Shown piece by piece: positions 1-34,184 of a stretch of 34,184 bases of DNA. The notes beneath the pieces are model-generated. The model had not been told where the DNA came from. It did not search any database and saw nothing but the letters and a program-made list of their open reading frames with translations. Origin of the DNA: Acidimicrobiia bacterium (GTDB lineage Bacteria; Actinomycetota; Acidimicrobiia; Spongiisociales; JAENVV01); the NCBI GenBank assembly GCA_040883295.1, contig JBFLKR010000048.1:1-34184 (forward strand). Reading direction: 5' to 3'. The position numbers were made by a program, and so were the translations under genes. Positions within the stretch are counted from its first letter, which is position 1; each line of letters starts with the position of its first letter.

Positions 1-185
1 ACGTCGTAGAAGTCACCGCCGATGAGATCGGCCTTTGGGACGTACCGAACGGCGATGGCGACGTCATCCCCGAGGTCCAGGTCCGTCGGTACGAGCGCCG
101 CCTCCATGGCGTCCGCGATCGCACCGTCGCGCGAGGTGGCATCCGGCTTCGCCCGTGCCGGCGGGCTCCCCACATCGTCGAGCAT
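1..185 (-). CDS. PP2C/SpoIIE-family serine phosphatase (RsbU/RsbX-like), first 61 codons only; gene continues beyond the left edge
   Basis: Not in the ORF track because there is no stop inside the window. Own minus-strand translation from ATG 185-183: MLDDVGSPPARAKPDATSRDGAIADAMEAALVPTDLDLGDDVAIAVRYVPKADLIGGDFYDV. The L.P..L....A.RY.P....GGDFYD block is the first conserved motif of SpoIIE/PP2C phosphatases. An in-frame stop at 195-197 makes ATG 185 the first possible start. Confidence 0.55.
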   Translation of the reverse strand, partial: MLDDVGSPPARAKPDATSRDGAIADAMEAALVPTDLDLGDDVAIAVRYVPKADLIGGDFYD

Positions 186-209
186 GCAGAAAGCCTACGT
201 CGCGATCGC

Positions 210-228
210 CCGGCCGCGCAGCGGCCGG
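210..228 (-). terminator. GC hairpin downstream of dps
   Basis: CCGGCCGC (210-217) gca GCGGCCGG (221-228): perfect 8-bp stem with a 3-nt loop, about 27 nt past the dps stop. No U-tract. Confidence 0.35.
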
Positions 229-255
229 TCGATCACTCGGGGTCCGGGTGCGGGG

Positions 256-828
256 TCAGTCGCGCGGATCGGCCGTGGCCGCCTGGGCGGCGGCGTCGAG
301 CTCGTCCTCGGCGCCGGCGGTCGAGAGCTCCCCGGAGGTGTTGACCAAGTGGGCCCGGATGAACCACTGTTGGAGCTCGAGGACGCCGGTCTGGGCGATG
401 AGCACGTCCTCGGTGACGGGGTCCATCTCGGCGGTTTCGCCGATCGCGGCCCGATGATCGGCGAGGATGCCGTCGTAGACGAGGTCGAGCGCCCCGAGGT
501 GGGCTTCCACCACGGCCCGGCCGAGGGCGTAGTCGTCCCACCGGCGATGCTCGGTCAGGTGGCCCGGCAGGCCGTTGGGGATGCCGCCGAGCGTGGCGAT
601 GCGTTCGGCCACCTCGTCGGACATCCGACGCACGTCGGCCACGTGCTCGTCGAGCATCTCGTGGACGGCGATGAAGCCGGGCCCGACCACGTTCCAATGG
701 ACGTGCTTGAGCGTCAGGCCGAGATCGACGAGGGAGTTGAGGCGATCCTGGAGCAGGTCGCCGACCTTGGTCGCCGTCCCCTCGTCGAGGCCGGACGGCG
801 CATAGGCAGAGTCGGTTCGGTGTGTCAT
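256..828 (-). CDS. dps: Dps, DNA-binding ferritin-like protein from starved cells
   Basis: 190-aa ORF with the Dps/ferritin-like pattern LKHVHWNVVGPGFIAVHEMLDEH...DEVAERI (ferroxidase His/Asp/Glu ligands). ATG 828 lies 9 nt downstream of a GGGTAGG -10 box. Confidence 0.9.
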   Translation of the reverse strand: MTHRTDSAYAPSGLDEGTATKVGDLLQDRLNSLVDLGLTLKHVHWNVVGPGFIAVHEMLDEHVADVRRMSDEVAERIATLGGIPNGLPGHLTEHRRWDDYALGRAVVEAHLGALDLVYDGILADHRAAIGETAEMDPVTEDVLIAQTGVLELQQWFIRAHLVNTSGELSTAGAEDELDAAAQAATADPRD

Positions 829-837
829 GTCGGCCGC

Positions 838-864
838 CTACCCGTGGTTCCGCCGGTCCAAACC
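838..864 (-). promoter_or_regulatory. SigB/SigF-class promoter P1 for dps (GGTTT-N16-GGGTAGG)
   Basis: Minus strand reads GGTTT (864-860), 16-nt spacer (859-844), GGGTAG (843-838), then G. Nine nt (837-829) separate the -10 from ATG 828, implying a leaderless or near-leaderless mRNA. Confidence 0.7.
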
Positions 865-885
865 TGCACGGTCGCGCGAGCTGCG

Positions 886-912
886 GGTTTCCGTCGCCCG
901 AACGCCGGGTAG
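886..912 (+). promoter_or_regulatory. SigB/SigF-class promoter P2 for the 938-1504 gene
   Basis: GGTTT (886-890), 16-nt spacer (891-906), GGGTAG (907-912), then G. The -10 lies 25 nt upstream of ATG 938, with GGAG at 931-934. Confidence 0.7.
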
Positions 913-937
913 GTCGCGGCCGACCCACACGGAGCAG

Positions 938-1504
938 ATGATGTACGAACGCAGCCCCTCACCCGACACCCCGCCGGTCGACGACATCGATCGCCATCCC
1001 GGCACGCCCATGACGACCCTCGGCGAGGTCCGTCGAGACCACAACCTCGTCGCGGCCTACGAGGACGCCGGCCGCGCTCGTGAGGTGATCCTCGAACTCG
1101 AGCAGGGAGGGGTCCCACCCCGCGACATCTCGCTGCTCGGTGCCTGGCCGGTCGAGCGACCGTCCGACGAGCCCGAGCGACCGCGACTGCTCGGCCGTCG
1201 GGTTGCGATCGCCGCCGGCATCGGCGCCGTGGTCTTTGGCATCGTCGGCGGGATCGTGGCCGCGGTCACCGAGGTCATCCCCCTCGTCTTCGGAGCCCTC
1301 GCCGGCGCCGGGTTCGGCGCCCTGCTCGGGGTGCCCGTGGGCTGGATGCGTGGCACCGGCATGTCCGAGGCCTGGCAGGAGACCTTCTCCGCGGACGCCG
1401 AGGGCACCGTGGCGGTGGGCGTCCACGACGACGATGCCGGCGTCATCGACGACGCCGAGCCCGTCATGGCCGCCACGAATCCCAAGGCGATGAACCGCTT
1501 CTGA
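938..1504 (+). CDS. Stress-associated membrane protein (soluble N-terminal domain plus Gly-rich transmembrane segments), function unknown
   Basis: C-terminal 188 aa of ORF 827..1504. Start moved to ATG 938 (or 941) because promoter P2 lies inside the annotated 5' extension. Hydrophobic Gly-zipper stretch: VAIAAGIGAVVFGIVGGIVAAVTEVIPLVFGALAGAGFGALLGVPVGW. Resembles general-stress (YflT-like) membrane proteins, but only by eye. Confidence 0.6.
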   Translation: MMYERSPSPDTPPVDDIDRHPGTPMTTLGEVRRDHNLVAAYEDAGRAREVILELEQGGVPPRDISLLGAWPVERPSDEPERPRLLGRRVAIAAGIGAVVFGIVGGIVAAVTEVIPLVFGALAGAGFGALLGVPVGWMRGTGMSEAWQETFSADAEGTVAVGVHDDDAGVIDDAEPVMAATNPKAMNRF

Positions 1505-1518
1505 GTCCCCGCAGACGC

Positions 1519-1558
1519 ACGACGAAGGGCCCCGGGACGTCCCGGGGCCCTTCGTCGT
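1519..1558. terminator. Perfect 40-bp palindrome, candidate bidirectional terminator between convergent genes
   Basis: ACGACGAAGGGCCCCGGGAC|GTCCCGGGGCCCTTCGTCGT. It sits between the stop at 1504 (+) and the stop at 1575 (-). Confidence 0.6.
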
Positions 1559-1574
1559 CATGGGCTGGGAGGTG

Positions 1575-1793
1575 TCAGTCCTCGCGCCGGACCACGAGCC
1601 ACACGATCAGCGCGATCACGGTTGCCAGCACCGTGCTCGCCACGGCAATCGCCCGCGGATCACTCCGCCAGCGCTCGACGGCCTCGGCGGCCTCGGCGGC
1701 GTTGCCGACCGCCGCCTCGGCAGCGTCGAGGGCCCGATTCGCCCGATCGAGGCGCTCCTCGGTCTCCCGGAGTCGTTCTGCAGTGGTGGTCAT
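1575..1793 (-). CDS. Small tail-anchored coiled-coil membrane protein (72 aa), function unknown
   Basis: MTTTAERLRETEERLDRANRALDAAEAAVGNAAEAAEAVERWRSDPRAIAVASTVLATVIALIVWLVVRRED. ATG 1793 is preceded by AGAGGAG 7 nt upstream. The longer ORF-track version (to 1949) would cover promoter P3. Confidence 0.6.
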   Translation of the reverse strand: MTTTAERLRETEERLDRANRALDAAEAAVGNAAEAAEAVERWRSDPRAIAVASTVLATVIALIVWLVVRRED

Positions 1794-1821
1794 GGACACT
1801 CCTCTTTGGATCGTGATGGCC

Positions 1822-1848
1822 CTACCCACCGAGCCGATCCGCCAAACC
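1822..1848 (-). promoter_or_regulatory. SigB/SigF-class promoter P3 for the 1575-1793 gene
   Basis: Minus strand reads GGTTT (1848-1844), 16-nt spacer (1843-1828), GGGTAG (1827-1822), then G. 28 nt to ATG 1793, including the SD. Confidence 0.7.
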
Positions 1849-2038
1849 GGTTCCCGGTCGGCGACCGGGGAGCCAGATGACGGTGGCCCTTCGCCGCTCC
1901 CTGGAACCGCCCCTCCCGCCTGCCTCCTGCGTCGGCCGGCGGGGCCCATCCACCCTTTCGGGGGGATCTCCTTCTCGTTTCCGGCTGCCGACGTCGACTT
2001 GCTTCCGGGGGAGTTCCCCCTTCTCGGAGGCAGTTCGC

Positions 2039-3091
2039 TCAGTCGATCGTGTCGCGCAGGTGCGCGAGGATGCGGCGCAGGAGCCGTGACACGTGCATCT
2101 GGGAGATGCCGACCCGCTCGGCGATCTCCGACTGGGTCAGCTCGTCGACGAAGCGCAGGCGAAGGATCGTCCGCTCTCGCTCGGGCAGCCCCGCCAGCGC
2201 GGGCCCGAGGTCGCCCAGCTGCTCCACCAGCGCCAGGTCGTCGTGCTCGTCGGCGAGGGTCTCGCCGATGCCCGAGGGCGATGGCGACCCCGGTCGCGGC
2301 GCGTCGATCGATGCCGCGGTGTAGGCCGTGGTCGCCCCGATCGCCGCCACCACCTCGTCGACGTCCATGCCGACTTCCGTGGCCACCTCGGTCGGCGAGG
2401 GGGTGCGGCCGAGCCGTTGGGCGAGATCCTCGCGAGCCCGTCCGACCTCGAGGGCCCGTTCCTGGAGACCGCGGGGCACCCGCACCGACCAGGCGCGGTC
2501 GCGTAGGAGGCGCTTCATCTCGCCGGACACGGTGGCGGCGGCGAAGCGCTCGAAGCGACCGGCTTCGGGGTCGTACCGATCCAGGGCCCGGAGCACTGCG
2601 AGGACCGCCGCCTGCTCGAGGTCGGCGTCGGCGATGCCCTTGTGCCGGTAGTGGCGGGAGATGTCGATCGCCATCGGGGCGAGCCGCCGGACGACCTCGT
2701 CGCGCGCCTCGGAATCGGTGCTCACGATGGCGAGCAGCGAATCCGTCGACTGGTCGGCCAGCGCTGCCGATGCCGACCCGGGCATCCGCACGTCGAACCA
2801 GACGGAGCCAGCGTCGTGGCCCCAGCGCAACGCGAAGCGGTCGAGGACCTCGGCGGTCAGGTCATCGGGCACCTCACCTGGCTGGATCCACACCCGGTGG
2901 GCCGTCGCCACGTCCCCCACCTCCACACGAATGCCCTCGGGGCTGCCGGCCAGCACCGTGCGGCCGACGATCTCGGAGACCAGGAGGGCCGCTGCGGCGC
3001 CTCGGACGGGGTCGAGCTCCAACTCGGCGCCGAGCCAGGCCCTGGCGGCCCGGGGGGCGTCCCGGTCGGCCGCCAGCTCGAGCGCCCTCAC
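2039..3091 (-). CDS. SigB/SigF-family (group 3) sigma-70 factor with an N-terminal RsbW-like (HATPase_c_2-like) domain fused in frame
   Basis: aa ~130-350 carry regions 2-4: DLEQAAVLAVLRALDRYDPEAGRFERFAAATVSGEMKRLLRDRAWSVRVPR; LPERERTILRLRFVDELTQSEIAERVGISQMHVSRLLRR. aa 1-102 (nt 3091-2786) follow the RsbW pattern: ...PRAARAWL...LLVSEIVGRTV...IRVEV...LDRFALRWGHDAGSVWFDV. The GTG start at 3091 overlaps the upstream stop (GTGA). Confidence 0.85.
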   Translation of the reverse strand: MRALELAADRDAPRAARAWLGAELELDPVRGAAAALLVSEIVGRTVLAGSPEGIRVEVGDVATAHRVWIQPGEVPDDLTAEVLDRFALRWGHDAGSVWFDVRMPGSASAALADQSTDSLLAIVSTDSEARDEVVRRLAPMAIDISRHYRHKGIADADLEQAAVLAVLRALDRYDPEAGRFERFAAATVSGEMKRLLRDRAWSVRVPRGLQERALEVGRAREDLAQRLGRTPSPTEVATEVGMDVDEVVAAIGATTAYTAASIDAPRPGSPSPSGIGETLADEHDDLALVEQLGDLGPALAGLPERERTILRLRFVDELTQSEIAERVGISQMHVSRLLRRILAHLRDTID

Positions 3092-3411
3092 GGGCCACCG
3101 ACTCGGATGCGGAAACCACCCGGCGTCGATTCGACGCCCGCCACCGACGAGGCGATCCGCAGGACGATGTCGTCGGGCGTGGGTGGGCGCTCGCCAACGA
3201 TCTCCACCAGGTCGGCTTCGGGAACGGTGATCACCAGCCGGCCCCCGTCCTCCCGCACGAAGGCGGTGACGAGTTCGGAGACGGCGAGCCGTGCCGAGGC
3301 GATGTCATCCTCGGTTGCCTCCCGGGATCGCAGGACGCCGGAAACGAAGGCCCGGGCCACCACCACGCCATCATCGGTGGCATCGATCTCGAGTCGGGCC
3401 GGGCCGGTCAC
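3088..3411 (-). CDS. RsbW-like anti-sigma paralogue C, degenerate (N-box Asn replaced by Ala), 107 aa
   Basis: C-terminal part of ORF 3088..3708: VTGPARLEIDATDDGVVVARAFVSGVL...ARLAVSELVTAFV...RLVITV...GGFRIRV. GTG 3411-3409 overlaps the STAS stop 3410-3408 (GTGA). The Arg-rich upstream extension is not credible coding sequence. Confidence 0.6.
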   Translation of the reverse strand: MTGPARLEIDATDDGVVVARAFVSGVLRSREATEDDIASARLAVSELVTAFVREDGGRLVITVPEADLVEIVGERPPTPDDIVLRIASSVAGVESTPGGFRIRVGGP

Positions 3412-3743
3412 TCGTCGGGCAGCTCGTCCGGTTCGTCGACGACTGGGAGCCGATCCAGCACTCCGGCGACCTCCAGCACTCGACGCACCGGACCGGGACC
3501 GCACACGAGGCCGAGTGGTCGGCCGTCCTCGGCGAGGCGTCGTCGTGCCGTGAGGAGGGACCGGAGCCCACTCGAGTCCATGAACGAGACCGACCGCAGG
3601 TCGACCGCCACCGGACCTGCGTGGGCGTCGATGGCCGCGTCGAGCGCGCCGTCGAGCGACGGAGCCGAGGCGATGTCGATCTCGCCGCTCGCCGCCACGA
3701 GGTGCCACCCACGGTGGTCGGACGTCGTCAGATGGAGGAGCAT
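3408..3743 (-). CDS. STAS-domain anti-anti-sigma factor (RsbV/SpoIIAA-like)
   Basis: MLLHLTTSDHRGWHLVAASGEIDIASAPSL...VDLRSVSFMDSSGLRSLL...GLVCGPGPVRRVLEVAGV, with the conserved phosphorylatable Ser in DSSG. Start 3743 is preferred over 3764 because the intervening codons (ATA CGA TTG) are atypical for this GC3-rich sequence. Confidence 0.85.
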   Translation of the reverse strand: MLLHLTTSDHRGWHLVAASGEIDIASAPSLDGALDAAIDAHAGPVAVDLRSVSFMDSSGLRSLLTARRRLAEDGRPLGLVCGPGPVRRVLEVAGVLDRLPVVDEPDELPDE

Positions 3744-3770
3744 GAGGTGCGCCAATCGTATCATCGGCCC

Positions 3771-4115
3771 ATGCCAGGCCCGATCCGTCTCACGGTGCCG
3801 GCCGACCCCCGGTGGCTCGGCGTCATCGACCTGGTCGTCGGCGCCGCCCCCCGATTCGTCTACGACGAGGCGGGTGTCCTCGACGACCTCGCCATCGCGG
3901 TGGGCGAGGTGGCGGCCGAGGTGGGCGCCACGGCCGGTGTCGCGGAACTCGAGGTGACCGTGGACGACGACCGGGTGGAGATCGCCGGTCGCGGCACGGA
4001 TGTGGTCTGGGAGCCGGGACCGGTGTGGGAGCGGCTCGTGCCGGGCCTGGCCGAGGTGGGGTGGGACGTCGAACCCTCGGGGATCAGGGTCTGGCTGGCG
4101 CCACTGCCAGCTTGA
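3771..4115 (+). CDS. RsbW-like paralogue B, degenerate (N-box Asn replaced by Glu), 114 aa
   Basis: Part of ORF 3291..4115 from ATG 3771: MPGPIRLTVPADPRWLGVIDLVVGAAPRFV...LAIAVGEVAAEVG...ELEVTVDDDRVEI...GIRVWL. Third codon positions are strongly G/C, as in real genes here. Confidence 0.55.
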   Translation: MPGPIRLTVPADPRWLGVIDLVVGAAPRFVYDEAGVLDDLAIAVGEVAAEVGATAGVAELEVTVDDDRVEIAGRGTDVVWEPGPVWERLVPGLAEVGWDVEPSGIRVWLAPLPA

Positions 4116-4488
4116 ACCAGGCCCGGACGTGGCCGGTCGCGGCCTCGAGGCCCCACGCATCGGCGAGGCGATCGACCAGCAGCAGGCCGAAGCCGCCGGG
4201 ATGGTCGTCCTTGCTCGGGCCCCTGACGGGGGGGCCCGTCGCGACGACCTCGACCCGGCACGTGCCGTCCTCGCTGACGATCGCGAGCAGCAGGTCCTCG
4301 CCACCTTCGAGTCCACGGTGGCGGAGGACGTTGGTCACGATCTCCGACGTCAGGATCTCGGCGACCTCGGTGATCGACCCGTCCCCGAGATGCCCGCGCA
4401 CGGCCCGACGGGCGGCAGCGGGGGCCCGATCGTCCGCCGGCAGCGTGATGGCCTCGGTGGCCGATTCCGTGGTGCCCCGGTCGGTCAT
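4084..4488 (-). CDS. RsbW/SpoIIAB-type anti-sigma factor (HATPase_c_2), paralogue A
   Basis: 134 aa. N-box intact (SEIVTNVLRH). G2-like GGFGLLLVDRLADAWG. The G1 position reads VVATGPP (Asp missing). ATG 4488 overlaps the stop of the upstream gene (ATGA). Confidence 0.8.
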   Translation of the reverse strand: MTDRGTTESATEAITLPADDRAPAAARRAVRGHLGDGSITEVAEILTSEIVTNVLRHRGLEGGEDLLLAIVSEDGTCRVEVVATGPPVRGPSKDDHPGGFGLLLVDRLADAWGLEAATGHVRAWFKLAVAPARP

Positions 4489-4988
4489 GGGCGGTCACCG
4501 TACCCGGAGTCACCGTCGTCCTCGGTGCGGAAGGAGAACACGGGCAGCCAGAACCAGGCCCAGGTCGTGAAGCCGAGTACGGCCGCGGCGACCGCCGCGG
4601 CCGGGATCACGCCGAACAGCAGCGAGGTGACGAACCAGGCGACGGCGCCGATGGCGACGGCGGCCGCCACCGTTCCGGCCAGGGCCAGGTGCACCGCGAT
4701 TCGCACGTGGCCCAGGTGCTTGCGAGGTATCCCCGTCAGCGGTGCCCGGACCCGTTGGTGCACCGAGGGGGCGATGAGCAGCACCGAGGCGGCGCCGGCG
4801 GCGGCGAACGCGACGTAGTACGACGCCCGCTGGTCGGCCGTGGCCGTCGTGAACGGACTCGACAACGGGACCGTGAGGAGGAAGGCGAAGAGGACCATCA
4901 CCCCGGGGATCGTCGTTCGGAGCCCCTCGAGCAGGGCCCGGAATCGCTGGTCGATCCCGTCGTCGGTGACGTCGTCGGAGGATCGCAT
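4485..4988 (-). CDS. DUF6328-like integral membrane protein
   Basis: 167 aa. RALLEGLRTTIPGVMVLFAFLLTVPL plus further hydrophobic helices resembles the actinobacterial DUF6328 family (from memory, not searched). ATG 4988 lies 9 nt downstream of a GGGTAGG box. Confidence 0.55.
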   Translation of the reverse strand: MRSSDDVTDDGIDQRFRALLEGLRTTIPGVMVLFAFLLTVPLSSPFTTATADQRASYYVAFAAAGAASVLLIAPSVHQRVRAPLTGIPRKHLGHVRIAVHLALAGTVAAAVAIGAVAWFVTSLLFGVIPAAAVAAAVLGFTTWAWFWLPVFSFRTEDDGDSGYGDRP

Positions 4989-4997
4989 GACGAGCGC

Positions 4998-5024
4998 CTA
5001 CCCGGGCTCGCTGCTCGCCAAACC
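4998..5024 (-). promoter_or_regulatory. SigB/SigF-class promoter P4 for the DUF6328-rsbW operon
   Basis: Minus strand reads GGTTT (5024-5020), 16-nt spacer (5019-5004), GGGTAG (5003-4998), then G. Nine nt (4997-4989) to ATG 4988, the same geometry as P1. Confidence 0.7.
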
Positions 5025-5036
5025 GGTCCGGGGCCG

Positions 5037-5063
5037 GGTTTCGTGGGCCGCGTCTGCGGGTAG
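5037..5063 (+). promoter_or_regulatory. SigB/SigF-class promoter P5 for the ferredoxin gene
   Basis: GGTTT (5037-5041), 16-nt spacer (5042-5057), GGGTAG (5058-5063), then G. 29 nt to ATG 5093. Confidence 0.7.
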
Positions 5064-5092
5064 GTGTGGGGCCACCTATCGGGGACAACCAC

Positions 5093-5419
5093 ATGAGTGA
5101 CGACACCACCACGCTGATGGTCTGGATCGACCAGGACCTCTGCACCGGCGACGGGATCTGCGAGGAGATCGCCCCCGACGTCTTCGTCGGTCGCGACGAC
5201 GGCCTCTGGGTCGTCAAGGAGGAGGCCGAGCACTTCGGCGAGACGATCGTCTTCGACGGTCGCGACGGCGATGGTCACGGTCCCGAAGGCGCCCGCGGCG
5301 TCGCCCGGGTGCCCGACGAGCTCATCGACGACACCGTCGAGGCCGCCCAGGAGTGCCCCGGCGAGTGCATCATGATCGAGCCGTACGACGCACAGCTCGT
5401 CGACGAACGCGCCGCCTGA
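5093..5419 (+). CDS. Single-cluster ferredoxin (CxxDxxC...CP type)
   Basis: MSDDTTTLMVWIDQDLCTGDGICEEIAPDVF...AAQECPGECIMIE. Start set at ATG 5093 because GTG 5066 lies only 2 nt after the P5 -10 box. Confidence 0.8.
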   Translation: MSDDTTTLMVWIDQDLCTGDGICEEIAPDVFVGRDDGLWVVKEEAEHFGETIVFDGRDGDGHGPEGARGVARVPDELIDDTVEAAQECPGECIMIEPYDAQLVDERAA

Positions 5420-5435
5420 GGAGCTCCCACGGCCC

Positions 5436-5459
5436 GGTCGGCCGGTCCGGGGGCCGACC
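5436..5459 (+). terminator. GC hairpin after the ferredoxin gene
   Basis: GGTCGGCC (5436-5443), 8-nt loop, GGCCGACC (5452-5459). Followed by tcggaattcgg. Confidence 0.3.
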
Positions 5460-5509
5460 TCGGAATTCGGGCGGCGTGACCCGCGTCCGGTCCTACCATC
5501 GCCGGTCGC

Positions 5510-7297
5510 GTGTCCGACACCTCCCCCTCCTTCTGGGCGGTGCTCCGCAAGGGTGTCCGCCTCGTCGCCGGGCTCATCGCCGCCCATCCGTGGGCCTTCG
5601 CGGTGGCCCTCTCCGGCGCGCTCGTGTACGCGGGCTCGATCATCGCCTCCAGTCGGGTCATCGGGTGGGTCACCGATGAGGTGGTGCTCGGCGTCCTCAC
5701 CGAGGGTGCCGACGACGCGATCGTCTGGACCGGGGTCTGGCTCATCGTCGGCGTCGCCGTCGTCAAGGCGGCCGGCATCGTCGCCCGCCGCATCGGGGCG
5801 GGGTGGCTCTACCTCCAGAACCGACGCGACATGCGTCGGAGGTTCGTGGCCCAGGTCCTGCGGCTCGACATGGACTGGTACAACCGCCAGGCCGTCGGCA
5901 ACCTCATCTCGATCGCCGAGGCGGACGTGGCCCAGGCCACCTCCGTCCTCAACCCACTCCCGTACGCCACCGGCTCGGCGGTGCTGCTCATCGGCGCCAC
6001 CGTCCTCGTCTTCCTCCTCGACCCGACCCTCGGGTGGATCGCCCTCGCCTTCCTCGGCACCGCCATCATCCTCGAGCTGCGTGGCGCCTACGTCACGTTC
6101 ACACTCGTCGAGGTGGTCCAGCGTCTCCGCGGCAACCTCGCCGCCGGCGCCCACGAGTCGTTCGACGGCGCCCTGACCGTCAAGGCCTTCGGCCGGGAGG
6201 ACTGGGAGTCCGAGCGCTTCGAGGCATCCTCGGCGGTGCTGCGTGACCACCTCATCGGGCTCGGCCGGGTCTGGGAGAACTTCAAGGCGCTCGTGGAGGG
6301 CATCCCGACCGTTGCCCAGGTCGTGATCGTCACCGTCGGGGTGCTGCGGGTCGCCGAGGGGGCGGTGTCGGCCGGGGACATCGTCTCGATCGCCTACCTG
6401 CTCACCCTCCTCTTCTGGCCCATCCAACTCATCGGCTTCGTCATCTTCGACACCGCTGCCGCCACCGCCTCGGCCGATCGTGTGGATGCGGTGCTGACCG
6501 CCGACGAGCACGTCCGCCACGGCACCGGGCCCGCCGGCTCGCCCGACGCCGGGGCCGGGGTCGGGGCCGAGGCGGTGGGTTTCGGCTACGACGGGCTGCC
6601 GGTCCTCGCCGACGTCGACCTCGACATCCCCTCGGGCCGCATCGTGGCGGTTGTCGGGCCCACCGGATCGGGGAAGACGACACTCACCGTGCTCCTCGCG
6701 CGGCTGTGGGACCCGCGGTCGGGCTCGATCCGCCTCGACGGCCGTGATCTGCGCGACCTGGCGGCGGCCGCCCTCGCCGACGAGGTGGCCTACGTCCCCC
6801 AGGAGGCGTTCCTCTTCGACGACACCGTCCTCGGCAACCTGACGCTGGGGCTCGACGTGCCGTTCGACGAGGTGGAGGCCGCCGCCCGCCTCGCCCGAGC
6901 CCATGAGTTCGTCATGTCCCTCCCGCGCGGGTACGAGACCCGGATCGGCGAGCGGGGCGCCGCCCTCTCGGGTGGCCAGCGGCAGCGGATCGCCCTCGCC
7001 CGGGCGCTGCTCCGACGTCCTCGGCTGCTGGTGCTCGATGACGCCACCTCCGCCGTCGATCCCTCGGTCGAAGCCGAGATCCTCGGTGCCCTTCGGGAGG
7101 CCGACCTTCCCTCGACGGTGGTGGTCGTCGCCTACCGCTCCTCCACGATCGCCCTTGCCGACGAGGTCGTGTTCATGGCCGACGGCCGGGTCGTGGCCCA
7201 GGGCGGCCATGGCGAGTTGTTGGCCTCCCAACCCGGCTACGTCCGCCTGCTCACCGCCTACGAAGAGGACGCCCGTCGTCGGGAGGGTTCGCCGTGA
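5510..7297 (+). CDS. ABC exporter, fused permease/ATPase subunit 1 (degenerate catalytic residues)
   Basis: 595 aa. N-terminal TM domain. Walker A GPTGSGKTT, signature LSGGQRQRIALARALL, Walker B LLVLDDATSAVD (Asp where the catalytic Glu is expected), H-loop position reads AYRSS. GTG start. Confidence 0.9.
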   Translation: MSDTSPSFWAVLRKGVRLVAGLIAAHPWAFAVALSGALVYAGSIIASSRVIGWVTDEVVLGVLTEGADDAIVWTGVWLIVGVAVVKAAGIVARRIGAGWLYLQNRRDMRRRFVAQVLRLDMDWYNRQAVGNLISIAEADVAQATSVLNPLPYATGSAVLLIGATVLVFLLDPTLGWIALAFLGTAIILELRGAYVTFTLVEVVQRLRGNLAAGAHESFDGALTVKAFGREDWESERFEASSAVLRDHLIGLGRVWENFKALVEGIPTVAQVVIVTVGVLRVAEGAVSAGDIVSIAYLLTLLFWPIQLIGFVIFDTAAATASADRVDAVLTADEHVRHGTGPAGSPDAGAGVGAEAVGFGYDGLPVLADVDLDIPSGRIVAVVGPTGSGKTTLTVLLARLWDPRSGSIRLDGRDLRDLAAAALADEVAYVPQEAFLFDDTVLGNLTLGLDVPFDEVEAAARLARAHEFVMSLPRGYETRIGERGAALSGGQRQRIALARALLRRPRLLVLDDATSAVDPSVEAEILGALREADLPSTVVVVAYRSSTIALADEVVFMADGRVVAQGGHGELLASQPGYVRLLTAYEEDARRREGSP

Positions 7298-9048
7298 GCG
7301 AGCGGTCGGCGAGTGCCGTCGTCGTCCGGGCGATCCGGGAGGTGCCGCCGTTCCGCGTCGGTCTCGCCTTCACGCTCGTGCTCGTCCTCCTCGGCACCGG
7401 CGCCCAGGTCGTCGTGCCCATCTACCTCCAGCGGCTGACCGACGCCGGCTCGCTCGGCAGCCTCGACCCAGTCACCGTGCTCGGCCTCGGCGCCGGAGCG
7501 GCGACCTTCGTCGTGGCCGGGGTGCTGGCGTCGCGGGCGGCCCGCATCCGCCTCATGGAGGCCTCCACCCGGGGGCTCCACGTCCTGCGGACCGAGACGT
7601 TCGCCCGTCTCCACGCCCAGTCGGTGCTCGTCACCCAGGAACGCCGGCGGGGAGCGCTCATCGCCCGGGTCACCAACGACGTCGAGCGGGTGCAGGAGTT
7701 CATGGAGTGGGGCGGCGTGGGGCTGCTGGTCGGCTCCGCCCGGGTGGTCGTGATGCTCGGGATCATGGTGGTCTACTCGTGGCAGCTGGCGCTGCTCGTC
7801 GGCGTCGCCACGGCCGTCTACGGGGGGTTGTTGCTCGGCTTCCAGCGGGTGCTGGCCCGCGCCCACGACACGGCCCGGCTCCGGGTCGCCGATGTCATGG
7901 CGACCACCGGCGAGGCGATCTCGGGCCTGCCGATCGTTCGAACCCACGGGGCCGAGCGCCACACGCTCCGCAAGCTCGACCGGGCCCTCTTCCGGGAGTT
8001 CCGAGCCGACTTCCGGGCTGCGGTGCTGGGCAACGTGCTGTTCGCCACCGCCGAGGCGTACGCCGGCGGGATCACGGCCGGGGTGCTGGCGTTCGGGATC
8101 TGGCTCGGCCTGGCCGGCGAGGTGACCGCGGGCGTGTTGGTGGCCTTCTTCTTCCTCGTGGCGCTTCTGGTGGAGCCGGTCCAGACGATGGTGGAGACCC
8201 TCGACCCGGCCCAGGCCGCCGGGGCGGGCCTCCGGCGGATCTTCGAGGTGCACGACGAGCCGATCGAGGTGGCCGACCCGGGCCCCGGCGGCACGCCGCT
8301 GCCACCGGGCCGTCTCGGCCTCGAGTTGGTCGACCTCGGCTACACCTACCCGGACGGGACCGAGGCGGTCGCCGGGGTGACACTGACGGTGGCGCCGGGC
8401 GAGCGGGTGGCGATCGTCGGCGAGACCGGGTCGGGGAAGACGACGTTCGCCAAGCTCGCCGCCCGCATCCTCGAGCGGGACTCGGGCGACTTCCACATCG
8501 GCGGGGTGCCGATCGACCGGATCCCGTTCGCGTCGCTCCGTCGTCGGGTCACCTACGTGCCCCAGGAGGGGTTCCTCCACGACGACACGATCGAGGGCAA
8601 CGTCCGCTACGGCCGGCTCGATGCCACCCGCGCCGAGGTGGAGGCGGCGTTCGCCGACCTCGGCCTCGCGGAGTGGGTGGCGAGCCTTCCCGAAGGACTC
8701 GACACCCGGGTGGGGGAGCGGGGCGGCCGCCTCTCGGCGGGGGAGCGCCAGCTCGTCGCGCTGGTGCGGGCCTCCATCGCCGATCCCGACCTGCTCGTCC
8801 TCGACGAGGCGACCTCCTCGGTCGATCCCGCCCTCGAGGTGGGGCTCCGCCGGGCCCTCGAGGTGCTGCTGGCCGGGCGCACGAGCCTCACCATCGCCCA
8901 CCGGCTCTCGACCGCCGAGGCCGCCGACCGGGTGCTCGTGTTCGACGGGGGGCGGATCGTCGAGGACGGGACCCACGCCGAACTGGTCGCCACCGGGGGC
9001 GTCTACGCCGGGCTGCACGCCGATTGGATCCGGGGCACCCGGACCTGA
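7294..9048 (+). CDS. ABC exporter, fused permease/ATPase subunit 2 (degenerate signature)
   Basis: 584 aa. Walker A GETGSGKTT, signature LSAGERQLVALVRASI, Walker B LLVLDEATSSVD, H-loop IAHRLST. GTGA overlap with subunit 1. Confidence 0.9.
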   Translation: MSERSASAVVVRAIREVPPFRVGLAFTLVLVLLGTGAQVVVPIYLQRLTDAGSLGSLDPVTVLGLGAGAATFVVAGVLASRAARIRLMEASTRGLHVLRTETFARLHAQSVLVTQERRRGALIARVTNDVERVQEFMEWGGVGLLVGSARVVVMLGIMVVYSWQLALLVGVATAVYGGLLLGFQRVLARAHDTARLRVADVMATTGEAISGLPIVRTHGAERHTLRKLDRALFREFRADFRAAVLGNVLFATAEAYAGGITAGVLAFGIWLGLAGEVTAGVLVAFFFLVALLVEPVQTMVETLDPAQAAGAGLRRIFEVHDEPIEVADPGPGGTPLPPGRLGLELVDLGYTYPDGTEAVAGVTLTVAPGERVAIVGETGSGKTTFAKLAARILERDSGDFHIGGVPIDRIPFASLRRRVTYVPQEGFLHDDTIEGNVRYGRLDATRAEVEAAFADLGLAEWVASLPEGLDTRVGERGGRLSAGERQLVALVRASIADPDLLVLDEATSSVDPALEVGLRRALEVLLAGRTSLTIAHRLSTAEAADRVLVFDGGRIVEDGTHAELVATGGVYAGLHADWIRGTRT

Positions 9049-9053
9049 CACGA

Positions 9054-9104
9054 CTTCCTGTCGGGCTCACCCTCCTCTGGGAAGGCCCAGGCCGACAAGA
9101 ACGA
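9054..9104 (+). repeat. 51-nt palindromic intergenic element, copy X
   Basis: CTTCCTGTCGGGCTCACCCTCCTCTGGGAAGGCCCAGGCCGACAAGAACGA. 41/51 identical, without gaps, to 20625-20675. The arms can pair at 10/12 positions. Starts 5 nt after the stop at 9048. Confidence 0.5.
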
Positions 9105-9186
9105 TCGACGATGACCTCTCACGTCATCGAACTGGTGACGTGGGGACGGCACGATGGGGGGCGAAGCCATCGCAACGCCCGAGGTT

Positions 9187-9215
9187 TTGTACAGCATGGC
9201 CAACCCACGTACGCT
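9187..9215 (+). promoter_or_regulatory. Candidate housekeeping-type promoter of the atp operon
   Basis: TTGTAC (9187-9192), 17-nt spacer, TACGCT (9210-9215; TAnnnT). About 20 nt upstream of ATG 9235. Pattern match only. Confidence 0.3.
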
Positions 9216-9234
9216 CCCGGCCCGGAACGGAGGC

Positions 9235-9486
9235 ATGGCGAGACAAGGCACGACCAAAGAGATCGCCGAGTCCATGAAGAAGACGGACATCGGCGGCTCC
9301 TTCCTCGGCTCCATCGTCGCCGGGCTCCTGATCGGGCTGTTGCTCGATTGGTGGCTCGGTACGGAGCCCTGGTTCGTGATCGGCCTCGCGCTGCTCGGGT
9401 CATATTCCGGGTTCATGCGGGTCTGGCACTACGCCAAGGTCCAGGGAGAACTCGAGGACGAGGAACGGAGAGCACGTGGACGTTGA
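9235..9486 (+). CDS. AtpZ/AtpI-family small membrane protein preceding the atp operon
   Basis: GSFLGSIVAGLLIGLLLDWWLGTEPWFVIGLALLGSYSGFMRVW is typical of AtpZ-like proteins. Start uncertain: ATG 9235 after GGAGG, or ATG 9274. The ORF track starts at 9154. Confidence 0.6.
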   Translation: MARQGTTKEIAESMKKTDIGGSFLGSIVAGLLIGLLLDWWLGTEPWFVIGLALLGSYSGFMRVWHYAKVQGELEDEERRARGR

Positions 9487-9871
9487 GGCCAGGATCGCCC
9501 GGAACACGGTCCGCAGGGCCGCGTTCGTGGGTCCGGTCGTCGTCCTCGCCTCCTGGCTCCTCGCCGGGACCGACGGAGCCATCGCCGCCCTGGTGGGCGT
9601 CGTCGCCGTGGTGGGCAACTTCCTGCTGGCCGGCTGGATCCTGTCCGTGGCGGCCCGCATCTCCCCCGGTGCCTATCATGCCGCCGCGCTACTGGGCTTC
9701 ATCCTCCGATTCGCCCTCCTGGCAGCGACCGTGTTCGGGGTCGCCGCCTTCGTGGAGCTCGATCGGGTGACGTTCGCAATCGCAACGGTGGTCACGTACC
9801 TCGTCCTCCTGTCCTGGGAGACGGTGGCCGTGGCCCGCGGAAGGGAAAGGGAACTCGAGTGGACCACATGA
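9476..9871 (+). CDS. atpI: ATP synthase protein I (AtpI)-like membrane protein
   Basis: 131-aa hydrophobic protein with about four TM helices, in the canonical position directly before atpB. GTG start overlapping the previous gene. Confidence 0.6.
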   Translation: MDVEARIARNTVRRAAFVGPVVVLASWLLAGTDGAIAALVGVVAVVGNFLLAGWILSVAARISPGAYHAAALLGFILRFALLAATVFGVAAFVELDRVTFAIATVVTYLVLLSWETVAVARGRERELEWTT

Positions 9872-10689
9872 TCCTGGCGGTCGAGGAGTGCGACGCTGCC
9901 AACGTGGCGATGTGCACGCCGTCCGAGGTGGGGGTGCTCTTCGAGTTTCCGCCGCTCTTCCCCGACAGCGAGCTGTGGTCGTGGGTCACCCGCACCGAGG
10001 TGCTCATCCTCCTCGCCGCCATCATCCCGGTCGTGATGGTCTTCGTCGCCCTGCGCAAGCCGAAGCTGGTGCCCGGCAAGTTCCAGCTCTTCATCGAGTC
10101 GGTCTACAACTCGATCGATCAGGGCATCTCCAAGGACATCATCGGTCCCGAGGGCTCCCGCTACACCCCCTACCTGATCTCGCTGTTCGCCTTCATCTTC
10201 TTCGGGAACATCTTCGAGGTCACGCCCTTCGTCAACTTCCCGGTCACGTCCCGGATCGCCCTCCCCGCGTTCCTGGCACTCCTGACCTGGTTCATCTTCA
10301 TCATCGCCGGCATCTCCAAGCAGGGCCTGACCTACTTCGGCCACCTCATCTGGCCCCCCGGGATCCCGATCGCCCTCCGTCCGCTGGTGGGCGTCATCGA
10401 GTTCGTCTCGGTGCTGTTCGTGCGGCCGTTCTCGCTGGCGGTGCGGCTCTTCGCCAACCTCGTCGCCGGCCACACGATGCTGGCGCTGCTCCTCAGCACG
10501 GCCGGGATCTTCATCTGGGGGTTCATCCAGGGCGACCTCGGCTTCGGGAAGGCCCTCACGGGTGGGGCGTGGTTCCTGTTGGCCCTCGGGATCTACGTGT
10601 TCGAGATCCTCGTCTCGTACCTCCAGGCCTACATCTTCACGCTCCTGTCCGCCGTCTACATCGAGAGCTCGCTCCACCCCGAGCACTGA
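9859..10689 (+). CDS. atpB: F0F1 ATP synthase subunit a
   Basis: Contains the essential-Arg motif SLAVRLFANLVAGH. Start is GTG 9859 or ATG 9868. Confidence 0.95.
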   Translation: MDHMILAVEECDAANVAMCTPSEVGVLFEFPPLFPDSELWSWVTRTEVLILLAAIIPVVMVFVALRKPKLVPGKFQLFIESVYNSIDQGISKDIIGPEGSRYTPYLISLFAFIFFGNIFEVTPFVNFPVTSRIALPAFLALLTWFIFIIAGISKQGLTYFGHLIWPPGIPIALRPLVGVIEFVSVLFVRPFSLAVRLFANLVAGHTMLALLLSTAGIFIWGFIQGDLGFGKALTGGAWFLLALGIYVFEILVSYLQAYIFTLLSAVYIESSLHPEH

Positions 10690-10950
<261 letters not shown>

Positions 10951-10962
10951 GAGACGCCCGTC

Positions 10963-11505
10963 ATGACGGACGTGTTCCTGTTGGCCGCCGAGGAGGGCGG
11001 GAGCGAGGGCGGGCTGTCCTTCCTGCTCCCGGCCACATCCGAGCTCGTGATGGGCATCTTCGCCTTCCTGATCGTCTTCGCGGTCATGTGGCGCTTCGCG
11101 GTGCCCGGCATGCGACGGCTCATGGACGAGCGGCAGGCCGCCATCAGCGGCCAGATCGAGGCCGCCGAGGCCGCCCGCACCGAGGCCGACCGGCTCCGGG
11201 CGGAGTACGAGCAGCAGCTCGCCGGGGCCAAGACGGAGGCGAACGGTGTCATCGAGGAGGCCCGCGCCTCCGCCGAGACGGTCCGCGCCGACATCGTCGC
11301 CAGGGCCGAGGAGGAGGCCGCCCGGATCCGGGAGAAGGCCCAGGCCGACGCCGATGCCGAGAAGGCCCGGGTCCTCGCCGAAGCGAGGAGCGAGGTCGCC
11401 GGCCTGTCGGTCAGCCTCGCCGAGAAGGTCGTGGGTGGCTCCCTCGACGACGAGCGCCAGCGGGCCCTCGTCGAGCAGTACCTGTCCCAGCTCGAGTCGG
11501 AGTAG
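10963..11505 (+). CDS. atpF: F0F1 ATP synthase subunit b
   Basis: One N-terminal TM helix followed by a long Ala/Glu/Arg-rich helix. Position between atpE and atpH. Confidence 0.9.
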   Translation: MTDVFLLAAEEGGSEGGLSFLLPATSELVMGIFAFLIVFAVMWRFAVPGMRRLMDERQAAISGQIEAAEAARTEADRLRAEYEQQLAGAKTEANGVIEEARASAETVRADIVARAEEEAARIREKAQADADAEKARVLAEARSEVAGLSVSLAEKVVGGSLDDERQRALVEQYLSQLESE

Positions 11506-11508
11506 TCG

Positions 11509-12048
11509 ATGGCGGACGATCGCATCGCCGGCTACGCCGCGGGCATCTTCGAGATCGCCCGCGGTGAGGGCGTGGCCGCCCGTGTCGAGTCGGAGCTCTT
11601 CGCGGTCGCCCGCGCCTTCGAGTCGAATCCCGAGCTCCGTTCGACACTGTCGGATCCCCGCCTCCCGCTCGAACGCAAGCACGGCATCATCGACGACCTG
11701 CTCGAGACGCGCGCCGACGACCTGACGGTTGCCCTGGTGTCGTTCCTCGCCGACATCGGCCGCGTCGGCGACCTCGGGGAGATCTCGGCGGCGCTCTCGG
11801 ACCATGCGGCCGCCACCACCAACCGGGAGACGGCCGTCGTGCGCAGTGCCATCCCCCTCGACGAGGCCACCGTCGAGCGACTCGCCCGGGCCCTCGGCAA
11901 GGCCACCGGCAAGGTGGTCGACGTCCGGGTGGTGGTCGACCCGTCCGTCATGGGCGGCATCGTCGCCACCGTCGGCGACACGGTCATCGACGGCACCGTC
12001 CGCAGCAAGCTCGAGCAGATGCGCTCGGTCCTCACCACCAGGAGTTGA
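11509..12048 (+). CDS. atpH: F0F1 ATP synthase subunit delta (OSCP)
   Basis: 179 aa. C-terminal [28 protein letters not shown] is typical of delta/OSCP. Confidence 0.9.
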
Positions 12049-12050
12049 AC

Positions 12051-13583
12051 ATGGCAGACCTCACGATCACCACCGAGGAGATCACCGGGGCCCTCCGGTC
12101 GAACCTGGAGGGATGGAAGCCCGAGCTGTCGCGCGAGACCGTGGGCTACGTCACCTCGCTCGCCGACGGCGTCGCCCGCGTCCGTGGACTCCCCGATGTC
12201 ATGGCCTCCGAGCTGTTGGAGTTCCCCGGGGGGCTCCGGGGCGTCACCCTCAACATCGACGAGGACGACCTCGGCGTGGTCCTCATGGGCGAGTTCGAGC
12301 ACGTCGAGGAGGGTGACCCCGTCCGCCAGACCGGTGAGGTCCTCTCCGTGCCGGTCGGCGATGCGATGCTGGGTCGGGTCATCGACCCACTCGGCAACCC
12401 GATCGACGGCAAGGGTCCGATCAACACCACCGAGCGGCGGCTCCTCGAGACCCAGGCCCCGTCGGTGGTCGAGCGCCAGCCGGTCGGTCAGCCGCTCCAG
12501 ACCGGCATCAAGGCGATCGACGGGATGACGCCCATCGGTCGCGGCCAGCGCCAGCTCATCATCGGGGACCGTCAGACCGGCAAGACGGCGATCCTCGTCG
12601 ACACGATCATCAACCAGCGCAACCAGTGGGGCACCGACGACCAGGTCAAGTGCGTCTACGTCGCCATCGGCCAGAAGTCGTCGACCGTCGCCGAGGTGGT
12701 CGCGGCGCTCGAAGAGGCCGGCGCCATGGAGTACACCGTGGTGGTCAACGCCCCGGCGTCGGCGCCCGCCGCCCTGCAGATGTACGCCCCGTACGCCGGA
12801 TCGGCCATCGGCCAGCACTGGATGTACCAGGGGCAGGACGCCCTCGTGATCTTCGACGACCTGTCGAAGCAGGCGGTCGCCTACCGGGAGATCTCGCTGC
12901 TGCTGCGTCGCCCCCCCGGCCGTGAGGCCTACCCGGGCGACGTGTTCTACCTGCACAGTCGATTGCTCGAGCGCTGCGCCAAGCTCAGCGACGAGCTGGG
13001 AGGGGGCTCGCTCACCGGCCTGCCGGTCATCGAGACGAAGGCCAACGACGTCTCGGCGTTCATCCCGACCAACGTCATCTCGATCACCGACGGCCAGTGC
13101 TTCCTCGAGACCGACCTCTTCTACCAGGGCATCCGACCGGCCATGAACGCCGGCATCTCGGTGTCCCGAGTGGGCGGTGCCGCCCAGATCAAGGCGATGA
13201 AGAGTGTCGCCGGGTCGTTGCGACTCAACCTCGCCCAGTACCGGGAGCTCGCGGCGTTCGCCGAGTTCGGCTCGGAGCTCGACGCCACCTCGCTCGCCCA
13301 GCTCGAGCGTGGCCAGCGGGTCGTCGAGGTACTCAAGCAGCCGCAGTACCAGCCGATGCCCGTCGAGGAGCAGGTCATCTCGATCTTCGCCGTCACCGAG
13401 GGCCACATGGACGAGGTGCCGGTCGAGTCCATCCGCGCCTTCGAGCGGGGACTGCTCGAGCACGTTCGCACCCGCCATGGGCGGCTCCTCGACCACATCC
13501 GCAACACCGGCACGCTGCCCGAGGGCGACGACCTCGTCGACGCCATCACGGAGTTCAAGTCCGGCTTCCTCGCCGAGGCCTGA
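12051..13583 (+). CDS. atpA: F0F1 ATP synthase subunit alpha
   Basis: Walker [10 protein letters not shown]. Alpha-type sequence throughout. ATG 12051 with AGGAG 6 nt upstream is preferred over the TTG at 12045 used in the ORF track. Confidence 0.97.
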
Positions 13584-13586
13584 TCC

Positions 13587-15903
<2,317 letters not shown>

Positions 15904-15904
<1 letters not shown>

Positions 15905-16245
15905 TGGCCAGGAGCTTTGCCGTCGACGTCGTCTCCCCCGAGGAGAGCCTCTGGTCGGGGGAGGCCACGTTCCTCGTGGCCCGCACACCCGATGGTGAGA
16001 TCGGCATCCTGGCCGACCACGAGCCGGTCATGGCGGCCCTGGCCACCGGGGCGGTCACCGTCGACGGCGCCGACGGTGGACGAACGACGATCGCCGTCAA
16101 CGGTGGCTTCCTGCAGGTGCTCGACAACACGGTGACGCTGCTCACCGACCGCGCCGAGGTCGTCGAGGGCGATGCGGAGGCGGCCCGGGCCACCGCCGCC
16201 GAACTGGCGGCGCAGGCCGACGACAACCCGGTCGTCGAGCTCTAG
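15904..16245 (+). CDS. atpC: F0F1 ATP synthase subunit epsilon
   Basis: 113 aa. The GTG start overlaps the atpD stop by 1 nt. Last gene of the operon. Confidence 0.9.
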
Positions 16246-16679
16246 ACAGTCCCTCCCGCCGACAGGCGGGTGGCGAACGCCTCCACCTCGCGGGGGAGGC
16301 CGTTGCGGACGCTCTTCTCGACCGGGCCGAACGCCATCTTCACGAGCATCGAGCGGGGCAGCAGCTCTGCTCCGACGGCCAGCTTCGTGCGCGTTTCGCC
16401 GTTCGATTCGAGGCGCACCGCCAGCCGGGCTCCGAGATCCTTCGAGTCGAGCCGCAGGGTCATCGCCTCGGACGGGCGTCGCCCGACCACCGAGGCCTCG
16501 CCATCGAACCGCATCCCCGCCACCTCGATGTGGAAGTCGAACGCCTCGAGCAGGTCCCCGTCGTGGCGGACGTCGTGGACGCCCTGGATGCCGGCGATCC
16601 CCTCCCAGGTGGAGGCGGTCTGCAGGGCGGCCCAGACGTCGTCCATCGGGGCGTCGACGGTGGTGGTGTGGGCGATCAC
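16242..16679 (-). CDS. SRPBCC-superfamily protein (polyketide cyclase/CoxG-like fold)
   Basis: 145 aa. MIAHTTTVDAPMDDVWAALQTASTWEGI opening is typical of SRPBCC proteins. GTGA overlap with the upstream peptidase gene. Its stop overlaps the atpC stop (CTAG). Confidence 0.65.
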   Translation of the reverse strand: MIAHTTTVDAPMDDVWAALQTASTWEGIAGIQGVHDVRHDGDLLEAFDFHIEVAGMRFDGEASVVGRRPSEAMTLRLDSKDLGARLAVRLESNGETRTKLAVGAELLPRSMLVKMAFGPVEKSVRNGLPREVEAFATRLSAGGTV

Positions 16680-18706
16680 GCCGGGACGCTACCGAGGTGA
16701 TGGGCGAGGAAGCCGTACGCGTCGGCGGCCTCGTCGATGAGCTTGCTGGTCGGCTTGCCCAGCCCGTGGCCGGCCCGGGTCTCGACCCGGACCAGGAGCG
16801 GCCGTTCGGACGTGCCTCCGGCGGCGTGCTGCAGCGTCGCGGCGAACTTCAGCGAGTGCATCGGCACGACCCGGTCGTCGGTCTCGGCGGTGAGGACCAG
16901 GGTCGGCGGGTACTCGACGCCGGAGCGGACGTTGTGGAGCGGTGAGTAGGCGATGAGCCAGGCGAATGCCTCGGGGTCGGCCGCGTCTCCGTACTCGACG
17001 GTCCAGTACCGGCCCGCGGTGAAGCGCTGGTAGCGCAGCATGTCGGTGACCGGGACCTGGGCGACCACCGCCCCGAACAGCTCGGGGCGCTGGAGCATCA
17101 CGGCGGTCACCAGCAGGCCGCCGTTGGACCCGCCCCGGATGCCGAGGCGGTCCGGCGTGGTGGTCCCGTCGGCGACCAGTGCCTCGCCACAGGCGATGAA
17201 GTCGTCGAAGACCTGCTGCTTCGCACCCAACATGCCTTGTTCGTGCCAGGTCTCCCCGTGCTCGGAGCCGCCCCGGAGGTTGGCCGATGCCACCACGCCG
17301 CCTGCCTCCAGCCACGCCAGCCGGGCGGGGTTGAACATCGGGGTGACGTTGATGTTGAACCCGCCGTAACCGTAGAGCTCGGTGGGGGCCGGGAGCTCGG
17401 TGCCCCGATGCCGCAGCACGAACATCCCGACCTCGGCCCCGTCGGACGAGGTGGCGTGGCGCCGCTCCACGACGACGTCGTCGGGCGGCAGCGGCGGGGC
17501 GGCCCCGGCGAAGACCTCGGTCGTCCCGTCCTCCCAGCGGAGCGCGGTGGGCGGGTGGAGGAACGACTGGTAGCCGAGGTGGATGACCGGGTCGTCGAGG
17601 CGGCCGGTGACCTCGGCGACGGTGCCGGGACCGGGGAGCGGGATCGTCCCCAGCTCCGAGCCGTCGAGGCCGTACCGACGGACCACGTGGGCGGCGTCCG
17701 CCAGCGTGATGGTCACGATCCCCCCGGCGCGGGCGACGGCGACCTCCATGGGGTCGCCCTCGGGCACGACCGTGCGCCGGGCCGTGAGGTCGTCGAAGGG
17801 GATGTGGACGATCCGGTGGTTGGGGGCGTCGAGATCGGTCTCGATCAACAGCCCGTCGTCCCCGACGGCGACGAAGCCGTACACCGCCTCGCCGGGATCG
17901 GCGACCCGCACGAAGTCGTCCGGTCCGTCGGCGCCCAGCGGGGCGACGAGGAGGCCGTTGCGGATGGAGGTGCCCGACCACTCGGTGAGCACGAGCCACG
18001 CACCATCGTGGGACACCGTGGCGTCGTAGCCGAGCTCGGGCTCCTCGGGGTTGGCGAACACCAGGTCGTCATCGGCCTGGTCGGCGCCGAGGCGATGGAA
18101 GTGCACCGACATGTCGGTGAACAGGCCCACGTCGCCCTCGGGCACCTCGGGGAAGCGGCTGTAGAAGAAGCCGTCGCCGTGCCAGGCGAACGAGGTGAAG
18201 CGGAGGTGGCGCAACTCGTCGTCGAGGTGCTCGCCGGTGTCGGTTCGCACGACGTGCGCCACCTGCCGATCGGACCCGGCCTCCGACGTGGTGTAGACCA
18301 CGTGGGCGCCATCGGGGGACAGCGACCACACCGGCACCGCCACGGCACCGTCGTCGGACATCGTGTTGGGATCGAGCAGGACCCGAGGGTCGCCCCGGTC
18401 GACCGAGACCATGAGCACGGGCTGGTCGGCGAGGCCGTCGTTGTGTGACCAGACGGCCACTCCGTTGCGGGCGATGGGGGCGCCGGTGCGGGGGACGTCC
18501 CACAACTCGGCGATGCGCCGCCGCAGGCGGCCCACCTCCGGCAGCGAGGCGAGATGGGGCAGCGTGATCGCGTTCTGGTCGGCCACGAAGGCCTGCGTCT
18601 CGGGGTCGTGGGGATCCTCCAGCCAGCGGTAGGGGTCGGCGACCGCGGTCCCGTGGTGGTCGTCGACCACGTCGGCGCGCCGGGCCGGGGGGTACGTGAA
18701 GGGCAT
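16676..18706 (-). CDS. Prolyl oligopeptidase (S9A serine peptidase)
   Basis: From MPFTYPPARRADVVDDHHGTAVADPYRWLED (ATG 18706) within ORF 16676..19078. Catalytic triad contexts GGSNGGLL, TAETDDRV and RAGHG. 676 aa. Confidence 0.9.
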   Translation of the reverse strand: MPFTYPPARRADVVDDHHGTAVADPYRWLEDPHDPETQAFVADQNAITLPHLASLPEVGRLRRRIAELWDVPRTGAPIARNGVAVWSHNDGLADQPVLMVSVDRGDPRVLLDPNTMSDDGAVAVPVWSLSPDGAHVVYTTSEAGSDRQVAHVVRTDTGEHLDDELRHLRFTSFAWHGDGFFYSRFPEVPEGDVGLFTDMSVHFHRLGADQADDDLVFANPEEPELGYDATVSHDGAWLVLTEWSGTSIRNGLLVAPLGADGPDDFVRVADPGEAVYGFVAVGDDGLLIETDLDAPNHRIVHIPFDDLTARRTVVPEGDPMEVAVARAGGIVTITLADAAHVVRRYGLDGSELGTIPLPGPGTVAEVTGRLDDPVIHLGYQSFLHPPTALRWEDGTTEVFAGAAPPLPPDDVVVERRHATSSDGAEVGMFVLRHRGTELPAPTELYGYGGFNINVTPMFNPARLAWLEAGGVVASANLRGGSEHGETWHEQGMLGAKQQVFDDFIACGEALVADGTTTPDRLGIRGGSNGGLLVTAVMLQRPELFGAVVAQVPVTDMLRYQRFTAGRYWTVEYGDAADPEAFAWLIAYSPLHNVRSGVEYPPTLVLTAETDDRVVPMHSLKFAATLQHAAGGTSERPLLVRVETRAGHGLGKPTSKLIDEAADAYGFLAHHLGSVPA

Positions 18707-18723
18707 GGGAGCCACGCTACCGG

Positions 18724-19698
18724 TCAGGCCGGCTCGGACGCGAAGAGGTCGAGGCCGAGCGTTCGCGAGAGGTGGGCGGCCACGAGTTGGCCCCGCACCG
18801 AGTTGCCGGCCGCGTCCACCGGCGGGGAGAAGGTCCCGAGCCCGCCCTTGCCGGGCGACACGGTCACGATCCCACCCCCGATGCCGCTCTTGCCGGGAAG
18901 TCCGACGGCGTGGAGCCAGTCTCCGGAGGTCTCGTACAGGCCGGCCGTGGTCATGGCCGCGAGCACGTGGCGGCAGGTGACGGCCGAGACCACCCGCTCG
19001 CCGGTGACCGGGTTGACCCCGCCATCGGCGAGGGTGGCGCCCATCGTGGCCAGGTCGACGGTGGTGACCGAGACGCAACTCTGGCGGGTGTAGCGATCGA
19101 GCGCCTCGTCGGGATCGGCGGCGATCGCCCCGACACCCACCAGTCGCCTGGTCAACTCCTGGTTGCGGTGGTTGGTTGCCGAGGCCGAGGCGTAGACCTC
19201 CTCGTCCACCACGAGGGTGCGCCCGGCGAAGGCGCCGAGCGCGGCGAGCGTCGTCGACCAGCGCTCGTCGGCGTCGGCCCCCGGCACCAGGGCCGTCGTC
19301 ACGATCGCCCCGGGGTTCACCATCGGGTTGGTCCGACCGGCCGGGTCGCGGCCGATGGCCGCCGGGTCGTTGAAGGACAGACCGGTGGCGTTGGCGCCGA
19401 CCCGGGCCACGGCCTCATCGGGTCCGAGGGCGTCGCAGACGAGCGCGAACACGAACGGCTTGGCGACGCTCATGATCGGGAAGACGACGCTGGCGTCGCC
19501 GGCGAGGTGGGTCGCCCCGTTCACGCCGACGACGGCGATGCCGAACGAGTTCGGGTCGGCCCGCTCGAGGGCGGGGTAGACGTCGGAGGGACGACCGTCG
19601 TCGACCGCTCGGAACCGCTCGTGGGCCTCGGCGACCAGGGTCCGGGTGCGATCGGGACCGGGGAGGTGCCCGGTGGAGACGAAACGAACCGTCGTCAT
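18724..19698 (-). CDS. glsA: Glutaminase A
   Basis: 324 aa. Ser-x-x-Lys at MSVAKPF, PGKSGIGGGI and the overall beta-lactamase-like glutaminase pattern. Confidence 0.9.
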   Translation of the reverse strand: MTTVRFVSTGHLPGPDRTRTLVAEAHERFRAVDDGRPSDVYPALERADPNSFGIAVVGVNGATHLAGDASVVFPIMSVAKPFVFALVCDALGPDEAVARVGANATGLSFNDPAAIGRDPAGRTNPMVNPGAIVTTALVPGADADERWSTTLAALGAFAGRTLVVDEEVYASASATNHRNQELTRRLVGVGAIAADPDEALDRYTRQSCVSVTTVDLATMGATLADGGVNPVTGERVVSAVTCRHVLAAMTTAGLYETSGDWLHAVGLPGKSGIGGGIVTVSPGKGGLGTFSPPVDAAGNSVRGQLVAAHLSRTLGLDLFASEPA

Positions 19699-19767
19699 GG
19701 CGGGAGGCTAGGGGGTGGGCGGGCGAGCCGTCCCCTTGTGTCCCTCGCTGCCTACCCTGCCACCTCC

Positions 19768-20616
19768 ATGCCCGGACTGCTCGCATTCCACGCCCACCCC
19801 GACGACGAGGTGACCTCCACCGGGGGCACCCTGGCCCGCTACGCCGCCGCCGGCGAGCAGGTCGTCGTCGTGACGGCCACCGACGGGGCCGAGGGCGAGA
19901 TCCACAACTACGACGACCCCGAGGCGATCAAGCCCCACCTCGCCGAGTACCGGGAGCGGGAGATCGCCGAGGCCCTCGCCATCCTCGGCGTCGAGCACCA
20001 CGAGTTCCTCGGGTATCGGGACTCCGGGATGATGGGCGAGCCCTCCAACGACCATCCCGAGAGCTTCTGGCGAGCCGACTTCACCGAGGCGGTGGGAAAG
20101 CTCGTGCACCTGATCCGGCGCTACGAGCCCGAGGTCATGATCATCTACGACCCGATCGGCGGCTACGGGCACCCCGACCACATCAACGTCCATCGGGTGG
20201 GCCTCGCCGCCTACTACATGGTCCGCGACCTGGGTCGCTACCCACTCGAGGACGACGAGCGGGAGTGGGCGCCCCGCAAGCTCTACTGGAGCGCCTGGGC
20301 CCGCAGCCGGGTGCGAGCGTTCGCCGAGCAGCGCCACGCCGCCGGCCAACTCTCCGACGAGGAGTACGAGCGGATGCGCCATGGCGGGTACCCGGACGAG
20401 GACATCCACGCCTGGATCTCGGTGGAGCGGTTCTGGGAGCAGAAGGAGCGGGCCTGGAAGGCCCACCGCACCCAGATCCCCGAGGATTGGTTCATGTTCC
20501 AGGTGCCCGCCGAGCAGCGTCCCGCCGTGTTCGGGGCCGAGGCGTTCGTGCGGGTGGCGACCCGCGATCTCGTGTGCCACGACCCCGAGGACGACCTCTT
20601 CGCCGGCCTCCGCTGA
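19768..20616 (+). CDS. PIG-L/LmbE-family deacetylase (MshB/Mca-like)
   Basis: MPGLLAFHAHPDDE... and GGYGHPDHI zinc-binding motifs. ATG 19768 within ORF 18772..20616. Confidence 0.85.
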   Translation: MPGLLAFHAHPDDEVTSTGGTLARYAAAGEQVVVVTATDGAEGEIHNYDDPEAIKPHLAEYREREIAEALAILGVEHHEFLGYRDSGMMGEPSNDHPESFWRADFTEAVGKLVHLIRRYEPEVMIIYDPIGGYGHPDHINVHRVGLAAYYMVRDLGRYPLEDDEREWAPRKLYWSAWARSRVRAFAEQRHAAGQLSDEEYERMRHGGYPDEDIHAWISVERFWEQKERAWKAHRTQIPEDWFMFQVPAEQRPAVFGAEAFVRVATRDLVCHDPEDDLFAGLR

Positions 20617-20624
20617 CCCGTCGG

Positions 20625-20675
20625 CTTCCTGTCGGGCCCATCCTGCTCCTGGCTGGCCGAGCCCGACAGGAACGA
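20625..20675 (+). repeat. 51-nt palindromic intergenic element, copy Y
   Basis: CTTCCTGTCGGGCCCATCCTGCTCCTGGCTGGCCGAGCCCGACAGGAACGA. Perfect 12-bp arms: TTCCTGTCGGGC / GCCCGACAGGAA. Starts 8 nt after the stop at 20616. Confidence 0.5.
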
Positions 20676-20731
20676 GTGGGAGGGGGCGACCGATCTCCTT
20701 CGGCGGCCTGCGTCCCCGGTAGCGTCCGCCC

Positions 20732-21118
20732 ATGGCGACGCCCGACCTCCTCTCGATCATCACCCACGACATGGCGGCCTCGCTCGCCTTCTACCGCCTG
20801 CTCGGGATGGACGTTCCCGCGGACGCCGACGCCGAGAGCCACGTCGAGGTGACGCTCCCCGGCGGGTTCCGGATCGCCTGGGACACGGTCGCCGTCGTCC
20901 GATCCTTCGACGACGACTGGACCGAACCGTCGGGTGGGCACCGCATGGGGTACGCCTTCCGCTGTGACACGCCCGCCGAGGTGGATGCGCTCCACGACCG
21001 GGTGGTCGCCGCCGGCCACCCGTCCCACAAGGCCCCCTGGGATGCCTTCTGGGGCCAGCGCTACGCCATCGTCGTGGACCCCGACGGCAACCCGGTCGAC
21101 CTGTTCGCCGACGTCTGA
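20732..21118 (+). CDS. VOC-family protein (glyoxalase/bleomycin-resistance fold)
   Basis: 128 aa. ...SLAFYRLLGMD...WGQRYAIVVDPDGNPVDLF is typical of the VOC superfamily. Confidence 0.8.
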   Translation: MATPDLLSIITHDMAASLAFYRLLGMDVPADADAESHVEVTLPGGFRIAWDTVAVVRSFDDDWTEPSGGHRMGYAFRCDTPAEVDALHDRVVAAGHPSHKAPWDAFWGQRYAIVVDPDGNPVDLFADV

Positions 21119-21131
21119 TGGCCCGCCCCTG

Positions 21132-21512
21132 ATGGCCCGTATCGGCACCTTCGACGAGCTGCTGGCCGAGGCCGACGAGGCCGTCCGTCCGGTCGCCTCG
21201 GCGTTGCGGGCCATGGTCCTCGACGTCCATCCCGACGCCGTCGAGGTCGTGCGCCTCGGCGACCGGGCGGCGACCTACGGCGTTGGCCCGAAGAAGATGT
21301 CGGAGGGCCACACCTACGTCATGCCCCAGTCGTCGTGGGTGAACCTCGGCTTCTACCACGGGGCGGCCCTGCCCGACCCCGACGGCCGACTGGAGGGGAC
21401 CGGCGCGCGCCTGCGGCACGTCAAGGTGCGATCGGTCGAGGGGGCCAGGGGCCCCGCCCTGCGAGCCCTGGTCGAGGCGGCGCTGGCGGAACGCCGGGTG
21501 GCGCTGGGCTAG
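21132..21512 (+). CDS. DUF1801 (YdhG-like) domain protein
   Basis: MARIGTFDELLAEADEAVRPVASALRAMVLDVHPDAVEVV...WVNLGFYHGAALPDP. ATG 21132 within ORF 20934..21512. Confidence 0.6.
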   Translation: MARIGTFDELLAEADEAVRPVASALRAMVLDVHPDAVEVVRLGDRAATYGVGPKKMSEGHTYVMPQSSWVNLGFYHGAALPDPDGRLEGTGARLRHVKVRSVEGARGPALRALVEAALAERRVALG

Positions 21513-22084
21513 CCGCCCACGCGGTCGAGGAACGCCAGCACCCGCTCGAGCACCAGCGCGGCCGACGCCGGGTCGTGGTCGGGCGTGCTCGAGTCGGTGA
21601 ACAGGTGGGTCGATCCCTCGTACACGAAGAGCTCGGCGTCGGCCCGACCCTGCACCTGGTCGACGAGGTCGGTGAGCACGTCGAGGTCGCCCCAGTCGTC
21701 ATCACGGTTGGTGTGGGCGGCCAGCGCCACCCGCTCGGGCCAGTCACCGAACGCCGAGACCGGGACCCCGGCGTGGAGGAGCACCGCCCCCAGCGCACCC
21801 GGCCGGGTCTGGGCCAGTCGCTGGGCGGGGAGCACGCCGAGTGACATGCCGGCGTACACCACCCGTTCGGGGAGGGCCTCGGCGGCGGCGACCCCGGCGG
21901 CCACGATGACGTCGAAGCCCACCTCCTCGGCGTGGGCCACGCCGGCCTCGAGGCCGGAGAACGTGCGGCCCTCGTAGAGGTCGGGTGTCGTCACCCGGTG
22001 GCCCCCGGCGCGCAGGCCATCGGCGAAGGCCACGACGCCGTCGGTGAGCCCGAGGGCATGGTGGAAGAGCAGGACGTCGGCCAT
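21509..22084 (-). CDS. Dienelactone hydrolase-family alpha/beta hydrolase
   Basis: MADVLLFHHALGLTDGVVAFADGLRAGGHRVTTPDLYEG... ATG 22084 preceded by GAGGAGG. The longer ORF-track start lacks an SD. Confidence 0.7.
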   Translation of the reverse strand: MADVLLFHHALGLTDGVVAFADGLRAGGHRVTTPDLYEGRTFSGLEAGVAHAEEVGFDVIVAAGVAAAEALPERVVYAGMSLGVLPAQRLAQTRPGALGAVLLHAGVPVSAFGDWPERVALAAHTNRDDDWGDLDVLTDLVDQVQGRADAELFVYEGSTHLFTDSSTPDHDPASAALVLERVLAFLDRVGG

Positions 22085-22159
22085 CGGGCCTCCTCGTGGG
22101 GCTGTCGACGACCGTAATCGACCGGTCCTACCCACGGCGGCTCCCTACCCTTCCCGCCC

Positions 22160-23755
22160 GTGCTCCTCGCTCGCGGCGTCCGCATCGAGGTCGGTCCCCG
22201 AGTCCTGCTCGCCGAGGCCGACCTGACCCTCCAACCCGGCGACAAGGTCGGGTTGGTGGGTCGCAATGGCGCGGGCAAGACGACCCTCATGCGGGTGCTG
22301 GCCGGCGAGGCCCGGCCGGCGGCCGGGACCATCACCCGGTCGGGGCGGATGGGCTACTTCTCCCAGGAGGCGCACCTCCCCCTCGATGGTCGGCCGCTGA
22401 CGGGCCTCGACCGGATCCTCGAGGCTCGCGGCATCGGGCGACTCCTCGTCCGGATGGAGGAGACCCGGCGTGCCGCCGAAACGGCGACCGGCGACGACCT
22501 CGATCGGCTCATCCGTCGTCAGGCCCGCCTCCAGGACGAACTCGACACCCAGGGCGGGTACGCCGCCGAGGCGGAGGCCAAGCGAATCGCGGCCAACGTC
22601 GGCATCGCCAACGACGAACTCGGCCAACAGGTGGCCTCCATGTCGGGTGGCCAACGGCGGCGGGTCGAGCTCGCCCGGATCCTCTTCGCCGAGACCGACT
22701 TCCTGCTCCTCGACGAGCCCACCAACCACCTCGACCTCGACGCCAAGGCGTGGCTCATGGACTGGATCGCCGCCTACAAGGGGGCCGTGCTGGTGGTCTC
22801 CCACGACCTGCCGCTGCTCGACGAGGCGATCACCTCGGTGGCCAGCCTCGAGCACCAGCGCCTCGAGTCCTATCGCGGGAACTACTCCCACTTCCTCGCC
22901 GAACGGGAGCGTCGTCGCGAGCAGCGGGAGAAGGAGCGCCGCCACCAGGACCGCAAGATCGCCCAGCTGGAGGCGACGGCCACCCGCTTCAAGGGCAAGA
23001 CCGAGAAGATGGCCCGCAAGGCCAAGACCCTCGAGACCCGCGCCGAGCGCATCAAGCGGGACCTCGTCGAGGTGGAGCGCCGGGGCAAGCAGGTGGCCGT
23101 CCGGTTCCCGTCGGCGCCGCCCGCCAACCGCACCCCGCTCGAAGCGAACGGCCTCGGCAAGGCGTTCGGCGACAACGTGGTGTTCCTCGACGTCGACGTC
23201 GTGCTCGACCGCGGCGAGACCCTGCTGCTCATGGGCCTCAACGGCGCCGGCAAGACGACGCTCCTGCGGATCCTCGCGGGCGTCGAGACCCAGGACCTCG
23301 GGGTCGTGTCCATGGGCGACAAGACGGTGCTCGGCTACTACGCCCAGGAACACGAGCAGATCCACCCCGGCACCACCGTGTTCGACCACGTCCGGGCGGT
23401 CAGCGACCTGCCCGACCCCGAGATCCGGTCGCTGCTCGGCCACTTCCTGCTCGCCGACAAGGTCGACCAGGACGCGGGGACGCTCTCCGGTGGGGAGAAG
23501 ACCAAGTTGGCGCTGGCCCAGGTCGTCCTCGCCCGCCCCAACGTGCTGCTGTTGGACGAGCCCACCAACAACCTCGACCCCCAGGCCAAGGAGGCGCTGC
23601 TGGAGGCCCTCGAGGCGTTCGGGGGGACGATCGTCCTGGTCAGCCACGACACCGACTTCGTCGCCGACCTGGTCCCCGACCGGGCGCTCATGATGCCCGA
23701 CGGCGAGGTCCGCTGGTTCGACGAGGAGTTGCTGGAGTTGGTGGCACTCGCGTGA
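22160..23755 (+). CDS. ABC-F family ATPase (two NBDs, no TMD; translation factor / possible ribosome-protection type)
   Basis: NBD1: GRNGAGKTT, MSGGQRRRVELARIL, LLLDEPTNHLD. Arg/Lys/Glu-rich linker. NBD2: GLNGAGKTT, LSGGEKTKLALAQVV, LLLDEPTNNLD. Confidence 0.9.
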   Translation: MLLARGVRIEVGPRVLLAEADLTLQPGDKVGLVGRNGAGKTTLMRVLAGEARPAAGTITRSGRMGYFSQEAHLPLDGRPLTGLDRILEARGIGRLLVRMEETRRAAETATGDDLDRLIRRQARLQDELDTQGGYAAEAEAKRIAANVGIANDELGQQVASMSGGQRRRVELARILFAETDFLLLDEPTNHLDLDAKAWLMDWIAAYKGAVLVVSHDLPLLDEAITSVASLEHQRLESYRGNYSHFLAERERRREQREKERRHQDRKIAQLEATATRFKGKTEKMARKAKTLETRAERIKRDLVEVERRGKQVAVRFPSAPPANRTPLEANGLGKAFGDNVVFLDVDVVLDRGETLLLMGLNGAGKTTLLRILAGVETQDLGVVSMGDKTVLGYYAQEHEQIHPGTTVFDHVRAVSDLPDPEIRSLLGHFLLADKVDQDAGTLSGGEKTKLALAQVVLARPNVLLLDEPTNNLDPQAKEALLEALEAFGGTIVLVSHDTDFVADLVPDRALMMPDGEVRWFDEELLELVALA

Positions 23756-23770
23756 ACCCGGCCCTTGCCA

Positions 23771-23790
23771 CATGCTACGCCGGTAGCATG
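23771..23790. promoter_or_regulatory. Perfect palindrome upstream of mazE (candidate antitoxin operator / promoter region)
   Basis: CATGCTAC gccg GTAGCATG, 9 nt before ATG 23799. Contains TAGCAT (23784-23789, TAnnnT). Confidence 0.4.
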
Positions 23791-23798
23791 ATGGTGGC

Positions 23799-24035
23799 AT
23801 GCCACGCACTCGCATCAGCACCACGGTCGACGCCGACCTGCTCGCCGCGGCCCGGCGGGCCTGCGCGGGCGACACCGACGCCCAACTGGTCGACGAGGCC
23901 CTGACGGCGTTGCTCGACCAGTACCGAGCCGCCGAGATCGACGCGGCGTACGCCGTCGCCTACTCGGCCCATCCGGTTGACGAACCCGACGAGTGGGGCG
24001 ACCTCGCATCGTTCCGCGAGGCTGCGTCCCGATGA
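23799..24035 (+). CDS. mazE: Type II antitoxin, MazE-like (RHH-type N-terminus, acidic Trp-containing C-terminus)
   Basis: [21 protein letters not shown]...[18 protein letters not shown]. Its stop overlaps the toxin ATG (ATGA). Confidence 0.7.
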
Positions 24036-24358
24036 ACGACCTCCCTCGACGGGGAGAGGTCTGGTGGTGCGAACCACCGGGGGTCGGGCGCCGGCCGGTG
24101 GTGGTCCTGTCCCGCGACGCGGCCATCCCTCGACTGCGCCGTGCGCTCGTGGCGCCGTGCACCACCACGATCCGGGGTCTCGCCAGCGAGGTCGAGCTCG
24201 ACCCGAGCGAGGACCCGATCCCGCGGAGGAGCGCTGTCAACCTCGACTCGGTCGAGTCGGTGTCGATCGGCCTGCTCGTCGAGCGGATCGGTGTTCTGGG
24301 TGGCCGCCGGATGGCCGAGGTCTGCTCGGCGCTGGCTGTGGCCGCCGACTGCAGGTAG
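24032..24358 (+). CDS. mazF: Type II toxin, MazF/PemK-family endoribonuclease
   Basis: [54 protein letters not shown]...AVNLDSV resembles mycobacterial MazF toxins. Confidence 0.85.
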
Positions 24359-24424
24359 CGGTGAGGCGCCGACGGAGACGCGCGTCGGACCGTGACAAAT
24401 GCCTGCCGCCGGTACGATCCGTCG

Positions 24425-26239
24425 GTGAACCTCCGCAACCTGGCCCTCGTCGCCCACGTCGATCACGGCAAGACCACCCTCGTCGACGCCATGCTCGCCC
24501 GGGCCGGTGCCTTCGCCGCCCACGAGCAGCCGGTCGAGCGGGTGCTCGACTCCTCGGACCAGGAGCGGGAGCGGGGCATCACCATCCTCGCCAAGGCCGC
24601 CTCGGTCCGCTGGGGCGACGTCCGCATCAACCTCGTCGACACGCCGGGCCACGCCGACTTCGGCGGCGAGGTCGAACGGGCCCTCGCCCTCGTCGACGGG
24701 GTCCTCCTCCTCGTCGACGCCGCCGAGGGTCCCCTGCCCCAGACCCGCTACGTGCTGTCGAAGGCCCTCGCCCGCCGCCTCCCCGCCGTCGTCGTCCTGA
24801 ACAAGGTGGATCGCCCCGACGCCCGCCCCGACGCCGTCCTCGACGAGGTGTACCAACTGTTCATCGACCTCGACGCCGAGGACCACGACATCGAATTCCC
24901 CGTCGTCTCCACCATCGCCCGCGAGGGCGCCGCCGTCCTCGGGGTGGGCGTGCCGGGGCCCGGGGACGACCTCGCCCCGCTCCTCGACACGATCGTCGAC
25001 CACGTCCCGCCCCCGGGCGGCGACCCGGCCGCCCCGCTGCAGGCGCTGGTCACCAACCTGGATGCCTCGGACTACCTCGGCCGCCTCGCCATCGGCCGGG
25101 TGGTGGAGGGCACCCTGCGGCGGGGTGAGACGGTCGCCCTCTGCCACGCCGACCCCGACGAGCCGCCGTTGCGTCGACGACTCACCCAGCTCCTGGGCTT
25201 CGACGGCCTGTCCCGGGTGGAGGTGGAGGAGCGGGTTGCCGGCGACCTGTTCGTGGTGGCCGGGTTCCCGGAGGTCGAGATCGGCGACACCCTCGCCGAC
25301 GCCGGCGACCCGGTGCCGCTGCCCCGACTGGTGGTCGACGAACCGGTGCTGCGCATGACCCTCGGGGTGAACACCTCGCCGCTGGCCGGGGCCGATGGGA
25401 CGTTCCTGACCTCCAACCAGATCAAGGAGCGCCTGGCCCGTGAGGTGCTCGGCAACGTCTCGATCCGCGTGGGCCCCACCGCCAACCCGGAGGCCACCGA
25501 GGTCGCCGGGCGGGGCGAACTGCAGCTGGCCGTGCTGGTCGAGTCGATGCGTCGCGAAGGGTTCGAGTTGCAGGTCAGCCGGCCCGAGGTGATCCTCCGC
25601 GAAGTCGATGGCCGGCCCCACGAGCCCGTGGAGCGGGCGGTGGTCGACGTCCCCGACGAGCACGTCGGCACCGTCATCTCGACGGTCGCCGAGCGGAAGG
25701 GATCGGTGGCCGACCTGCGACCCGGCGACGCCGGCCGCACGCTCGTCACCATCACGGCCCCCGCTCGCGGGCTGCTCGGCTTCCGGTCGTTCCTCATGAC
25801 CGCCACCCGGGGCACGGCCCTCGTCCACCAGCACCACGACGGGTGGATGCCCTGGGTCGGGGAGCTTCCCCACCGCGCCGGCGGAGCGATCATCGCCGAT
25901 CGGTCGGGGGTGACCACCACCCACGCCCTCGACAACCTCCAAAAACGCGGGGAGCTGTTCGTCGGGGCGGGCGAGCCGGTCTACGAGGGGATGGTCATCG
26001 GCGAGCACAGCCGGGGCGACGAGCTCCCGGCCAACCCCACGAAGACCAAGCAGCTCACCAAGATGCGCACGGCCAACACCGACGACGGGGTGAAGCTGCG
26101 GCCTCCGCGTCGTCTCACCCTCGAGACGGCGATCGAGTGGATCGGCGACGACGAGCTCGTCGAGGTGACGCCCACCTCCATCCGGGTCCGCAAGCGCCAC
26201 CTCACCGAGTCGGAGCGCAAGCTCGCCGCCAAGCGCTGA
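24425..26239 (+). CDS. typA: Translational GTPase TypA/BipA
   Basis: [37 protein letters not shown]. The 604-aa length fits BipA. GTG 24425 is preferred (TACGAT -10-like box 6 nt upstream). The ORF track starts at GTG 24392. Confidence 0.93.
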
Positions 26240-26243
26240 GGGC

Positions 26244-26915
26244 TCAGGCCTCCAGCGCCGCCCGCAACTCCGCCACGGCCGCCGCCTTTCCGTCGGGATG
26301 GGCGAGGATGGCGCTGCCGGCGATGAAGTGTTCGGCGCCGGCGTCGTGCGCCCGGCGGATCGTGGTCGGCTTGATGCCGCCATCGACCTCGATGGGCGTT
26401 CCCCGCCCGCGATCGTCGAGCATCCGGCGGGCGTCGCGGATCTTGGCCTCCACCGCCTCGATGTAGGCCTGCCCGCCGAAGCCGGGATTCACGGTCATGA
26501 GGACCAACAGGTCGACCTCGTCGAGGACGTGCTCGACGGCGCCCAGTGGCGTCGACGGGTTGAGGGCGACCCCGGCGGCGGCGCCGGTGCCGCGGATCGA
26601 GCCCAGGGTGCGGTGCAGGTGGTGGTCGGTCTCGGCGTGGACGATCACGGTGCTGCAGCCGGCCGCCACGTAGTCCTCGGCCCAGCGGTCGGGTTCCTCG
26701 ATCATGAGGTGCGCCTCGAAGGGCAGGTCGACGACCTCCCGGCAGGCGGCCACGACGTCGGCGCCGAAGGTGAGGTTCGGTACGAAGTGGCCGTCCATGA
26801 CGTCCCACTGGACGGCGTCGACCCCGGCCGCCTCGAGGTCGCGGAGCTCGTCGCCGAGCCGGGCATAGTCGGCGCCGAGGACGGAGGCGATGATGCGGGT
26901 GCTCACGGCCGCCAC
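26244..26915 (-). CDS. rpe: Ribulose-phosphate 3-epimerase
   Basis: IIASVLGADYARLGDELRDLEAAGVDAVQWDVMDGHFVPNLTFG...VNPGFGGQ. Start is GTG 26915 or GTG 26906. Confidence 0.93.
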   Translation of the reverse strand: MAAVSTRIIASVLGADYARLGDELRDLEAAGVDAVQWDVMDGHFVPNLTFGADVVAACREVVDLPFEAHLMIEEPDRWAEDYVAAGCSTVIVHAETDHHLHRTLGSIRGTGAAAGVALNPSTPLGAVEHVLDEVDLLVLMTVNPGFGGQAYIEAVEAKIRDARRMLDDRGRGTPIEVDGGIKPTTIRRAHDAGAEHFIAGSAILAHPDGKAAAVAELRAALEA

Positions 26916-26943
26916 GGTACCCGCTCGTCCCTAGCGTCGCCGC

Positions 26944-27981
26944 ATGGACCGGATCGTCGCGTCGTTCCGGCGCCAGGGCGAGGCATGCGCCGCCCTCGGG
27001 TCGCCGCTGTGGGCCCGCCTGTGCGCGGTCGCGGCCGACGACGCCGAGGACGGGGGAGCGGTGGCCCGAGCCGTGGAGGCTTGGTCGGGTGGTGACCCGA
27101 TGGAGCAGGCGCTCCCGCTCCGGGTGCTCGGCACCGCCCACCGTCTGGCCCTGCTGGGGCGGGCGCCCGACCTCGCAGACCATCTGCCCTCGTGCGGTGG
27201 GGAACCCGGCGGCGGTCTCGAGGGAGCCTTCCTCGCCACGGTCGCCGGCCACCTCCCCGAGTTCCGACGCGACACGATGCGGCCCGTCCAGACCAACGAG
27301 GTCGGGCGATCGGCGGTGTTGCGGGCGGGGCTCGGCGTCATCGCCGAGGAGATGGGCCTACCGATCCGCCTGTTCGAGATCGGAACGGCGGCGGGGTTGA
27401 ACCTTCGACTCGACCGATTCGGTTACCGGCTCGGCGGCCTCGAGGTGTCGGGCGGTCCGCCGGTCCTCACCCCGGCATGGACCGGCCCACCTCCCCCCGC
27501 CGCGCCGGTCGACGTGGTCGATCGGGCCGGCTGCGACCTGCATCCCATCGACGTCACCACCGCCGAGGGGGCGGCCCGGGCCGAGTCGTTCGTGTGGCCG
27601 GACATGACCTGGCGGTTCGAGCGGATGGCCGCCGCCGTGGAGTGTGCCCGATCGGTGCCGGCCGAGCTCGTCGCCGCTCGGGCCATCGACTGGCTCGACG
27701 AGCGCCTCCACGCAGAGCCCGGCACGGTCACCGTGCTCATGCACTCGGTGATGTGGCAGTACATGCCGCCCGAGGAACAGGTGGCCATCGAGCACCTCAT
27801 GGTGGCGAGAGGCCATGACACGACCGCGGAGGCCCCGATCGCCCACCTTCGGTTCGAACCGGTCCTCGAGTCCGACCGCCGCTGGCGCTTCGAGCTGCGT
27901 CTCGCCACCTGGCCAGGCGGCGAGGGGCGGGTGCTGGCCCGCGCCCACCCCCACGCCGAGTGGGTTCGGTGGCTCGACTGA
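26944..27981 (+). CDS. DUF2332-like protein, function unknown
   Basis: 345 aa. N-terminal FRRQGEACAALGSPLWARL and C-terminal HPHAEWVRWL resemble the DUF2332 family (recalled, not searched). Confidence 0.5.
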   Translation: MDRIVASFRRQGEACAALGSPLWARLCAVAADDAEDGGAVARAVEAWSGGDPMEQALPLRVLGTAHRLALLGRAPDLADHLPSCGGEPGGGLEGAFLATVAGHLPEFRRDTMRPVQTNEVGRSAVLRAGLGVIAEEMGLPIRLFEIGTAAGLNLRLDRFGYRLGGLEVSGGPPVLTPAWTGPPPPAAPVDVVDRAGCDLHPIDVTTAEGAARAESFVWPDMTWRFERMAAAVECARSVPAELVAARAIDWLDERLHAEPGTVTVLMHSVMWQYMPPEEQVAIEHLMVARGHDTTAEAPIAHLRFEPVLESDRRWRFELRLATWPGGEGRVLARAHPHAEWVRWLD

Positions 27982-27992
27982 AAGCGCTTACA
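27979..27992. promoter_or_regulatory. LacI-family-type operator O1 (TGnAAnCGnTTnCA)
   Basis: TGAAAGCGCTTACA matches all constrained positions of the LacI/CcpA-type consensus. Overlaps the DUF2332 stop codon. Confidence 0.45.
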
Positions 27993-28035
27993 TCGTTGTC
28001 TGCCAACGGATCCAACCGAATCGACGGGAATCGGT

Positions 28036-28049
28036 TGTAACCGCTTTCG
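28036..28049. promoter_or_regulatory. LacI-family-type operator O2 (one mismatch)
   Basis: TGTAACCGCTTTCG; the last dinucleotide is CG instead of CA. 46 nt upstream of GTG 28095. Confidence 0.35.
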
Positions 28050-28094
28050 GGAATCGATAGCATCCACGCCCGTACCCAGGGCTCAGGAGGGCAC

Positions 28095-29261
28095 GTGGCC
28101 ACCATCTCATTCAACGACGTCGGCAAGATCTACCCCGGGGGCACCCGGGCGATCCAGGGCGTCAACATGGAGATCGACGACGGCGAGTTCGTCGTCCTCG
28201 TCGGACCGTCGGGCTGTGGCAAGTCGACGCTGCTGCGAATGGTCGCCGGGCTGGAGGAGATCACCGAGGGCACCATCGCCATCGGCGACCGGGTGGTGAA
28301 CGACGTCGCCCCCAAGGACCGCGATATCGCCATGGTCTTTCAGAACTACGCCCTGTACCCGCACATGACGGTGTACGACAACATGGCCTTCGGTCTGAAG
28401 CTGCGGAAGTTCAGCAAGGACGAGATCGAGCGTCGGGTGCAGGAGGCGGCGCGAGTCCTCGAGATCACGGACTACCTCGAGCGCAAGCCGAAGGCGCTCT
28501 CGGGTGGCCAGCGCCAGCGGGTGGCCATGGGCCGGGCCATCGTCCGCGAACCGTCGGCCTTCCTGATGGACGAGCCGCTGTCCAACCTCGACGCCAAGCT
28601 CCGGGTGCAGATGCGCTCCGAGTTGGGACTGTTGCATGCACGCCTCGGCACGACCACCGTCTACGTCACCCACGACCAGGTGGAGGCCATGACGATGGGC
28701 GACCGGGTCGCGGTCATGCGCAAGGGCATGCTCCAGCAGGTCGACTCCCCGACCACGCTCTACCGTGAACCGACCAACCTGTTCGTGGCCGGTTTCATCG
28801 GCAGTCCCTCGATGAACTTCATCAACGGGACGCTGACCCGGATCGAGGGATCGACGCCGGCGCTCACCTATGGCAACCACACGCTCGAGCTCCGCAAGGT
28901 TCCGGACAACTTCGCCGAGGGCGAGATCGTGATCGGGATCCGCCCCGAGGCCTTCGACGTCGTCCACGGAGAGGACCCCGGCGACCGTCGGGTCATCGAG
29001 GCCGAGGCGGAGCTCGTCGAGCAGCTCGGTTCCGACGCGTTCATCCACTTCGACCTGCCCATCCGGCCCGTCATCACCCCGGACATCCGCGAGTTGTTGG
29101 AAGACCAGGGTGCCGACGAGTCGAGCCTCGGGGAGACGACCAAGATCGTCGCCCGGGTCGACCCCCAGCTCGCGCCTCGGGCCGGCGAGAAGGTTCGGCT
29201 GACGGTCGACACCGAGAAGGTGCACTTCTTCGACAAGGAGTCCGGTGACGTGATCACCTGA
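28095..29261 (+). CDS. Sugar ABC importer ATPase, MalK/MsiK/UgpC type
   Basis: GPSGCGKST, LSGGQRQRVAMGRAI, FLMDEPLSNLD, plus the C-terminal regulatory (TOBE-like) domain. AGGAGG precedes the GTG start. Confidence 0.92.
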   Translation: MATISFNDVGKIYPGGTRAIQGVNMEIDDGEFVVLVGPSGCGKSTLLRMVAGLEEITEGTIAIGDRVVNDVAPKDRDIAMVFQNYALYPHMTVYDNMAFGLKLRKFSKDEIERRVQEAARVLEITDYLERKPKALSGGQRQRVAMGRAIVREPSAFLMDEPLSNLDAKLRVQMRSELGLLHARLGTTTVYVTHDQVEAMTMGDRVAVMRKGMLQQVDSPTTLYREPTNLFVAGFIGSPSMNFINGTLTRIEGSTPALTYGNHTLELRKVPDNFAEGEIVIGIRPEAFDVVHGEDPGDRRVIEAEAELVEQLGSDAFIHFDLPIRPVITPDIRELLEDQGADESSLGETTKIVARVDPQLAPRAGEKVRLTVDTEKVHFFDKESGDVIT

Positions 29262-29280
29262 CGGTCCCCGATCCTCCTGC

Positions 29281-29312
29281 GACCGGCCCCGGGTGTCCGC
29301 CCGGGGCCGGTC
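29281..29312 (+). terminator. Strong GC hairpin after the ATPase gene
   Basis: GACCGGCCCCGG (29281-29292), 8-nt loop, CCGGGGCCGGTC (29301-29312). 20 nt after the stop. Confidence 0.55.
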
Positions 29313-29337
29313 CGCGTCCCGATGGGCGAATTCGGAA

Positions 29338-29351
29338 TGAAACCGTTTACA
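29338..29351. promoter_or_regulatory. LacI-family-type operator O3
   Basis: TGAAACCGTTTACA matches TGnAAnCGnTTnCA at all constrained positions. Confidence 0.45.
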
Positions 29352-29359
29352 AACGGGTC

Positions 29360-29373
29360 TGTAACCGTTTACA
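29360..29373. promoter_or_regulatory. LacI-family-type operator O4
   Basis: TGTAACCGTTTACA: full consensus match, 6 of 7 palindromic pairs. 51 nt upstream of the malE GTG 29424. Confidence 0.5.
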
Positions 29374-29423
29374 GTGGGGTCGGCCCGTAATCGGGTCCGA
29401 GCCTTTACAGGAGGAAAACAATC

Positions 29424-30746
29424 GTGCGTACCAAGCACTGGTTGCGTCTCGTAGGCCTCACCCTCGCTCTCGCCCTCGTGGTGGCGGCGTGTGGTGGCGA
29501 CGACGCAACCGACGACACCGAGGCCGGCGACACCACCACGACGGAGGCCGCCGAGGAGACCACCACGACCGAGGCTGCCGAGGAGACCACCACGACGGAG
29601 GCCCCCGAGGCCACCGGCTCGCTCCTCATCTGGGCCGACGCCAACCAGGCCCCCGTCTTCGAGGCGGTCGGTGCCGACTTCACCGAGGCCACCGGCGTGG
29701 AGGTCGAGGTCCAGGTCGTCGACCGTGGTGACATCCGCGAGCAGGTCCAGGTCGCCGGCCCCGCCGGCGAGGGTCCCGACATCTTCGTGGGTGCCTTCGA
29801 CTGGACCGGCGAGCTCGCCGCCAATGGCGTCATCGCCCCCGTCGACCTCGGCGCCAACGCCGACGATTTCTTCCAGGTCGCCGTCGACGGCTTCAGTTTC
29901 GGGGGCGAGCTCTACGGCGTCCCGGTGTCGACCGAGGCCATCGCCATGATCGTCAACAACGACCTGGTGCCCGTCGAGGACACCCCGACGGCGATCGAGG
30001 ACCTGGCCGGCGTCTGCGAGGGCATCGAGGGCCTCGAGACCTGTCTGGCGGTCCAGGGCGGCGGCGATGCCGGTGACCTGTACCACATGATCTGGTTCCT
30101 GACGGCCCCAGGTGGCTACATCTTCGGTTTCGACGAGGAGGCCGGCTACGACACGACCGACGTCGGACTCGACTCACCGGGTGCCATCGAGGGCGCCGAG
30201 GTGATCGACCAGCTCACCCGGGACGGCGTCATGGCGTCGATCAACGGTGACACCGCCCAGAACCTGTTCCTCGAGGGTCAGGCACCCTTCTGGGTCACCG
30301 GCCCGTGGAACGTCAGCACCCTCAACGACTCCGGGATCAACTACTCGGTCGTGAAGCTCCCGACCATCGGTGGTGAGACCCCGGCCCCGTTCGTGGGATC
30401 CAACGGCGTCTTCCTGTCGGCCTTCTCCGAGAACGCCGTCATCGCCCAGACGTTCCTGAGCGACTACATCGCCACGACCGAGGTGCAGCGGGCGATCTAC
30501 GATGCCGACCCCCGCAACCCGGCCACCCAGAGCGTGCTCGACCAGCTCGCCGACGATCCGGTCGTCGCGGCCTTCACCTTGTCGGGTGCGGATGGCATCC
30601 CGATGCCGAACATCCCGGAGATGAACTCCGTGTGGGCGGCCGGGGGCGACAACATCCTCGCCCTGCGCAATGGCCAGATCGACCCCGAGCTGGCCATGAC
30701 CTCGGCGGCGGACACCGTGCGTACGCTTCTGGCCGAGGCCGGCTGA
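29424..30746 (+). CDS. malE: Maltose/maltodextrin-binding lipoprotein
   Basis: Signal peptide with lipobox LVVAAC. LLIWADANQAPVFEAVGADFTEATGVEVEV...GPDIFVGAFDW parallels E. coli MalE. AGGAGG SD, GTG start. Confidence 0.9.
   Translation: MRTKHWLRLVGLTLALALVVAACGGDDATDDTEAGDTTTTEAAEETTTTEAAEETTTTEAPEATGSLLIWADANQAPVFEAVGADFTEATGVEVEVQVVDRGDIREQVQVAGPAGEGPDIFVGAFDWTGELAANGVIAPVDLGANADDFFQVAVDGFSFGGELYGVPVSTEAIAMIVNNDLVPVEDTPTAIEDLAGVCEGIEGLETCLAVQGGGDAGDLYHMIWFLTAPGGYIFGFDEEAGYDTTDVGLDSPGAIEGAEVIDQLTRDGVMASINGDTAQNLFLEGQAPFWVTGPWNVSTLNDSGINYSVVKLPTIGGETPAPFVGSNGVFLSAFSENAVIAQTFLSDYIATTEVQRAIYDADPRNPATQSVLDQLADDPVVAAFTLSGADGIPMPNIPEMNSVWAAGGDNILALRNGQIDPELAMTSAADTVRTLLAEAG
29532..29609 (+). repeat. 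2.9 copies of a 27-bp tandem repeat inside malE (TTTTEAAEE linker)
   Basis: Units at 29532-29558, 29559-29585 and 29586-29609 (ACCACCACGACsGAGGCyGCCGAGGAG). They encode TTTTEAAEE TTTTEAAEE TTTTEAPE just after the lipobox Cys. Confidence 0.9.
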
Positions 30747-30800
30747 GCCGATAGTCAGCAACCGCACAGAGACACCGAGCGCGGGGAGGAGGCAGGATCG

Positions 30801-32399
30801 ATGACCACTTCATCGTCCACCTCCTCCCCGCGCTCGCTGTCGTTCTGGGCGGTCGTCGGGATCCTCGCCCTCGTCGATGCCCTGACGATCGCCGCCATCC
30901 CCGTCCTGTGGGCCGCCAATCAGCGGGCCCTTCTGTTCTTCCTCGTCGGCGCAGCCGCGGCCATGAACGTGGTCTACCTGGTGCCCCGCACCAGGGCGTC
31001 CCGATGGATCCTCCCCGGGTTCATCTTCATGGCGCTCTTCGTCATCTGGCCCGTCCTGTACACGGCCTTCGTGTCGCTGACCAACTGGGCCACCGGCAAC
31101 ATCCTCACCCGCGAACAGGTCATCGACCAACTGGAGGGGATTCCGATCGCCGGTGGCGGTGAGTCCGAGAACCTGCCGCTCTTCGTCCTCGCCGACGGCG
31201 ACGACGAGCTCCGCTTCTGGATCCCCGACGATGCCGACGACCAGGTGTACTTCGGCGAACCCCGCGACCGCAACGACGAGCCGAACCCCGACGCCCTCGA
31301 GGATCCCGAGGCCCTGGGCGTGGTCGACGAGGACGGCGACGGCATCCCCGAGTCCGTCGGCGAGTTCGTCCGGCTGGAGACGCGGGACCTCTTCGGGATC
31401 GCCAACGACCTGACCGATCTGGTGCTCGACCTGCCCAATGGGATCGCCACCGTCCAGACCATCTCCCAGGTCCAGCTCGTCGAGTCGACCTCCCGGTACG
31501 TCTACGACCCCGTGACGGAGACGCTCTTCGATGCCCAACTGGGCGTCACCTGCACCGAGGACACCGGCAACTTCGTCTGTGATGGGGAGCGGATCGATCC
31601 CGGCTGGCGGGTGGTCATCGGCTTCGACAACTTCGTCACCGCCCTCACCAACCCGGCCTACCTCGCCCCGCTGGCCGAGATCTTCGCCTGGAACATGGTC
31701 TTCGCGCTTGGCTCGGTGGGATTGACCTTCGGCCTCGGCCTCGGCCTCGCCCTCGCCGTGCAACCCGACCAAGTGCGTGGCCGGGCCTTCTACCGTTCGA
31801 TGTACATCATCCCGTATGCCATCCCGGCCTTCATCTCGGCCGTGGTGTGGCGGGGCCTGCTCAACGACCAGTTCGGCCAGGTCAACGACCTGCTCGGGCG
31901 ACTCGGCATCGACCCGGTCCCGTGGCTGCTCGACCCGTTCTGGGCCAAGGTGGCGGTCCTGTTGGTGAATCTCTGGTTGGGTTTCCCGTACATGTTCCTC
32001 ATCACGAGCGGTGCCCTCCAGTCGATCCCCCAGGAGCTCACCGAGGCGGCCGTCGTCGACGGGGCCGGTGCCGGTCGGATCTTCCGGAGCGTCAAGCTGC
32101 CGTTGTTGCTCGTGTCGACGGCCCCGCTGCTCATCGGGTCGTTCGCCTTCAACTTCAACAACTTCGTCCTCATCTTCATCCTCACCCAGGGCGGGCCTCC
32201 GGTGATCGGTGCCCCGGTACCGTATGGCTCCACGGACATCCTCATCTCGTTCGTGTTCGACCTCGCCTTCGCCGCCGGCCGAGGCTCCAACTTCGGCCTC
32301 GCCTCGGCCTACACGATCCTGATCTTCATCGTCGTCGCCCTCTTCGCCGCGATCGGATTCCGCTCCAGTCGCAACCTCGAGGAGGTCTACGGTGATTAG
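30801..32399 (+). CDS. malF: Maltodextrin ABC permease MalF (with large extracytoplasmic P2-type loop)
   Basis: 532 aa. ...RGRAFYRSMYIIPYAIPAFISAVVWRGLLNDQFGQVNDLL parallels E. coli MalF. About 180-aa acidic loop between early TM helices. Confidence 0.9.
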   Translation: MTTSSSTSSPRSLSFWAVVGILALVDALTIAAIPVLWAANQRALLFFLVGAAAAMNVVYLVPRTRASRWILPGFIFMALFVIWPVLYTAFVSLTNWATGNILTREQVIDQLEGIPIAGGGESENLPLFVLADGDDELRFWIPDDADDQVYFGEPRDRNDEPNPDALEDPEALGVVDEDGDGIPESVGEFVRLETRDLFGIANDLTDLVLDLPNGIATVQTISQVQLVESTSRYVYDPVTETLFDAQLGVTCTEDTGNFVCDGERIDPGWRVVIGFDNFVTALTNPAYLAPLAEIFAWNMVFALGSVGLTFGLGLGLALAVQPDQVRGRAFYRSMYIIPYAIPAFISAVVWRGLLNDQFGQVNDLLGRLGIDPVPWLLDPFWAKVAVLLVNLWLGFPYMFLITSGALQSIPQELTEAAVVDGAGAGRIFRSVKLPLLLVSTAPLLIGSFAFNFNNFVLIFILTQGGPPVIGAPVPYGSTDILISFVFDLAFAAGRGSNFGLASAYTILIFIVVALFAAIGFRSSRNLEEVYGD

Positions 32400-33240
32400 C
32401 CGTCGATCGGTGCTGCTGCGGCACCTCTTCCTGCTCGCCGCCGTTGGCTTCGCCCTCTACCCGGTCATCTGGATCATCTCGGCGTCGATCAACCCGGTCG
32501 ACAACCTCTCGACGACCCGACTCATCCCCGAGGGGCTGACCCTCGACAACTACCGCGAGCTCTTCAACGACCCGCTGGCTCCCTTCCCGCTCTGGCTCGG
32601 GAACTCATGGAAGGTGGCCATCGTCGGCTCGGCCGGCAACCTCGTCCTGGCCTCGCTGGCGGCGTTCGCCTTCAGCCGCCTGCGCTTCCGGGGGCGGCGG
32701 GCCGGGCTCCTGACGCTCCTGCTGGTGCAGGTGTTCCCGCAGTTCCTCGGCTTCATCGCCATCTTCTTCACCCTGCAGGCGATCGGAGCCGTGGCGCCCG
32801 GGTTCGGGCTCGACACCCACAGTGGTCTCATTCTCGTCTACCTGGGCGGGGCCATCGGCTTCAACACGTACCTCATCAAGGGCTTCATGGACACGATTCC
32901 CGCCTCACTGGATGAGGCGGCCAAGGTCGATGGCGCCAGCCCTGGGCGGATCTTCTGGCAGATCGTGCTTCCCCTGGCACGTCCGGTGCTCGCCGTGATA
33001 TTCATCATCACGTTCGTCAACCTCTACTCCGAGCTGCTGCTCGCCTCCGTGATCCTCCGCTCGGCGGAGAATTTCACGCTTGCGATCGGCCTGCAGCAGT
33101 ACTCGCTCAACGAGTACGCGGCCCGGTGGGGGGCCATGACGGCTGCCGCCATCCTCGGATCCGCCCCGATCGTGGTCACCTTCCTGGTGGCCCAAAAGCA
33201 GATCCTGGGCGGCCTCACCCAGGGTGGCGTCAAGGGCTGA
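32392..33240 (+). CDS. malG: Maltodextrin ABC permease MalG
   Basis: 282 aa. EAA motif LDEAAKVDGASPGRIFWQIVLPLARP. GTG start overlapping the malF end by 8 nt. Confidence 0.9.
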   Translation: MISRRSVLLRHLFLLAAVGFALYPVIWIISASINPVDNLSTTRLIPEGLTLDNYRELFNDPLAPFPLWLGNSWKVAIVGSAGNLVLASLAAFAFSRLRFRGRRAGLLTLLLVQVFPQFLGFIAIFFTLQAIGAVAPGFGLDTHSGLILVYLGGAIGFNTYLIKGFMDTIPASLDEAAKVDGASPGRIFWQIVLPLARPVLAVIFIITFVNLYSELLLASVILRSAENFTLAIGLQQYSLNEYAARWGAMTAAAILGSAPIVVTFLVAQKQILGGLTQGGVKG

Positions 33241-33243
33241 TCG

Positions 33244-34184
33244 ATGGTGTCGCCCACGACCTCCAAGCCGCGTGCCCTCGACCCCGTCGAGGCGGTGGCC
33301 GACGACACCCGGATCTACGAGATCGACGGGTGCCTGCTGCCGCACCCATACCGCTTCGACCCCGCCGACGCCGCCCACCTCGCCCGCCTGCCCGACGGGC
33401 GGATCCGGCTCCGGCTCGTCACAGGCCCCGACGTGGTCGACGCCCGGGTGACCGTCCGCTCGGGTGAGGCGGTGACGACCCACGCCATGGCGGCCGAGGT
33501 CATCGGGTCCTCGCTCGTCGTCTGGTCCGCCACCCCTGCGATGGCCGCCGGTGACGAGTACTCCCTCGCCTTCCTCGACGACCACGACCGGGCCTTCTAC
33601 CTCACCACCGCAGGCGTGGCCGGGGCGGTCGAGCGGCTCGACCGCTGGGTGCTGGACCTCGCCGAGGTGCCGACCGTCGATGTCCCCGACTGGGTGCGGG
33701 GTGCGGTGATCTATCAGATCTTCCCTGACCGGTTCGCCAACGCCGACCCGTCGACCGATCCCGACGGCGTCGACCCCTGGGGCGCCGAGCCCCGCCGCGA
33801 CGGTTTCCAGGGCGGCGACCTCGCCGGCATCGTCGACCACCTCGACCACCTCGAGCGGCTCGGGGTCGAGGTGCTGTACCTGAACCCGGTCGTCACCTCC
33901 CCCTCCAACCACCGCTACGACGCCAGCGACTACCACCACGTCGACCCGATCCTCGGGGGCGACGAGGCGTTCGATGCGTTGCGGGCCGCCACCGCCGAGC
34001 GAGGCATTCGGCTGGTCGTCGACCTCTCGATCAACCACTGCCACCCGCTGCACGAGACCTTCGCCGACGTCCGCGACCATGGCCCGGACTCGCCCTACTG
34101 GTCGTGGTTCCGGATCCACGAGTGGCCGCTCGAGGTGCGCTATCGGCCCCATCGGCGGCCCAGGGACTTCGCCCACTTCGGCGA
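33244..34184 (+). CDS. GH13 alpha-glucosidase / maltodextrin glucosidase-neopullulanase-like enzyme, N-terminal 313 codons; continues past the right edge
   Basis: Not in the ORF track (no stop in window). Own translation from ATG 33244: MVSPTTSKPRALDP...VPDWVRGAVIYQIFPDRFANADPS...FQGGDLAGIVDHLDHLERLGVEVLYLNPVVTSPSNHRYDASDYHHVDPILGG...GIRLVVDLSINH, i.e. GH13 conserved regions. Confidence 0.85.
   Translation, partial: MVSPTTSKPRALDPVEAVADDTRIYEIDGCLLPHPYRFDPADAAHLARLPDGRIRLRLVTGPDVVDARVTVRSGEAVTTHAMAAEVIGSSLVVWSATPAMAAGDEYSLAFLDDHDRAFYLTTAGVAGAVERLDRWVLDLAEVPTVDVPDWVRGAVIYQIFPDRFANADPSTDPDGVDPWGAEPRRDGFQGGDLAGIVDHLDHLERLGVEVLYLNPVVTSPSNHRYDASDYHHVDPILGGDEAFDALRAATAERGIRLVVDLSINHCHPLHETFADVRDHGPDSPYWSWFRIHEWPLEVRYRPHRRPRDFAHFG

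Follow-up and report, generated by a model that had tools for sequence, protein, structure and literature searches.

A stress-sigma island of an uncultured Acidimicrobiia bacterium with an apparently undescribed RsbW-derived domain on the sigma factor

Positions 1-5419 of contig JBFLKR010000048.1 (GCA_040883295.1), from an uncultured Acidimicrobiia bacterium, hold an eleven-gene stress-sigma island, which raises the question of how a sigma factor could be controlled when four RsbW-derived modules are encoded with it, one of them within the sigma factor itself, and which genes this factor could transcribe. Hereafter, the window means the whole stretch of DNA analysed, 34,184 nucleotides long. 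Our reading, which, taken jointly with the circuit proposed below, we favor slightly over its negation, is that the whole locus is a general-stress sigma locus, where a SigF/SigB-type partner-switching module is packed together with part of its own regulon.

Composition and conservation of the island

The island consists of a SpoIIE-type PP2C phosphatase fragment, the genes of Dps, two small membrane proteins, a 350-aa sigma factor, a STAS protein, a DUF6328 protein and a ferredoxin, and the four RsbW-derived modules. All parts listed in a previous sequence-only reading of this DNA were found at, or a few bases from, the positions it gave:

1..185, minus strand: SpoIIE-family PP2C phosphatase gene, 5' part, running past the left end of the window
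210..228, minus strand: GC-rich hairpin in the dps-PP2C intergenic region (ccggccg-cgcag-cggccgg), read from the sequence
256..828, minus strand: dps, DNA-protecting ferritin-like protein, 190 aa (Pfam Ferritin 2.9e-19; NCBIfam Dps 1.6e-26)
938..1504, plus strand: 188-aa membrane protein, C-terminal half Gly-rich and hydrophobic (no family match in Pfam or NCBIfam; coding GC3 0.88)
1575..1793, minus strand: 72-aa protein, partly coiled-coil, with a transmembrane segment at its C-terminus (no family match; a 72-73-aa gene is called in loci L001, L003, L004 and L005)
2039..3091, minus strand: full sigma factor, 350 aa (Pfam regions r2, r3 and r4 all above threshold)
3088..3411, minus strand: 107-aa RsbW/UsfX-like protein in the classical rsbW position (hhalign, NCBIfam and PDB matches)
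3408..3743, minus strand: STAS anti-sigma-factor antagonist, 111 aa (Pfam STAS/STAS_2 1e-16; NCBIfam ant_ant_sig 1.3e-18, above the cut-off)
3771..4115, plus strand: 114-aa divergent RsbW-fold protein, N-box Asn absent (GC frame analysis favoring the plus strand; homologues; AlphaFold; Foldseek)
4084..4488, minus strand: 134-aa RsbW-like protein (Pfam HATPase_c_2 29.9 bits, the gathering score being 27.4)
4485..4988, minus strand: DUF6328 membrane protein, 167 aa (Pfam DUF6328 3.8e-21)
5093..5419, plus strand, probable start: single-cluster 4Fe-4S ferredoxin, 108 aa (Pfam Fer4_15 3.8e-14)

Disabling mutations were looked for, and the island genes proved to be undisrupted, with normal coding statistics. 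Nor is the arrangement peculiar to one strain, as gene-neighborhood comparison revealed. The fused sigma family comprises over 100 protein clusters (337-370 aa), every named one of which is from Acidimicrobiia, and none of the eleven genes or five promoter sites is missing from locus L005, whose sigma factor is 61% identical to that of the window. The identical 350-aa product was found on four contigs from four separate sequencing runs (SRR28267353-56). In L005 the syntenic counterpart of the 188-aa gene is called as a 178-aa gene, and a hairpin comparable to that at 210..228 lies at the same place; the latter is possibly a terminator, to judge from its sequence, but it has no U-tail and was not called by the terminator scan. 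The ferredoxin start, previously placed at 5066, had to be moved, probably to the ATG at 5093, on comparison with L005, where the orthologue begins MPDETKLMVWIDQDLC, 30 nt past its -10 element. The stop codon of the DUF6328 gene and the start codon of the 134-aa gene share an ATGA overlap, and the pairing of these two gene types recurs in L005 and L006. General-stress genes (Dps, CsbD, DUF2383, Transgly_assoc) are grouped nearby.

The sigma factor and its N-terminal domain

Two parts are distinguished in the sigma factor:

2039..2710, minus strand: sigma core, residues 128-350 with the stop codon, comprising regions 2, 3 and 4; group-3 sigma of the SigF/SigB/SigG family (Pfam, NCBIfam, Foldseek)
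2777..3091, minus strand: N-terminal RsbW-derived domain, residues 1-105 (HATPase_c_2 matches of relatives, hhalign, AlphaFold)

The assignment to the SigB/F type, made from the sequence alone, is borne out by the Pfam regions, by the best NCBIfam models, SigF (NF005514) and SigBFG (TIGR02980), and by the top Foldseek matches, SigB of B. subtilis and S. aureus. The core belongs to the actinobacterial SigF/SigB-like group, sharing 43-48% of its residues with unfused members from Mycobacterium, Rhodococcus, Nocardia, and Streptomyces. The score against TIGR02980 (212 bits) is below the cut-off of 234, which is a point against our reading.

GTGA stop/start overlaps join the STAS, 107-aa and sigma genes in series, the GTG start of sigma overlapping the stop codon of the 107-aa gene, which is thus translationally coupled to both neighbors; hence, the core of the island keeps the rsbV-rsbW-sigB gene order. 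The proposed departure from this textbook layout lies in the fused domain and the Asn-less modules. It is smaller than was proposed, the gene order being classical and the genes translationally coupled. The departure is smaller also because Asn-less, non-kinase RsbW paralogues with split roles (UsfX/RsbW1, RsbW2, RsbW3) are already known in mycobacteria (PMC7693655).

As to the fused domain, residues 1-105 have no Pfam match of their own. However, among the 75 aligned members of the fused sigma family 36 match HATPase_c_2 (best 2.4e-10), comparison with the stand-alone RsbW family by hhalign gives 99.65% probability (E = 5e-25), and the AlphaFold model displays a beta-alpha-alpha-beta-beta-alpha-beta-beta topology with pLDDT of about 95, which upholds the proposed fusion of an RsbW-like domain to sigma. 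R17 is invariant in the alignment and E40, W90, W98, R102, and G105 are invariant or nearly so; the invariant residues include the equivalent of R20 of SpoIIAB, where R20, T49, and E104 are required for SpoIIAA binding (PMC4166321). The domain is real and constrained. No published description of a sigma factor with an N-terminal RsbW-derived domain was found, in agreement with the previous impression that the architecture is undescribed, and it is this domain that appears to be the undescribed element of the locus.

In the window's domain Arg44 takes the place of the N-box Asn, and the GxG box has disappeared; the set N44, H48, G77, and G79, kept by 35 of the 75 relatives, is absent from it, and the domain evolves faster than the core (median identity 32% vs 52%). 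One could therefore regard it, in the window's clade, as a decaying remnant of an rsbW-sigma fusion, now non-regulatory, all regulation proceeding via the STAS protein, the 107-aa protein, and the phosphatase. We find this improbable: the domain is kept at full length in all 75 members, the residues listed above are conserved, coding GC3 is 0.91, the fold is very confident, and the degenerate state is common to 34 of the 75 members, which speaks for a stable alternative function and against decay. In L009-L011, STAS is followed by the fused sigma and the separate 107-aa gene is absent, as would be expected if the fused domain supplied the anti-sigma function in these loci; in such loci it may replace a separate anti-sigma factor. 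In the window's clade, which has lost the N-box and the GxG box and gained a separate UsfX-like protein, the original function of the domain may have been handed over. The AlphaFold model of the whole sigma has pTM of 0.53, so that docking of the domain on sigma in cis is structurally unsupported.

Stand-alone RsbW-like proteins, STAS antagonist, and phosphatase

Profile-HMM searches, proposed earlier as a check of the four RsbW-like domains, and structure comparison together gave profile or structure support for all four, although of differing strengths. The 134-aa protein, named 'ATP-binding protein' by NCBI, keeps the N-box (E49, N53) and the GGFGL box, while Ala replaces the G1-box Asp of RsbW/SpoIIAB. 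For the 107-aa protein, hhalign probabilities are 95.7-97% and NCBIfam RsbW/RsbA matches are weak; its top PDB sequence matches are M. tuberculosis RsbW/UsfX, SpoIIAB, and RsbW, the best match among solved structures, of marginal significance, is the M. tuberculosis anti-sigma-F factor UsfX (8jzt, 8ih8), and its profile matches the ORF that directly precedes sigF in Mycobacterium loci. The equivalents of R20, E46, and T49 of SpoIIAB are conserved in it. The 114-aa gene, divergent from the STAS gene and sharing 32 nt with the 134-aa gene at the latter's 3' end, encodes a protein with an hhalign probability of 92%, whose AlphaFold model (pLDDT 86, pTM 0.81) has only RsbW, UsfX or SpoIIAB among its top 19 Foldseek PDB matches. 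The reversed-sequence controls of hhalign gave at most 3.3% in nine of ten comparisons and 42% in one.

The observation that three of the four modules lack the ATP-binding Asn holds: at this position they carry R44, A50, and E50, and only the 134-aa protein has Asn. With neither the N-box Asn (RLAVSELVTA) nor the ATP lid, the 107-aa protein is unlikely to be the kinase, and with the G1-box Asp missing from the 134-aa protein, no module of the four resembles a canonical kinase by sequence; hence, no obvious candidate for the kinase of the STAS serine emerges among them. This serine itself, noticed earlier as part of a DSSG motif, is Ser57 (FMDSSG), invariant in all seven orthologues within the motif DS(S/T)G. 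As for the phosphatase, the fragment reads MLDD...LIGGDFYD, with about 55 residues ahead of the GGDFYD motif, and, being too short alone, has no Pfam match; the assignment is sustained by its 49% identity to the start of the syntenic L005 gene, which matches Pfam SpoIIE above threshold (3e-7).

Another conceivable role for the fused domain is that of a built-in antagonist or docking site which pairs with the 107-aa or the 134-aa protein, thus tuning or recruiting the trans-acting anti-sigma factor and not blocking sigma itself. RsbW and SpoIIAB work as dimers. Stand-alone RsbW proteins are the family most similar to the domain, a UsfX-like protein occupies the canonical, translationally coupled anti-sigma position in the window's clade, and the RsbW3-RsbW1 interaction is an experimental precedent (PMC7693655). 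Nevertheless, the fused sigma of L009-L011 without the 107-aa gene indicates that the domain does not depend on that partner everywhere, and we regard such pairing as rather unlikely, though worth keeping in mind.

Promoter motif and putative regulon

The motif GTTT-N16-GGGTAG has five exact matches in the window, all between 838 and 5063 and each directly upstream of the start codon of an island gene:

838..863, minus strand: SigF/SigB-type motif GTTTGG-N14-GGGTAG for dps, -10 element ending 10 nt before the ATG; present in L005
887..912, plus strand: SigF/SigB-type motif ahead of the gene of the 188-aa membrane protein, arranged back-to-back to that of dps; conserved in L005
1822..1847, minus strand: SigF/SigB-type motif for the 72-aa gene; conserved in L001, L003, L004 and L005
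4998..5023, minus strand: SigF/SigB-type motif for the DUF6328-rsbW operon, -10 element ending 10 nt upstream of the ATG; kept in L001, L002 and L005
5038..5063, plus strand: SigF/SigB-type motif ahead of the ferredoxin gene, arranged back-to-back to that of DUF6328; L001, L002 and L005 have it too

The expectation in the window is 0.01, so that the enrichment is 500-fold, and none of 100 shuffles reached five; the claim that five genes or operons share a SigB/F-class motif is therefore well founded. The motif agrees with the mycobacterial SigF consensus GGWWT-N16-17-GGGTAY (PMC7693655) and with mapped promoters of S. coelicolor SigB homologues, e.g., GTTTGC-N14-GGGTAG (PMC8346170). In the four more distant loci L006-L009 it precedes a stand-alone RsbW gene. 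The STAS/107-aa/sigma operon has no SigF-type motif of its own in the motif scan of the window.

We infer that the five motifs are read by this sigma. That they are read by another SigB/SigF-like paralogue, or are no promoters at all, their clustering at the sigma gene being incidental, seems to us improbable, even considering that SigB homologues of S. coelicolor cross-recognize promoters extensively (PMC8346170) and that, the genome being represented by one contig, further sigmas encoded elsewhere could read the motif. Besides the outcome of the shuffles, motifs and fused sigma gene occur together in ten independent loci, L011 having 15 sites within 15 kb, and the motif positions are conserved at 61% protein identity.

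Proposed circuit

Somewhat more probably than otherwise, then, the island encodes a SigF-type partner switch whose RsbW paralogues divide labor as documented in M. smegmatis (PMC7693655), with the addition of a tethered RsbW-derived domain presumably acting in cis. The contacts and paralogue roles given here are predicted ones. The STAS, 107-aa and sigma genes would form one translationally coupled operon, and sigma would be kept inactive in trans by the UsfX-like 107-aa protein and in cis by its own N-terminal domain, serving as a tethered anti-sigma or docking domain. Unphosphorylated STAS would bind the RsbW-type surface, with its equivalents of SpoIIAB R20, E46, and T49, and free sigma; dephosphorylation of Ser57 by the PP2C phosphatase would keep STAS active. 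Free sigma would then transcribe the five motif-bearing units: dps, the two membrane protein genes, the DUF6328 gene with the 134-aa RsbW-like gene, and the ferredoxin gene. Being encoded in one of these units, the 134-aa protein should be sigma-dependent and could provide negative feedback, acting either as a kinase or as an additional anti-sigma factor. The 114-aa protein may modulate the switch further, possibly as an antagonist that binds RsbW, in the manner of M. smegmatis RsbW3.

Comparison with known systems

The sigma of Actinoplanes missouriensis SsdA/SipA, published as a 'unique' system (PMC10733313), likewise belongs to the actinobacterial group-3 sigmas and has a partner-switching domain covalently attached, through which its regulator acts. 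However, SsdA carries a C-terminal STAS (antagonist) domain and the island's sigma an N-terminal RsbW-type (anti-sigma) one; the locus does not belong to the SsdA family. M. tuberculosis Rv1364c (PAS-PP2C-RsbW-STAS; PDB 3ke6), which with its RsbW domain gives the 134-aa family its best PDB sequence match, also unites partner-switching modules in one polypeptide, but it has no sigma domain, whereas in the island the phosphatase, STAS, and three RsbW modules are each a protein of their own. ECF sigmas with fused regulatory extensions (e.g., ECF41; PMC3426412) similarly carry a regulatory domain in cis, which takes the place of a separate anti-sigma factor or comes in addition to one; ECF41, however, is of the ECF group and not of group 3, and its SnoaL-like C-terminal extension is not homologous to the N-terminal Bergerat-fold RsbW domain.

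With the Bacillus RsbV-RsbW-SigB and SpoIIAA-SpoIIAB-SigF modules the island shares the order of STAS, RsbW-like and sigma genes, a PP2C phosphatase nearby, the DSSG serine in STAS, the SpoIIAB-like residues of the 107-aa protein (PMC4166321), and Dps and small membrane proteins among the targets (putative in the island). In contrast to these modules, its rsbW-position protein lacks the N-box Asn and the ATP lid, there are an extra fused domain and two more paralogues, and no stressosome genes are present within the window.

The mycobacterial SigF system (UsfX/RsbW1, RsbW2, RsbW3, RsfA, RsfB; PMC7693655) differs from the island in that the island's sigma bears the RsbW-derived N-terminal domain, all parts and five target promoters are packed in 5.4 kb, the UsfX-like protein has 107 aa instead of 145 aa, and STAS shares an operon with sigma. 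The two are alike in the sigma core (at the identity to unfused actinobacterial sigmas given above), in the promoter consensus GGTTT-N16-GGGTA, in the Asn-less RsbW-like gene immediately upstream of sigma, and in the presence of several RsbW paralogues together with a STAS antagonist that has a phosphorylatable serine.

Gene Content and Surroundings of the Island

The gene map of positions 1-5419, based on six-frame ORFs, codon-position GC and profile searches, is as follows (L005 to L070 below denote related loci from other genomes and metagenomes, used for comparison).

Genes of the island
185 to 1, minus strand: start of a gene for a putative SpoIIE-type PP2C phosphatase, 49% identical to the syntenic gene of L005
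256-828, minus strand: Dps
938-1504, plus strand: 188-aa hydrophobic protein
1575-1793, minus strand: 72-aa protein with a C-terminal transmembrane segment
2039-3091, minus strand: 350-aa sigma factor
3088-3411, minus strand: 107-aa protein
3408-3743, minus strand: STAS protein
3771-4115, plus strand: 114-aa protein
4084-4488, minus strand: 134-aa HATPase_c_2 protein
4485-4988, minus strand: DUF6328 protein
5093-5419, plus strand: single-cluster ferredoxin

Only 61 residues of the putative phosphatase, ending in GGDFYD, lie inside the window; its syntenic counterpart in L005 matches SpoIIE above threshold. The STAS gene and the 107-aa gene share a GTGA stop/start overlap (3408-3411), as do the 107-aa gene and the sigma gene (3088-3091), and an ATGA overlap couples DUF6328 to the 134-aa gene; the core therefore retains the classical rsbV-rsbW-sigB order. 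The departure from the textbook layout is thus less than the sequence-only reading proposed, the STAS, 107-aa and sigma genes being classically arranged and coupled; the RsbW-sigma fusion stands.

The DUF6328 membrane protein, translationally coupled to the 134-aa protein in the window, is encoded adjacent to it in L005 and nearby in L006, and this pairing may point to a membrane-linked signal entering the switch. The 114-aa and 134-aa genes converge with a 32-nt overlap (4084-4115), which is found in the gene calls of L005, L006 and L007 as well; transcripts reading through from the DUF6328-rsbW promoter would run antisense to the 114-aa gene and on into the STAS/107-aa/sigma operon. For the 188-aa protein no significant match was found in the Pfam or NCBIfam models; by eye, its N-terminal part (VAAYEDAGRAREVILELEQGGVPPRDISLLG) resembles a domain of the YflT/general-stress-protein-17M type, which we take as a lead only.

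The window is an entire 34,184-bp contig of the NCBI metagenome-assembled genome "Acidimicrobiia bacterium" (locus tags AB1Z57_041xx). To the right of the island lies ordinary chromosome with two ABC exporters, the F1Fo ATP synthase operon, glutaminase, an ABC-F protein, BipA, Rpe and a sugar ABC transporter. Two stretches have a lower GC content, 0.65-0.68 vs. approximately 0.72 elsewhere in the window: 9001-11000, where the ATP synthase operon begins, and 28001-33000, with the sugar ABC transporter cluster. A search of the window for tRNAs and Rfam families found none.

A Sigma Factor with an N-Terminal RsbW-Type Domain

Residues 128-350 of the sigma factor comprise regions 2, 3, and 4, each recognized by its Pfam model (r2, r3, r4) above threshold. 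Its best NCBIfam models are SigF and SigBFG, although the scores stay under the curated cut-offs (212 vs. 234 bits), and its core is 43-48% identical to the unfused SigF/SigB-like sigma factors of Mycobacterium, Rhodococcus, Nocardia, and Streptomyces. These similarities place the protein in the SigB/SigF/SigG family of group-3 sigma factors. A scan of genome contigs with the family alignment, which serves to place the sigma core and is no measure of the taxonomic spread of the fusion, gave, among the matches listed, chiefly genes for unfused SigF/SigB-like proteins from Mycobacterium, Streptomyces, and Nocardia, together with at least four loci possessing the N-terminal domain.

Residues 1-105 have no Pfam match of their own. 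Nevertheless, the claim that an RsbW-like domain is covalently fused to the sigma factor is borne out by comparison of families: the whole N-terminal block aligns with the family of stand-alone RsbW-like proteins (hhalign probability 99.65%, E = 5e-25; reversed-sequence controls, 1.9-3.3%), and Pfam HATPase_c_2 recognizes the N-terminal part in 36 of the 75 aligned fused sigma factors, with a best value of 2.4e-10. In the AlphaFold model residues 1-100 have a pLDDT of about 95 and the topology beta-alpha-alpha-beta-beta-alpha-beta-beta. The full-length model has a pTM of 0.53, and the matches of a fold search with it are dominated by sigma-factor structures, so this search gives no independent fold evidence for the N-terminal domain. 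Within the domain R17 is invariant and E40, W90, W98, R102, and G105 are nearly invariant; the SpoIIAB residues aligned with R17 and E40 are R20 and E46. According to the part of PMC4166321 that cites Campbell (2002) and Masuda (2004), SpoIIAB requires R20, T49, and E104 for SpoIIAA binding.

An identical 350-aa product was called on four contigs from separate sequencing runs (SRR28267353-56); therefore, the fusion is not an assembly error. Nor is it confined to this genome: a search of 5.8 billion proteins yielded over 100 clusters (337-370 aa) that span more than 89% of the query, N-terminus included, and every named source is a member of Acidimicrobiia. The 110-aa N-terminal domain alone, used as a phmmer query against 1.84 billion representatives, gave six matches (four fused sigma factors and two proteins of about 125 aa); such a single-sequence query is too short and divergent for mapping the family, and the full-length search did better.

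The fused domain (2777-3091 in the window) falls into two subfamilies, split almost cleanly. N44, H48, G77, and G79, i.e., an intact N-box and GxGF box, are all present in 35 of the 75 fused sigma factors and all absent in 34, and the window protein, with R44, belongs to this degenerate group.

The STAS Protein and the Other RsbW-Like Proteins

The STAS protein, which had been read from the sequence as carrying a DSSG phospho-serine, matches Pfam STAS with 1e-16 and TIGR00377 with 66.8 bits (cut-off 53.45), and its D56, S57, and G59 are invariant in seven of seven sequences, in agreement with that reading. The profile check on the four proposed RsbW-like domains also came out positive, by different routes: the 134-aa protein exceeds the Pfam HATPase_c_2 gathering score, and the other three are recognized by profile-profile or fold comparison. 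In each of the four modules the segment from beta-3 to the GxGL helix is shortened. The earlier statement that three of them lack the ATP-binding Asn is likewise correct, the N-box Glu-x3-Asn being absent from the sigma N-terminus (R44), the 107-aa protein (A50), and the 114-aa protein (E50) and kept only by the 134-aa protein as E49/N53.

The family of the 134-aa protein retains E49, T52, N53, and GGFGL. However, at the G1-box position, occupied by Asp in RsbW, SpoIIAB, and Rv1364c, it has Q, A, or G, and its kinase competence is therefore uncertain. Judged by the features of a kinase-competent GHKL protein (the N-box, and the G1-box Asp with the ATP lid), the modules all fall short; since the 134-aa family is devoid of the G1-box Asp, no module of the island resembles a canonical GHKL kinase.

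In the family of the 107-aa protein the stretch RLAVSELVTA, with Ala replacing Asn, is invariant, and A19-R20 and T49 are kept. The hhalign probability is 95.7% with the stand-alone family and 97% with the fused domain, and there are weak NCBIfam matches to RsbW and RsbA. The best PDB matches are to the Mycobacterium tuberculosis anti-SigF factor RsbW/UsfX (8jzt_B, 8ih8_C; a marginal E = 0.005), followed by SpoIIAB and RsbW, and in a dozen Mycobacterium loci the profile matches the ORF that directly precedes sigF (4e-7 to 3e-4). UsfX likewise lacks the Asn, having AVDEVCTR in the alignment to the 107-aa protein. Because of the matches to UsfX structures and to the ORF upstream of sigF, we read the 107-aa protein as an anti-sigma factor of the UsfX/RsbW1 type; its position, coupling, and Asn-less RsbW fold are those of a predicted non-kinase anti-SigF factor.

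The 114-aa ORF lies on the opposite strand and could be suspected to be an antisense artifact. We rejected this explanation in view of the better codon-position GC pattern of the plus frame, the conservation of the gene in L005-L008 and in some loci with unfused sigma factors, and the confidently predicted RsbW-like fold. Its AlphaFold model has a pLDDT of 86 and a pTM of 0.81, and each of its 19 best fold matches in the PDB is an RsbW, UsfX, or SpoIIAB structure (E between 1e-6 and 8e-4, TM 0.5-0.7).

Putative Promoter Motif

The motif GTTT-N16-GGGTAG occurs in five exact copies in the 34-kb window, vs. 0.01 expected, and none of 100 shuffles reached five. All copies fall within 838-5063, and each precedes a start codon by 3-30 nt; they form two back-to-back divergent pairs (dps/188-aa gene and DUF6328-rsbW/ferredoxin) and a single site preceding the 72-aa gene. 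In the divergent pairs, the -35 elements are only 23 bp (838-912) and 14 bp (4998-5063) apart. In dps and DUF6328 a mere 10 nt separate the end of the -10 element from the ATG, so these transcripts would be nearly leaderless.

SigB-type promoters of Bacillus and Streptomyces have the form GTTTNN-N12-14-GGGTAN. The extended consensus in the island is GGTTT(G/C)(G/C)-N14-GGGTAG. It agrees with mapped promoters of Streptomyces coelicolor SigB homologs, such as SCO1276p (GTTTGC-N14-GGGTAG; PMC8346170), and with the mycobacterial SigF consensus GGWWT-N16-17-GGGTAY (PMC7693655), except that the last base is G, not Y. The five sites thus have the composition and spacing expected of putative SigF/SigB-dependent promoters.

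A promoter and terminator scan found no sigma-70-type promoter and one terminator-like site, no more than chance. The STAS and 114-aa genes start divergently, 27 nt apart (3744-3770), with no SigF-type motif between them; hence, their promoters must sit inside the neighboring coding sequence. The STAS ATG is preceded, at a distance of 11 nt, by a TACGAT, which is a visual lead only. An extra GGGTAC at 4501-4505 (minus strand), inside the end of DUF6328 and 12 nt upstream of the 134-aa gene start, lacks a suitably spaced GTTT -35 element and may act as a weak internal promoter or have arisen by chance.

Conservation of the Locus

Comparison of gene neighborhoods in relatives, suggested by the sequence-only reading, revealed that the island recurs. 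In L005 (a JGI metagenome; sigma factor 61% identical) the same eleven genes are found in unchanged order and orientation, adjoining the same ABC exporters and ATP synthase genes, and all five motif sites are in matching positions. This shared synteny, together with the GC content (about 72%, uniform across the window) and the adjacent ATP synthase operon, led us to reject the idea of a mobile island.

In L006 and L007 (47-50% identical), the 134-aa and 107-aa types, the 114-aa gene, STAS, and the fused sigma factor are all retained and a second RsbW is present, and L006 additionally has a second STAS and two SpoIIE phosphatases; here the motif precedes genes such as those for Dps and DUF2383. 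L008-L011, L022, and L027 are reduced to STAS, the fused sigma factor, and a stand-alone RsbW, with no RsbW found in the sequence available for L010. Short relatives of the 107-aa and 114-aa genes persist in L008; the 107-aa gene was not found in L009-L011. The motif precedes the stand-alone RsbW gene in L008, L009, and L011, and the fused domain is N-box-positive in L010 and L011. An unfused sigma factor, in the plain order STAS, 107-aa type, sigma, is encoded at some Acidimicrobiia loci (L035, L070).

In L011 (positions 1-15068 of the Acidimicrobiia MAG contig DATKCE010000017.1) fifteen GTTT-N15-17-GGGTA sites occur in 15 kb around the fused sigma gene, a local cluster of putative targets much larger than that of the window. 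Thus, several fused-sigma loci (L005-L007, L011) resemble the window in having targets clustered around the sigma gene.

Proposed Mechanism

From the observed parts, their homologies, the motif, and its conservation, and from established partner-switching biology, we infer the following scheme. The RsbW-type modules would sequester the sigma factor, unphosphorylated STAS would displace it, and the PP2C phosphatase would reactivate phospho-STAS. The freed sigma factor would transcribe the motif-bearing units, one of which encodes the 134-aa RsbW-like protein and would thereby provide negative feedback; the motif upstream of the stand-alone RsbW gene, which constitutes this wiring, is also present in L005-L009 and L011.

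For the fused domain we favor a role as a tethered, cis-acting anti-sigma module or a docking site for STAS. The arguments are that the R20 equivalent is kept, that the domain is under clear constraint, and that it can occur without a separate anti-sigma gene between STAS and sigma. In M. smegmatis, RsbW1 serves as anti-sigma factor and RsbW2 as kinase, and RsbW3 antagonizes RsbW1 by binding it (PMC7693655). In the window clade the fused domain is a predicted pseudo-kinase and a UsfX-like protein occurs beside it; the roles may be split in a similar way. More tentatively, and with chances that we put somewhat below even, the fused family could represent a self-contained sigma factor, in which a tethered RsbW-type module places the switch within one polypeptide; the half with N-box and GxG would perhaps still bind nucleotide or phosphorylate STAS, and the window clade would be a later, pseudo-kinase stage with the roles spread over three further paralogs.

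Comparison with Known Systems

Acidimicrobiia are an abundant, largely uncultured class, and the locus is a first handle on stress regulation in it. With the sigma factor, its antagonist, four RsbW variants, and five putative target promoters within 5.4 kb, it is also a compact, self-contained test system, transferable to a heterologous host.

Partner switching is the textbook control of general-stress and sporulation sigma factors in Gram-positive bacteria. To our knowledge, sigma and anti-sigma are always treated there as separate proteins, and their stoichiometry matters. If our reading is true, an anti-sigma fold tethered to the sigma factor is a new wiring option, with 1:1 stoichiometry, inhibition in cis, and possibly faster resetting.

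Asn-less RsbW paralogs and circuits of multiple paralogs are already known, as are fusions among partner-switching modules, such as Rv1364c and SipA. Sigma-SsdA, in which a STAS domain is fused to the C-terminus of the sigma factor, has recently been published as "unique" (PMC10733313). In contrast to it, the window sigma factor ends with region 4 at residue 350 and has its extra, RsbW-like domain at the N-terminus; as a C-terminal STAS is absent, we rejected a sigma-STAS fusion of the SsdA type. Our search of the full-text literature, with most subscription journals outside its scope, yielded no account of a group-3 sigma factor with an RsbW-type domain at its N-terminus. The NCBI name of the window protein, "sigma-70 family RNA polymerase sigma factor", leaves the fusion unflagged, and its fused relatives are publicly annotated simply as "sigma-70 family" or "sigma-B factor". 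The island system is functionally similar and homologous to the actinobacterial SigF/SigB partner switch, and the finding, real and conserved, is a variation on that known system.

Follow-up and report, generated by a model that had tools for sequence, protein, structure and literature searches.

Five probable SigB/SigF-class promoters beside a sigma factor gene in an uncultured bacterium of the class Acidimicrobiia

Gene Organization of the Locus

The window analyzed here is a 34,184-nt stretch of DNA (assembly GCA_040883295.1, contig JBFLKR010000048.1, positions 1 to 34,184, forward strand) from an uncultured Acidimicrobiia bacterium (GTDB lineage Actinomycetota; Acidimicrobiia; Spongiisociales; JAENVV01). 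A tblastn search detected a single sigma-like gene in the window, located in a STAS-p107-sigma operon of which the STAS gene is the first (Table 1). The small p107 protein gave weak NCBIfam RsbW/RsbA matches, resembles rsbW134, and is kept in the relatives L081 and L082. The antisense gene p114 overlaps rsbW134 by 32 nt at its 3′ end, has a GC3 of 0.88, and is conserved in L081, L082, L086 and L087.

Table 1. Genes and predicted promoter elements around the sigma factor gene, with orthologous motif sites in relatives.
Feature	Position	Strand	Description	Orthologous site
dps	256-828	-	Pfam Ferritin, NCBIfam Dps	
P(dps)	837-864	-	Exact match; -35 GGTTT 864-860, -10 GGGTAGG 843-837; 10 nt between GGGTA and ATG; predicted TSS 828 = A of dps ATG; predicted leaderless mRNA	L081 9950-9973
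P(188-aa gene)	886-913	+	-35 886-890, -10 907-913; back to back with P(dps); predicted TSS ~922; 16-nt leader with GGAG	L081 9922-9946
188-aa gene	938-1504	+	Gly-rich membrane segment	
72-aa gene	1575-1793	-	Small protein, C-terminal membrane anchor	
P(72-aa gene)	1821-1848	-	Predicted TSS ~1812; 19-nt leader containing AAGAGGAG	L081 9010-9034
sigma	2039-3091	-	350 aa; Pfam regions r2, r3, r4	
p107	3088-3411	-	Small degenerate RsbW-like protein; between STAS and sigma genes	
STAS	3408-3743	-	Anti-sigma-factor antagonist, 111 aa; Pfam STAS, TIGR00377; FMDSSGL motif	
Conserved block	3755-3765	.	ATCGTATCATC / GATGATACGAT; in 27-bp gap, p114 to STAS gene	
p114	3771-4115	+	Small RsbW-like protein; antisense between rsbW134 and STAS gene	
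rsbW134	4084-4488	-	HATPase_c_2 anti-sigma-like protein, Pfam PF13581; follows DUF6328	
DUF6328	4485-4988	-	Membrane protein, Pfam PF19853	
P(DUF6328-rsbW134)	4997-5024	-	Predicted TSS 4988 = A of ATG; predicted leaderless	L081 6070-6094; L091 302-326
P(ferredoxin)	5037-5064	+	Predicted TSS ~5073; 20-nt leader; back to back with P(DUF6328)	L081 6034-6058
Ferredoxin	5093-5419	+	4Fe-4S, single-cluster; Pfam Fer4_15, Fer4_13	

The best NCBIfam matches of the sigma factor were SigF and SigB/F/G (E 1.5e-63 and 7.8e-63), with scores below the curated cut-offs (TIGR02980, 212 vs. 234; SigF model, 214 vs. 372). It shares 43-48% identity with mycobacterial SigF and Streptomyces SigB-like sigmas, and its best match among solved structures is S. 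aureus sigmaB (8x6g_H). The SigB/SigF-type core, comprising regions 2, 3 and 4, occupies residues ~126-350; ahead of it, residues 1-~110 make up an RsbW/UsfX-like domain, whose model matches UsfX, RsbW and SpoIIAB. This fused N-terminal domain is a more unusual feature than the promoter set described below.

The target genes named in the first-pass annotation (dps, the 938-1504 gene, the 72-aa gene, DUF6328-rsbW and the ferredoxin) hold up, with Pfam or NCBIfam agreement where a family was matched. The 188-aa protein had no Pfam match and no family was found for it; its orthologue in L081 is 57% identical. By eye, its N-terminal segment bears a likeness to YflT/general stress protein 17M, and an L089 protein seemingly alike in layout, by appearance only, had a weak YflT match (E 0.0097). 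The 72-aa protein shares 50% identity with a 73-aa protein of L081. The ferredoxin start codon is ATG 5093 rather than GTG 5066; in L081 the gene caller also puts the start 30 nt past GGGTA.

A Strict Two-Box Motif Upstream of Five Genes

An exact search for GGTTT-N16-GGGTAGG returned five matches in the window, and none of 100 dinucleotide-preserving shuffles contained any match. The number of copies and the constant 16-nt spacer are as first annotated. The positions were also right, but each range lacked the last base on its 3′ (GGGTAGG) side, because the pattern spans 28 nt. The copies had further been described as identical, which is true of the 12 specified bases but not of the 16-nt spacers, which are unrelated. 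None of the five sites overlaps coding sequence, and each faces a same-strand start codon 10-30 nt past GGGTA, in agreement with the earlier description of intergenic sites pointing at genes, and all are within 2 kb of the sigma gene (3 kb had been claimed).

A relaxed search (GTTT-N14-18-GGGTA) recovered only the same five sites, against 0.06 expected, and allowing one mismatch in the nine GTTT/GGGTA core bases with N15-17 gave zero further sites across the 34 kb, so the initial impression that the window holds no other site was borne out. Tolerating two mismatches across the 12 bases brought in two unrelated sites (23959 and 29356), vs. 1.0 expected.

An origin by chance, or by copying of a small repeat or mobile element, has nothing in its favor beyond the 12 identical bases. 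We give this almost no credence: beyond the shuffling result, spacers and flanks are without similarity, and the sites are kept at orthologous positions in L081, where the sigma is 61% identical. The count across the class, reported below, likewise contradicts it.

Correspondence with the Adjacent Sigma Factor

The motif belongs to a well-described promoter class. The experimentally derived SigF consensus of M. smegmatis is GTTT-N14-19-GGGTA (PMC4694148), and the SigB-type consensus of Bacillus, Staphylococcus and Streptomyces falls in the same motif class (PMC8346170; PMC11156646). The SigF/SigB assignment made at first reading thus matches published consensus sequences, and the sigma family, its reading residues and the conservation of orthologous sites agree with it. 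The GTTT/GGGTA core is the general part of the motif; the leading G of GGTTT and the trailing GG of GGGTAGG, initially included, are lineage preferences.

Of nine S. aureus sigmaB residues that recognize or touch GTTT, GGG and A(-11) in the open complex, the window sigma retains eight. Residues reading the -35 element (S. aureus R241, S235, Q236, M237 and R244) correspond to R336, S330, Q331, M332 and R339, those reading GGG (R97, R100 and R110) to R194, R197 and R207, and F86 and R74 to F183 and R172. Among 37 family members, nine of the ten mapped residues (not R339) are invariant or, in the case of F183, the consensus residue. The S. aureus pocket residue F79 is unconserved, the window sigma having A177. 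With GTTT and N16, 20 nt separate G(-35) from G(-15), the same as in the S. aureus sigmaB structure.

We consider it very probable, judging from these sequence comparisons, that the five sites are group-3 SigB/SigF-class promoters, most likely read by RNA polymerase with the product of the sigma gene at 2039-3091. Its region 4 would recognize GTTT (-35 to -32), GGG (-15 to -13) would be read as double-stranded DNA by helices of regions 2 and 3, and the A at -11 would be flipped out, with transcription starting 11 nt downstream of it. In this A(-11) register, taken from the S. aureus sigmaB open-complex structure (PMC11156646), +1 would be the A of the ATG in two cases, and the dps and DUF6328-rsbW mRNAs are therefore predicted to be leaderless; the remaining three genes would have 16-20-nt leaders that include a Shine-Dalgarno sequence. 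Mapped start sites in S. coelicolor lie mostly ~8-10 nt after the hexamer (PMC8346170).

Two of the three window intergenic regions with the motif hold inverted, back-to-back pairs (837-913 and 4997-5064), and such pairs recur among relatives. The sites could on this account be operators, inverted repeats of the form CCTACCC-N16-AAACC ... GGTTT-N16-GGGTAGG bound by a dimeric repressor or activator. This appears very improbable, as the site at 1821-1848 stands alone, as do many sites in relatives, and the separation within pairs of the window and L081 varies (3, 11, 12 and 21 bp) against a constant internal N16 and a fixed start-codon distance. Moreover, the two-box geometry equals that of the solved sigmaB open complex, and no candidate regulator gene is conserved beside the sites.

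Conservation Across the Acidimicrobiia

In L081, a syntenic relative whose proteins other than sigma are 34-87% identical to those of the window, the motif is present at 5/5 orthologous positions, its boxes invariant and its spacers diverged. We found 59 motif sites vs. 0.53 expected (~100-fold enrichment) in 295 kb of Acidimicrobiia sequence around orthologous sigma genes, 48 of them with a spacer of 16. Six of these loci have gene coordinates; there, all sites face a gene and 21 of 23 are intergenic, the intergenic share being 8.6% of the sequence (binomial P ~1e-20). The distance from GGGTA to the start (n = 23) was 10-11 nt in 5 cases, 26-34 nt in 11 and 43-186 nt in 7; we read the first class as leaderless and the second as having a Shine-Dalgarno leader. 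Genes that follow the motif in relatives encode CsbD, HPF, YtxH-BON, Transgly_assoc, PRC, DUF7218, Dps and RsbW-like proteins, a set typical of general stress. As a positive control, many of the fetched mycobacterial loci (seven, e.g., L010, L011, L014, L030 and L049) gave one match 800-980 bp upstream of sigF, consistent with the M. smegmatis sigF promoter reported >1 kb upstream (PMC4694148).

The STAS-p107-sigma operon of the window has no GTTT/GGGTA motif upstream, even with one core mismatch, so direct autoregulation is without support here, and with the motif missing in this lineage, what ties the sites to the sigma is their adjacency, the sigma family and co-conservation. The operon would instead be driven by a housekeeping-type -10 box. 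The window, L081, L082 and L087 share the conserved block at 3755-3765, of which L086 has a variant form; it may comprise two overlapping boxes of this type: TATCAT (3759-3764, +), 6 nt ahead of the p114 ATG, and TACGAT (3760-3755, -), the putative -10 for the STAS-p107-sigma operon. Sigma activity would presumably be controlled post-translationally through the STAS antagonist, several RsbW-like proteins and the RsbW-like N-domain of the sigma itself. The rsbW134 gene would be co-transcribed with DUF6328 from 4997-5024, and rsbW-like genes of relatives are also preceded by the motif; an RsbW-like gene under the motif suggests negative feedback.

The missing motif ahead of the operon also fits a reading in which the sites are genuine SigB/F-type promoters read by a paralogous SigB/F sigma from another part of the genome, either by itself or alongside the adjacent sigma. 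The nine SigB homologues of S. coelicolor do cross-recognize GTTT/GGGTA promoters (PMC8346170), and Acidimicrobiia have SigB/F-like genes that lack the N-terminal extension (L016, L024, L025, L056 and L059). We regard a paralogue as unlikely, given that motif clusters center on N-extended sigma orthologues in 9/9 such loci examined, that sites thin out with distance from the sigma gene, from ~6 per 10 kb in the nearest 2.5 kb to ~1 per 10 kb at 7.5-10 kb, and that the adjacent sigma conserves the recognition residues. In L001 and L002, the motif lies directly ahead of the orthologous sigma gene or operon.

Comparison with Known SigF and SigB Systems

Stress promoters beside their own sigma gene are a known layout, as for SigF in Mycobacterium and SigB in Bacillus, previously undescribed in this group. 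The locus resembles mycobacterial SigF of M. smegmatis and M. tuberculosis (with RsbW/UsfX and RsfA/RsfB) in promoter consensus, a dps target, short start-codon distances and a sigma core 45-48% identical. M. smegmatis dps is SigF-dependent, and SigF promoters there often lie 8-11 nt from the start codon (PMC4694148). A run of SigF-dependent genes adjoins sigF (MSMEG_1766-1804), and several RsbW homologues have split roles, with SigF-controlled rsbW genes (PMC4694148; PMC7693655). In contrast, the window organism belongs to the class Acidimicrobiia, its spacer is fixed at 16, and the base after GGGTA is G, compared with mostly T at the fetched sigF-upstream sites. The window sigma also has a fused UsfX/RsbW-like N-domain, not seen in the mycobacterial SigF matches, which begin near residue 130; its lineage lacks the motif upstream of the sigma operon and has a conserved antisense RsbW-like gene between the rsbW and STAS genes.

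S. coelicolor, likewise a high-GC actinobacterium, uses GTTT/GNNT ... GGGTA[T/C/G] promoters, including GGGTAG variants (PMC8346170). Unlike its many cross-recognizing paralogues with a weaker -35 element, the window has a single adjacent sigma and an unusually strict motif.

With the RsbV-RsbW-SigB systems of B. subtilis and S. aureus, the locus shares the promoter geometry, GTTTWW-N~14-GGGWAW being equivalent to GTTT-N16-GGGTA, and the residues that read the -35 and -10 elements (PMC11156646). As in those systems, a STAS antagonist and an RsbW-type anti-sigma adjoin the sigma gene. The B. subtilis SigB regulon includes csbD, the hibernation-factor gene yvyD, ytxH, dps and yflT, and homologues of these follow the motif in relatives. 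These systems differ in phylum and in gene order, that of the window not being rsbV-rsbW-sigB; some window transcripts are predicted to be leaderless, and the window is without PP2C phosphatase or stressosome genes. In the relatives L082 and L086, PP2C (SpoIIE) genes flank the locus.

Five Predicted SigB/SigF-Type Promoters Near a Sigma Factor Gene

An exact search for GGTTT-N16-GGGTAGG recovered the five copies proposed in the first-pass annotation, at the positions listed in the table below; each range given there omits the final base at the 3′ (GGGTAGG) side, the pattern being 28 nt long. The copies had been described as identical, which holds for the 12 specified bases but not for the spacers, which are unrelated. 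No match occurred in any of 100 dinucleotide-preserving shuffles, and relaxing the core to GTTT-N14-18-GGGTA returned the same five sites where 0.06 were expected. The annotation had also reported no further copy. A scan of the whole 34 kb that tolerated a single mismatch among the nine core positions added none, and the signal is thus all-or-none, with every site inside the window's first 5.1 kb. The motif count for this genome covers 34 kb, the contigs with an identical sigma factor being 3.6 kb or shorter; assemblies from runs SRR28267353-55 contain the identical locus. Chance or a repeated element as the origin of the sites was excluded by the shuffles and the unrelated spacers.

All five sites are situated between genes with a start codon ahead of them, as originally proposed. 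Each carries GTTT as its −35 element, unchanged at the orthologous sites of L081 (a syntenic relative), and GGGTAGG as its −10 element. The 16-nt spacer of all five falls within the range of the SigB/SigF class (approximately 14 bp between hexamers, equivalent to GTTT-N14-17-GGGTA, shorter than in sigma-70 promoters), and the placement of every site relative to its gene fits transcription starting about 11 nt past the A of GGGTA. The assignment to the SigF (mycobacteria)/SigB promoter class agrees with the published consensus (PMC4694148, PMC8346170, PMC11156646).

Genes in the window (70.5% G+C) were defined by third-position GC (GC3) together with Pfam and NCBIfam. A tblastn search with the sigma factor found no second sigma-like gene in the window, in agreement with the annotation. 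The 188-aa protein matched no Pfam family even at E ≤ 1. The remaining genes have housekeeping functions (ABC exporters, prolyl oligopeptidase, BipA, Rpe and a sugar ABC transporter), and synteny with L081 suggests that an ATP synthase operon is also present.

Predicted promoter sites and genes of the sigma factor region, with the basis of each assignment
Feature	Position	Strand	Basis
dps	256-828	-	GC3 and Pfam/NCBIfam
Motif site, dps	837-864	-	Exact pattern search
Motif site, 188-aa gene	886-913	+	Exact pattern search
188-aa gene	938-1504	+	GC3; no family
72-aa membrane-anchored protein	1575-1793	-	
Motif site, 72-aa gene	1821-1848	-	Exact pattern search
Sigma factor, 350 aa	2039-3091	-	Pfam/NCBIfam
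N-terminal domain of the sigma factor (first ~110 residues)	2762-3091	-	
p107, 107-aa RsbW-like protein	3088-3411	-	
STAS anti-sigma antagonist	3408-3743	-	Pfam/NCBIfam
p114, 114-aa RsbW-like protein, opposite strand	3771-4115	+	
rsbW134, HATPase_c_2 RsbW-like protein	4084-4488	-	Pfam/NCBIfam
DUF6328	4485-4988	-	Pfam/NCBIfam
Motif site, DUF6328-rsbW	4997-5024	-	Exact pattern search
Motif site, ferredoxin	5037-5064	+	Exact pattern search
4Fe-4S ferredoxin	5093-5419	+	Pfam/NCBIfam

Conservation of DNA-Reading Residues in the Sigma Factor

The sigma factor contains regions 2, 3 and 4 (Pfam Sigma70_r2, r3 and r4) within residues ~126-350 and no region 1.1; its N-terminus is occupied by an RsbW-like domain unrelated to region 1.1. 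The top-scoring families, by a wide margin over others, were SigF (NF005514, E = 1.5e-63) and SigB/SigF/SigG (TIGR02980, E = 7.8e-63). Because the scores are below the curated cut-offs (214.4 vs. 372 bits for NF005514 and 212.2 vs. 234.35 bits for TIGR02980), the protein is treated here as a divergent relative of the SigB/SigF/SigG family and not as a curated member. In its core it shares 43-48% identity with SigF from Mycobacterium, Rhodococcus and Nocardia and with SigB-like sigma factors from Streptomyces. Homologs at 40-60% identity carry Acidimicrobiia MAG labels, which places the organism among the uncultured members of this class.

The best solved relative is sigmaB in the Staphylococcus aureus open complex (8x6g_H), in which R241, S235, M237 and Q236 contact G(-35)TTT and R244 the backbone, G(-15)G(-14)G(-13) is read as double-stranded DNA by R110, R100 and R97, the flipped A(-11) sits in a pocket of F79 and F86, and R74 makes a backbone contact near the −10 element (PMC11156646). 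These residues were mapped through a HMMER alignment whose numbering agrees with that study. All readers of GTTT (R336, S330, M332, Q331 and R339, in the same order) and of GGG (R207, R197 and R194) are identical in the window protein, as are F183 (F86 in sigmaB) and R172 (R74); the sole mapped residue that differs is F79, replaced by A177. In a 37-member family alignment, nine of the ten identical residues, R339 being the exception, are invariant or, for F183, the consensus residue.

With N16, the distance from the first G of GTTT to the first G of GGGTA is 20 nt, exactly that from −35 to −15 in the sigmaB open complex. This bears on an alternative in which the sites are operators for a dimeric regulator, an idea suggested by the back-to-back site pairs. 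Single sites are common, however, and paired sites in the window and L081 lie anywhere from 3 to 21 bp apart, whereas the internal geometry of the sites is fixed and equals that of the RNA polymerase-sigmaB complex; we regard operators as highly improbable and the sites as predicted promoters.

The Motif in Other Acidimicrobiia

Genome contigs were searched with a profile of the sigma alignment, yielding 80 loci, mostly sigF/sigB of Mycobacterium, Streptomyces and Nocardia with only about 10 from Acidimicrobiia; a metagenome search with DUF6328 contributed 5 loci. L081, a 10.9-kb JGI contig whose sigma factor is 61% identical, is fully syntenic with the window from 1 to ~11000, its other proteins being 34-87% identical to their window orthologs. 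GTTT-N15/16-GGGTAG occurs there at all five orthologous positions (ferredoxin, DUF6328, 73-aa gene, 178-aa gene and dps), and intergenic alignments showed both boxes to be invariant while spacers and flanks have diverged. In five remoter orthologous loci (L082 and L086-L089), the motif precedes dps, DUF2383, DUF6328 operons, RsbW-like genes and a PP2C phosphatase gene.

Across 18 Acidimicrobiia loci totaling 295 kb, 59 sites were found against 0.53 expected, with spacers of 16 nt in 48, 17 nt in 8 and 15 nt in 3. Six loci have gene coordinates (five from a gene caller, the window from our own annotation); of their 23 sites, 21 fell in the intergenic 8.6% of sequence (binomial P ~1e-20) and all 23 face a same-strand gene. 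Site density declines with distance from the sigma gene, from ~6 per 10 kb within 2.5 kb to ~1 per 10 kb at 7.5-10 kb. Cross-recognition of promoters among Streptomyces SigB/F sigma factors (PMC8346170) raises the alternative that a paralogous SigB/F sigma factor reads these sites. This appears unlikely, as the clusters are centered on the ortholog of this sigma factor in all nine loci encoding the N-extended form.

We consider it probable that the adjacent sigma factor reads the motif. An unusually dense "stress island" surrounds its ortholog in L002 (DATKCE010000017.1, an Acidimicrobiia MAG), with 17 GTTT-N15-17-GGGTA sites in 21 kb (2356-18729) where ~0.1 were expected. Nearly all are intergenic, in most cases a Shine-Dalgarno sequence and start codon come next, and the genes behind the sites include CsbD, HPF, PRC barrel, DUF7218-Rho_N, Dps and an RsbW-like protein. 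Among the relatives overall, genes behind the motif encode CsbD, a long hibernation-promoting factor, YtxH-BON, Transgly_assoc, PRC barrel, DUF7218-Rho_N and Dps, a set resembling the classical SigB/SigF general-stress repertoire. In a positive control, the motif turned up once, 800-980 bp ahead of sigF, in seven of the mycobacterial loci retrieved (e.g., L010, L011, L014, L030 and L049), a position that fits the report of a SigF-dependent promoter lying >1 kb before this gene in M. smegmatis (PMC4694148).

Predicted Start Sites and Comparison With Known Systems

If the A of GGGTA is placed at −11, transcription would start about 11 nt after that A. In this register the start sites of dps (828) and DUF6328 (4988) would coincide with the A of their ATG codons, giving leaderless mRNAs, while the remaining three genes would start at ~922, ~1812 and ~5073, with leaders of 16-20 nt carrying GGAG-type ribosome-binding sites. 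The leaderless spacing is kept in L081 and L082, and the distance from GGGTA to the start codon at the 23 sites of the six loci is 10-11 nt in 5, 26-34 nt in 11 and 43-186 nt in 7. The leaderless arrangement matches M. smegmatis, where many SigF sites are 8-11 nt from the start codon (PMC4694148), and S. coelicolor, where mapped start sites lie mostly ~8-10 nt after the hexamer (PMC8346170). Since leaderless dps and DUF6328 mRNAs are implied, the motif may also be used to correct start codons.

The promoter class and an adjacent putative partner-switching module are shared with mycobacterial SigF and with SigB of Bacillus, Staphylococcus and Streptomyces. Clustering of regulon genes beside the sigma gene also occurs in M. 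smegmatis (MSMEG_1766-1804), where dps is SigF-dependent (PMC4694148). In contrast to the known systems, the window has a strict 16-nt spacer and no motif before the sigma operon, and the base following GGGTA is preferentially G (the window and L081 have GGGTAGG, remoter relatives a mixture); the lineage also differs. A search of an open-access library returned no report of SigB/F promoters or such a regulon in Acidimicrobiia, although absence there is no proof. The understanding of SigB/SigF promoters is unchanged by these results, which extend a known system to a new lineage and provide a sequence-level definition of a general-stress promoter for an abundant and mostly uncultured actinobacterial class. 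The motif (GTTT-N16-GGGTA, ~100-fold enriched) is strict enough for regulon prediction straight from metagenome-assembled genomes.

Proposed Control of the Sigma Factor by Partner Switching

No weaker form of the motif, with one core mismatch or two in the 12-base pattern, was found upstream of the STAS-p107-sigma operon, so the evidence from this lineage does not support direct autoregulation. Other lineages do have it, since in L001 and L002 the motif stands before the sigma gene or its operon. Transcription reading through from the DUF6328-rsbW promoter could possibly reach the sigma operon; any such transcript would be antisense to p114.

Only 27-38 bp separate the divergent p114 and STAS genes, and within this gap the window (3755-3765), L081, L082 and L087 share a conserved GATGATACGAT block, which we read, from its sequence, as a pair of overlapping −10 boxes of the housekeeping type. 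One of them, TATCAT, lies 6 nt ahead of the p114 ATG and would make the p114 mRNA leaderless; the other, TACGAT, points the opposite way and would drive the STAS operon. A scan of 1-6000 for the sigma-70 consensus returned no promoter-like site. The p114 gene lies antisense between rsbW134 and the STAS gene, overlapping the 3′ end of rsbW134 by 32 nt (4084-4115), and is conserved in L081 (115 aa), L082 (123 aa), L087 (124 aa) and L086 (95 aa).

The STAS protein (TIGR00377, E = 1.3e-18) contains FMDSSGL with the conserved DSSG serine motif, which in SpoIIAA/RsbV proteins holds the phosphorylatable serine. The rsbW134 product matches PF13581 (29.9 bits vs. a cut-off of 27.4); by eye, its N and G2 ATP-binding boxes are present and G1 is degenerate, and those of p107, p114 and the sigma N-terminal domain are still more degenerate. 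In the proposed scheme, a housekeeping promoter would make the sigma factor, partner switching would restrain it after translation, and the freed protein would transcribe the neighboring stress genes together with one RsbW-like gene, giving negative feedback. The scan of window genes detected no PP2C (SpoIIE/RsbU-type) phosphatase; L082 and L086 have PP2C genes next to their orthologous locus.

In these two relatives, a second STAS/RsbW pair and PAS-GAF-SpoIIE (PP2C) phosphatases flank the sigma locus (L082, 11082-15234 and 16887-17654; L086, 3920-6055), and one of the flanking phosphatase genes has the motif upstream. L082 also carries a heliorhodopsin gene near the sigma locus.

A Predicted RsbW-Like Domain Fused to the Sigma Factor

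Foldseek with the full-length sigma model gave mainly sigma matches, and the N-terminal domain was therefore modeled alone (pLDDT 90.8). Its best structural matches were the M. tuberculosis anti-sigmaF UsfX (8ih8_C, 8jzt_B), B. subtilis RsbW and SpoIIAB (TM 0.64-0.68); SpoIIAB was also the top sequence-profile match (E = 0.008), and many homologs of the sigma factor carry a precomputed HATPase_c_2 match. The ATP-binding boxes of the window domain are degenerate by eye. The N-extended form is conserved across Acidimicrobiia (350-370 aa), and the locus encodes three more small RsbW-like proteins. Model and profile matches together suggest a natural fusion of an anti-sigma-like domain to a sigma factor. 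No RsbW-sigma fusion was reported in the open-access library to which our search was limited, which is no proof of absence.

We tentatively propose, as a possibility that we would not yet favor, that an Acidimicrobiia-wide fusion of an RsbW/UsfX-type pseudo-kinase to a SigB/F core governs the regulon. The protein would be auto-inhibited in cis and freed by the STAS protein and three RsbW-like decoys, with its regulon gathered in a "stress island" (in one relative, as many as 17 promoters over 21 kb). A sigma factor with a built-in anti-sigma-like domain may merit biochemical study.

Additional Sequence Features

Rfam at the gathering threshold and a tRNA scan gave no match in the whole window. 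A weak terminator-like site was found on the plus strand at 1960-1972 by the consensus scan of 1-6000. That scan did not pick up a perfect 16-bp GC-rich hairpin at 1521-1556 (gacgaagggccccggg acgt cccggggcccttcgtc), between the convergent 188-aa and 72-aa genes, which looks like a bidirectional terminator without a T-tract. A 190-bp C-rich non-coding stretch (1849-2038) separates the sigma stop codon from the 72-aa gene promoter and folds no better than shuffles (z = −0.39); L081 has no counterpart, its promoter overlapping the sigma stop codon. Finally, an intergenic palindrome, CTGTAA-CCGT-TTACAG (29359-29374), encountered in the motif search only as a 2-mismatch match, lies upstream of a sugar-binding protein gene (29424-30746) of an ABC transporter operon and looks like an operator for a local regulator.

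Follow-up and report, generated by a model that had tools for sequence, protein, structure and literature searches.

Why should a stress-type sigma factor and a degenerate RsbW-like domain form one polypeptide, and what does the attached domain do for the sigma factor? The question is raised by a gene of an uncultured Acidimicrobiia bacterium, which lies in the 34,184 nucleotides of DNA analysed here (the window). The gene and its parts are as follows.

2039..3091, minus strand: whole fusion gene, 350 aa, with a predicted RsbW-like pseudokinase domain ahead of a SigB/F-type sigma factor.
2777..3091, minus strand: N-terminal domain, aa 1-105, a degenerate GHKL/HATPase_c_2 domain of the RsbW/SpoIIAB/UsfX type (profiles, AlphaFold, Foldseek).
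2714..2776, minus strand: junction, aa 106-126, made up of a short tether (about aa 103-110) and, after it, the N-terminal helix of sigma.
2489..2692, minus strand: sigma region 2, aa 134-201 (Pfam Sigma70_r2 PF04542, E 2.2e-10, 40.6 bits).
2297..2458, minus strand: sigma region 3, aa 212-265 (Pfam PF04539, E 1.4e-13, 51.2 bits).
2054..2200, minus strand: sigma region 4, aa 298-346 (Pfam PF04545, E 4.3e-19, 68.2 bits).

Translation of the fusion ORF begins at a GTG (3091-3089) that, in the sequence GTGA, shares bases with the stop TGA (3090-3088) of the ORF before it, and no earlier start codon is available downstream of the in-frame stop. The coding signal is unbroken from 3091 to 2039, with a third-position GC of 0.83-0.97 and a second-position GC of 0.43-0.60, and the frame switch in codon-position GC falls exactly at 3091. 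The coupled GTG start proposed in the initial annotation agrees with the sequence, and the N-terminal motifs quoted there (RAWL, LLVSEIVGRTV, IRVEV and LDRFALRWGHDAGSVWFDV) were all found in the ORF translation. Its central claim, an in-frame fusion of an RsbW-type domain to a SigB/F-type sigma factor, was upheld by the continuous frame together with the profile and AlphaFold data presented below.

The nature of the N-terminal domain did not emerge from routine searches. Pfam and NCBIfam scans of aa 1-102 and of the whole protein gave no match in this domain (the PF13581 gathering score was not reached), a word-indexed search with the domain alone returned one near-identical partial protein only, and pairwise BLASTP against the two neighbouring RsbW-like ORFs was insignificant (E 0.07-0.17). 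Its relatives were recovered by exhaustive HMMER search. A profile built from five fused N-terminal domains matched 757 proteins at E <= 1e-3, and nearly all of the 120 listed among these matches were PF13581 "anti-sigma regulatory factor" proteins of 120-140 aa. Pfam HATPase_c_2 directly matched 38 of 119 family members (E <= 1e-3; best 7.6e-13). Searched against PDB sequences, the five-sequence profile gave no match; a 51-sequence profile of the domain found SpoIIAB (E 1.3e-8) and the RsbW-type domain of Rv1364c (3ke6, E 2.4e-7).

Structure prediction led to the same protein group. The domain has the secondary-structure order b1-a1-a2-b2-b3-a3-b4-b5, and AlphaFold modelled aa 1-108 with a pLDDT of 95.2 and a pTM of 0.88. 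The 14 best PDB matches of this model in Foldseek were UsfX, RsbW and SpoIIAB only (TM 0.69-0.75, probability 1.00), and included 8jzt_B/D/F (SigF with its anti-sigma factor), 8ih8_C (UsfX with RsfB), 6m36/6m37 (RsbW) and 1tid/1th8 (SpoIIAB). Taken alone, the N-terminal region was thus found by family profile, AlphaFold and Foldseek to have the HATPase_c_2-type fold, which confirms aa 1-105 as a GHKL domain of the RsbW/SpoIIAB/UsfX type.

The sigma part is complete. Regions 2, 3 and 4 all scored above the Pfam cutoffs, in keeping with the group-3 sigma factor first annotated, and region 4 matched sigma-4 of Mycobacterium tuberculosis SigF in 8jzt_A (E 2.1e-17). The best NCBIfam family was NF005514 SigF (214.4 bits), followed by TIGR02980 SigB/F/G, which spans aa 127-349 (E 7.8e-63) with a score of 212.2 bits that is below its curated cutoff of 234.35; the superfamily model TIGR02937 was passed (108 against 42.9). 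The best PDB sequence matches were Staphylococcus aureus sigma B (8x6g_H, 1.5e-31) and sigma F (1l0o_C, 1.6e-29).

The architecture is not peculiar to this contig. Gene calls on four independent contigs, which come from separate sequencing runs, give the identical 350-aa protein, and the same two parts are found in at least 118 other protein clusters, all members with a named source being Acidimicrobiia. When relatives were compared for fused versus split genes, the split form appeared in one related Acidimicrobiales genome, where STAS, RsbW-like and sigma genes follow one another with overlapping stop and start codons. A genome scan with the full-length fusion alignment returned mostly ordinary Mycobacterium and Streptomyces genes of the SigF/SigB type, which all lack the N-terminal domain, and a full-text literature search found no description of an RsbW-sigma fusion. 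With a dN/dS of 0.34-0.43, a value much like those of the remaining switch proteins of the locus, the domain is under purifying selection.

In RsbW-type kinases, the N-box Asn coordinates Mg-ATP and the Asp of the G1 box binds adenine. Comparison with relatives disclosed that neither is present in the window protein. Its N-box reads SEIVGRTVLA, with Arg44 for the Asn and Ala48 for the His of the expected ExxxNAxxH; the Asn is kept in 93% of stand-alone relatives versus 50% of fusions. Position 71 in the G1 box (DxGxG) is Pro, so that the Asp, found in 81% of stand-alone relatives versus only 2-4 of 120 fusions, is gone. The GxG of the G2 box is lost, with Asp and Thr at positions 77 and 79, and the lid segment has 8 residues versus a median of 20 in stand-alone relatives. 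N-box, G1 and G2 are all missing together in 60 of the 120 fusions, the window protein included. Across the family, two members are fully canonical, about half have a partly intact ATP site and half are fully degenerate, and no other positions in the protein co-vary as strongly as those of the ATP site (z up to 9.3; MI with APC, 120 sequences, Neff 59). Without the N-box Asn, the G1 Asp, the G2 glycines and the greater part of the ATP lid, the fused domain cannot, on sequence grounds, act as a canonical kinase and is a predicted pseudokinase. The initial annotation had called it "probably not a kinase" on the strength of the N-box Arg, and the loss of the G1 Asp and the G2 GxG and the shortened lid extend that view.

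A residue associated with antagonist binding has been preserved. Arg17 in helix 1 is invariant in the fusions and in stand-alone relatives, and in the profile alignment to PDB sequences it corresponds to SpoIIAB R20, reported to be essential for the interaction with SpoIIAA (PMC4166321). Of the three antagonist-binding residues cited for SpoIIAB, the other two have no clear counterpart: the T49 position is Gly43, and the E104 region was lost together with the lid. The binding of STAS may therefore be weaker or follow another mode. A further set of residues, D27, P28, R30, A32, E33, R102 and G105, is 63-96% conserved in the fusions and not in stand-alone relatives, a pattern such as a new intramolecular interface would leave.

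The two parts are closely joined. Homology to sigma F begins at aa 111 (alignment to 1l0o_C), the tether has at most about 8 residues, and in the full-length AlphaFold model the pLDDT drops to 76 only within aa 101-110. At the boundary R102-x-P104-G105, R102 and G105 are 95-96% conserved in the fusions, and stand-alone relatives have 35% Asp and 26% Gly. The suggestion that an internal Met103 (ATG 2785-2783) could yield a free sigma isoform did not hold as a family feature. Among 120 relatives the commonest residues at position 103 are A, T, L, G, R and S, with Leu in the 85%-identical P0132, and this variation rules out a conserved internal start at Met103.

AlphaFold gave a compact full-length model (pTM 0.63). 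The sigma part of this model, at an rmsd of about 27 A, is far from RNA polymerase-bound sigma factors, and the closest of the 50 Foldseek matches listed was anti-sigma-bound WhiG (6pfv, TM 0.51); AlphaFold frequently gives compact models for free sigma factors anyway. Sigma factors dominated the Foldseek matches of the full-length model, which did not inform on the N-terminal domain. Co-variation between the domain and sigma (MI with APC, 120 sequences, Neff 59) gave scattered pairs and no coherent patch.

The neighbouring genes place the fusion in a partner-switching locus.

3088..3411, minus strand: RsbW remnant of 107 aa (small107), with weak RsbW/PF13581 matches and independent gene calls.
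3408..3743, minus strand: STAS anti-sigma antagonist, 111 aa (PF13466 E 2.7e-16, TIGR00377 E 1.1e-17; gene calls).
3771..4115, plus strand: conserved 114-aa ORF, of which 32 nt are shared with the 3' end of the 134-aa gene, called independently in L001, L006, L007 and L009.
4084..4488, minus strand: stand-alone HATPase_c_2 protein, 134 aa (PF13581 29.9 bits against a cutoff of 27.4; N-terminal domain HMM 69 bits).
4485..4988, minus strand: DUF6328 gene (PF19853, E 3.8e-21), which opens the minus-strand run leading to the sigma gene.

The fusion is the last gene of a translationally coupled triplet of STAS antagonist, truncated RsbW remnant and fusion, and this is the canonical rsbV-rsbW-sigB order. 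The STAS gene, for which an alternative start at 3764 would give 118 aa, carries the phosphorylatable-Ser motif FMDSSG. The remnant has GTGA at both ends, its GTG start overlapping the STAS stop and its TGA stop the sigma start. It keeps the AR motif and RLAVSELV without the N-box Asn, has a dN/dS of 0.43-0.58, and was aligned by hhalign to the fused domain family (91.6%, E 8e-7) and to the operon-position RsbW of L066 (92%, E 6e-7); the part common to it and the fused domain is exactly b1-a1-a2. The closest paralogue of the fused domain is the 134-aa protein, which has kept its N-box (SEIVTNVLRH) and G2 (GGFGL) with the G1 Asp replaced (EVVATGPP). On the opposite strand, the 114-aa ORF (dN/dS 0.32) had no match in a Pfam scan, and hhalign against small107 (66%, E 5.7e-5) suggests that it possibly encodes an RsbW-like protein, though a very divergent one.

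In every one of the 11 fusion loci examined (the window being identical to L006), a STAS gene is found no more than about 3 kb from the fusion. In 8 of the 11 it is upstream on the same strand, adjacent in four and separated by a small RsbW-like gene alone in four. None of the RsbW-like modules in the 34-kb window is a kinase with a complete ATP site, N-box, G1 and G2 never being found together; a paralogue with a complete site adjoins the fusion in L012, L023 and L026. Likewise, tblastn with three Acidimicrobiia SpoIIE-domain proteins gave no match to a PP2C (SpoIIE/RsbU-type) phosphatase in the window. Genes of the SpoIIE-domain phosphatase type adjoin the fusion in L003, L004 and L005, and in the present genome such a gene could be located elsewhere.

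Window scans for Rfam families, tRNA genes and sigma-70 promoters found nothing, and a terminator scan gave one weak plus-strand match at 1960-1972. The motif GGTTT-N16-GGGTA, which fits the SigF/SigB-type promoter pattern GTTT-N15-17-GGGTA, occurs five times exactly in the window versus 0.06 expected, always within 3 kb of the fusion gene.

4999..5024, minus strand: upstream of the DUF6328 and 134-aa HATPase_c_2 genes; position conserved in L001.
5037..5062, plus strand: upstream of the ferredoxin gene 5066-5419.
1823..1848, minus strand: immediately after the sigma gene, upstream of a 72-aa gene (1575-1793).
839..864, minus strand: upstream of the Dps/ferritin-like gene 256-828.
886..911, plus strand: upstream of the plus-strand gene ending at 1504.

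Motif positions are conserved in the locus of a 60%-identical orthologue, and a motif at the place equivalent to 1823-1848 is present in L001, L002, L003, L005, L006, L008, L009 and L012. The same pattern occurs upstream of the sigF-type gene in mycobacterial loci. From these sequence data we infer that the promoters are read by the fused sigma factor; another SigB/F paralogue of the genome could also read them. The motif at 4999-5024 possibly serves the entire run down to the sigma gene.

Taken together, the best explanation, and on balance a probable one, is that the N-terminal domain is a cis-tethered, ATP-independent anti-sigma domain from which sigma is released by the STAS protein. In the resting state, the fused domain would hold the sigma domains closed, so that RNA polymerase is not bound. 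It could inhibit as a heterodimer with the co-translated 107-aa remnant, a partnership proposed because RsbW-type anti-sigma factors act as dimers. The unphosphorylated STAS protein would then bind the Arg17 face and displace the sigma domains, and the freed sigma factor would read the flanking GGTTT-N16-GGGTA promoters of the genes for Dps, ferredoxin, DUF6328 with the HATPase_c_2 protein, and small proteins. If the fused domain is unable to phosphorylate the antagonist, any reset must come from separate RsbW paralogues. Such a division would parallel the binder-kinase split of Mycobacterium smegmatis, where RsbW1 is a non-kinase sigma binder, RsbW2 is the antagonist kinase and the homologue RsbW3 acts as an antagonist (PMC7693655). 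A bolder proposal, which we hold only tentatively, is a single-chain partner switch in which the tethered pseudokinase and the 107-aa remnant rebuild an asymmetric anti-sigma dimer that clamps one sigma factor.

The geometry of the junction bears on these proposals. Being joined to sigma region 1.2 by a very short tether, the domain may be kept from sigma-3 or sigma-4, unlike free RsbW-type proteins, and this counts against inhibition in cis. The difficulty of reaching sigma-3 and sigma-4 favours instead a decoy or adaptor, in which the N-terminal domain would heterodimerise with RsbW-type proteins in trans or recruit STAS, and thereby shield its own sigma factor or recruit regulators. RsbW-type proteins are dimers, three further RsbW-like modules are present at the locus, the remnant has exactly b1-a1-a2 in common with the fused domain, and the binding of RsbW1 by RsbW3 in M. 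smegmatis is a published precedent for an RsbW homologue as antagonist (PMC7693655). Against this, no other RsbW-like gene is found near the fusion in L002 and L004, and the residues conserved only in fusions suggest an intramolecular rather than a common partner. We regard this role as possible, though unlikely.

Sigma factors made as precursors are known from pro-sigma E and pro-sigma K of Bacillus and from BldN of Streptomyces. The present protein could be a pro-sigma factor of this kind, its N-terminal domain being cut off at the R-x-P-G boundary or bypassed via Met103 to give a free sigma factor and a free RsbW-like protein. That R102 and G105 are so strongly conserved in fusions alone, next to the sole low-confidence stretch near the junction (aa 101-110), would fit a processing site. 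The same conservation is equally explained by a structural cap, Met103 is unconserved, and no protease gene was linked to the fusion in the genomic contexts examined, which makes processing improbable. We give equally little credence to a domain resembling region 1.1, one that would stay on the holoenzyme, block DNA binding by free sigma, and gate the RNA polymerase channel or tune promoter choice, with partner switching playing no part. The domain does lie directly N-terminal to region 1.2, as region 1.1 does, and is acidic (net charge about -6 in aa 1-105, with 17 Asp/Glu versus 11 Arg). However, it is homologous to anti-sigma factors and not to region 1.1, it is consistently linked to STAS genes, and it has retained the antagonist-binding Arg. 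Finally, a merger of rsbW-like and sigma genes by sequencing or assembly error, conceivable in that a single indel could fuse the overlapping genes of the split genome, is ruled out for practical purposes by the at least 118 clusters, the four contigs with an identical ORF, the continuous codon-position GC signal and the purifying selection on the N-terminal domain.

Read as a cis-tethered anti-sigma domain, the fused module invites comparison with known systems. Stand-alone RsbW, SpoIIAB and UsfX have the same fold, profile-level homology and the same invariant Arg (SpoIIAB R20), and RsbW in rsbV-rsbW-sigB operons has the same position, next to a SigB/F-type sigma gene and with a STAS gene upstream. 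Unlike them, the fused domain is covalently joined to sigma and has no N-box Asn, G1, G2 or most of the lid; its stoichiometry is 1:1 in cis, as opposed to a dimer of the stand-alone anti-sigma factor on one sigma factor in trans. Rv1364c of M. tuberculosis joins sensor, phosphatase, kinase and antagonist domains and contains no sigma factor. It is, like the window protein (PDB 3ke6 for Rv1364c), an actinobacterial fusion of SigF-pathway partner-switching modules, but the window's fusion includes the sigma factor itself.

ECF41 and ECF42 are ECF sigma factors with regulatory C-terminal extensions. In Pseudomonas putida, IutY is a hybrid ECF sigma/anti-sigma protein (PMC5411451). These proteins resemble the fusion in that a single chain carries both sigma and the regulatory or anti-sigma module that controls it in cis; they differ in being group-4 sigma factors with C-terminal modules of unrelated folds (a membrane-spanning ASD; SnoaL-like), without a GHKL domain or a STAS switch. 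In Actinoplanes missouriensis, sigma-SsdA with SipA is a SigB/F/G-type sigma factor under RsbW-like and STAS regulation (Nat Commun 2023, PMC10733313). Both it and the window protein are actinobacterial SigB/F/G-type sigma factors with a partner-switching module in the same chain, yet sigma-SsdA has STAS fused at the C-terminus and the RsbW-like protein separate, whereas here an RsbW-like domain is fused at the N-terminus and STAS is separate. Several RsbW-like modules occur in the window, as RsbW paralogues do in M. smegmatis, and every module of the window has an incomplete ATP site; RsbW1, RsbW2 and RsbW3 are all separate proteins with no fusion to SigF.

Two processes underlie partner switching: free proteins bind one another reversibly and in a concentration-dependent manner, and the antagonist is phosphorylated at the expense of ATP. 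Fusion alters the effective concentration of inhibitor relative to sigma and their stoichiometry (1:1 in cis), and loses feedback phosphorylation by the anti-sigma factor. The family is sizeable and at present carries only the annotations "sigma-B factor" or "sigma-70 family". It offers a natural test of how much the RsbW fold can lose and yet work as a binding module. Since its members span canonical, partly intact and fully degenerate ATP sites, a stepwise history from enzyme to purely regulatory domain after fusion could be visible in it. For the Acidimicrobiia, a widespread and almost uncultured actinobacterial class, the fusion locus points to a likely general-stress regulon comprising Dps, ferredoxin, DUF6328 and small proteins. 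If the single-chain switch is true, the sigma factor would be born inhibited at a fixed stoichiometry and released by STAS alone, with no ATP or kinase feedback, and this would be a distinct wiring of the general response to stress in Acidimicrobiia.

The fusion gene occupies 2039..3091 on the minus strand and encodes 350 aa from a GTG start. This GTG (3091-3089) and the TGA stop of the ORF before it (3090-3088) overlap, which is the coupling proposed in the initial annotation; the GTG is also the earliest start codon available downstream of the in-frame upstream stop. The codon-position GC plot traced a single continuous frame from 3091 to 2039 (GC3 0.83-1.00, GC2 0.37-0.77), in agreement with the claim that no stop separates the two halves, while the coding frame of the upstream gene stops precisely at 3091. 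Every peptide motif quoted in that annotation was found in the 350-aa sequence. Four independent contigs, sequenced in separate runs, each encode an identical 350-aa protein with the same neighbours, and a word-indexed search disclosed a 99%-identical partial protein on record from an Acidimicrobiia MAG. The fused ORF is present as described. One further proposal, a free sigma isoform initiated at Met103 (ATG 2785-2783), is not supported; Met103 is not conserved even in the close subclade, and P0132, a family member 85% identical to the window protein, carries Leu.

The C-terminal part is a complete sigma factor, as predicted, with three Pfam matches that all pass threshold:
aa 134-201, sigma region 2
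aa 212-265, sigma region 3
aa 298-346, sigma region 4
The top NCBIfam model for the window protein was SigF (NF005514, E 1.5e-63), followed by SigB/F/G (TIGR02980, E 7.8e-63, aa 127-349), whose score of 212 bits is slightly under the curated cutoff of 234. Among PDB sequences, the window protein matched best to 8x6g_H (S. aureus sigma B) and 1l0o_C (sigma F in complex with SpoIIAB). Because the sigma F alignment begins at aa 111, the complete sigma starts at about aa 111 with approximately 105 residues ahead of it.

These N-terminal residues (the N-domain) gave no direct match in Pfam and NCBIfam scans, and a word-indexed search recovered only their own near-identical copy. Exhaustive phmmer with aa 1-115 against 1.84 billion representatives returned six matches. 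Four are two-part proteins like the window protein (361-375 aa); the other two, of 126 and 168 aa, stand alone and retain an N-box reading SELVTN. With a cutoff of E <= 1e-3, a profile built from five fused N-domains reached 757 proteins (best E 1e-15), and almost every one of the 120 listed was a PF13581 member of 120-140 aa annotated as 'anti-sigma regulatory factor (Ser/Thr protein kinase)'. Compared with solved structures, a 51-sequence profile matched SpoIIAB (E 1.3e-8), the RsbW-type domain of Rv1364c (E 2.4e-7) and B. subtilis RsbW (E 1.5e-5). The AlphaFold2 model of aa 1-108, from 147 aligned sequences, had a pLDDT of 95.2 and a pTM of 0.88, with the secondary-structure order b1-a1-a2-b2-b3-a3-b4-b5. 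In a Foldseek comparison with the PDB, the top ranks were all anti-sigma kinases (TM 0.69-0.75, probability 1.00), namely SigF with its anti-sigma (8jzt_B/D/F), UsfX with RsfB (8ih8_C), RsbW (6m36/6m37) and SpoIIAB (1tid/1th8/1thn); histidine-kinase CA domains ranked lower. The profile, PDB-profile and structure matches agree, so the RsbW/HATPase_c_2-type fold assigned to this region in the initial annotation is correct, and the structural interpretation of the fusion is supported. The N-domain descends from, and works most like, RsbW/SpoIIAB/UsfX.

The initial annotation had also read the N-box Asn-to-Arg change as a sign that the domain is probably not a kinase. This reading was strengthened, as the G1 and G2 boxes are also lost and the lid is shortened; the domain is a pseudokinase. 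The residues of the window protein compare with those of stand-alone relatives and of the fusions as follows:
N-box Asn: Arg44 in the window protein; Asn in 93% of stand-alone proteins and 50% of fusions
N-box His: Ala48; His in 93% of stand-alone proteins and 51% of fusions
G1 Asp: Pro71; Asp in 81% of stand-alone proteins; His in 50% of fusions, Asp in 4/120
G2 glycines: Asp77 and Thr79; Gly in 93-98% of stand-alone proteins and ~50% of fusions
Lid (b3-a3 segment): 8 residues; median 20 in stand-alone proteins and 12.5-14 in fusions
A fully canonical ATP site was present in only 2/120 fusions (family members P0228 and P0243). In 58/120 the N, H and GxG residues are kept and the G1 Asp is replaced by His, and in 60/120, the window protein among them, N, H, GxG and the G1 Asp are all lost. 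Positions 44, 48, 71, 77 and 79 form the strongest co-varying set in the entire protein (z up to 9.3), and the nucleotide pocket thus decays as one unit. The G1 His, conserved in its 58 members, may bind something other than ATP.

Arg17 is invariant among fusions and stand-alone relatives alike, and aligned with SpoIIAB R20 when the 51-sequence profile was compared with the PDB. R20 is described as essential for SpoIIAA interaction (PMC4166321, citing Masuda et al. 2004). Compared with the RsbW family, the N-domain has the fold and the Arg, and lacks the catalytic motifs and a Pfam score above threshold. Positions conserved only in fusions lie in the a1-a2 turn (D27, P28, R30, A32, E33) and at the domain boundary (R102, P104, G105). 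Catalytic constraint has thus been lost and new constraint gained, a pattern to be expected of a domain that turns into an intramolecular binding module.

The full-length fusion profile gathered at least 120 clusters, 118 of them 323-442 aa long and most covering 89-100% of the query; clusters with a named source were 'sigma-B factor' or 'sigma-70 family' proteins from Acidimicrobiia MAGs. Sigma regions 2-4 were present in 119/119 aligned members, while PF13581 matched directly in 38/119 and PF02518 in 16/119; in domain databases the two-part architecture would be visible for the Pfam-recognised members, a third of the family. Against relatives at 85-92% protein identity, dN/dS was 0.34-0.43 for the N-domain, 0.08-0.11 for the sigma part and 0.30-0.58 for neighbouring switch proteins. 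The N-domain is real, conserved and under selection.

Among the best 80 loci retained from a scan of GTDB species representatives, the N-domain HMM and sigma occurred in one ORF in only four MAGs (two Acidimicrobiaceae, one Acidimicrobiia and one labelled 'uncultured bacterium'). The N-domain was absent from the ~65 of these loci from Mycobacterium, Rhodococcus, Streptomyces and other Actinomycetes, in whose sigma genes the match starts only at ~aa 127. Fused and split forms, both sought in relatives as had been suggested, both occur: the fusion in at least 118 clusters, and three separate genes in some Acidimicrobiales loci (L066 and L063). In L066 (2217-3690), the order is STAS gene, gene for a 129-aa PF13581 protein, gene for a 248-aa sigma, and each stop codon overlaps the next start. 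This middle gene is degenerate in the non-fused Acidimicrobiales, and the L066 type is closer to the window's 107-aa ORF than to the fused domain. By this sequence relationship, the fused domain may derive from a different paralogue than the operon-position RsbW.

Upstream to downstream on the minus strand, the neighbouring genes lead into the fusion, with one ORF on the opposite strand:
4485-4988, minus, DUF6328
4084-4488, minus, stand-alone 134-aa HATPase_c_2 protein; N-box and G2 kept, Ala for the G1 Asp (EVVATGPP)
3771-4115, plus, conserved 114-aa ORF between the 134-aa and STAS genes; 32-nt overlap with the 3' end of the 134-aa gene
3408-3743, minus, STAS antagonist (FMDSSG)
3088-3411, minus, 107-aa ORF, a truncated RsbW relative; GTGA overlap at each end
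2039-3091, minus, fusion
The GTGA overlaps join the STAS stop to the 107-aa start and the 107-aa stop to the fusion start, coupling the 107-aa ORF translationally on both sides. Its protein aligned by hhalign with the fused N-domain family (91.6% over b1-a1-a2) and with the operon-position RsbW of L066 (92%), and its L003 counterpart is above the Pfam threshold; profile similarity identifies it as a shortened RsbW relative whose homology is to the N-terminal half (b1-a1-a2) of RsbW-type proteins. The 114-aa ORF gave no Pfam match, has a dN/dS of 0.32, was independently called in four related contigs and shows weak profile similarity to the 107-aa remnant (66%, E 5.7e-5). The STAS start differs by assembly, at ATG 3743 (111 aa) or ATG 3764 (118 aa), and the longer form begins 6 nt from the divergent 114-aa ORF.

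All 11 fusion loci examined (the window is identical to L006) have a STAS gene no more than ~3 kb from the fusion, and in 8/11 it is upstream on the same strand. It adjoins the fusion in four loci (L005, L011, L023, L026) and is parted from it only by a small RsbW-like gene in L001, L003, L006 and L009. In L003, L004 and L005 the fusion has PP2C genes next to it; none was found within the 34-kb window. None of the window's RsbW-like modules has a complete ATP site, and a neighbouring stand-alone HATPase_c_2 paralogue with intact N, G1 and G2 boxes is present in L012, L023 and L026. The window is chromosomal DNA of 70.5% GC, with no tRNA genes or Rfam matches found in it. Its remainder (9859-16000 and beyond) looks like ordinary chromosomal housekeeping, with an F1Fo ATP synthase operon and the following genes:
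16676-19078, prolyl oligopeptidase
22160-23755, ABC-F ATPase
24392-26239, BipA/TypA

Where 0.06 would be expected, the window has five exact copies of GGTTT-N16-GGGTA, which matches the published SigF consensus. Each is <3 kb from the sigma gene, with none in the remaining 29 kb, and they form two divergent pairs and one single copy directly downstream of the sigma gene:
839-864, minus, before a Dps/ferritin gene
886-911, plus, before the adjacent plus-strand gene of unknown function
1823-1848, minus, before a 72-aa gene that closely follows sigma
4999-5024, minus, before the DUF6328 and HATPase_c_2 pair
5037-5062, plus, before a ferredoxin gene
All five positions are kept in L001, an orthologous locus at 60% identity, and the motif right after the fusion gene recurs in L002, L003, L005 and L012. 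GTTT-N16-GGGTA stands between the fusion end and a stand-alone HATPase_c_2 paralogue in three loci (L003 2876-2900, L005 7077-7101, L012 4098-4122). Taken with the intact boxes of the neighbouring paralogue in L012, L023 and L026, this placement would be consistent with a feedback kinase expressed under control of the sigma. The same pattern lies upstream of the sigF-type gene in mycobacterial loci, at the known position of the autoregulated usfX-sigF promoter. The five motifs may be promoters that this particular sigma reads.

The model of the whole protein is compact (pLDDT 86.8, pTM 0.63); near the junction only aa 101-110 dip in confidence, and the long low-confidence stretch, aa 269-291, separates region 3 from region 4. 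Among the 50 matches listed, the sigma part is closest by TM-score (0.51, rmsd 12.6 A) to anti-sigma-bound WhiG (6pfv_G), compared with an rmsd of ~27 A to RNAP-bound sigmas. This predicted, WhiG-like arrangement is weak evidence for a closed sigma, as free sigmas, too, are often modelled as compact by AlphaFold. The architecture, fold, ATP-site loss, retained Arg, selection and operon context are observed here; auto-inhibition would be a plausible mechanism. Rival explanations are that the fused domain serves as a protective decoy or adaptor, comparable to RsbW3; that the protein is a pro-sigma whose processing site is the conserved R-x-P-G boundary; or that the N-domain acts on the holoenzyme in the manner of region 1.1.

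Unrelated anti-sigma or regulatory modules are fused to group-4 sigmas in ECF41/42-type proteins. IutY is a further fusion of an unrelated module to a group-4 sigma (PMC5411451). Among published proteins, sigma-SsdA of Actinoplanes comes nearest (PMC10733313). This SigB/F/G sigma bears a STAS domain at its C-terminus, the converse module at the opposite end of the protein from the N-terminal RsbW-like domain described here. Rv1364c also fuses switch modules but, unlike the window fusion, has no sigma factor in the chain. No account of an RsbW-sigma fusion came up in the full-text literature searched, the coverage of which is incomplete.

Returning to auto-inhibition, the fused domain is probably a built-in, ATP-independent anti-sigma module. 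Since RsbW-type proteins act as dimers, with one dimer acting on one sigma, a heterodimer of the fused domain with the co-translated 107-aa remnant would, by analogy, be an attractive possibility. Binding and kinase roles are divided between two M. smegmatis paralogues, RsbW1 as the SigF binder and RsbW2 as the kinase for the antagonist (PMC7693655). In the Acidimicrobiia fusion, the sigma would be held closed by the fused domain until the STAS protein binds, and the switch would be reset by separate RsbW paralogues.

Follow-up and report, generated by a model that had tools for sequence, protein, structure and literature searches.

A conserved sigma factor cassette of uncultured Acidimicrobiia carries four RsbW-fold modules with incomplete ATP sites, one of them fused to the sigma factor

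The textbook scheme for the control of SigB and SigF is partner switching, in which the anti-sigma factor also serves as the kinase. A conserved cassette (2039-4988) was identified in the window, that is, the whole stretch of 34,184 nucleotides of Acidimicrobiia DNA that was analysed. It is composed of DUF6328, module A, module B (on the opposite strand), STAS, module C and protein D, in which an RsbW-like N-domain and a SigB/F-type sigma factor are joined in one protein (Table 1). The RsbW/SpoIIAB anti-sigma fold thus occurs four times in the cassette, once fused to the sigma factor and once on the opposite strand.

Table 1. Positions of the cassette features and of the motif matches in the window.
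Feature	Position	Strand	Remark
Sigma fusion protein D	2039..3091	-	N-domain residues 1-102, sigma body residues 127-350
Sigma body of D, SigB/SigF-type group-3, regions 2, 3, 4	2039..2713	-	Pfam r2/r3/r4
D N-domain, lid-less RsbW-like, residues 1-102	2786..3091	-	hhalign 98.9%
Module C, kinase-dead RsbW/UsfX-like, 107 aa	3088..3411	-	canonical anti-sigma slot
STAS anti-sigma-factor antagonist, 111 aa	3408..3743	-	Pfam STAS 7.7e-16, STAS_2 3.3e-16
Conserved 11-mer GATGATACGAT	3755..3765	-	in 27-nt B/STAS spacer
Module B, RsbW/UsfX-like, 114 aa	3771..4115	+	hhalign 97.3%
Module A, RsbW-type HATPase_c_2, 134 aa	4084..4488	-	Pfam 29.9 bits vs cut-off 27.4
DUF6328 membrane protein	4485..4988	-	Pfam PF19853 E 3.8e-21
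GTTT-N16-GGGTA	863 to 839	-	before Dps/ferritin gene; one of divergent pair 839..911
GTTT-N16-GGGTA	887..911	+	before Gly-rich membrane protein; other of divergent pair 839..911
GTTT-N16-GGGTA	1823..1847	-	before 72-aa membrane protein (start 1793), immediately downstream of D
GTTT-N16-GGGTA	4999..5023	-	10 nt upstream of DUF6328 start; putative autoregulatory promoter
GTTT-N16-GGGTA	5038..5062	+	upstream of ferredoxin gene (likely start 5093); same place in L085

The gene order was compared across loci. The full cassette was present in L085, L086, L089, L091 and L092, with a D identity of 47-88%, and in L087 (D identity 44%) the B-STAS-C-D core was kept and A was absent. The STAS-C-D order recurred in 6 further loci, and in the window cassette GTGA overlaps joined C to STAS on one side and to D on the other. 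In L029, B (opposite strand), STAS, C and an unfused sigma factor were accompanied by a canonical DxGxG kinase. In L005 and L021, STAS was followed by the fused sigma factor with no C, and the fused domain was the sole RsbW-like module beside STAS, which indicates that this domain can itself occupy the RsbW slot. The stop of DUF6328 overlapped the start of A (ATGA); the gene was the immediate upstream neighbour of A in L001, L085 and L091, and in L086 it also preceded A, at a distance of ~290 nt. B was convergent with A and divergent from STAS, and its 3' overlap with A (32 nt in the window) was conserved at 32-38 nt across loci. Judging from these sequences, a lineage of uncultured Acidimicrobiia has conserved the arrangement, and the four modules are old orthologous lineages kept in position and not recent local duplicates; a local duplication of B, C and D, which the first-pass annotation had raised, did not hold as a recent event. 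HMMs for A, B, C, the D N-domain and STAS found no further homologues of any of them in the 34-kb window.

The fold assignments of the four modules were based on profiles and models, and the earlier proposal of four RsbW-like domains was borne out. A was the only module above the Pfam HATPase_c_2 cut-off, and its family profile matched RsbW (7.7e-12) and SpoIIAB (1.4e-10) in the PDB with the boxes aligned. The other three were recovered against the A-family profile by hhalign, namely B (97.3%, E 1.8e-11, 114 columns), C (97.0%, E 9.6e-11, N-terminal 75 columns only) and the D N-domain (98.9%, E 2e-17), the last of which lies nearest to the A type. The range of 3088-4488 that had been given for the four domains covers A, B and C and leaves out the D N-domain (2786-3091). 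PF13581 was matched by 12 of 12 C-family members (best E 4e-5) and by 7 of 19 B-family members; the B of the window, taken by itself, had no Pfam match. The AlphaFold2 model of B (pLDDT 90.6, pTM 0.84) had only RsbW, UsfX or SpoIIAB among its top 19 Foldseek matches (6m36_A, 2.7e-7) and a TM of 0.77 to 8jzt_B, and RsbW and M. tuberculosis anti-SigF (UsfX) were at the top when the PDB sequences were searched with the B profile (1.2e-7) and with the C profile (3e-5). The C profile matched 8jzt and 8ih8 (anti-SigF RsbW, 3e-5) among the PDB sequences, and among solved structures C had its best relatives in M. tuberculosis anti-SigF bound to SigF and to RsfB. The C-terminal third of C did not align to the family, and C evolved fastest, with 32-39% amino-acid differences versus 6-8% in the sigma body. 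The source record lists both B and C as "hypothetical protein"; names can now be given to them.

The sigma body of D was matched by Pfam in region 2 (2.2e-10), region 3 (1.4e-13) and region 4 (4.3e-19), and by the NCBIfam SigF model PRK07122 (1.5e-63); against TIGR02980 it scored 212 bits, just below the NCBI cut-off of 234. The D N-domain was modelled by AlphaFold2 with a pLDDT of 91-98 and the topology b-a-a-b-b-a-b-b. The pTM of full-length D was 0.50; hence, the model leaves undefined how the N-domain is placed against the sigma body, and it lends no structural support to inhibition in cis. Alignments to more than 100 proteins, each 335-380 aa long, extend over at least 89% of D (for most of them 93% or more), and PF13581 is precomputed on many of the fused homologues. 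The fusion family is collinear over its full length, from the N-domain through a linker (WFEVRxPG ... ARDEVVRR) to the sigma body. On this sequence comparison, RsbW-sigma fusions are widespread in Acidimicrobiia. No published description of a group-3 sigma factor with a built-in anti-sigma domain was found in a literature search.

In GHKL ATPases, the N-box Asn, four residues after the conserved Glu, is a Mg-ATP ligand, and the G1 Asp of DxGxG binds adenine. With the N-box column anchored on SEACTN of RsbW and SEAVTN of SpoIIAB, the residue at the Asn position was N53 in A (SEIVTN, E49), E50 in B (GEVAAE, E46), A50 in C (SELVTA, E46) and R44 in D (SEIVGR, E40), exactly as read in the first pass; RLAVSEL.T was invariant in the C family. 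Among 110 aligned fused sigmas, including D of the window, this column held N in 58, H in 20, A in 11 and R in 9. The G1 motif DxGxG was absent from all four modules. ATGPP had been read at the G1 position of A (residues 83-87), and the alignment confirmed it: the segment aligned with DDGPGF, DPGSGF, DVGDGF and DGGPGF in a family alignment that included canonical kinases, and with ADEGDS of RsbW and RDEGVG of SpoIIAB. Hence, a complete ATP site was found in none of the four modules according to the N-box and G1 readings. The G2 box (GxGL) was GGFGL in A and was missing in B, C and the D N-domain of the window's clade (PDDLTAEVL); more distantly related fused sigmas had it (GFGFTLL). An ATP lid region was missing from B, C and the D N-domain, and the models of B and D ran from b3 through a short loop to a3. 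The partner-binding Arg, aligned to R20 of SpoIIAB, did not vary in A (R27) or in C (R20), and at least 90% of the 110 fused sigmas of the D family kept it as R17. In B of the window's clade, this conserved Arg was replaced by Asp.

The STAS protein scored 66.8 bits against NCBIfam TIGR00377 (cut-off 53.45) and carried the motif FMDSSG with the acceptor Ser57, which was conserved as DSS/DST-G in all cassettes. A single STAS with an intact acceptor Ser had been reported, in agreement with the one gene found here. The motif GTTT-N16-GGGTA had 5 matches in the window, where about 0.7-1 were expected, and 0 of 100 shuffles reached 5; the promoter calls are consensus matches only. L085 and L091 had the DUF6328 motif at the corresponding position, and in L086 and L092 it preceded A. 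These sites mark a small candidate regulon. Within the 11-mer of the B/STAS spacer, two TANNNT -10 boxes overlapped and diverged, TACGAT facing STAS and TATCAT facing B, and TATCAT stood 6 nt before the ATG of B in the window and 6-7 nt before the B start in six loci. The 11-mer occurred once per full-cassette locus read, except for L092 with the close variant AATGATAGGAT; it was also found in L087 and was absent from the other 84 loci. It is a putative promoter element, and STAS-C-D may have its own promoter at the conserved spacer motif. The first-pass annotation had passed over the 11-mer and the five promoter motifs, as well as the plus strand and purifying selection of B, the slot of C and the wide occurrence of the fusions.

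We give about an even chance to the reading in which the locus is an autoregulated partner-switching cassette of the SigF/SigB type, with four RsbW-fold copies that each miss part of the ATP site. The sigma body would be kept inactive by kinase-dead RsbW-like modules that act by binding only, as do mycobacterial UsfX/RsbW1. C, in the STAS-antisigma-sigma slot and translationally coupled to D, would act alongside the cis-tethered D N-domain; in the simplest form, the two would make a heterodimer that mimics the RsbW/SpoIIAB dimer binding one sigma factor. Unphosphorylated STAS would compete for the same surface and free the sigma body, which would then drive the operon that encodes it and a small stress regulon nearby, made up of Dps, ferredoxin and small membrane proteins. 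A and B would have a modulating role, through binding to STAS or through heterodimers with C or the D N-domain, after the pattern of M. smegmatis RsbW3, and B would be expressed from its own leaderless promoter, back to back with the overlapping STAS-C-D promoter. The kinase for Ser57 of STAS, if this residue is phosphorylated at all, would probably be encoded elsewhere; the 34-kb window contained no further kinase. A sharper version appears improbable to us, namely a kinase-free switch in which half of the anti-sigma dimer is held in cis and completed by C, kinase-dead A and B together with STAS decide the outcome by competitive binding alone, and the B and STAS-C-sigma promoters are mutually exclusive. 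If these overlapping divergent promoters did exclude each other, a transcriptional toggle would sit atop the protein switch.

A simpler, conventional module, in which C is the sole anti-sigma factor (UsfX-like, by binding only), STAS is the antagonist, and little regulatory role is left to the D N-domain, A and B as accessory or decaying relics, was judged unlikely, at perhaps one chance in several. The order STAS-C-sigma is that of rsbV-rsbW-sigB, L029 shares the core with its sigma factor unfused, the solved structures closest to C are the M. tuberculosis anti-SigF complexes with SigF and RsfB, and the D N-domain has lost both the Asn and G2 in this clade. However, the D N-domain, A and B are kept in place across the full-cassette loci, the D N-domain and B are still present in L087, and substitutions are concentrated at third codon positions. 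Moreover, a decaying D N-domain fits poorly with its confident model (pLDDT above 91), with the retention of R17 in the fused sigmas and with L005 and L021, where it is the only RsbW-like domain beside STAS.

A classical phospho-switch, with A as a Ser kinase of atypical G1 that phosphorylates Ser57 of STAS and with B, C and the D N-domain as binding-only modules, was considered about as probable as the conventional module. A keeps E49, N53, H57 and GGFGL, and is alone in passing the Pfam cut-off; the acceptor Ser is retained in STAS; and the neighbours of the cassette in L086 and L092 include SpoIIE-type phosphatases, which argues that a phosphorylation cycle exists in the lineage. Because the N-box Asn, the His and G2 are retained, A may have residual nucleotide binding or kinase activity. 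Against this reading, the G1 position of cassette-type A lacks Asp in the window, L085 and L086 (ATGPP, GRGTI and GRGRF, respectively), and DxGxG is retained in other A-like proteins of Acidimicrobiia. Furthermore, no PP2C (SpoIIE/RsbU) phosphatase was found within the 34-kb window. The earlier proposal had been one possible kinase with three pseudokinases. The loss of ATP residues in B, C and D agrees with it, but A also lacks the G1 Asp, so "one possible kinase" is generous if anything.

A titration network was rated somewhat lower than these two. In it, all four modules would compete for the single STAS, or for each other as dimer partners, so that their relative amounts set the sigma activity, and the B promoter would physically compete with that of STAS-C-D. 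Such a network is consistent with the partner-binding Arg of A, C and the D N-domain and with the separate promoter classes: DUF6328-A follows a sigma-dependent motif, and B and STAS-C-D have the divergent -10 boxes that overlap. The scheme is wholly inferential, however, and B, with Asp at the Arg position, may not bind STAS. A decoy role of the modules is plausible, and a parallel exists in RsbW1, RsbW2 and RsbW3 of M. smegmatis, where RsbW3 antagonises the anti-sigma RsbW1 by binding (PMC7693655). That SigF system is already known to include RsbW paralogues that are specialised, that are kinase-dead and that act as antagonists (PMC7693655); hence, the "multi-decoy" scheme of the first pass is not a new principle.

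That B is not a gene, being a chance frame antisense to the A-STAS spacer or an upstream-extended STAS frame, was effectively refuted and is given almost no weight: the STAS frame is open up to 4316 and codon-aligned with B, which itself lacks a Pfam match, but the substitutions are in excess at the third and not the first codon position of B ([10,10,34], [22,18,46] and [24,17,42] by position versus L089 and L091), orthologues of 24-84% identity lie in the same place and strand wherever the locus was read, the model is confidently RsbW-like, TATCAT is conserved before the start, and all STAS orthologues begin at MLL. Since the STAS frame is open and codon-aligned with B, GC by codon position (.83/.50/.88 in B) is ambiguous by itself. 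B was also called as a gene by independent annotations. The substitutions by codon position show the B frame to be under purifying selection. It had been allowed at first that B and C might fail to match the family or not be translated; both matched its profiles, and the B model matched its structures.

The preferred reading, an autoregulated cassette with binding-only RsbW-fold modules, was compared with known systems. The mycobacterial SigF system (UsfX/RsbW1, RsbW2, RsbW3, RsfA and RsfB) is alike in its SigF-type sigma factor, with the promoter consensus GTTT-N17-GGGTAA (PMC7693655), in its several RsbW paralogues with divided roles, and in a STAS antagonist controlled at a conserved Ser. 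UsfX likewise lacks the N-box Asn and acts by binding only, with Arg at that position (DEVCTRL) as in D. In contrast, the mycobacterial paralogues are spread over three loci with two STAS proteins, whereas here one compact cassette holds one STAS, one paralogue is fused to the sigma factor, and one lies antisense between the operon halves. M. smegmatis RsbW2 keeps the N, G1 and G2 boxes, and no cassette paralogue keeps all of them. The Bacillus modules RsbV-RsbW-SigB and SpoIIAA-SpoIIAB-SigF share the order of STAS, anti-sigma and sigma, a Bergerat-fold anti-sigma (top Foldseek and profile matches 6m36, 6m37, 1th8 and 1l0o), the acceptor Ser in D-S-x-G and the Arg equivalent to R20 of SpoIIAB. 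Their anti-sigma factor is also a kinase with N, G1 and G2 intact, whereas C, which fills the slot here, has none of these boxes and no ATP lid, and three extra RsbW-like modules are present.

Covalent fusion of partner-switching modules in Actinobacteria is also seen in M. tuberculosis Rv1364c (PP2C-RsbW-STAS, PDB 3ke6), which was among the structural and profile matches. Rv1364c fuses phosphatase, kinase and antagonist but not a sigma factor, whereas here the RsbW-like domain is on the sigma N-terminus. ECF sigmas such as ECF41 and ECF42 carry their own regulatory domain in cis; these are group-4 sigmas with C-terminal extensions of unrelated fold, whereas D belongs to group 3 (SigB/F-type) and bears its GHKL-derived domain at the N-terminus. 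Noncontiguous operons, or excludons, include a gene that is read in the antisense direction. B resembles such a gene in its position between A and STAS-C-D on the other strand and in its conserved 3' overlap with A; STAS-C-D may have its own promoter.

The cassette is an unusual variant of the well-known partner switch. It illustrates how the scheme can drift, with all RsbW-fold modules defective in the ATP site, one fused to the sigma factor and one antisense. If the cis domain truly autoinhibits the sigma factor, D would be the first group-3 sigma known to us with a built-in anti-sigma domain, and the cassette would offer a compact natural system for learning how pseudokinase paralogues partition their binding partners.

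The family membership of the RsbW-like modules was evaluated with sequence profiles and structural models. In Pfam searches with single sequences, only module A passed (29.9 bits; cut-off, 27.4), module C was marginal (E 0.029), and no match was obtained for module B or for the N-terminus of D, the protein in which an RsbW-like domain is fused to a SigB/F-type sigma body. This picture was overturned by family profiles. The hhalign values against the A family were 97.3% for B (E 1.8e-11, 114 columns), 97.0% for C (E 9.6e-11, 75 columns) and 98.9% for the D N-domain (E 2e-17), and those for B with C and C with the D N-domain were 93.4% and 94.5%, respectively. PF13581 was matched by 7/19 relatives of B and 12/12 relatives of C. 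Against PDB sequences, the top match of the B profile was RsbW (1.2e-7) and that of the C profile was the M. tuberculosis anti-SigF (3e-5); the window-clade profile of the D N-domain gave no match. The AlphaFold2 model of B (pLDDT 90.6, pTM 0.84) had the topology b-a-a-b-b-a-b-b without the lid, and its best 19 Foldseek matches were all RsbW, UsfX (the anti-SigF of M. tuberculosis) or SpoIIAB. The model of D residues 1-102 shared this topology (pLDDT 91-98). The full-length D model had a pTM of 0.50, at which the docking of the N-domain on the sigma body was not readable, and sigma-factor matches filled the Foldseek list for this whole model, which gave no information on the N-domain. The first-pass annotation had assigned B and C to the RsbW family, and both match it in profile searches, B in the structure search too.

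The ATP-site motifs were framed by aligning the A-family profile with the solved structures of RsbW (7.7e-12) and SpoIIAB (1.4e-10). In this frame, RsbW and SpoIIAB read SEACTN and SEAVTN at the N-box, ADEGDS and RDEGVG at G1, and GGLGL and SGMGF at G2, respectively. The N-boxes previously read from the sequence, SEIVTN in A, GEVAAE in B, SELVTA in C and SEIVGR in D, were literally right, with Glu, Ala and Arg at the Asn position of the last three. Arg is also found there in UsfX (DEVCTRL). Module A retained E49, N53, H57 and GGFGL. The ATGPP that the same annotation had placed at G1 of A was borne out by the profile alignment, and the corresponding residues of other A-like proteins in Acidimicrobiia are DDGPGF, DPGSGF, DVGDGF or DGGPGF. 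The loss of the G1 Asp in A is old, because the cassette orthologues of A read GRGTI and GRGRF. D is a member of a large Acidimicrobiia family (proteins of ~355-370 aa) in which a conserved linker (WFEVRxPG ... ARDEVVRR) joins the RsbW-like domain to a SigB/F-type sigma factor. Among 110 aligned fused sigmas, including D itself, the Asn column held N in 58, H in 20, A in 11 and R in 9. The fused sigmas with Asn also retained GFGFTLL; in those read, the G1 DxGxG was not apparent, and HP.. stood in its place. Both Asn and G2 were lost from the window-clade D N-domain. Judged by these motifs, a full ATP site is present in no module of the cassette.

The arrangement of the cassette is given in the table below. 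The window has a G+C content of ~72%. ATGA or GTGA overlaps were found at the DUF6328/A, STAS/C and C/D junctions. B lies on the plus strand, a point that the first-pass annotation had not stated; its start is 27 nt away from the STAS start, and its 3' end shares 32 nt with that of the convergent A. This overlap was retained at 32-38 nt in L085, L086, L089 and L092 (loci of other genomes, as are all L numbers here), and the mRNAs of A and B would therefore be complementary at their ends. The hypothetical proteins AB1Z57_04125 (identical to B) and AB1Z57_04135 (near-identical to C) have been deposited from an Acidimicrobiia MAG. DUF6328, whose translation is coupled to that of A via ATGA, may serve A in the membrane as a partner or a sensor. 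Two tandem ABC exporter genes stand beside the cassette, followed by an F-type ATP synthase operon in which subunits a, b, delta, alpha and gamma were detected. The neighbourhood is ordinary chromosome, not a mobile element.

Positions of the cassette genes, promoter-like motifs and neighbouring genes in the window
Feature	Position	Strand	Remark
DUF6328 membrane protein	4485-4988	minus	
A	4084-4488	minus	
B	3771-4115	plus	
A/B 3' overlap	4084-4115		
11-mer GATGATACGAT	3755-3765		in the B/STAS spacer
STAS	3408-3743	minus	anti-sigma-factor antagonist
C	3088-3411	minus	
D	2039-3091	minus	
GTTT-N16-GGGTA	839-863	minus	faces Dps
GTTT-N16-GGGTA	887-911	plus	faces Gly-rich membrane protein
GTTT-N16-GGGTA	1823-1847	minus	faces 72-aa membrane protein
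GTTT-N16-GGGTA	4999-5023	minus	faces DUF6328-A
GTTT-N16-GGGTA	5038-5062	plus	faces ferredoxin
ABC exporter genes (two)	5510-9048		
F-type ATP synthase operon	9859 to ~16000		

GC by codon position fitted B but equally fitted the codon-aligned antisense frame, that is, the open STAS frame. That B is an artefact of this open frame was ruled out by the substitution pattern in B's own frame. The differences per codon position against two relatives were 10, 10, 34; 22, 18, 46; and 24, 17, 42, the same pattern as in A, STAS and D. Moreover, B-like proteins of 109-125 aa were recurrent, in the same place and on the same strand wherever the locus was readable (L085-L087, L089-L092 and L029). An exhaustive search with the B profile found only 16 proteins among 1.84 billion representatives, and B hence belongs to a rare family. 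Word-indexed searches reached close relatives only (5 matches for B and 9 for C).

The full cassette of A, B on the opposite strand, STAS, C and D was found in five further loci, with D identities of 47-88%. A was preceded by DUF6328 in at least three loci, directly in L085 and L091 and at a distance in L086. The B-STAS-C-D core was still present at 44% D identity (L087). In L029 (4797-7060; a complete Acidimicrobiia chromosome), B on the opposite strand, STAS and C were followed by an unfused sigma factor, and a canonical DxGxG RsbW kinase was also present. In L005 (5434-6408) and L021 (5453-6186), the fused sigma factor directly followed STAS, without C. According to these alternative layouts, the canonical RsbW position belongs to C. 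The fused domain, whose type is nearest to that of A, can fill this position alone. The modules changed faster than the core: the differences against L089 and L091 were 32% and 39% for C, 23% and 27% for the D N-domain, 16% and 31% for B, and 14% and 28% for A, compared with 8% and 15% for STAS and 6% and 8% for the sigma body. A recent tandem duplication of the four modules was ruled out, each being an old lineage in a fixed position. Some cassette-bearing relatives (L086, 6082-10234; L092, 1-55 and 5188-5565) carried an additional STAS, an additional RsbW-like gene that follows D, and PAS-GAF-SpoIIE phosphatases adjoining the cassette, none of which was found in the window. When a genome collection was scanned with full-length D, the conserved patterns were those of the sigma regions, and 78/80 loci were unfused SigF/SigB genes (Mycobacterium, Streptomyces and others), which served as controls; the scan also yielded L029, L051 and similar loci. 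A metagenome scan with the D N-domain gave one locus only.

The motif GTTT-N16-GGGTA closely resembles the SigF consensus of mycobacteria, GTTT-N17-GGGTAA (PMC7693655). It had 5 exact matches in the window against ~0.7-1 expected, and at least five were reached in 0/100 shuffles. All five sites flank the cassette, each facing a nearby gene start. The same five were present in L085, and one was found upstream of A in both L086 and L092. This placement and conservation argue that D functions as a sigma factor, controlling a small regulon nearby and positively regulating its own expression. A scan of 1500-5600 for sigma-70 promoter and terminator consensus sequences gave nothing useful. The 11-mer GATGATACGAT in the B/STAS spacer was conserved in every full-cassette locus read but L092, which has the close variant AATGATAGGAT; it was also present in L087 and absent from 84 other loci. 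It contains two divergent TANNNT boxes with a 2-base overlap, TACGAT toward STAS and TATCAT on the other strand, for which we infer a promoter role. TATCAT lies 6-7 nt before the B start codon in six loci, and this is the usual spacing between the -10 box and the start codon of actinobacterial leaderless genes. The arrangement suggests a leaderless B mRNA with mutually exclusive promoters for B and STAS-C-D, or an operator.

The closest known system is the mycobacterial SigF system, in which the anti-sigma factor is kinase-dead and separate paralogues serve as kinase and as antagonist (PMC7693655). Fusion of partner-switching modules has a precedent in Rv1364c, whose structure (PDB 3ke6) was among the structural and profile matches. 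The cassette differs in the fusion of an RsbW-like domain to a group-3 sigma factor, in having four ATP-site-defective modules together and in encoding one of them, B, antisense. Literature searches found no description of an RsbW-sigma fusion and nothing on RsbW pseudokinases.

From the folds, motif states, gene order, conservation and promoter motifs, all of which were shown, we infer the mechanism, and a UsfX-like switch that works by binding alone is favoured. No PP2C phosphatase was found in the 34-kb window and no module has a full ATP site; thus, any phosphorylation of STAS would probably be performed by an unlinked kinase. R20 of SpoIIAB reportedly touches both sigma F and SpoIIAA. The equivalent Arg did not vary in A (R27) or in C (R20) and was present in at least 90% of the fused sigmas (R17), which suggests that A, C and the D N-domain should still bind partners. 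Window-clade B has Asp at this position (D20, window 3828-3830), a charge reversal, whereas most other B-family members retain Arg; the partner of B may therefore differ. One sigma factor is bound per SpoIIAB dimer, and a sigma-tethered RsbW domain would hence need a partner without sigma; C, which is co-translated, is the natural candidate for this role. In such a binding-only switch, STAS, with its intact Ser57, would displace the sigma body, and A and B may act as modulators in the manner of M. smegmatis RsbW3.
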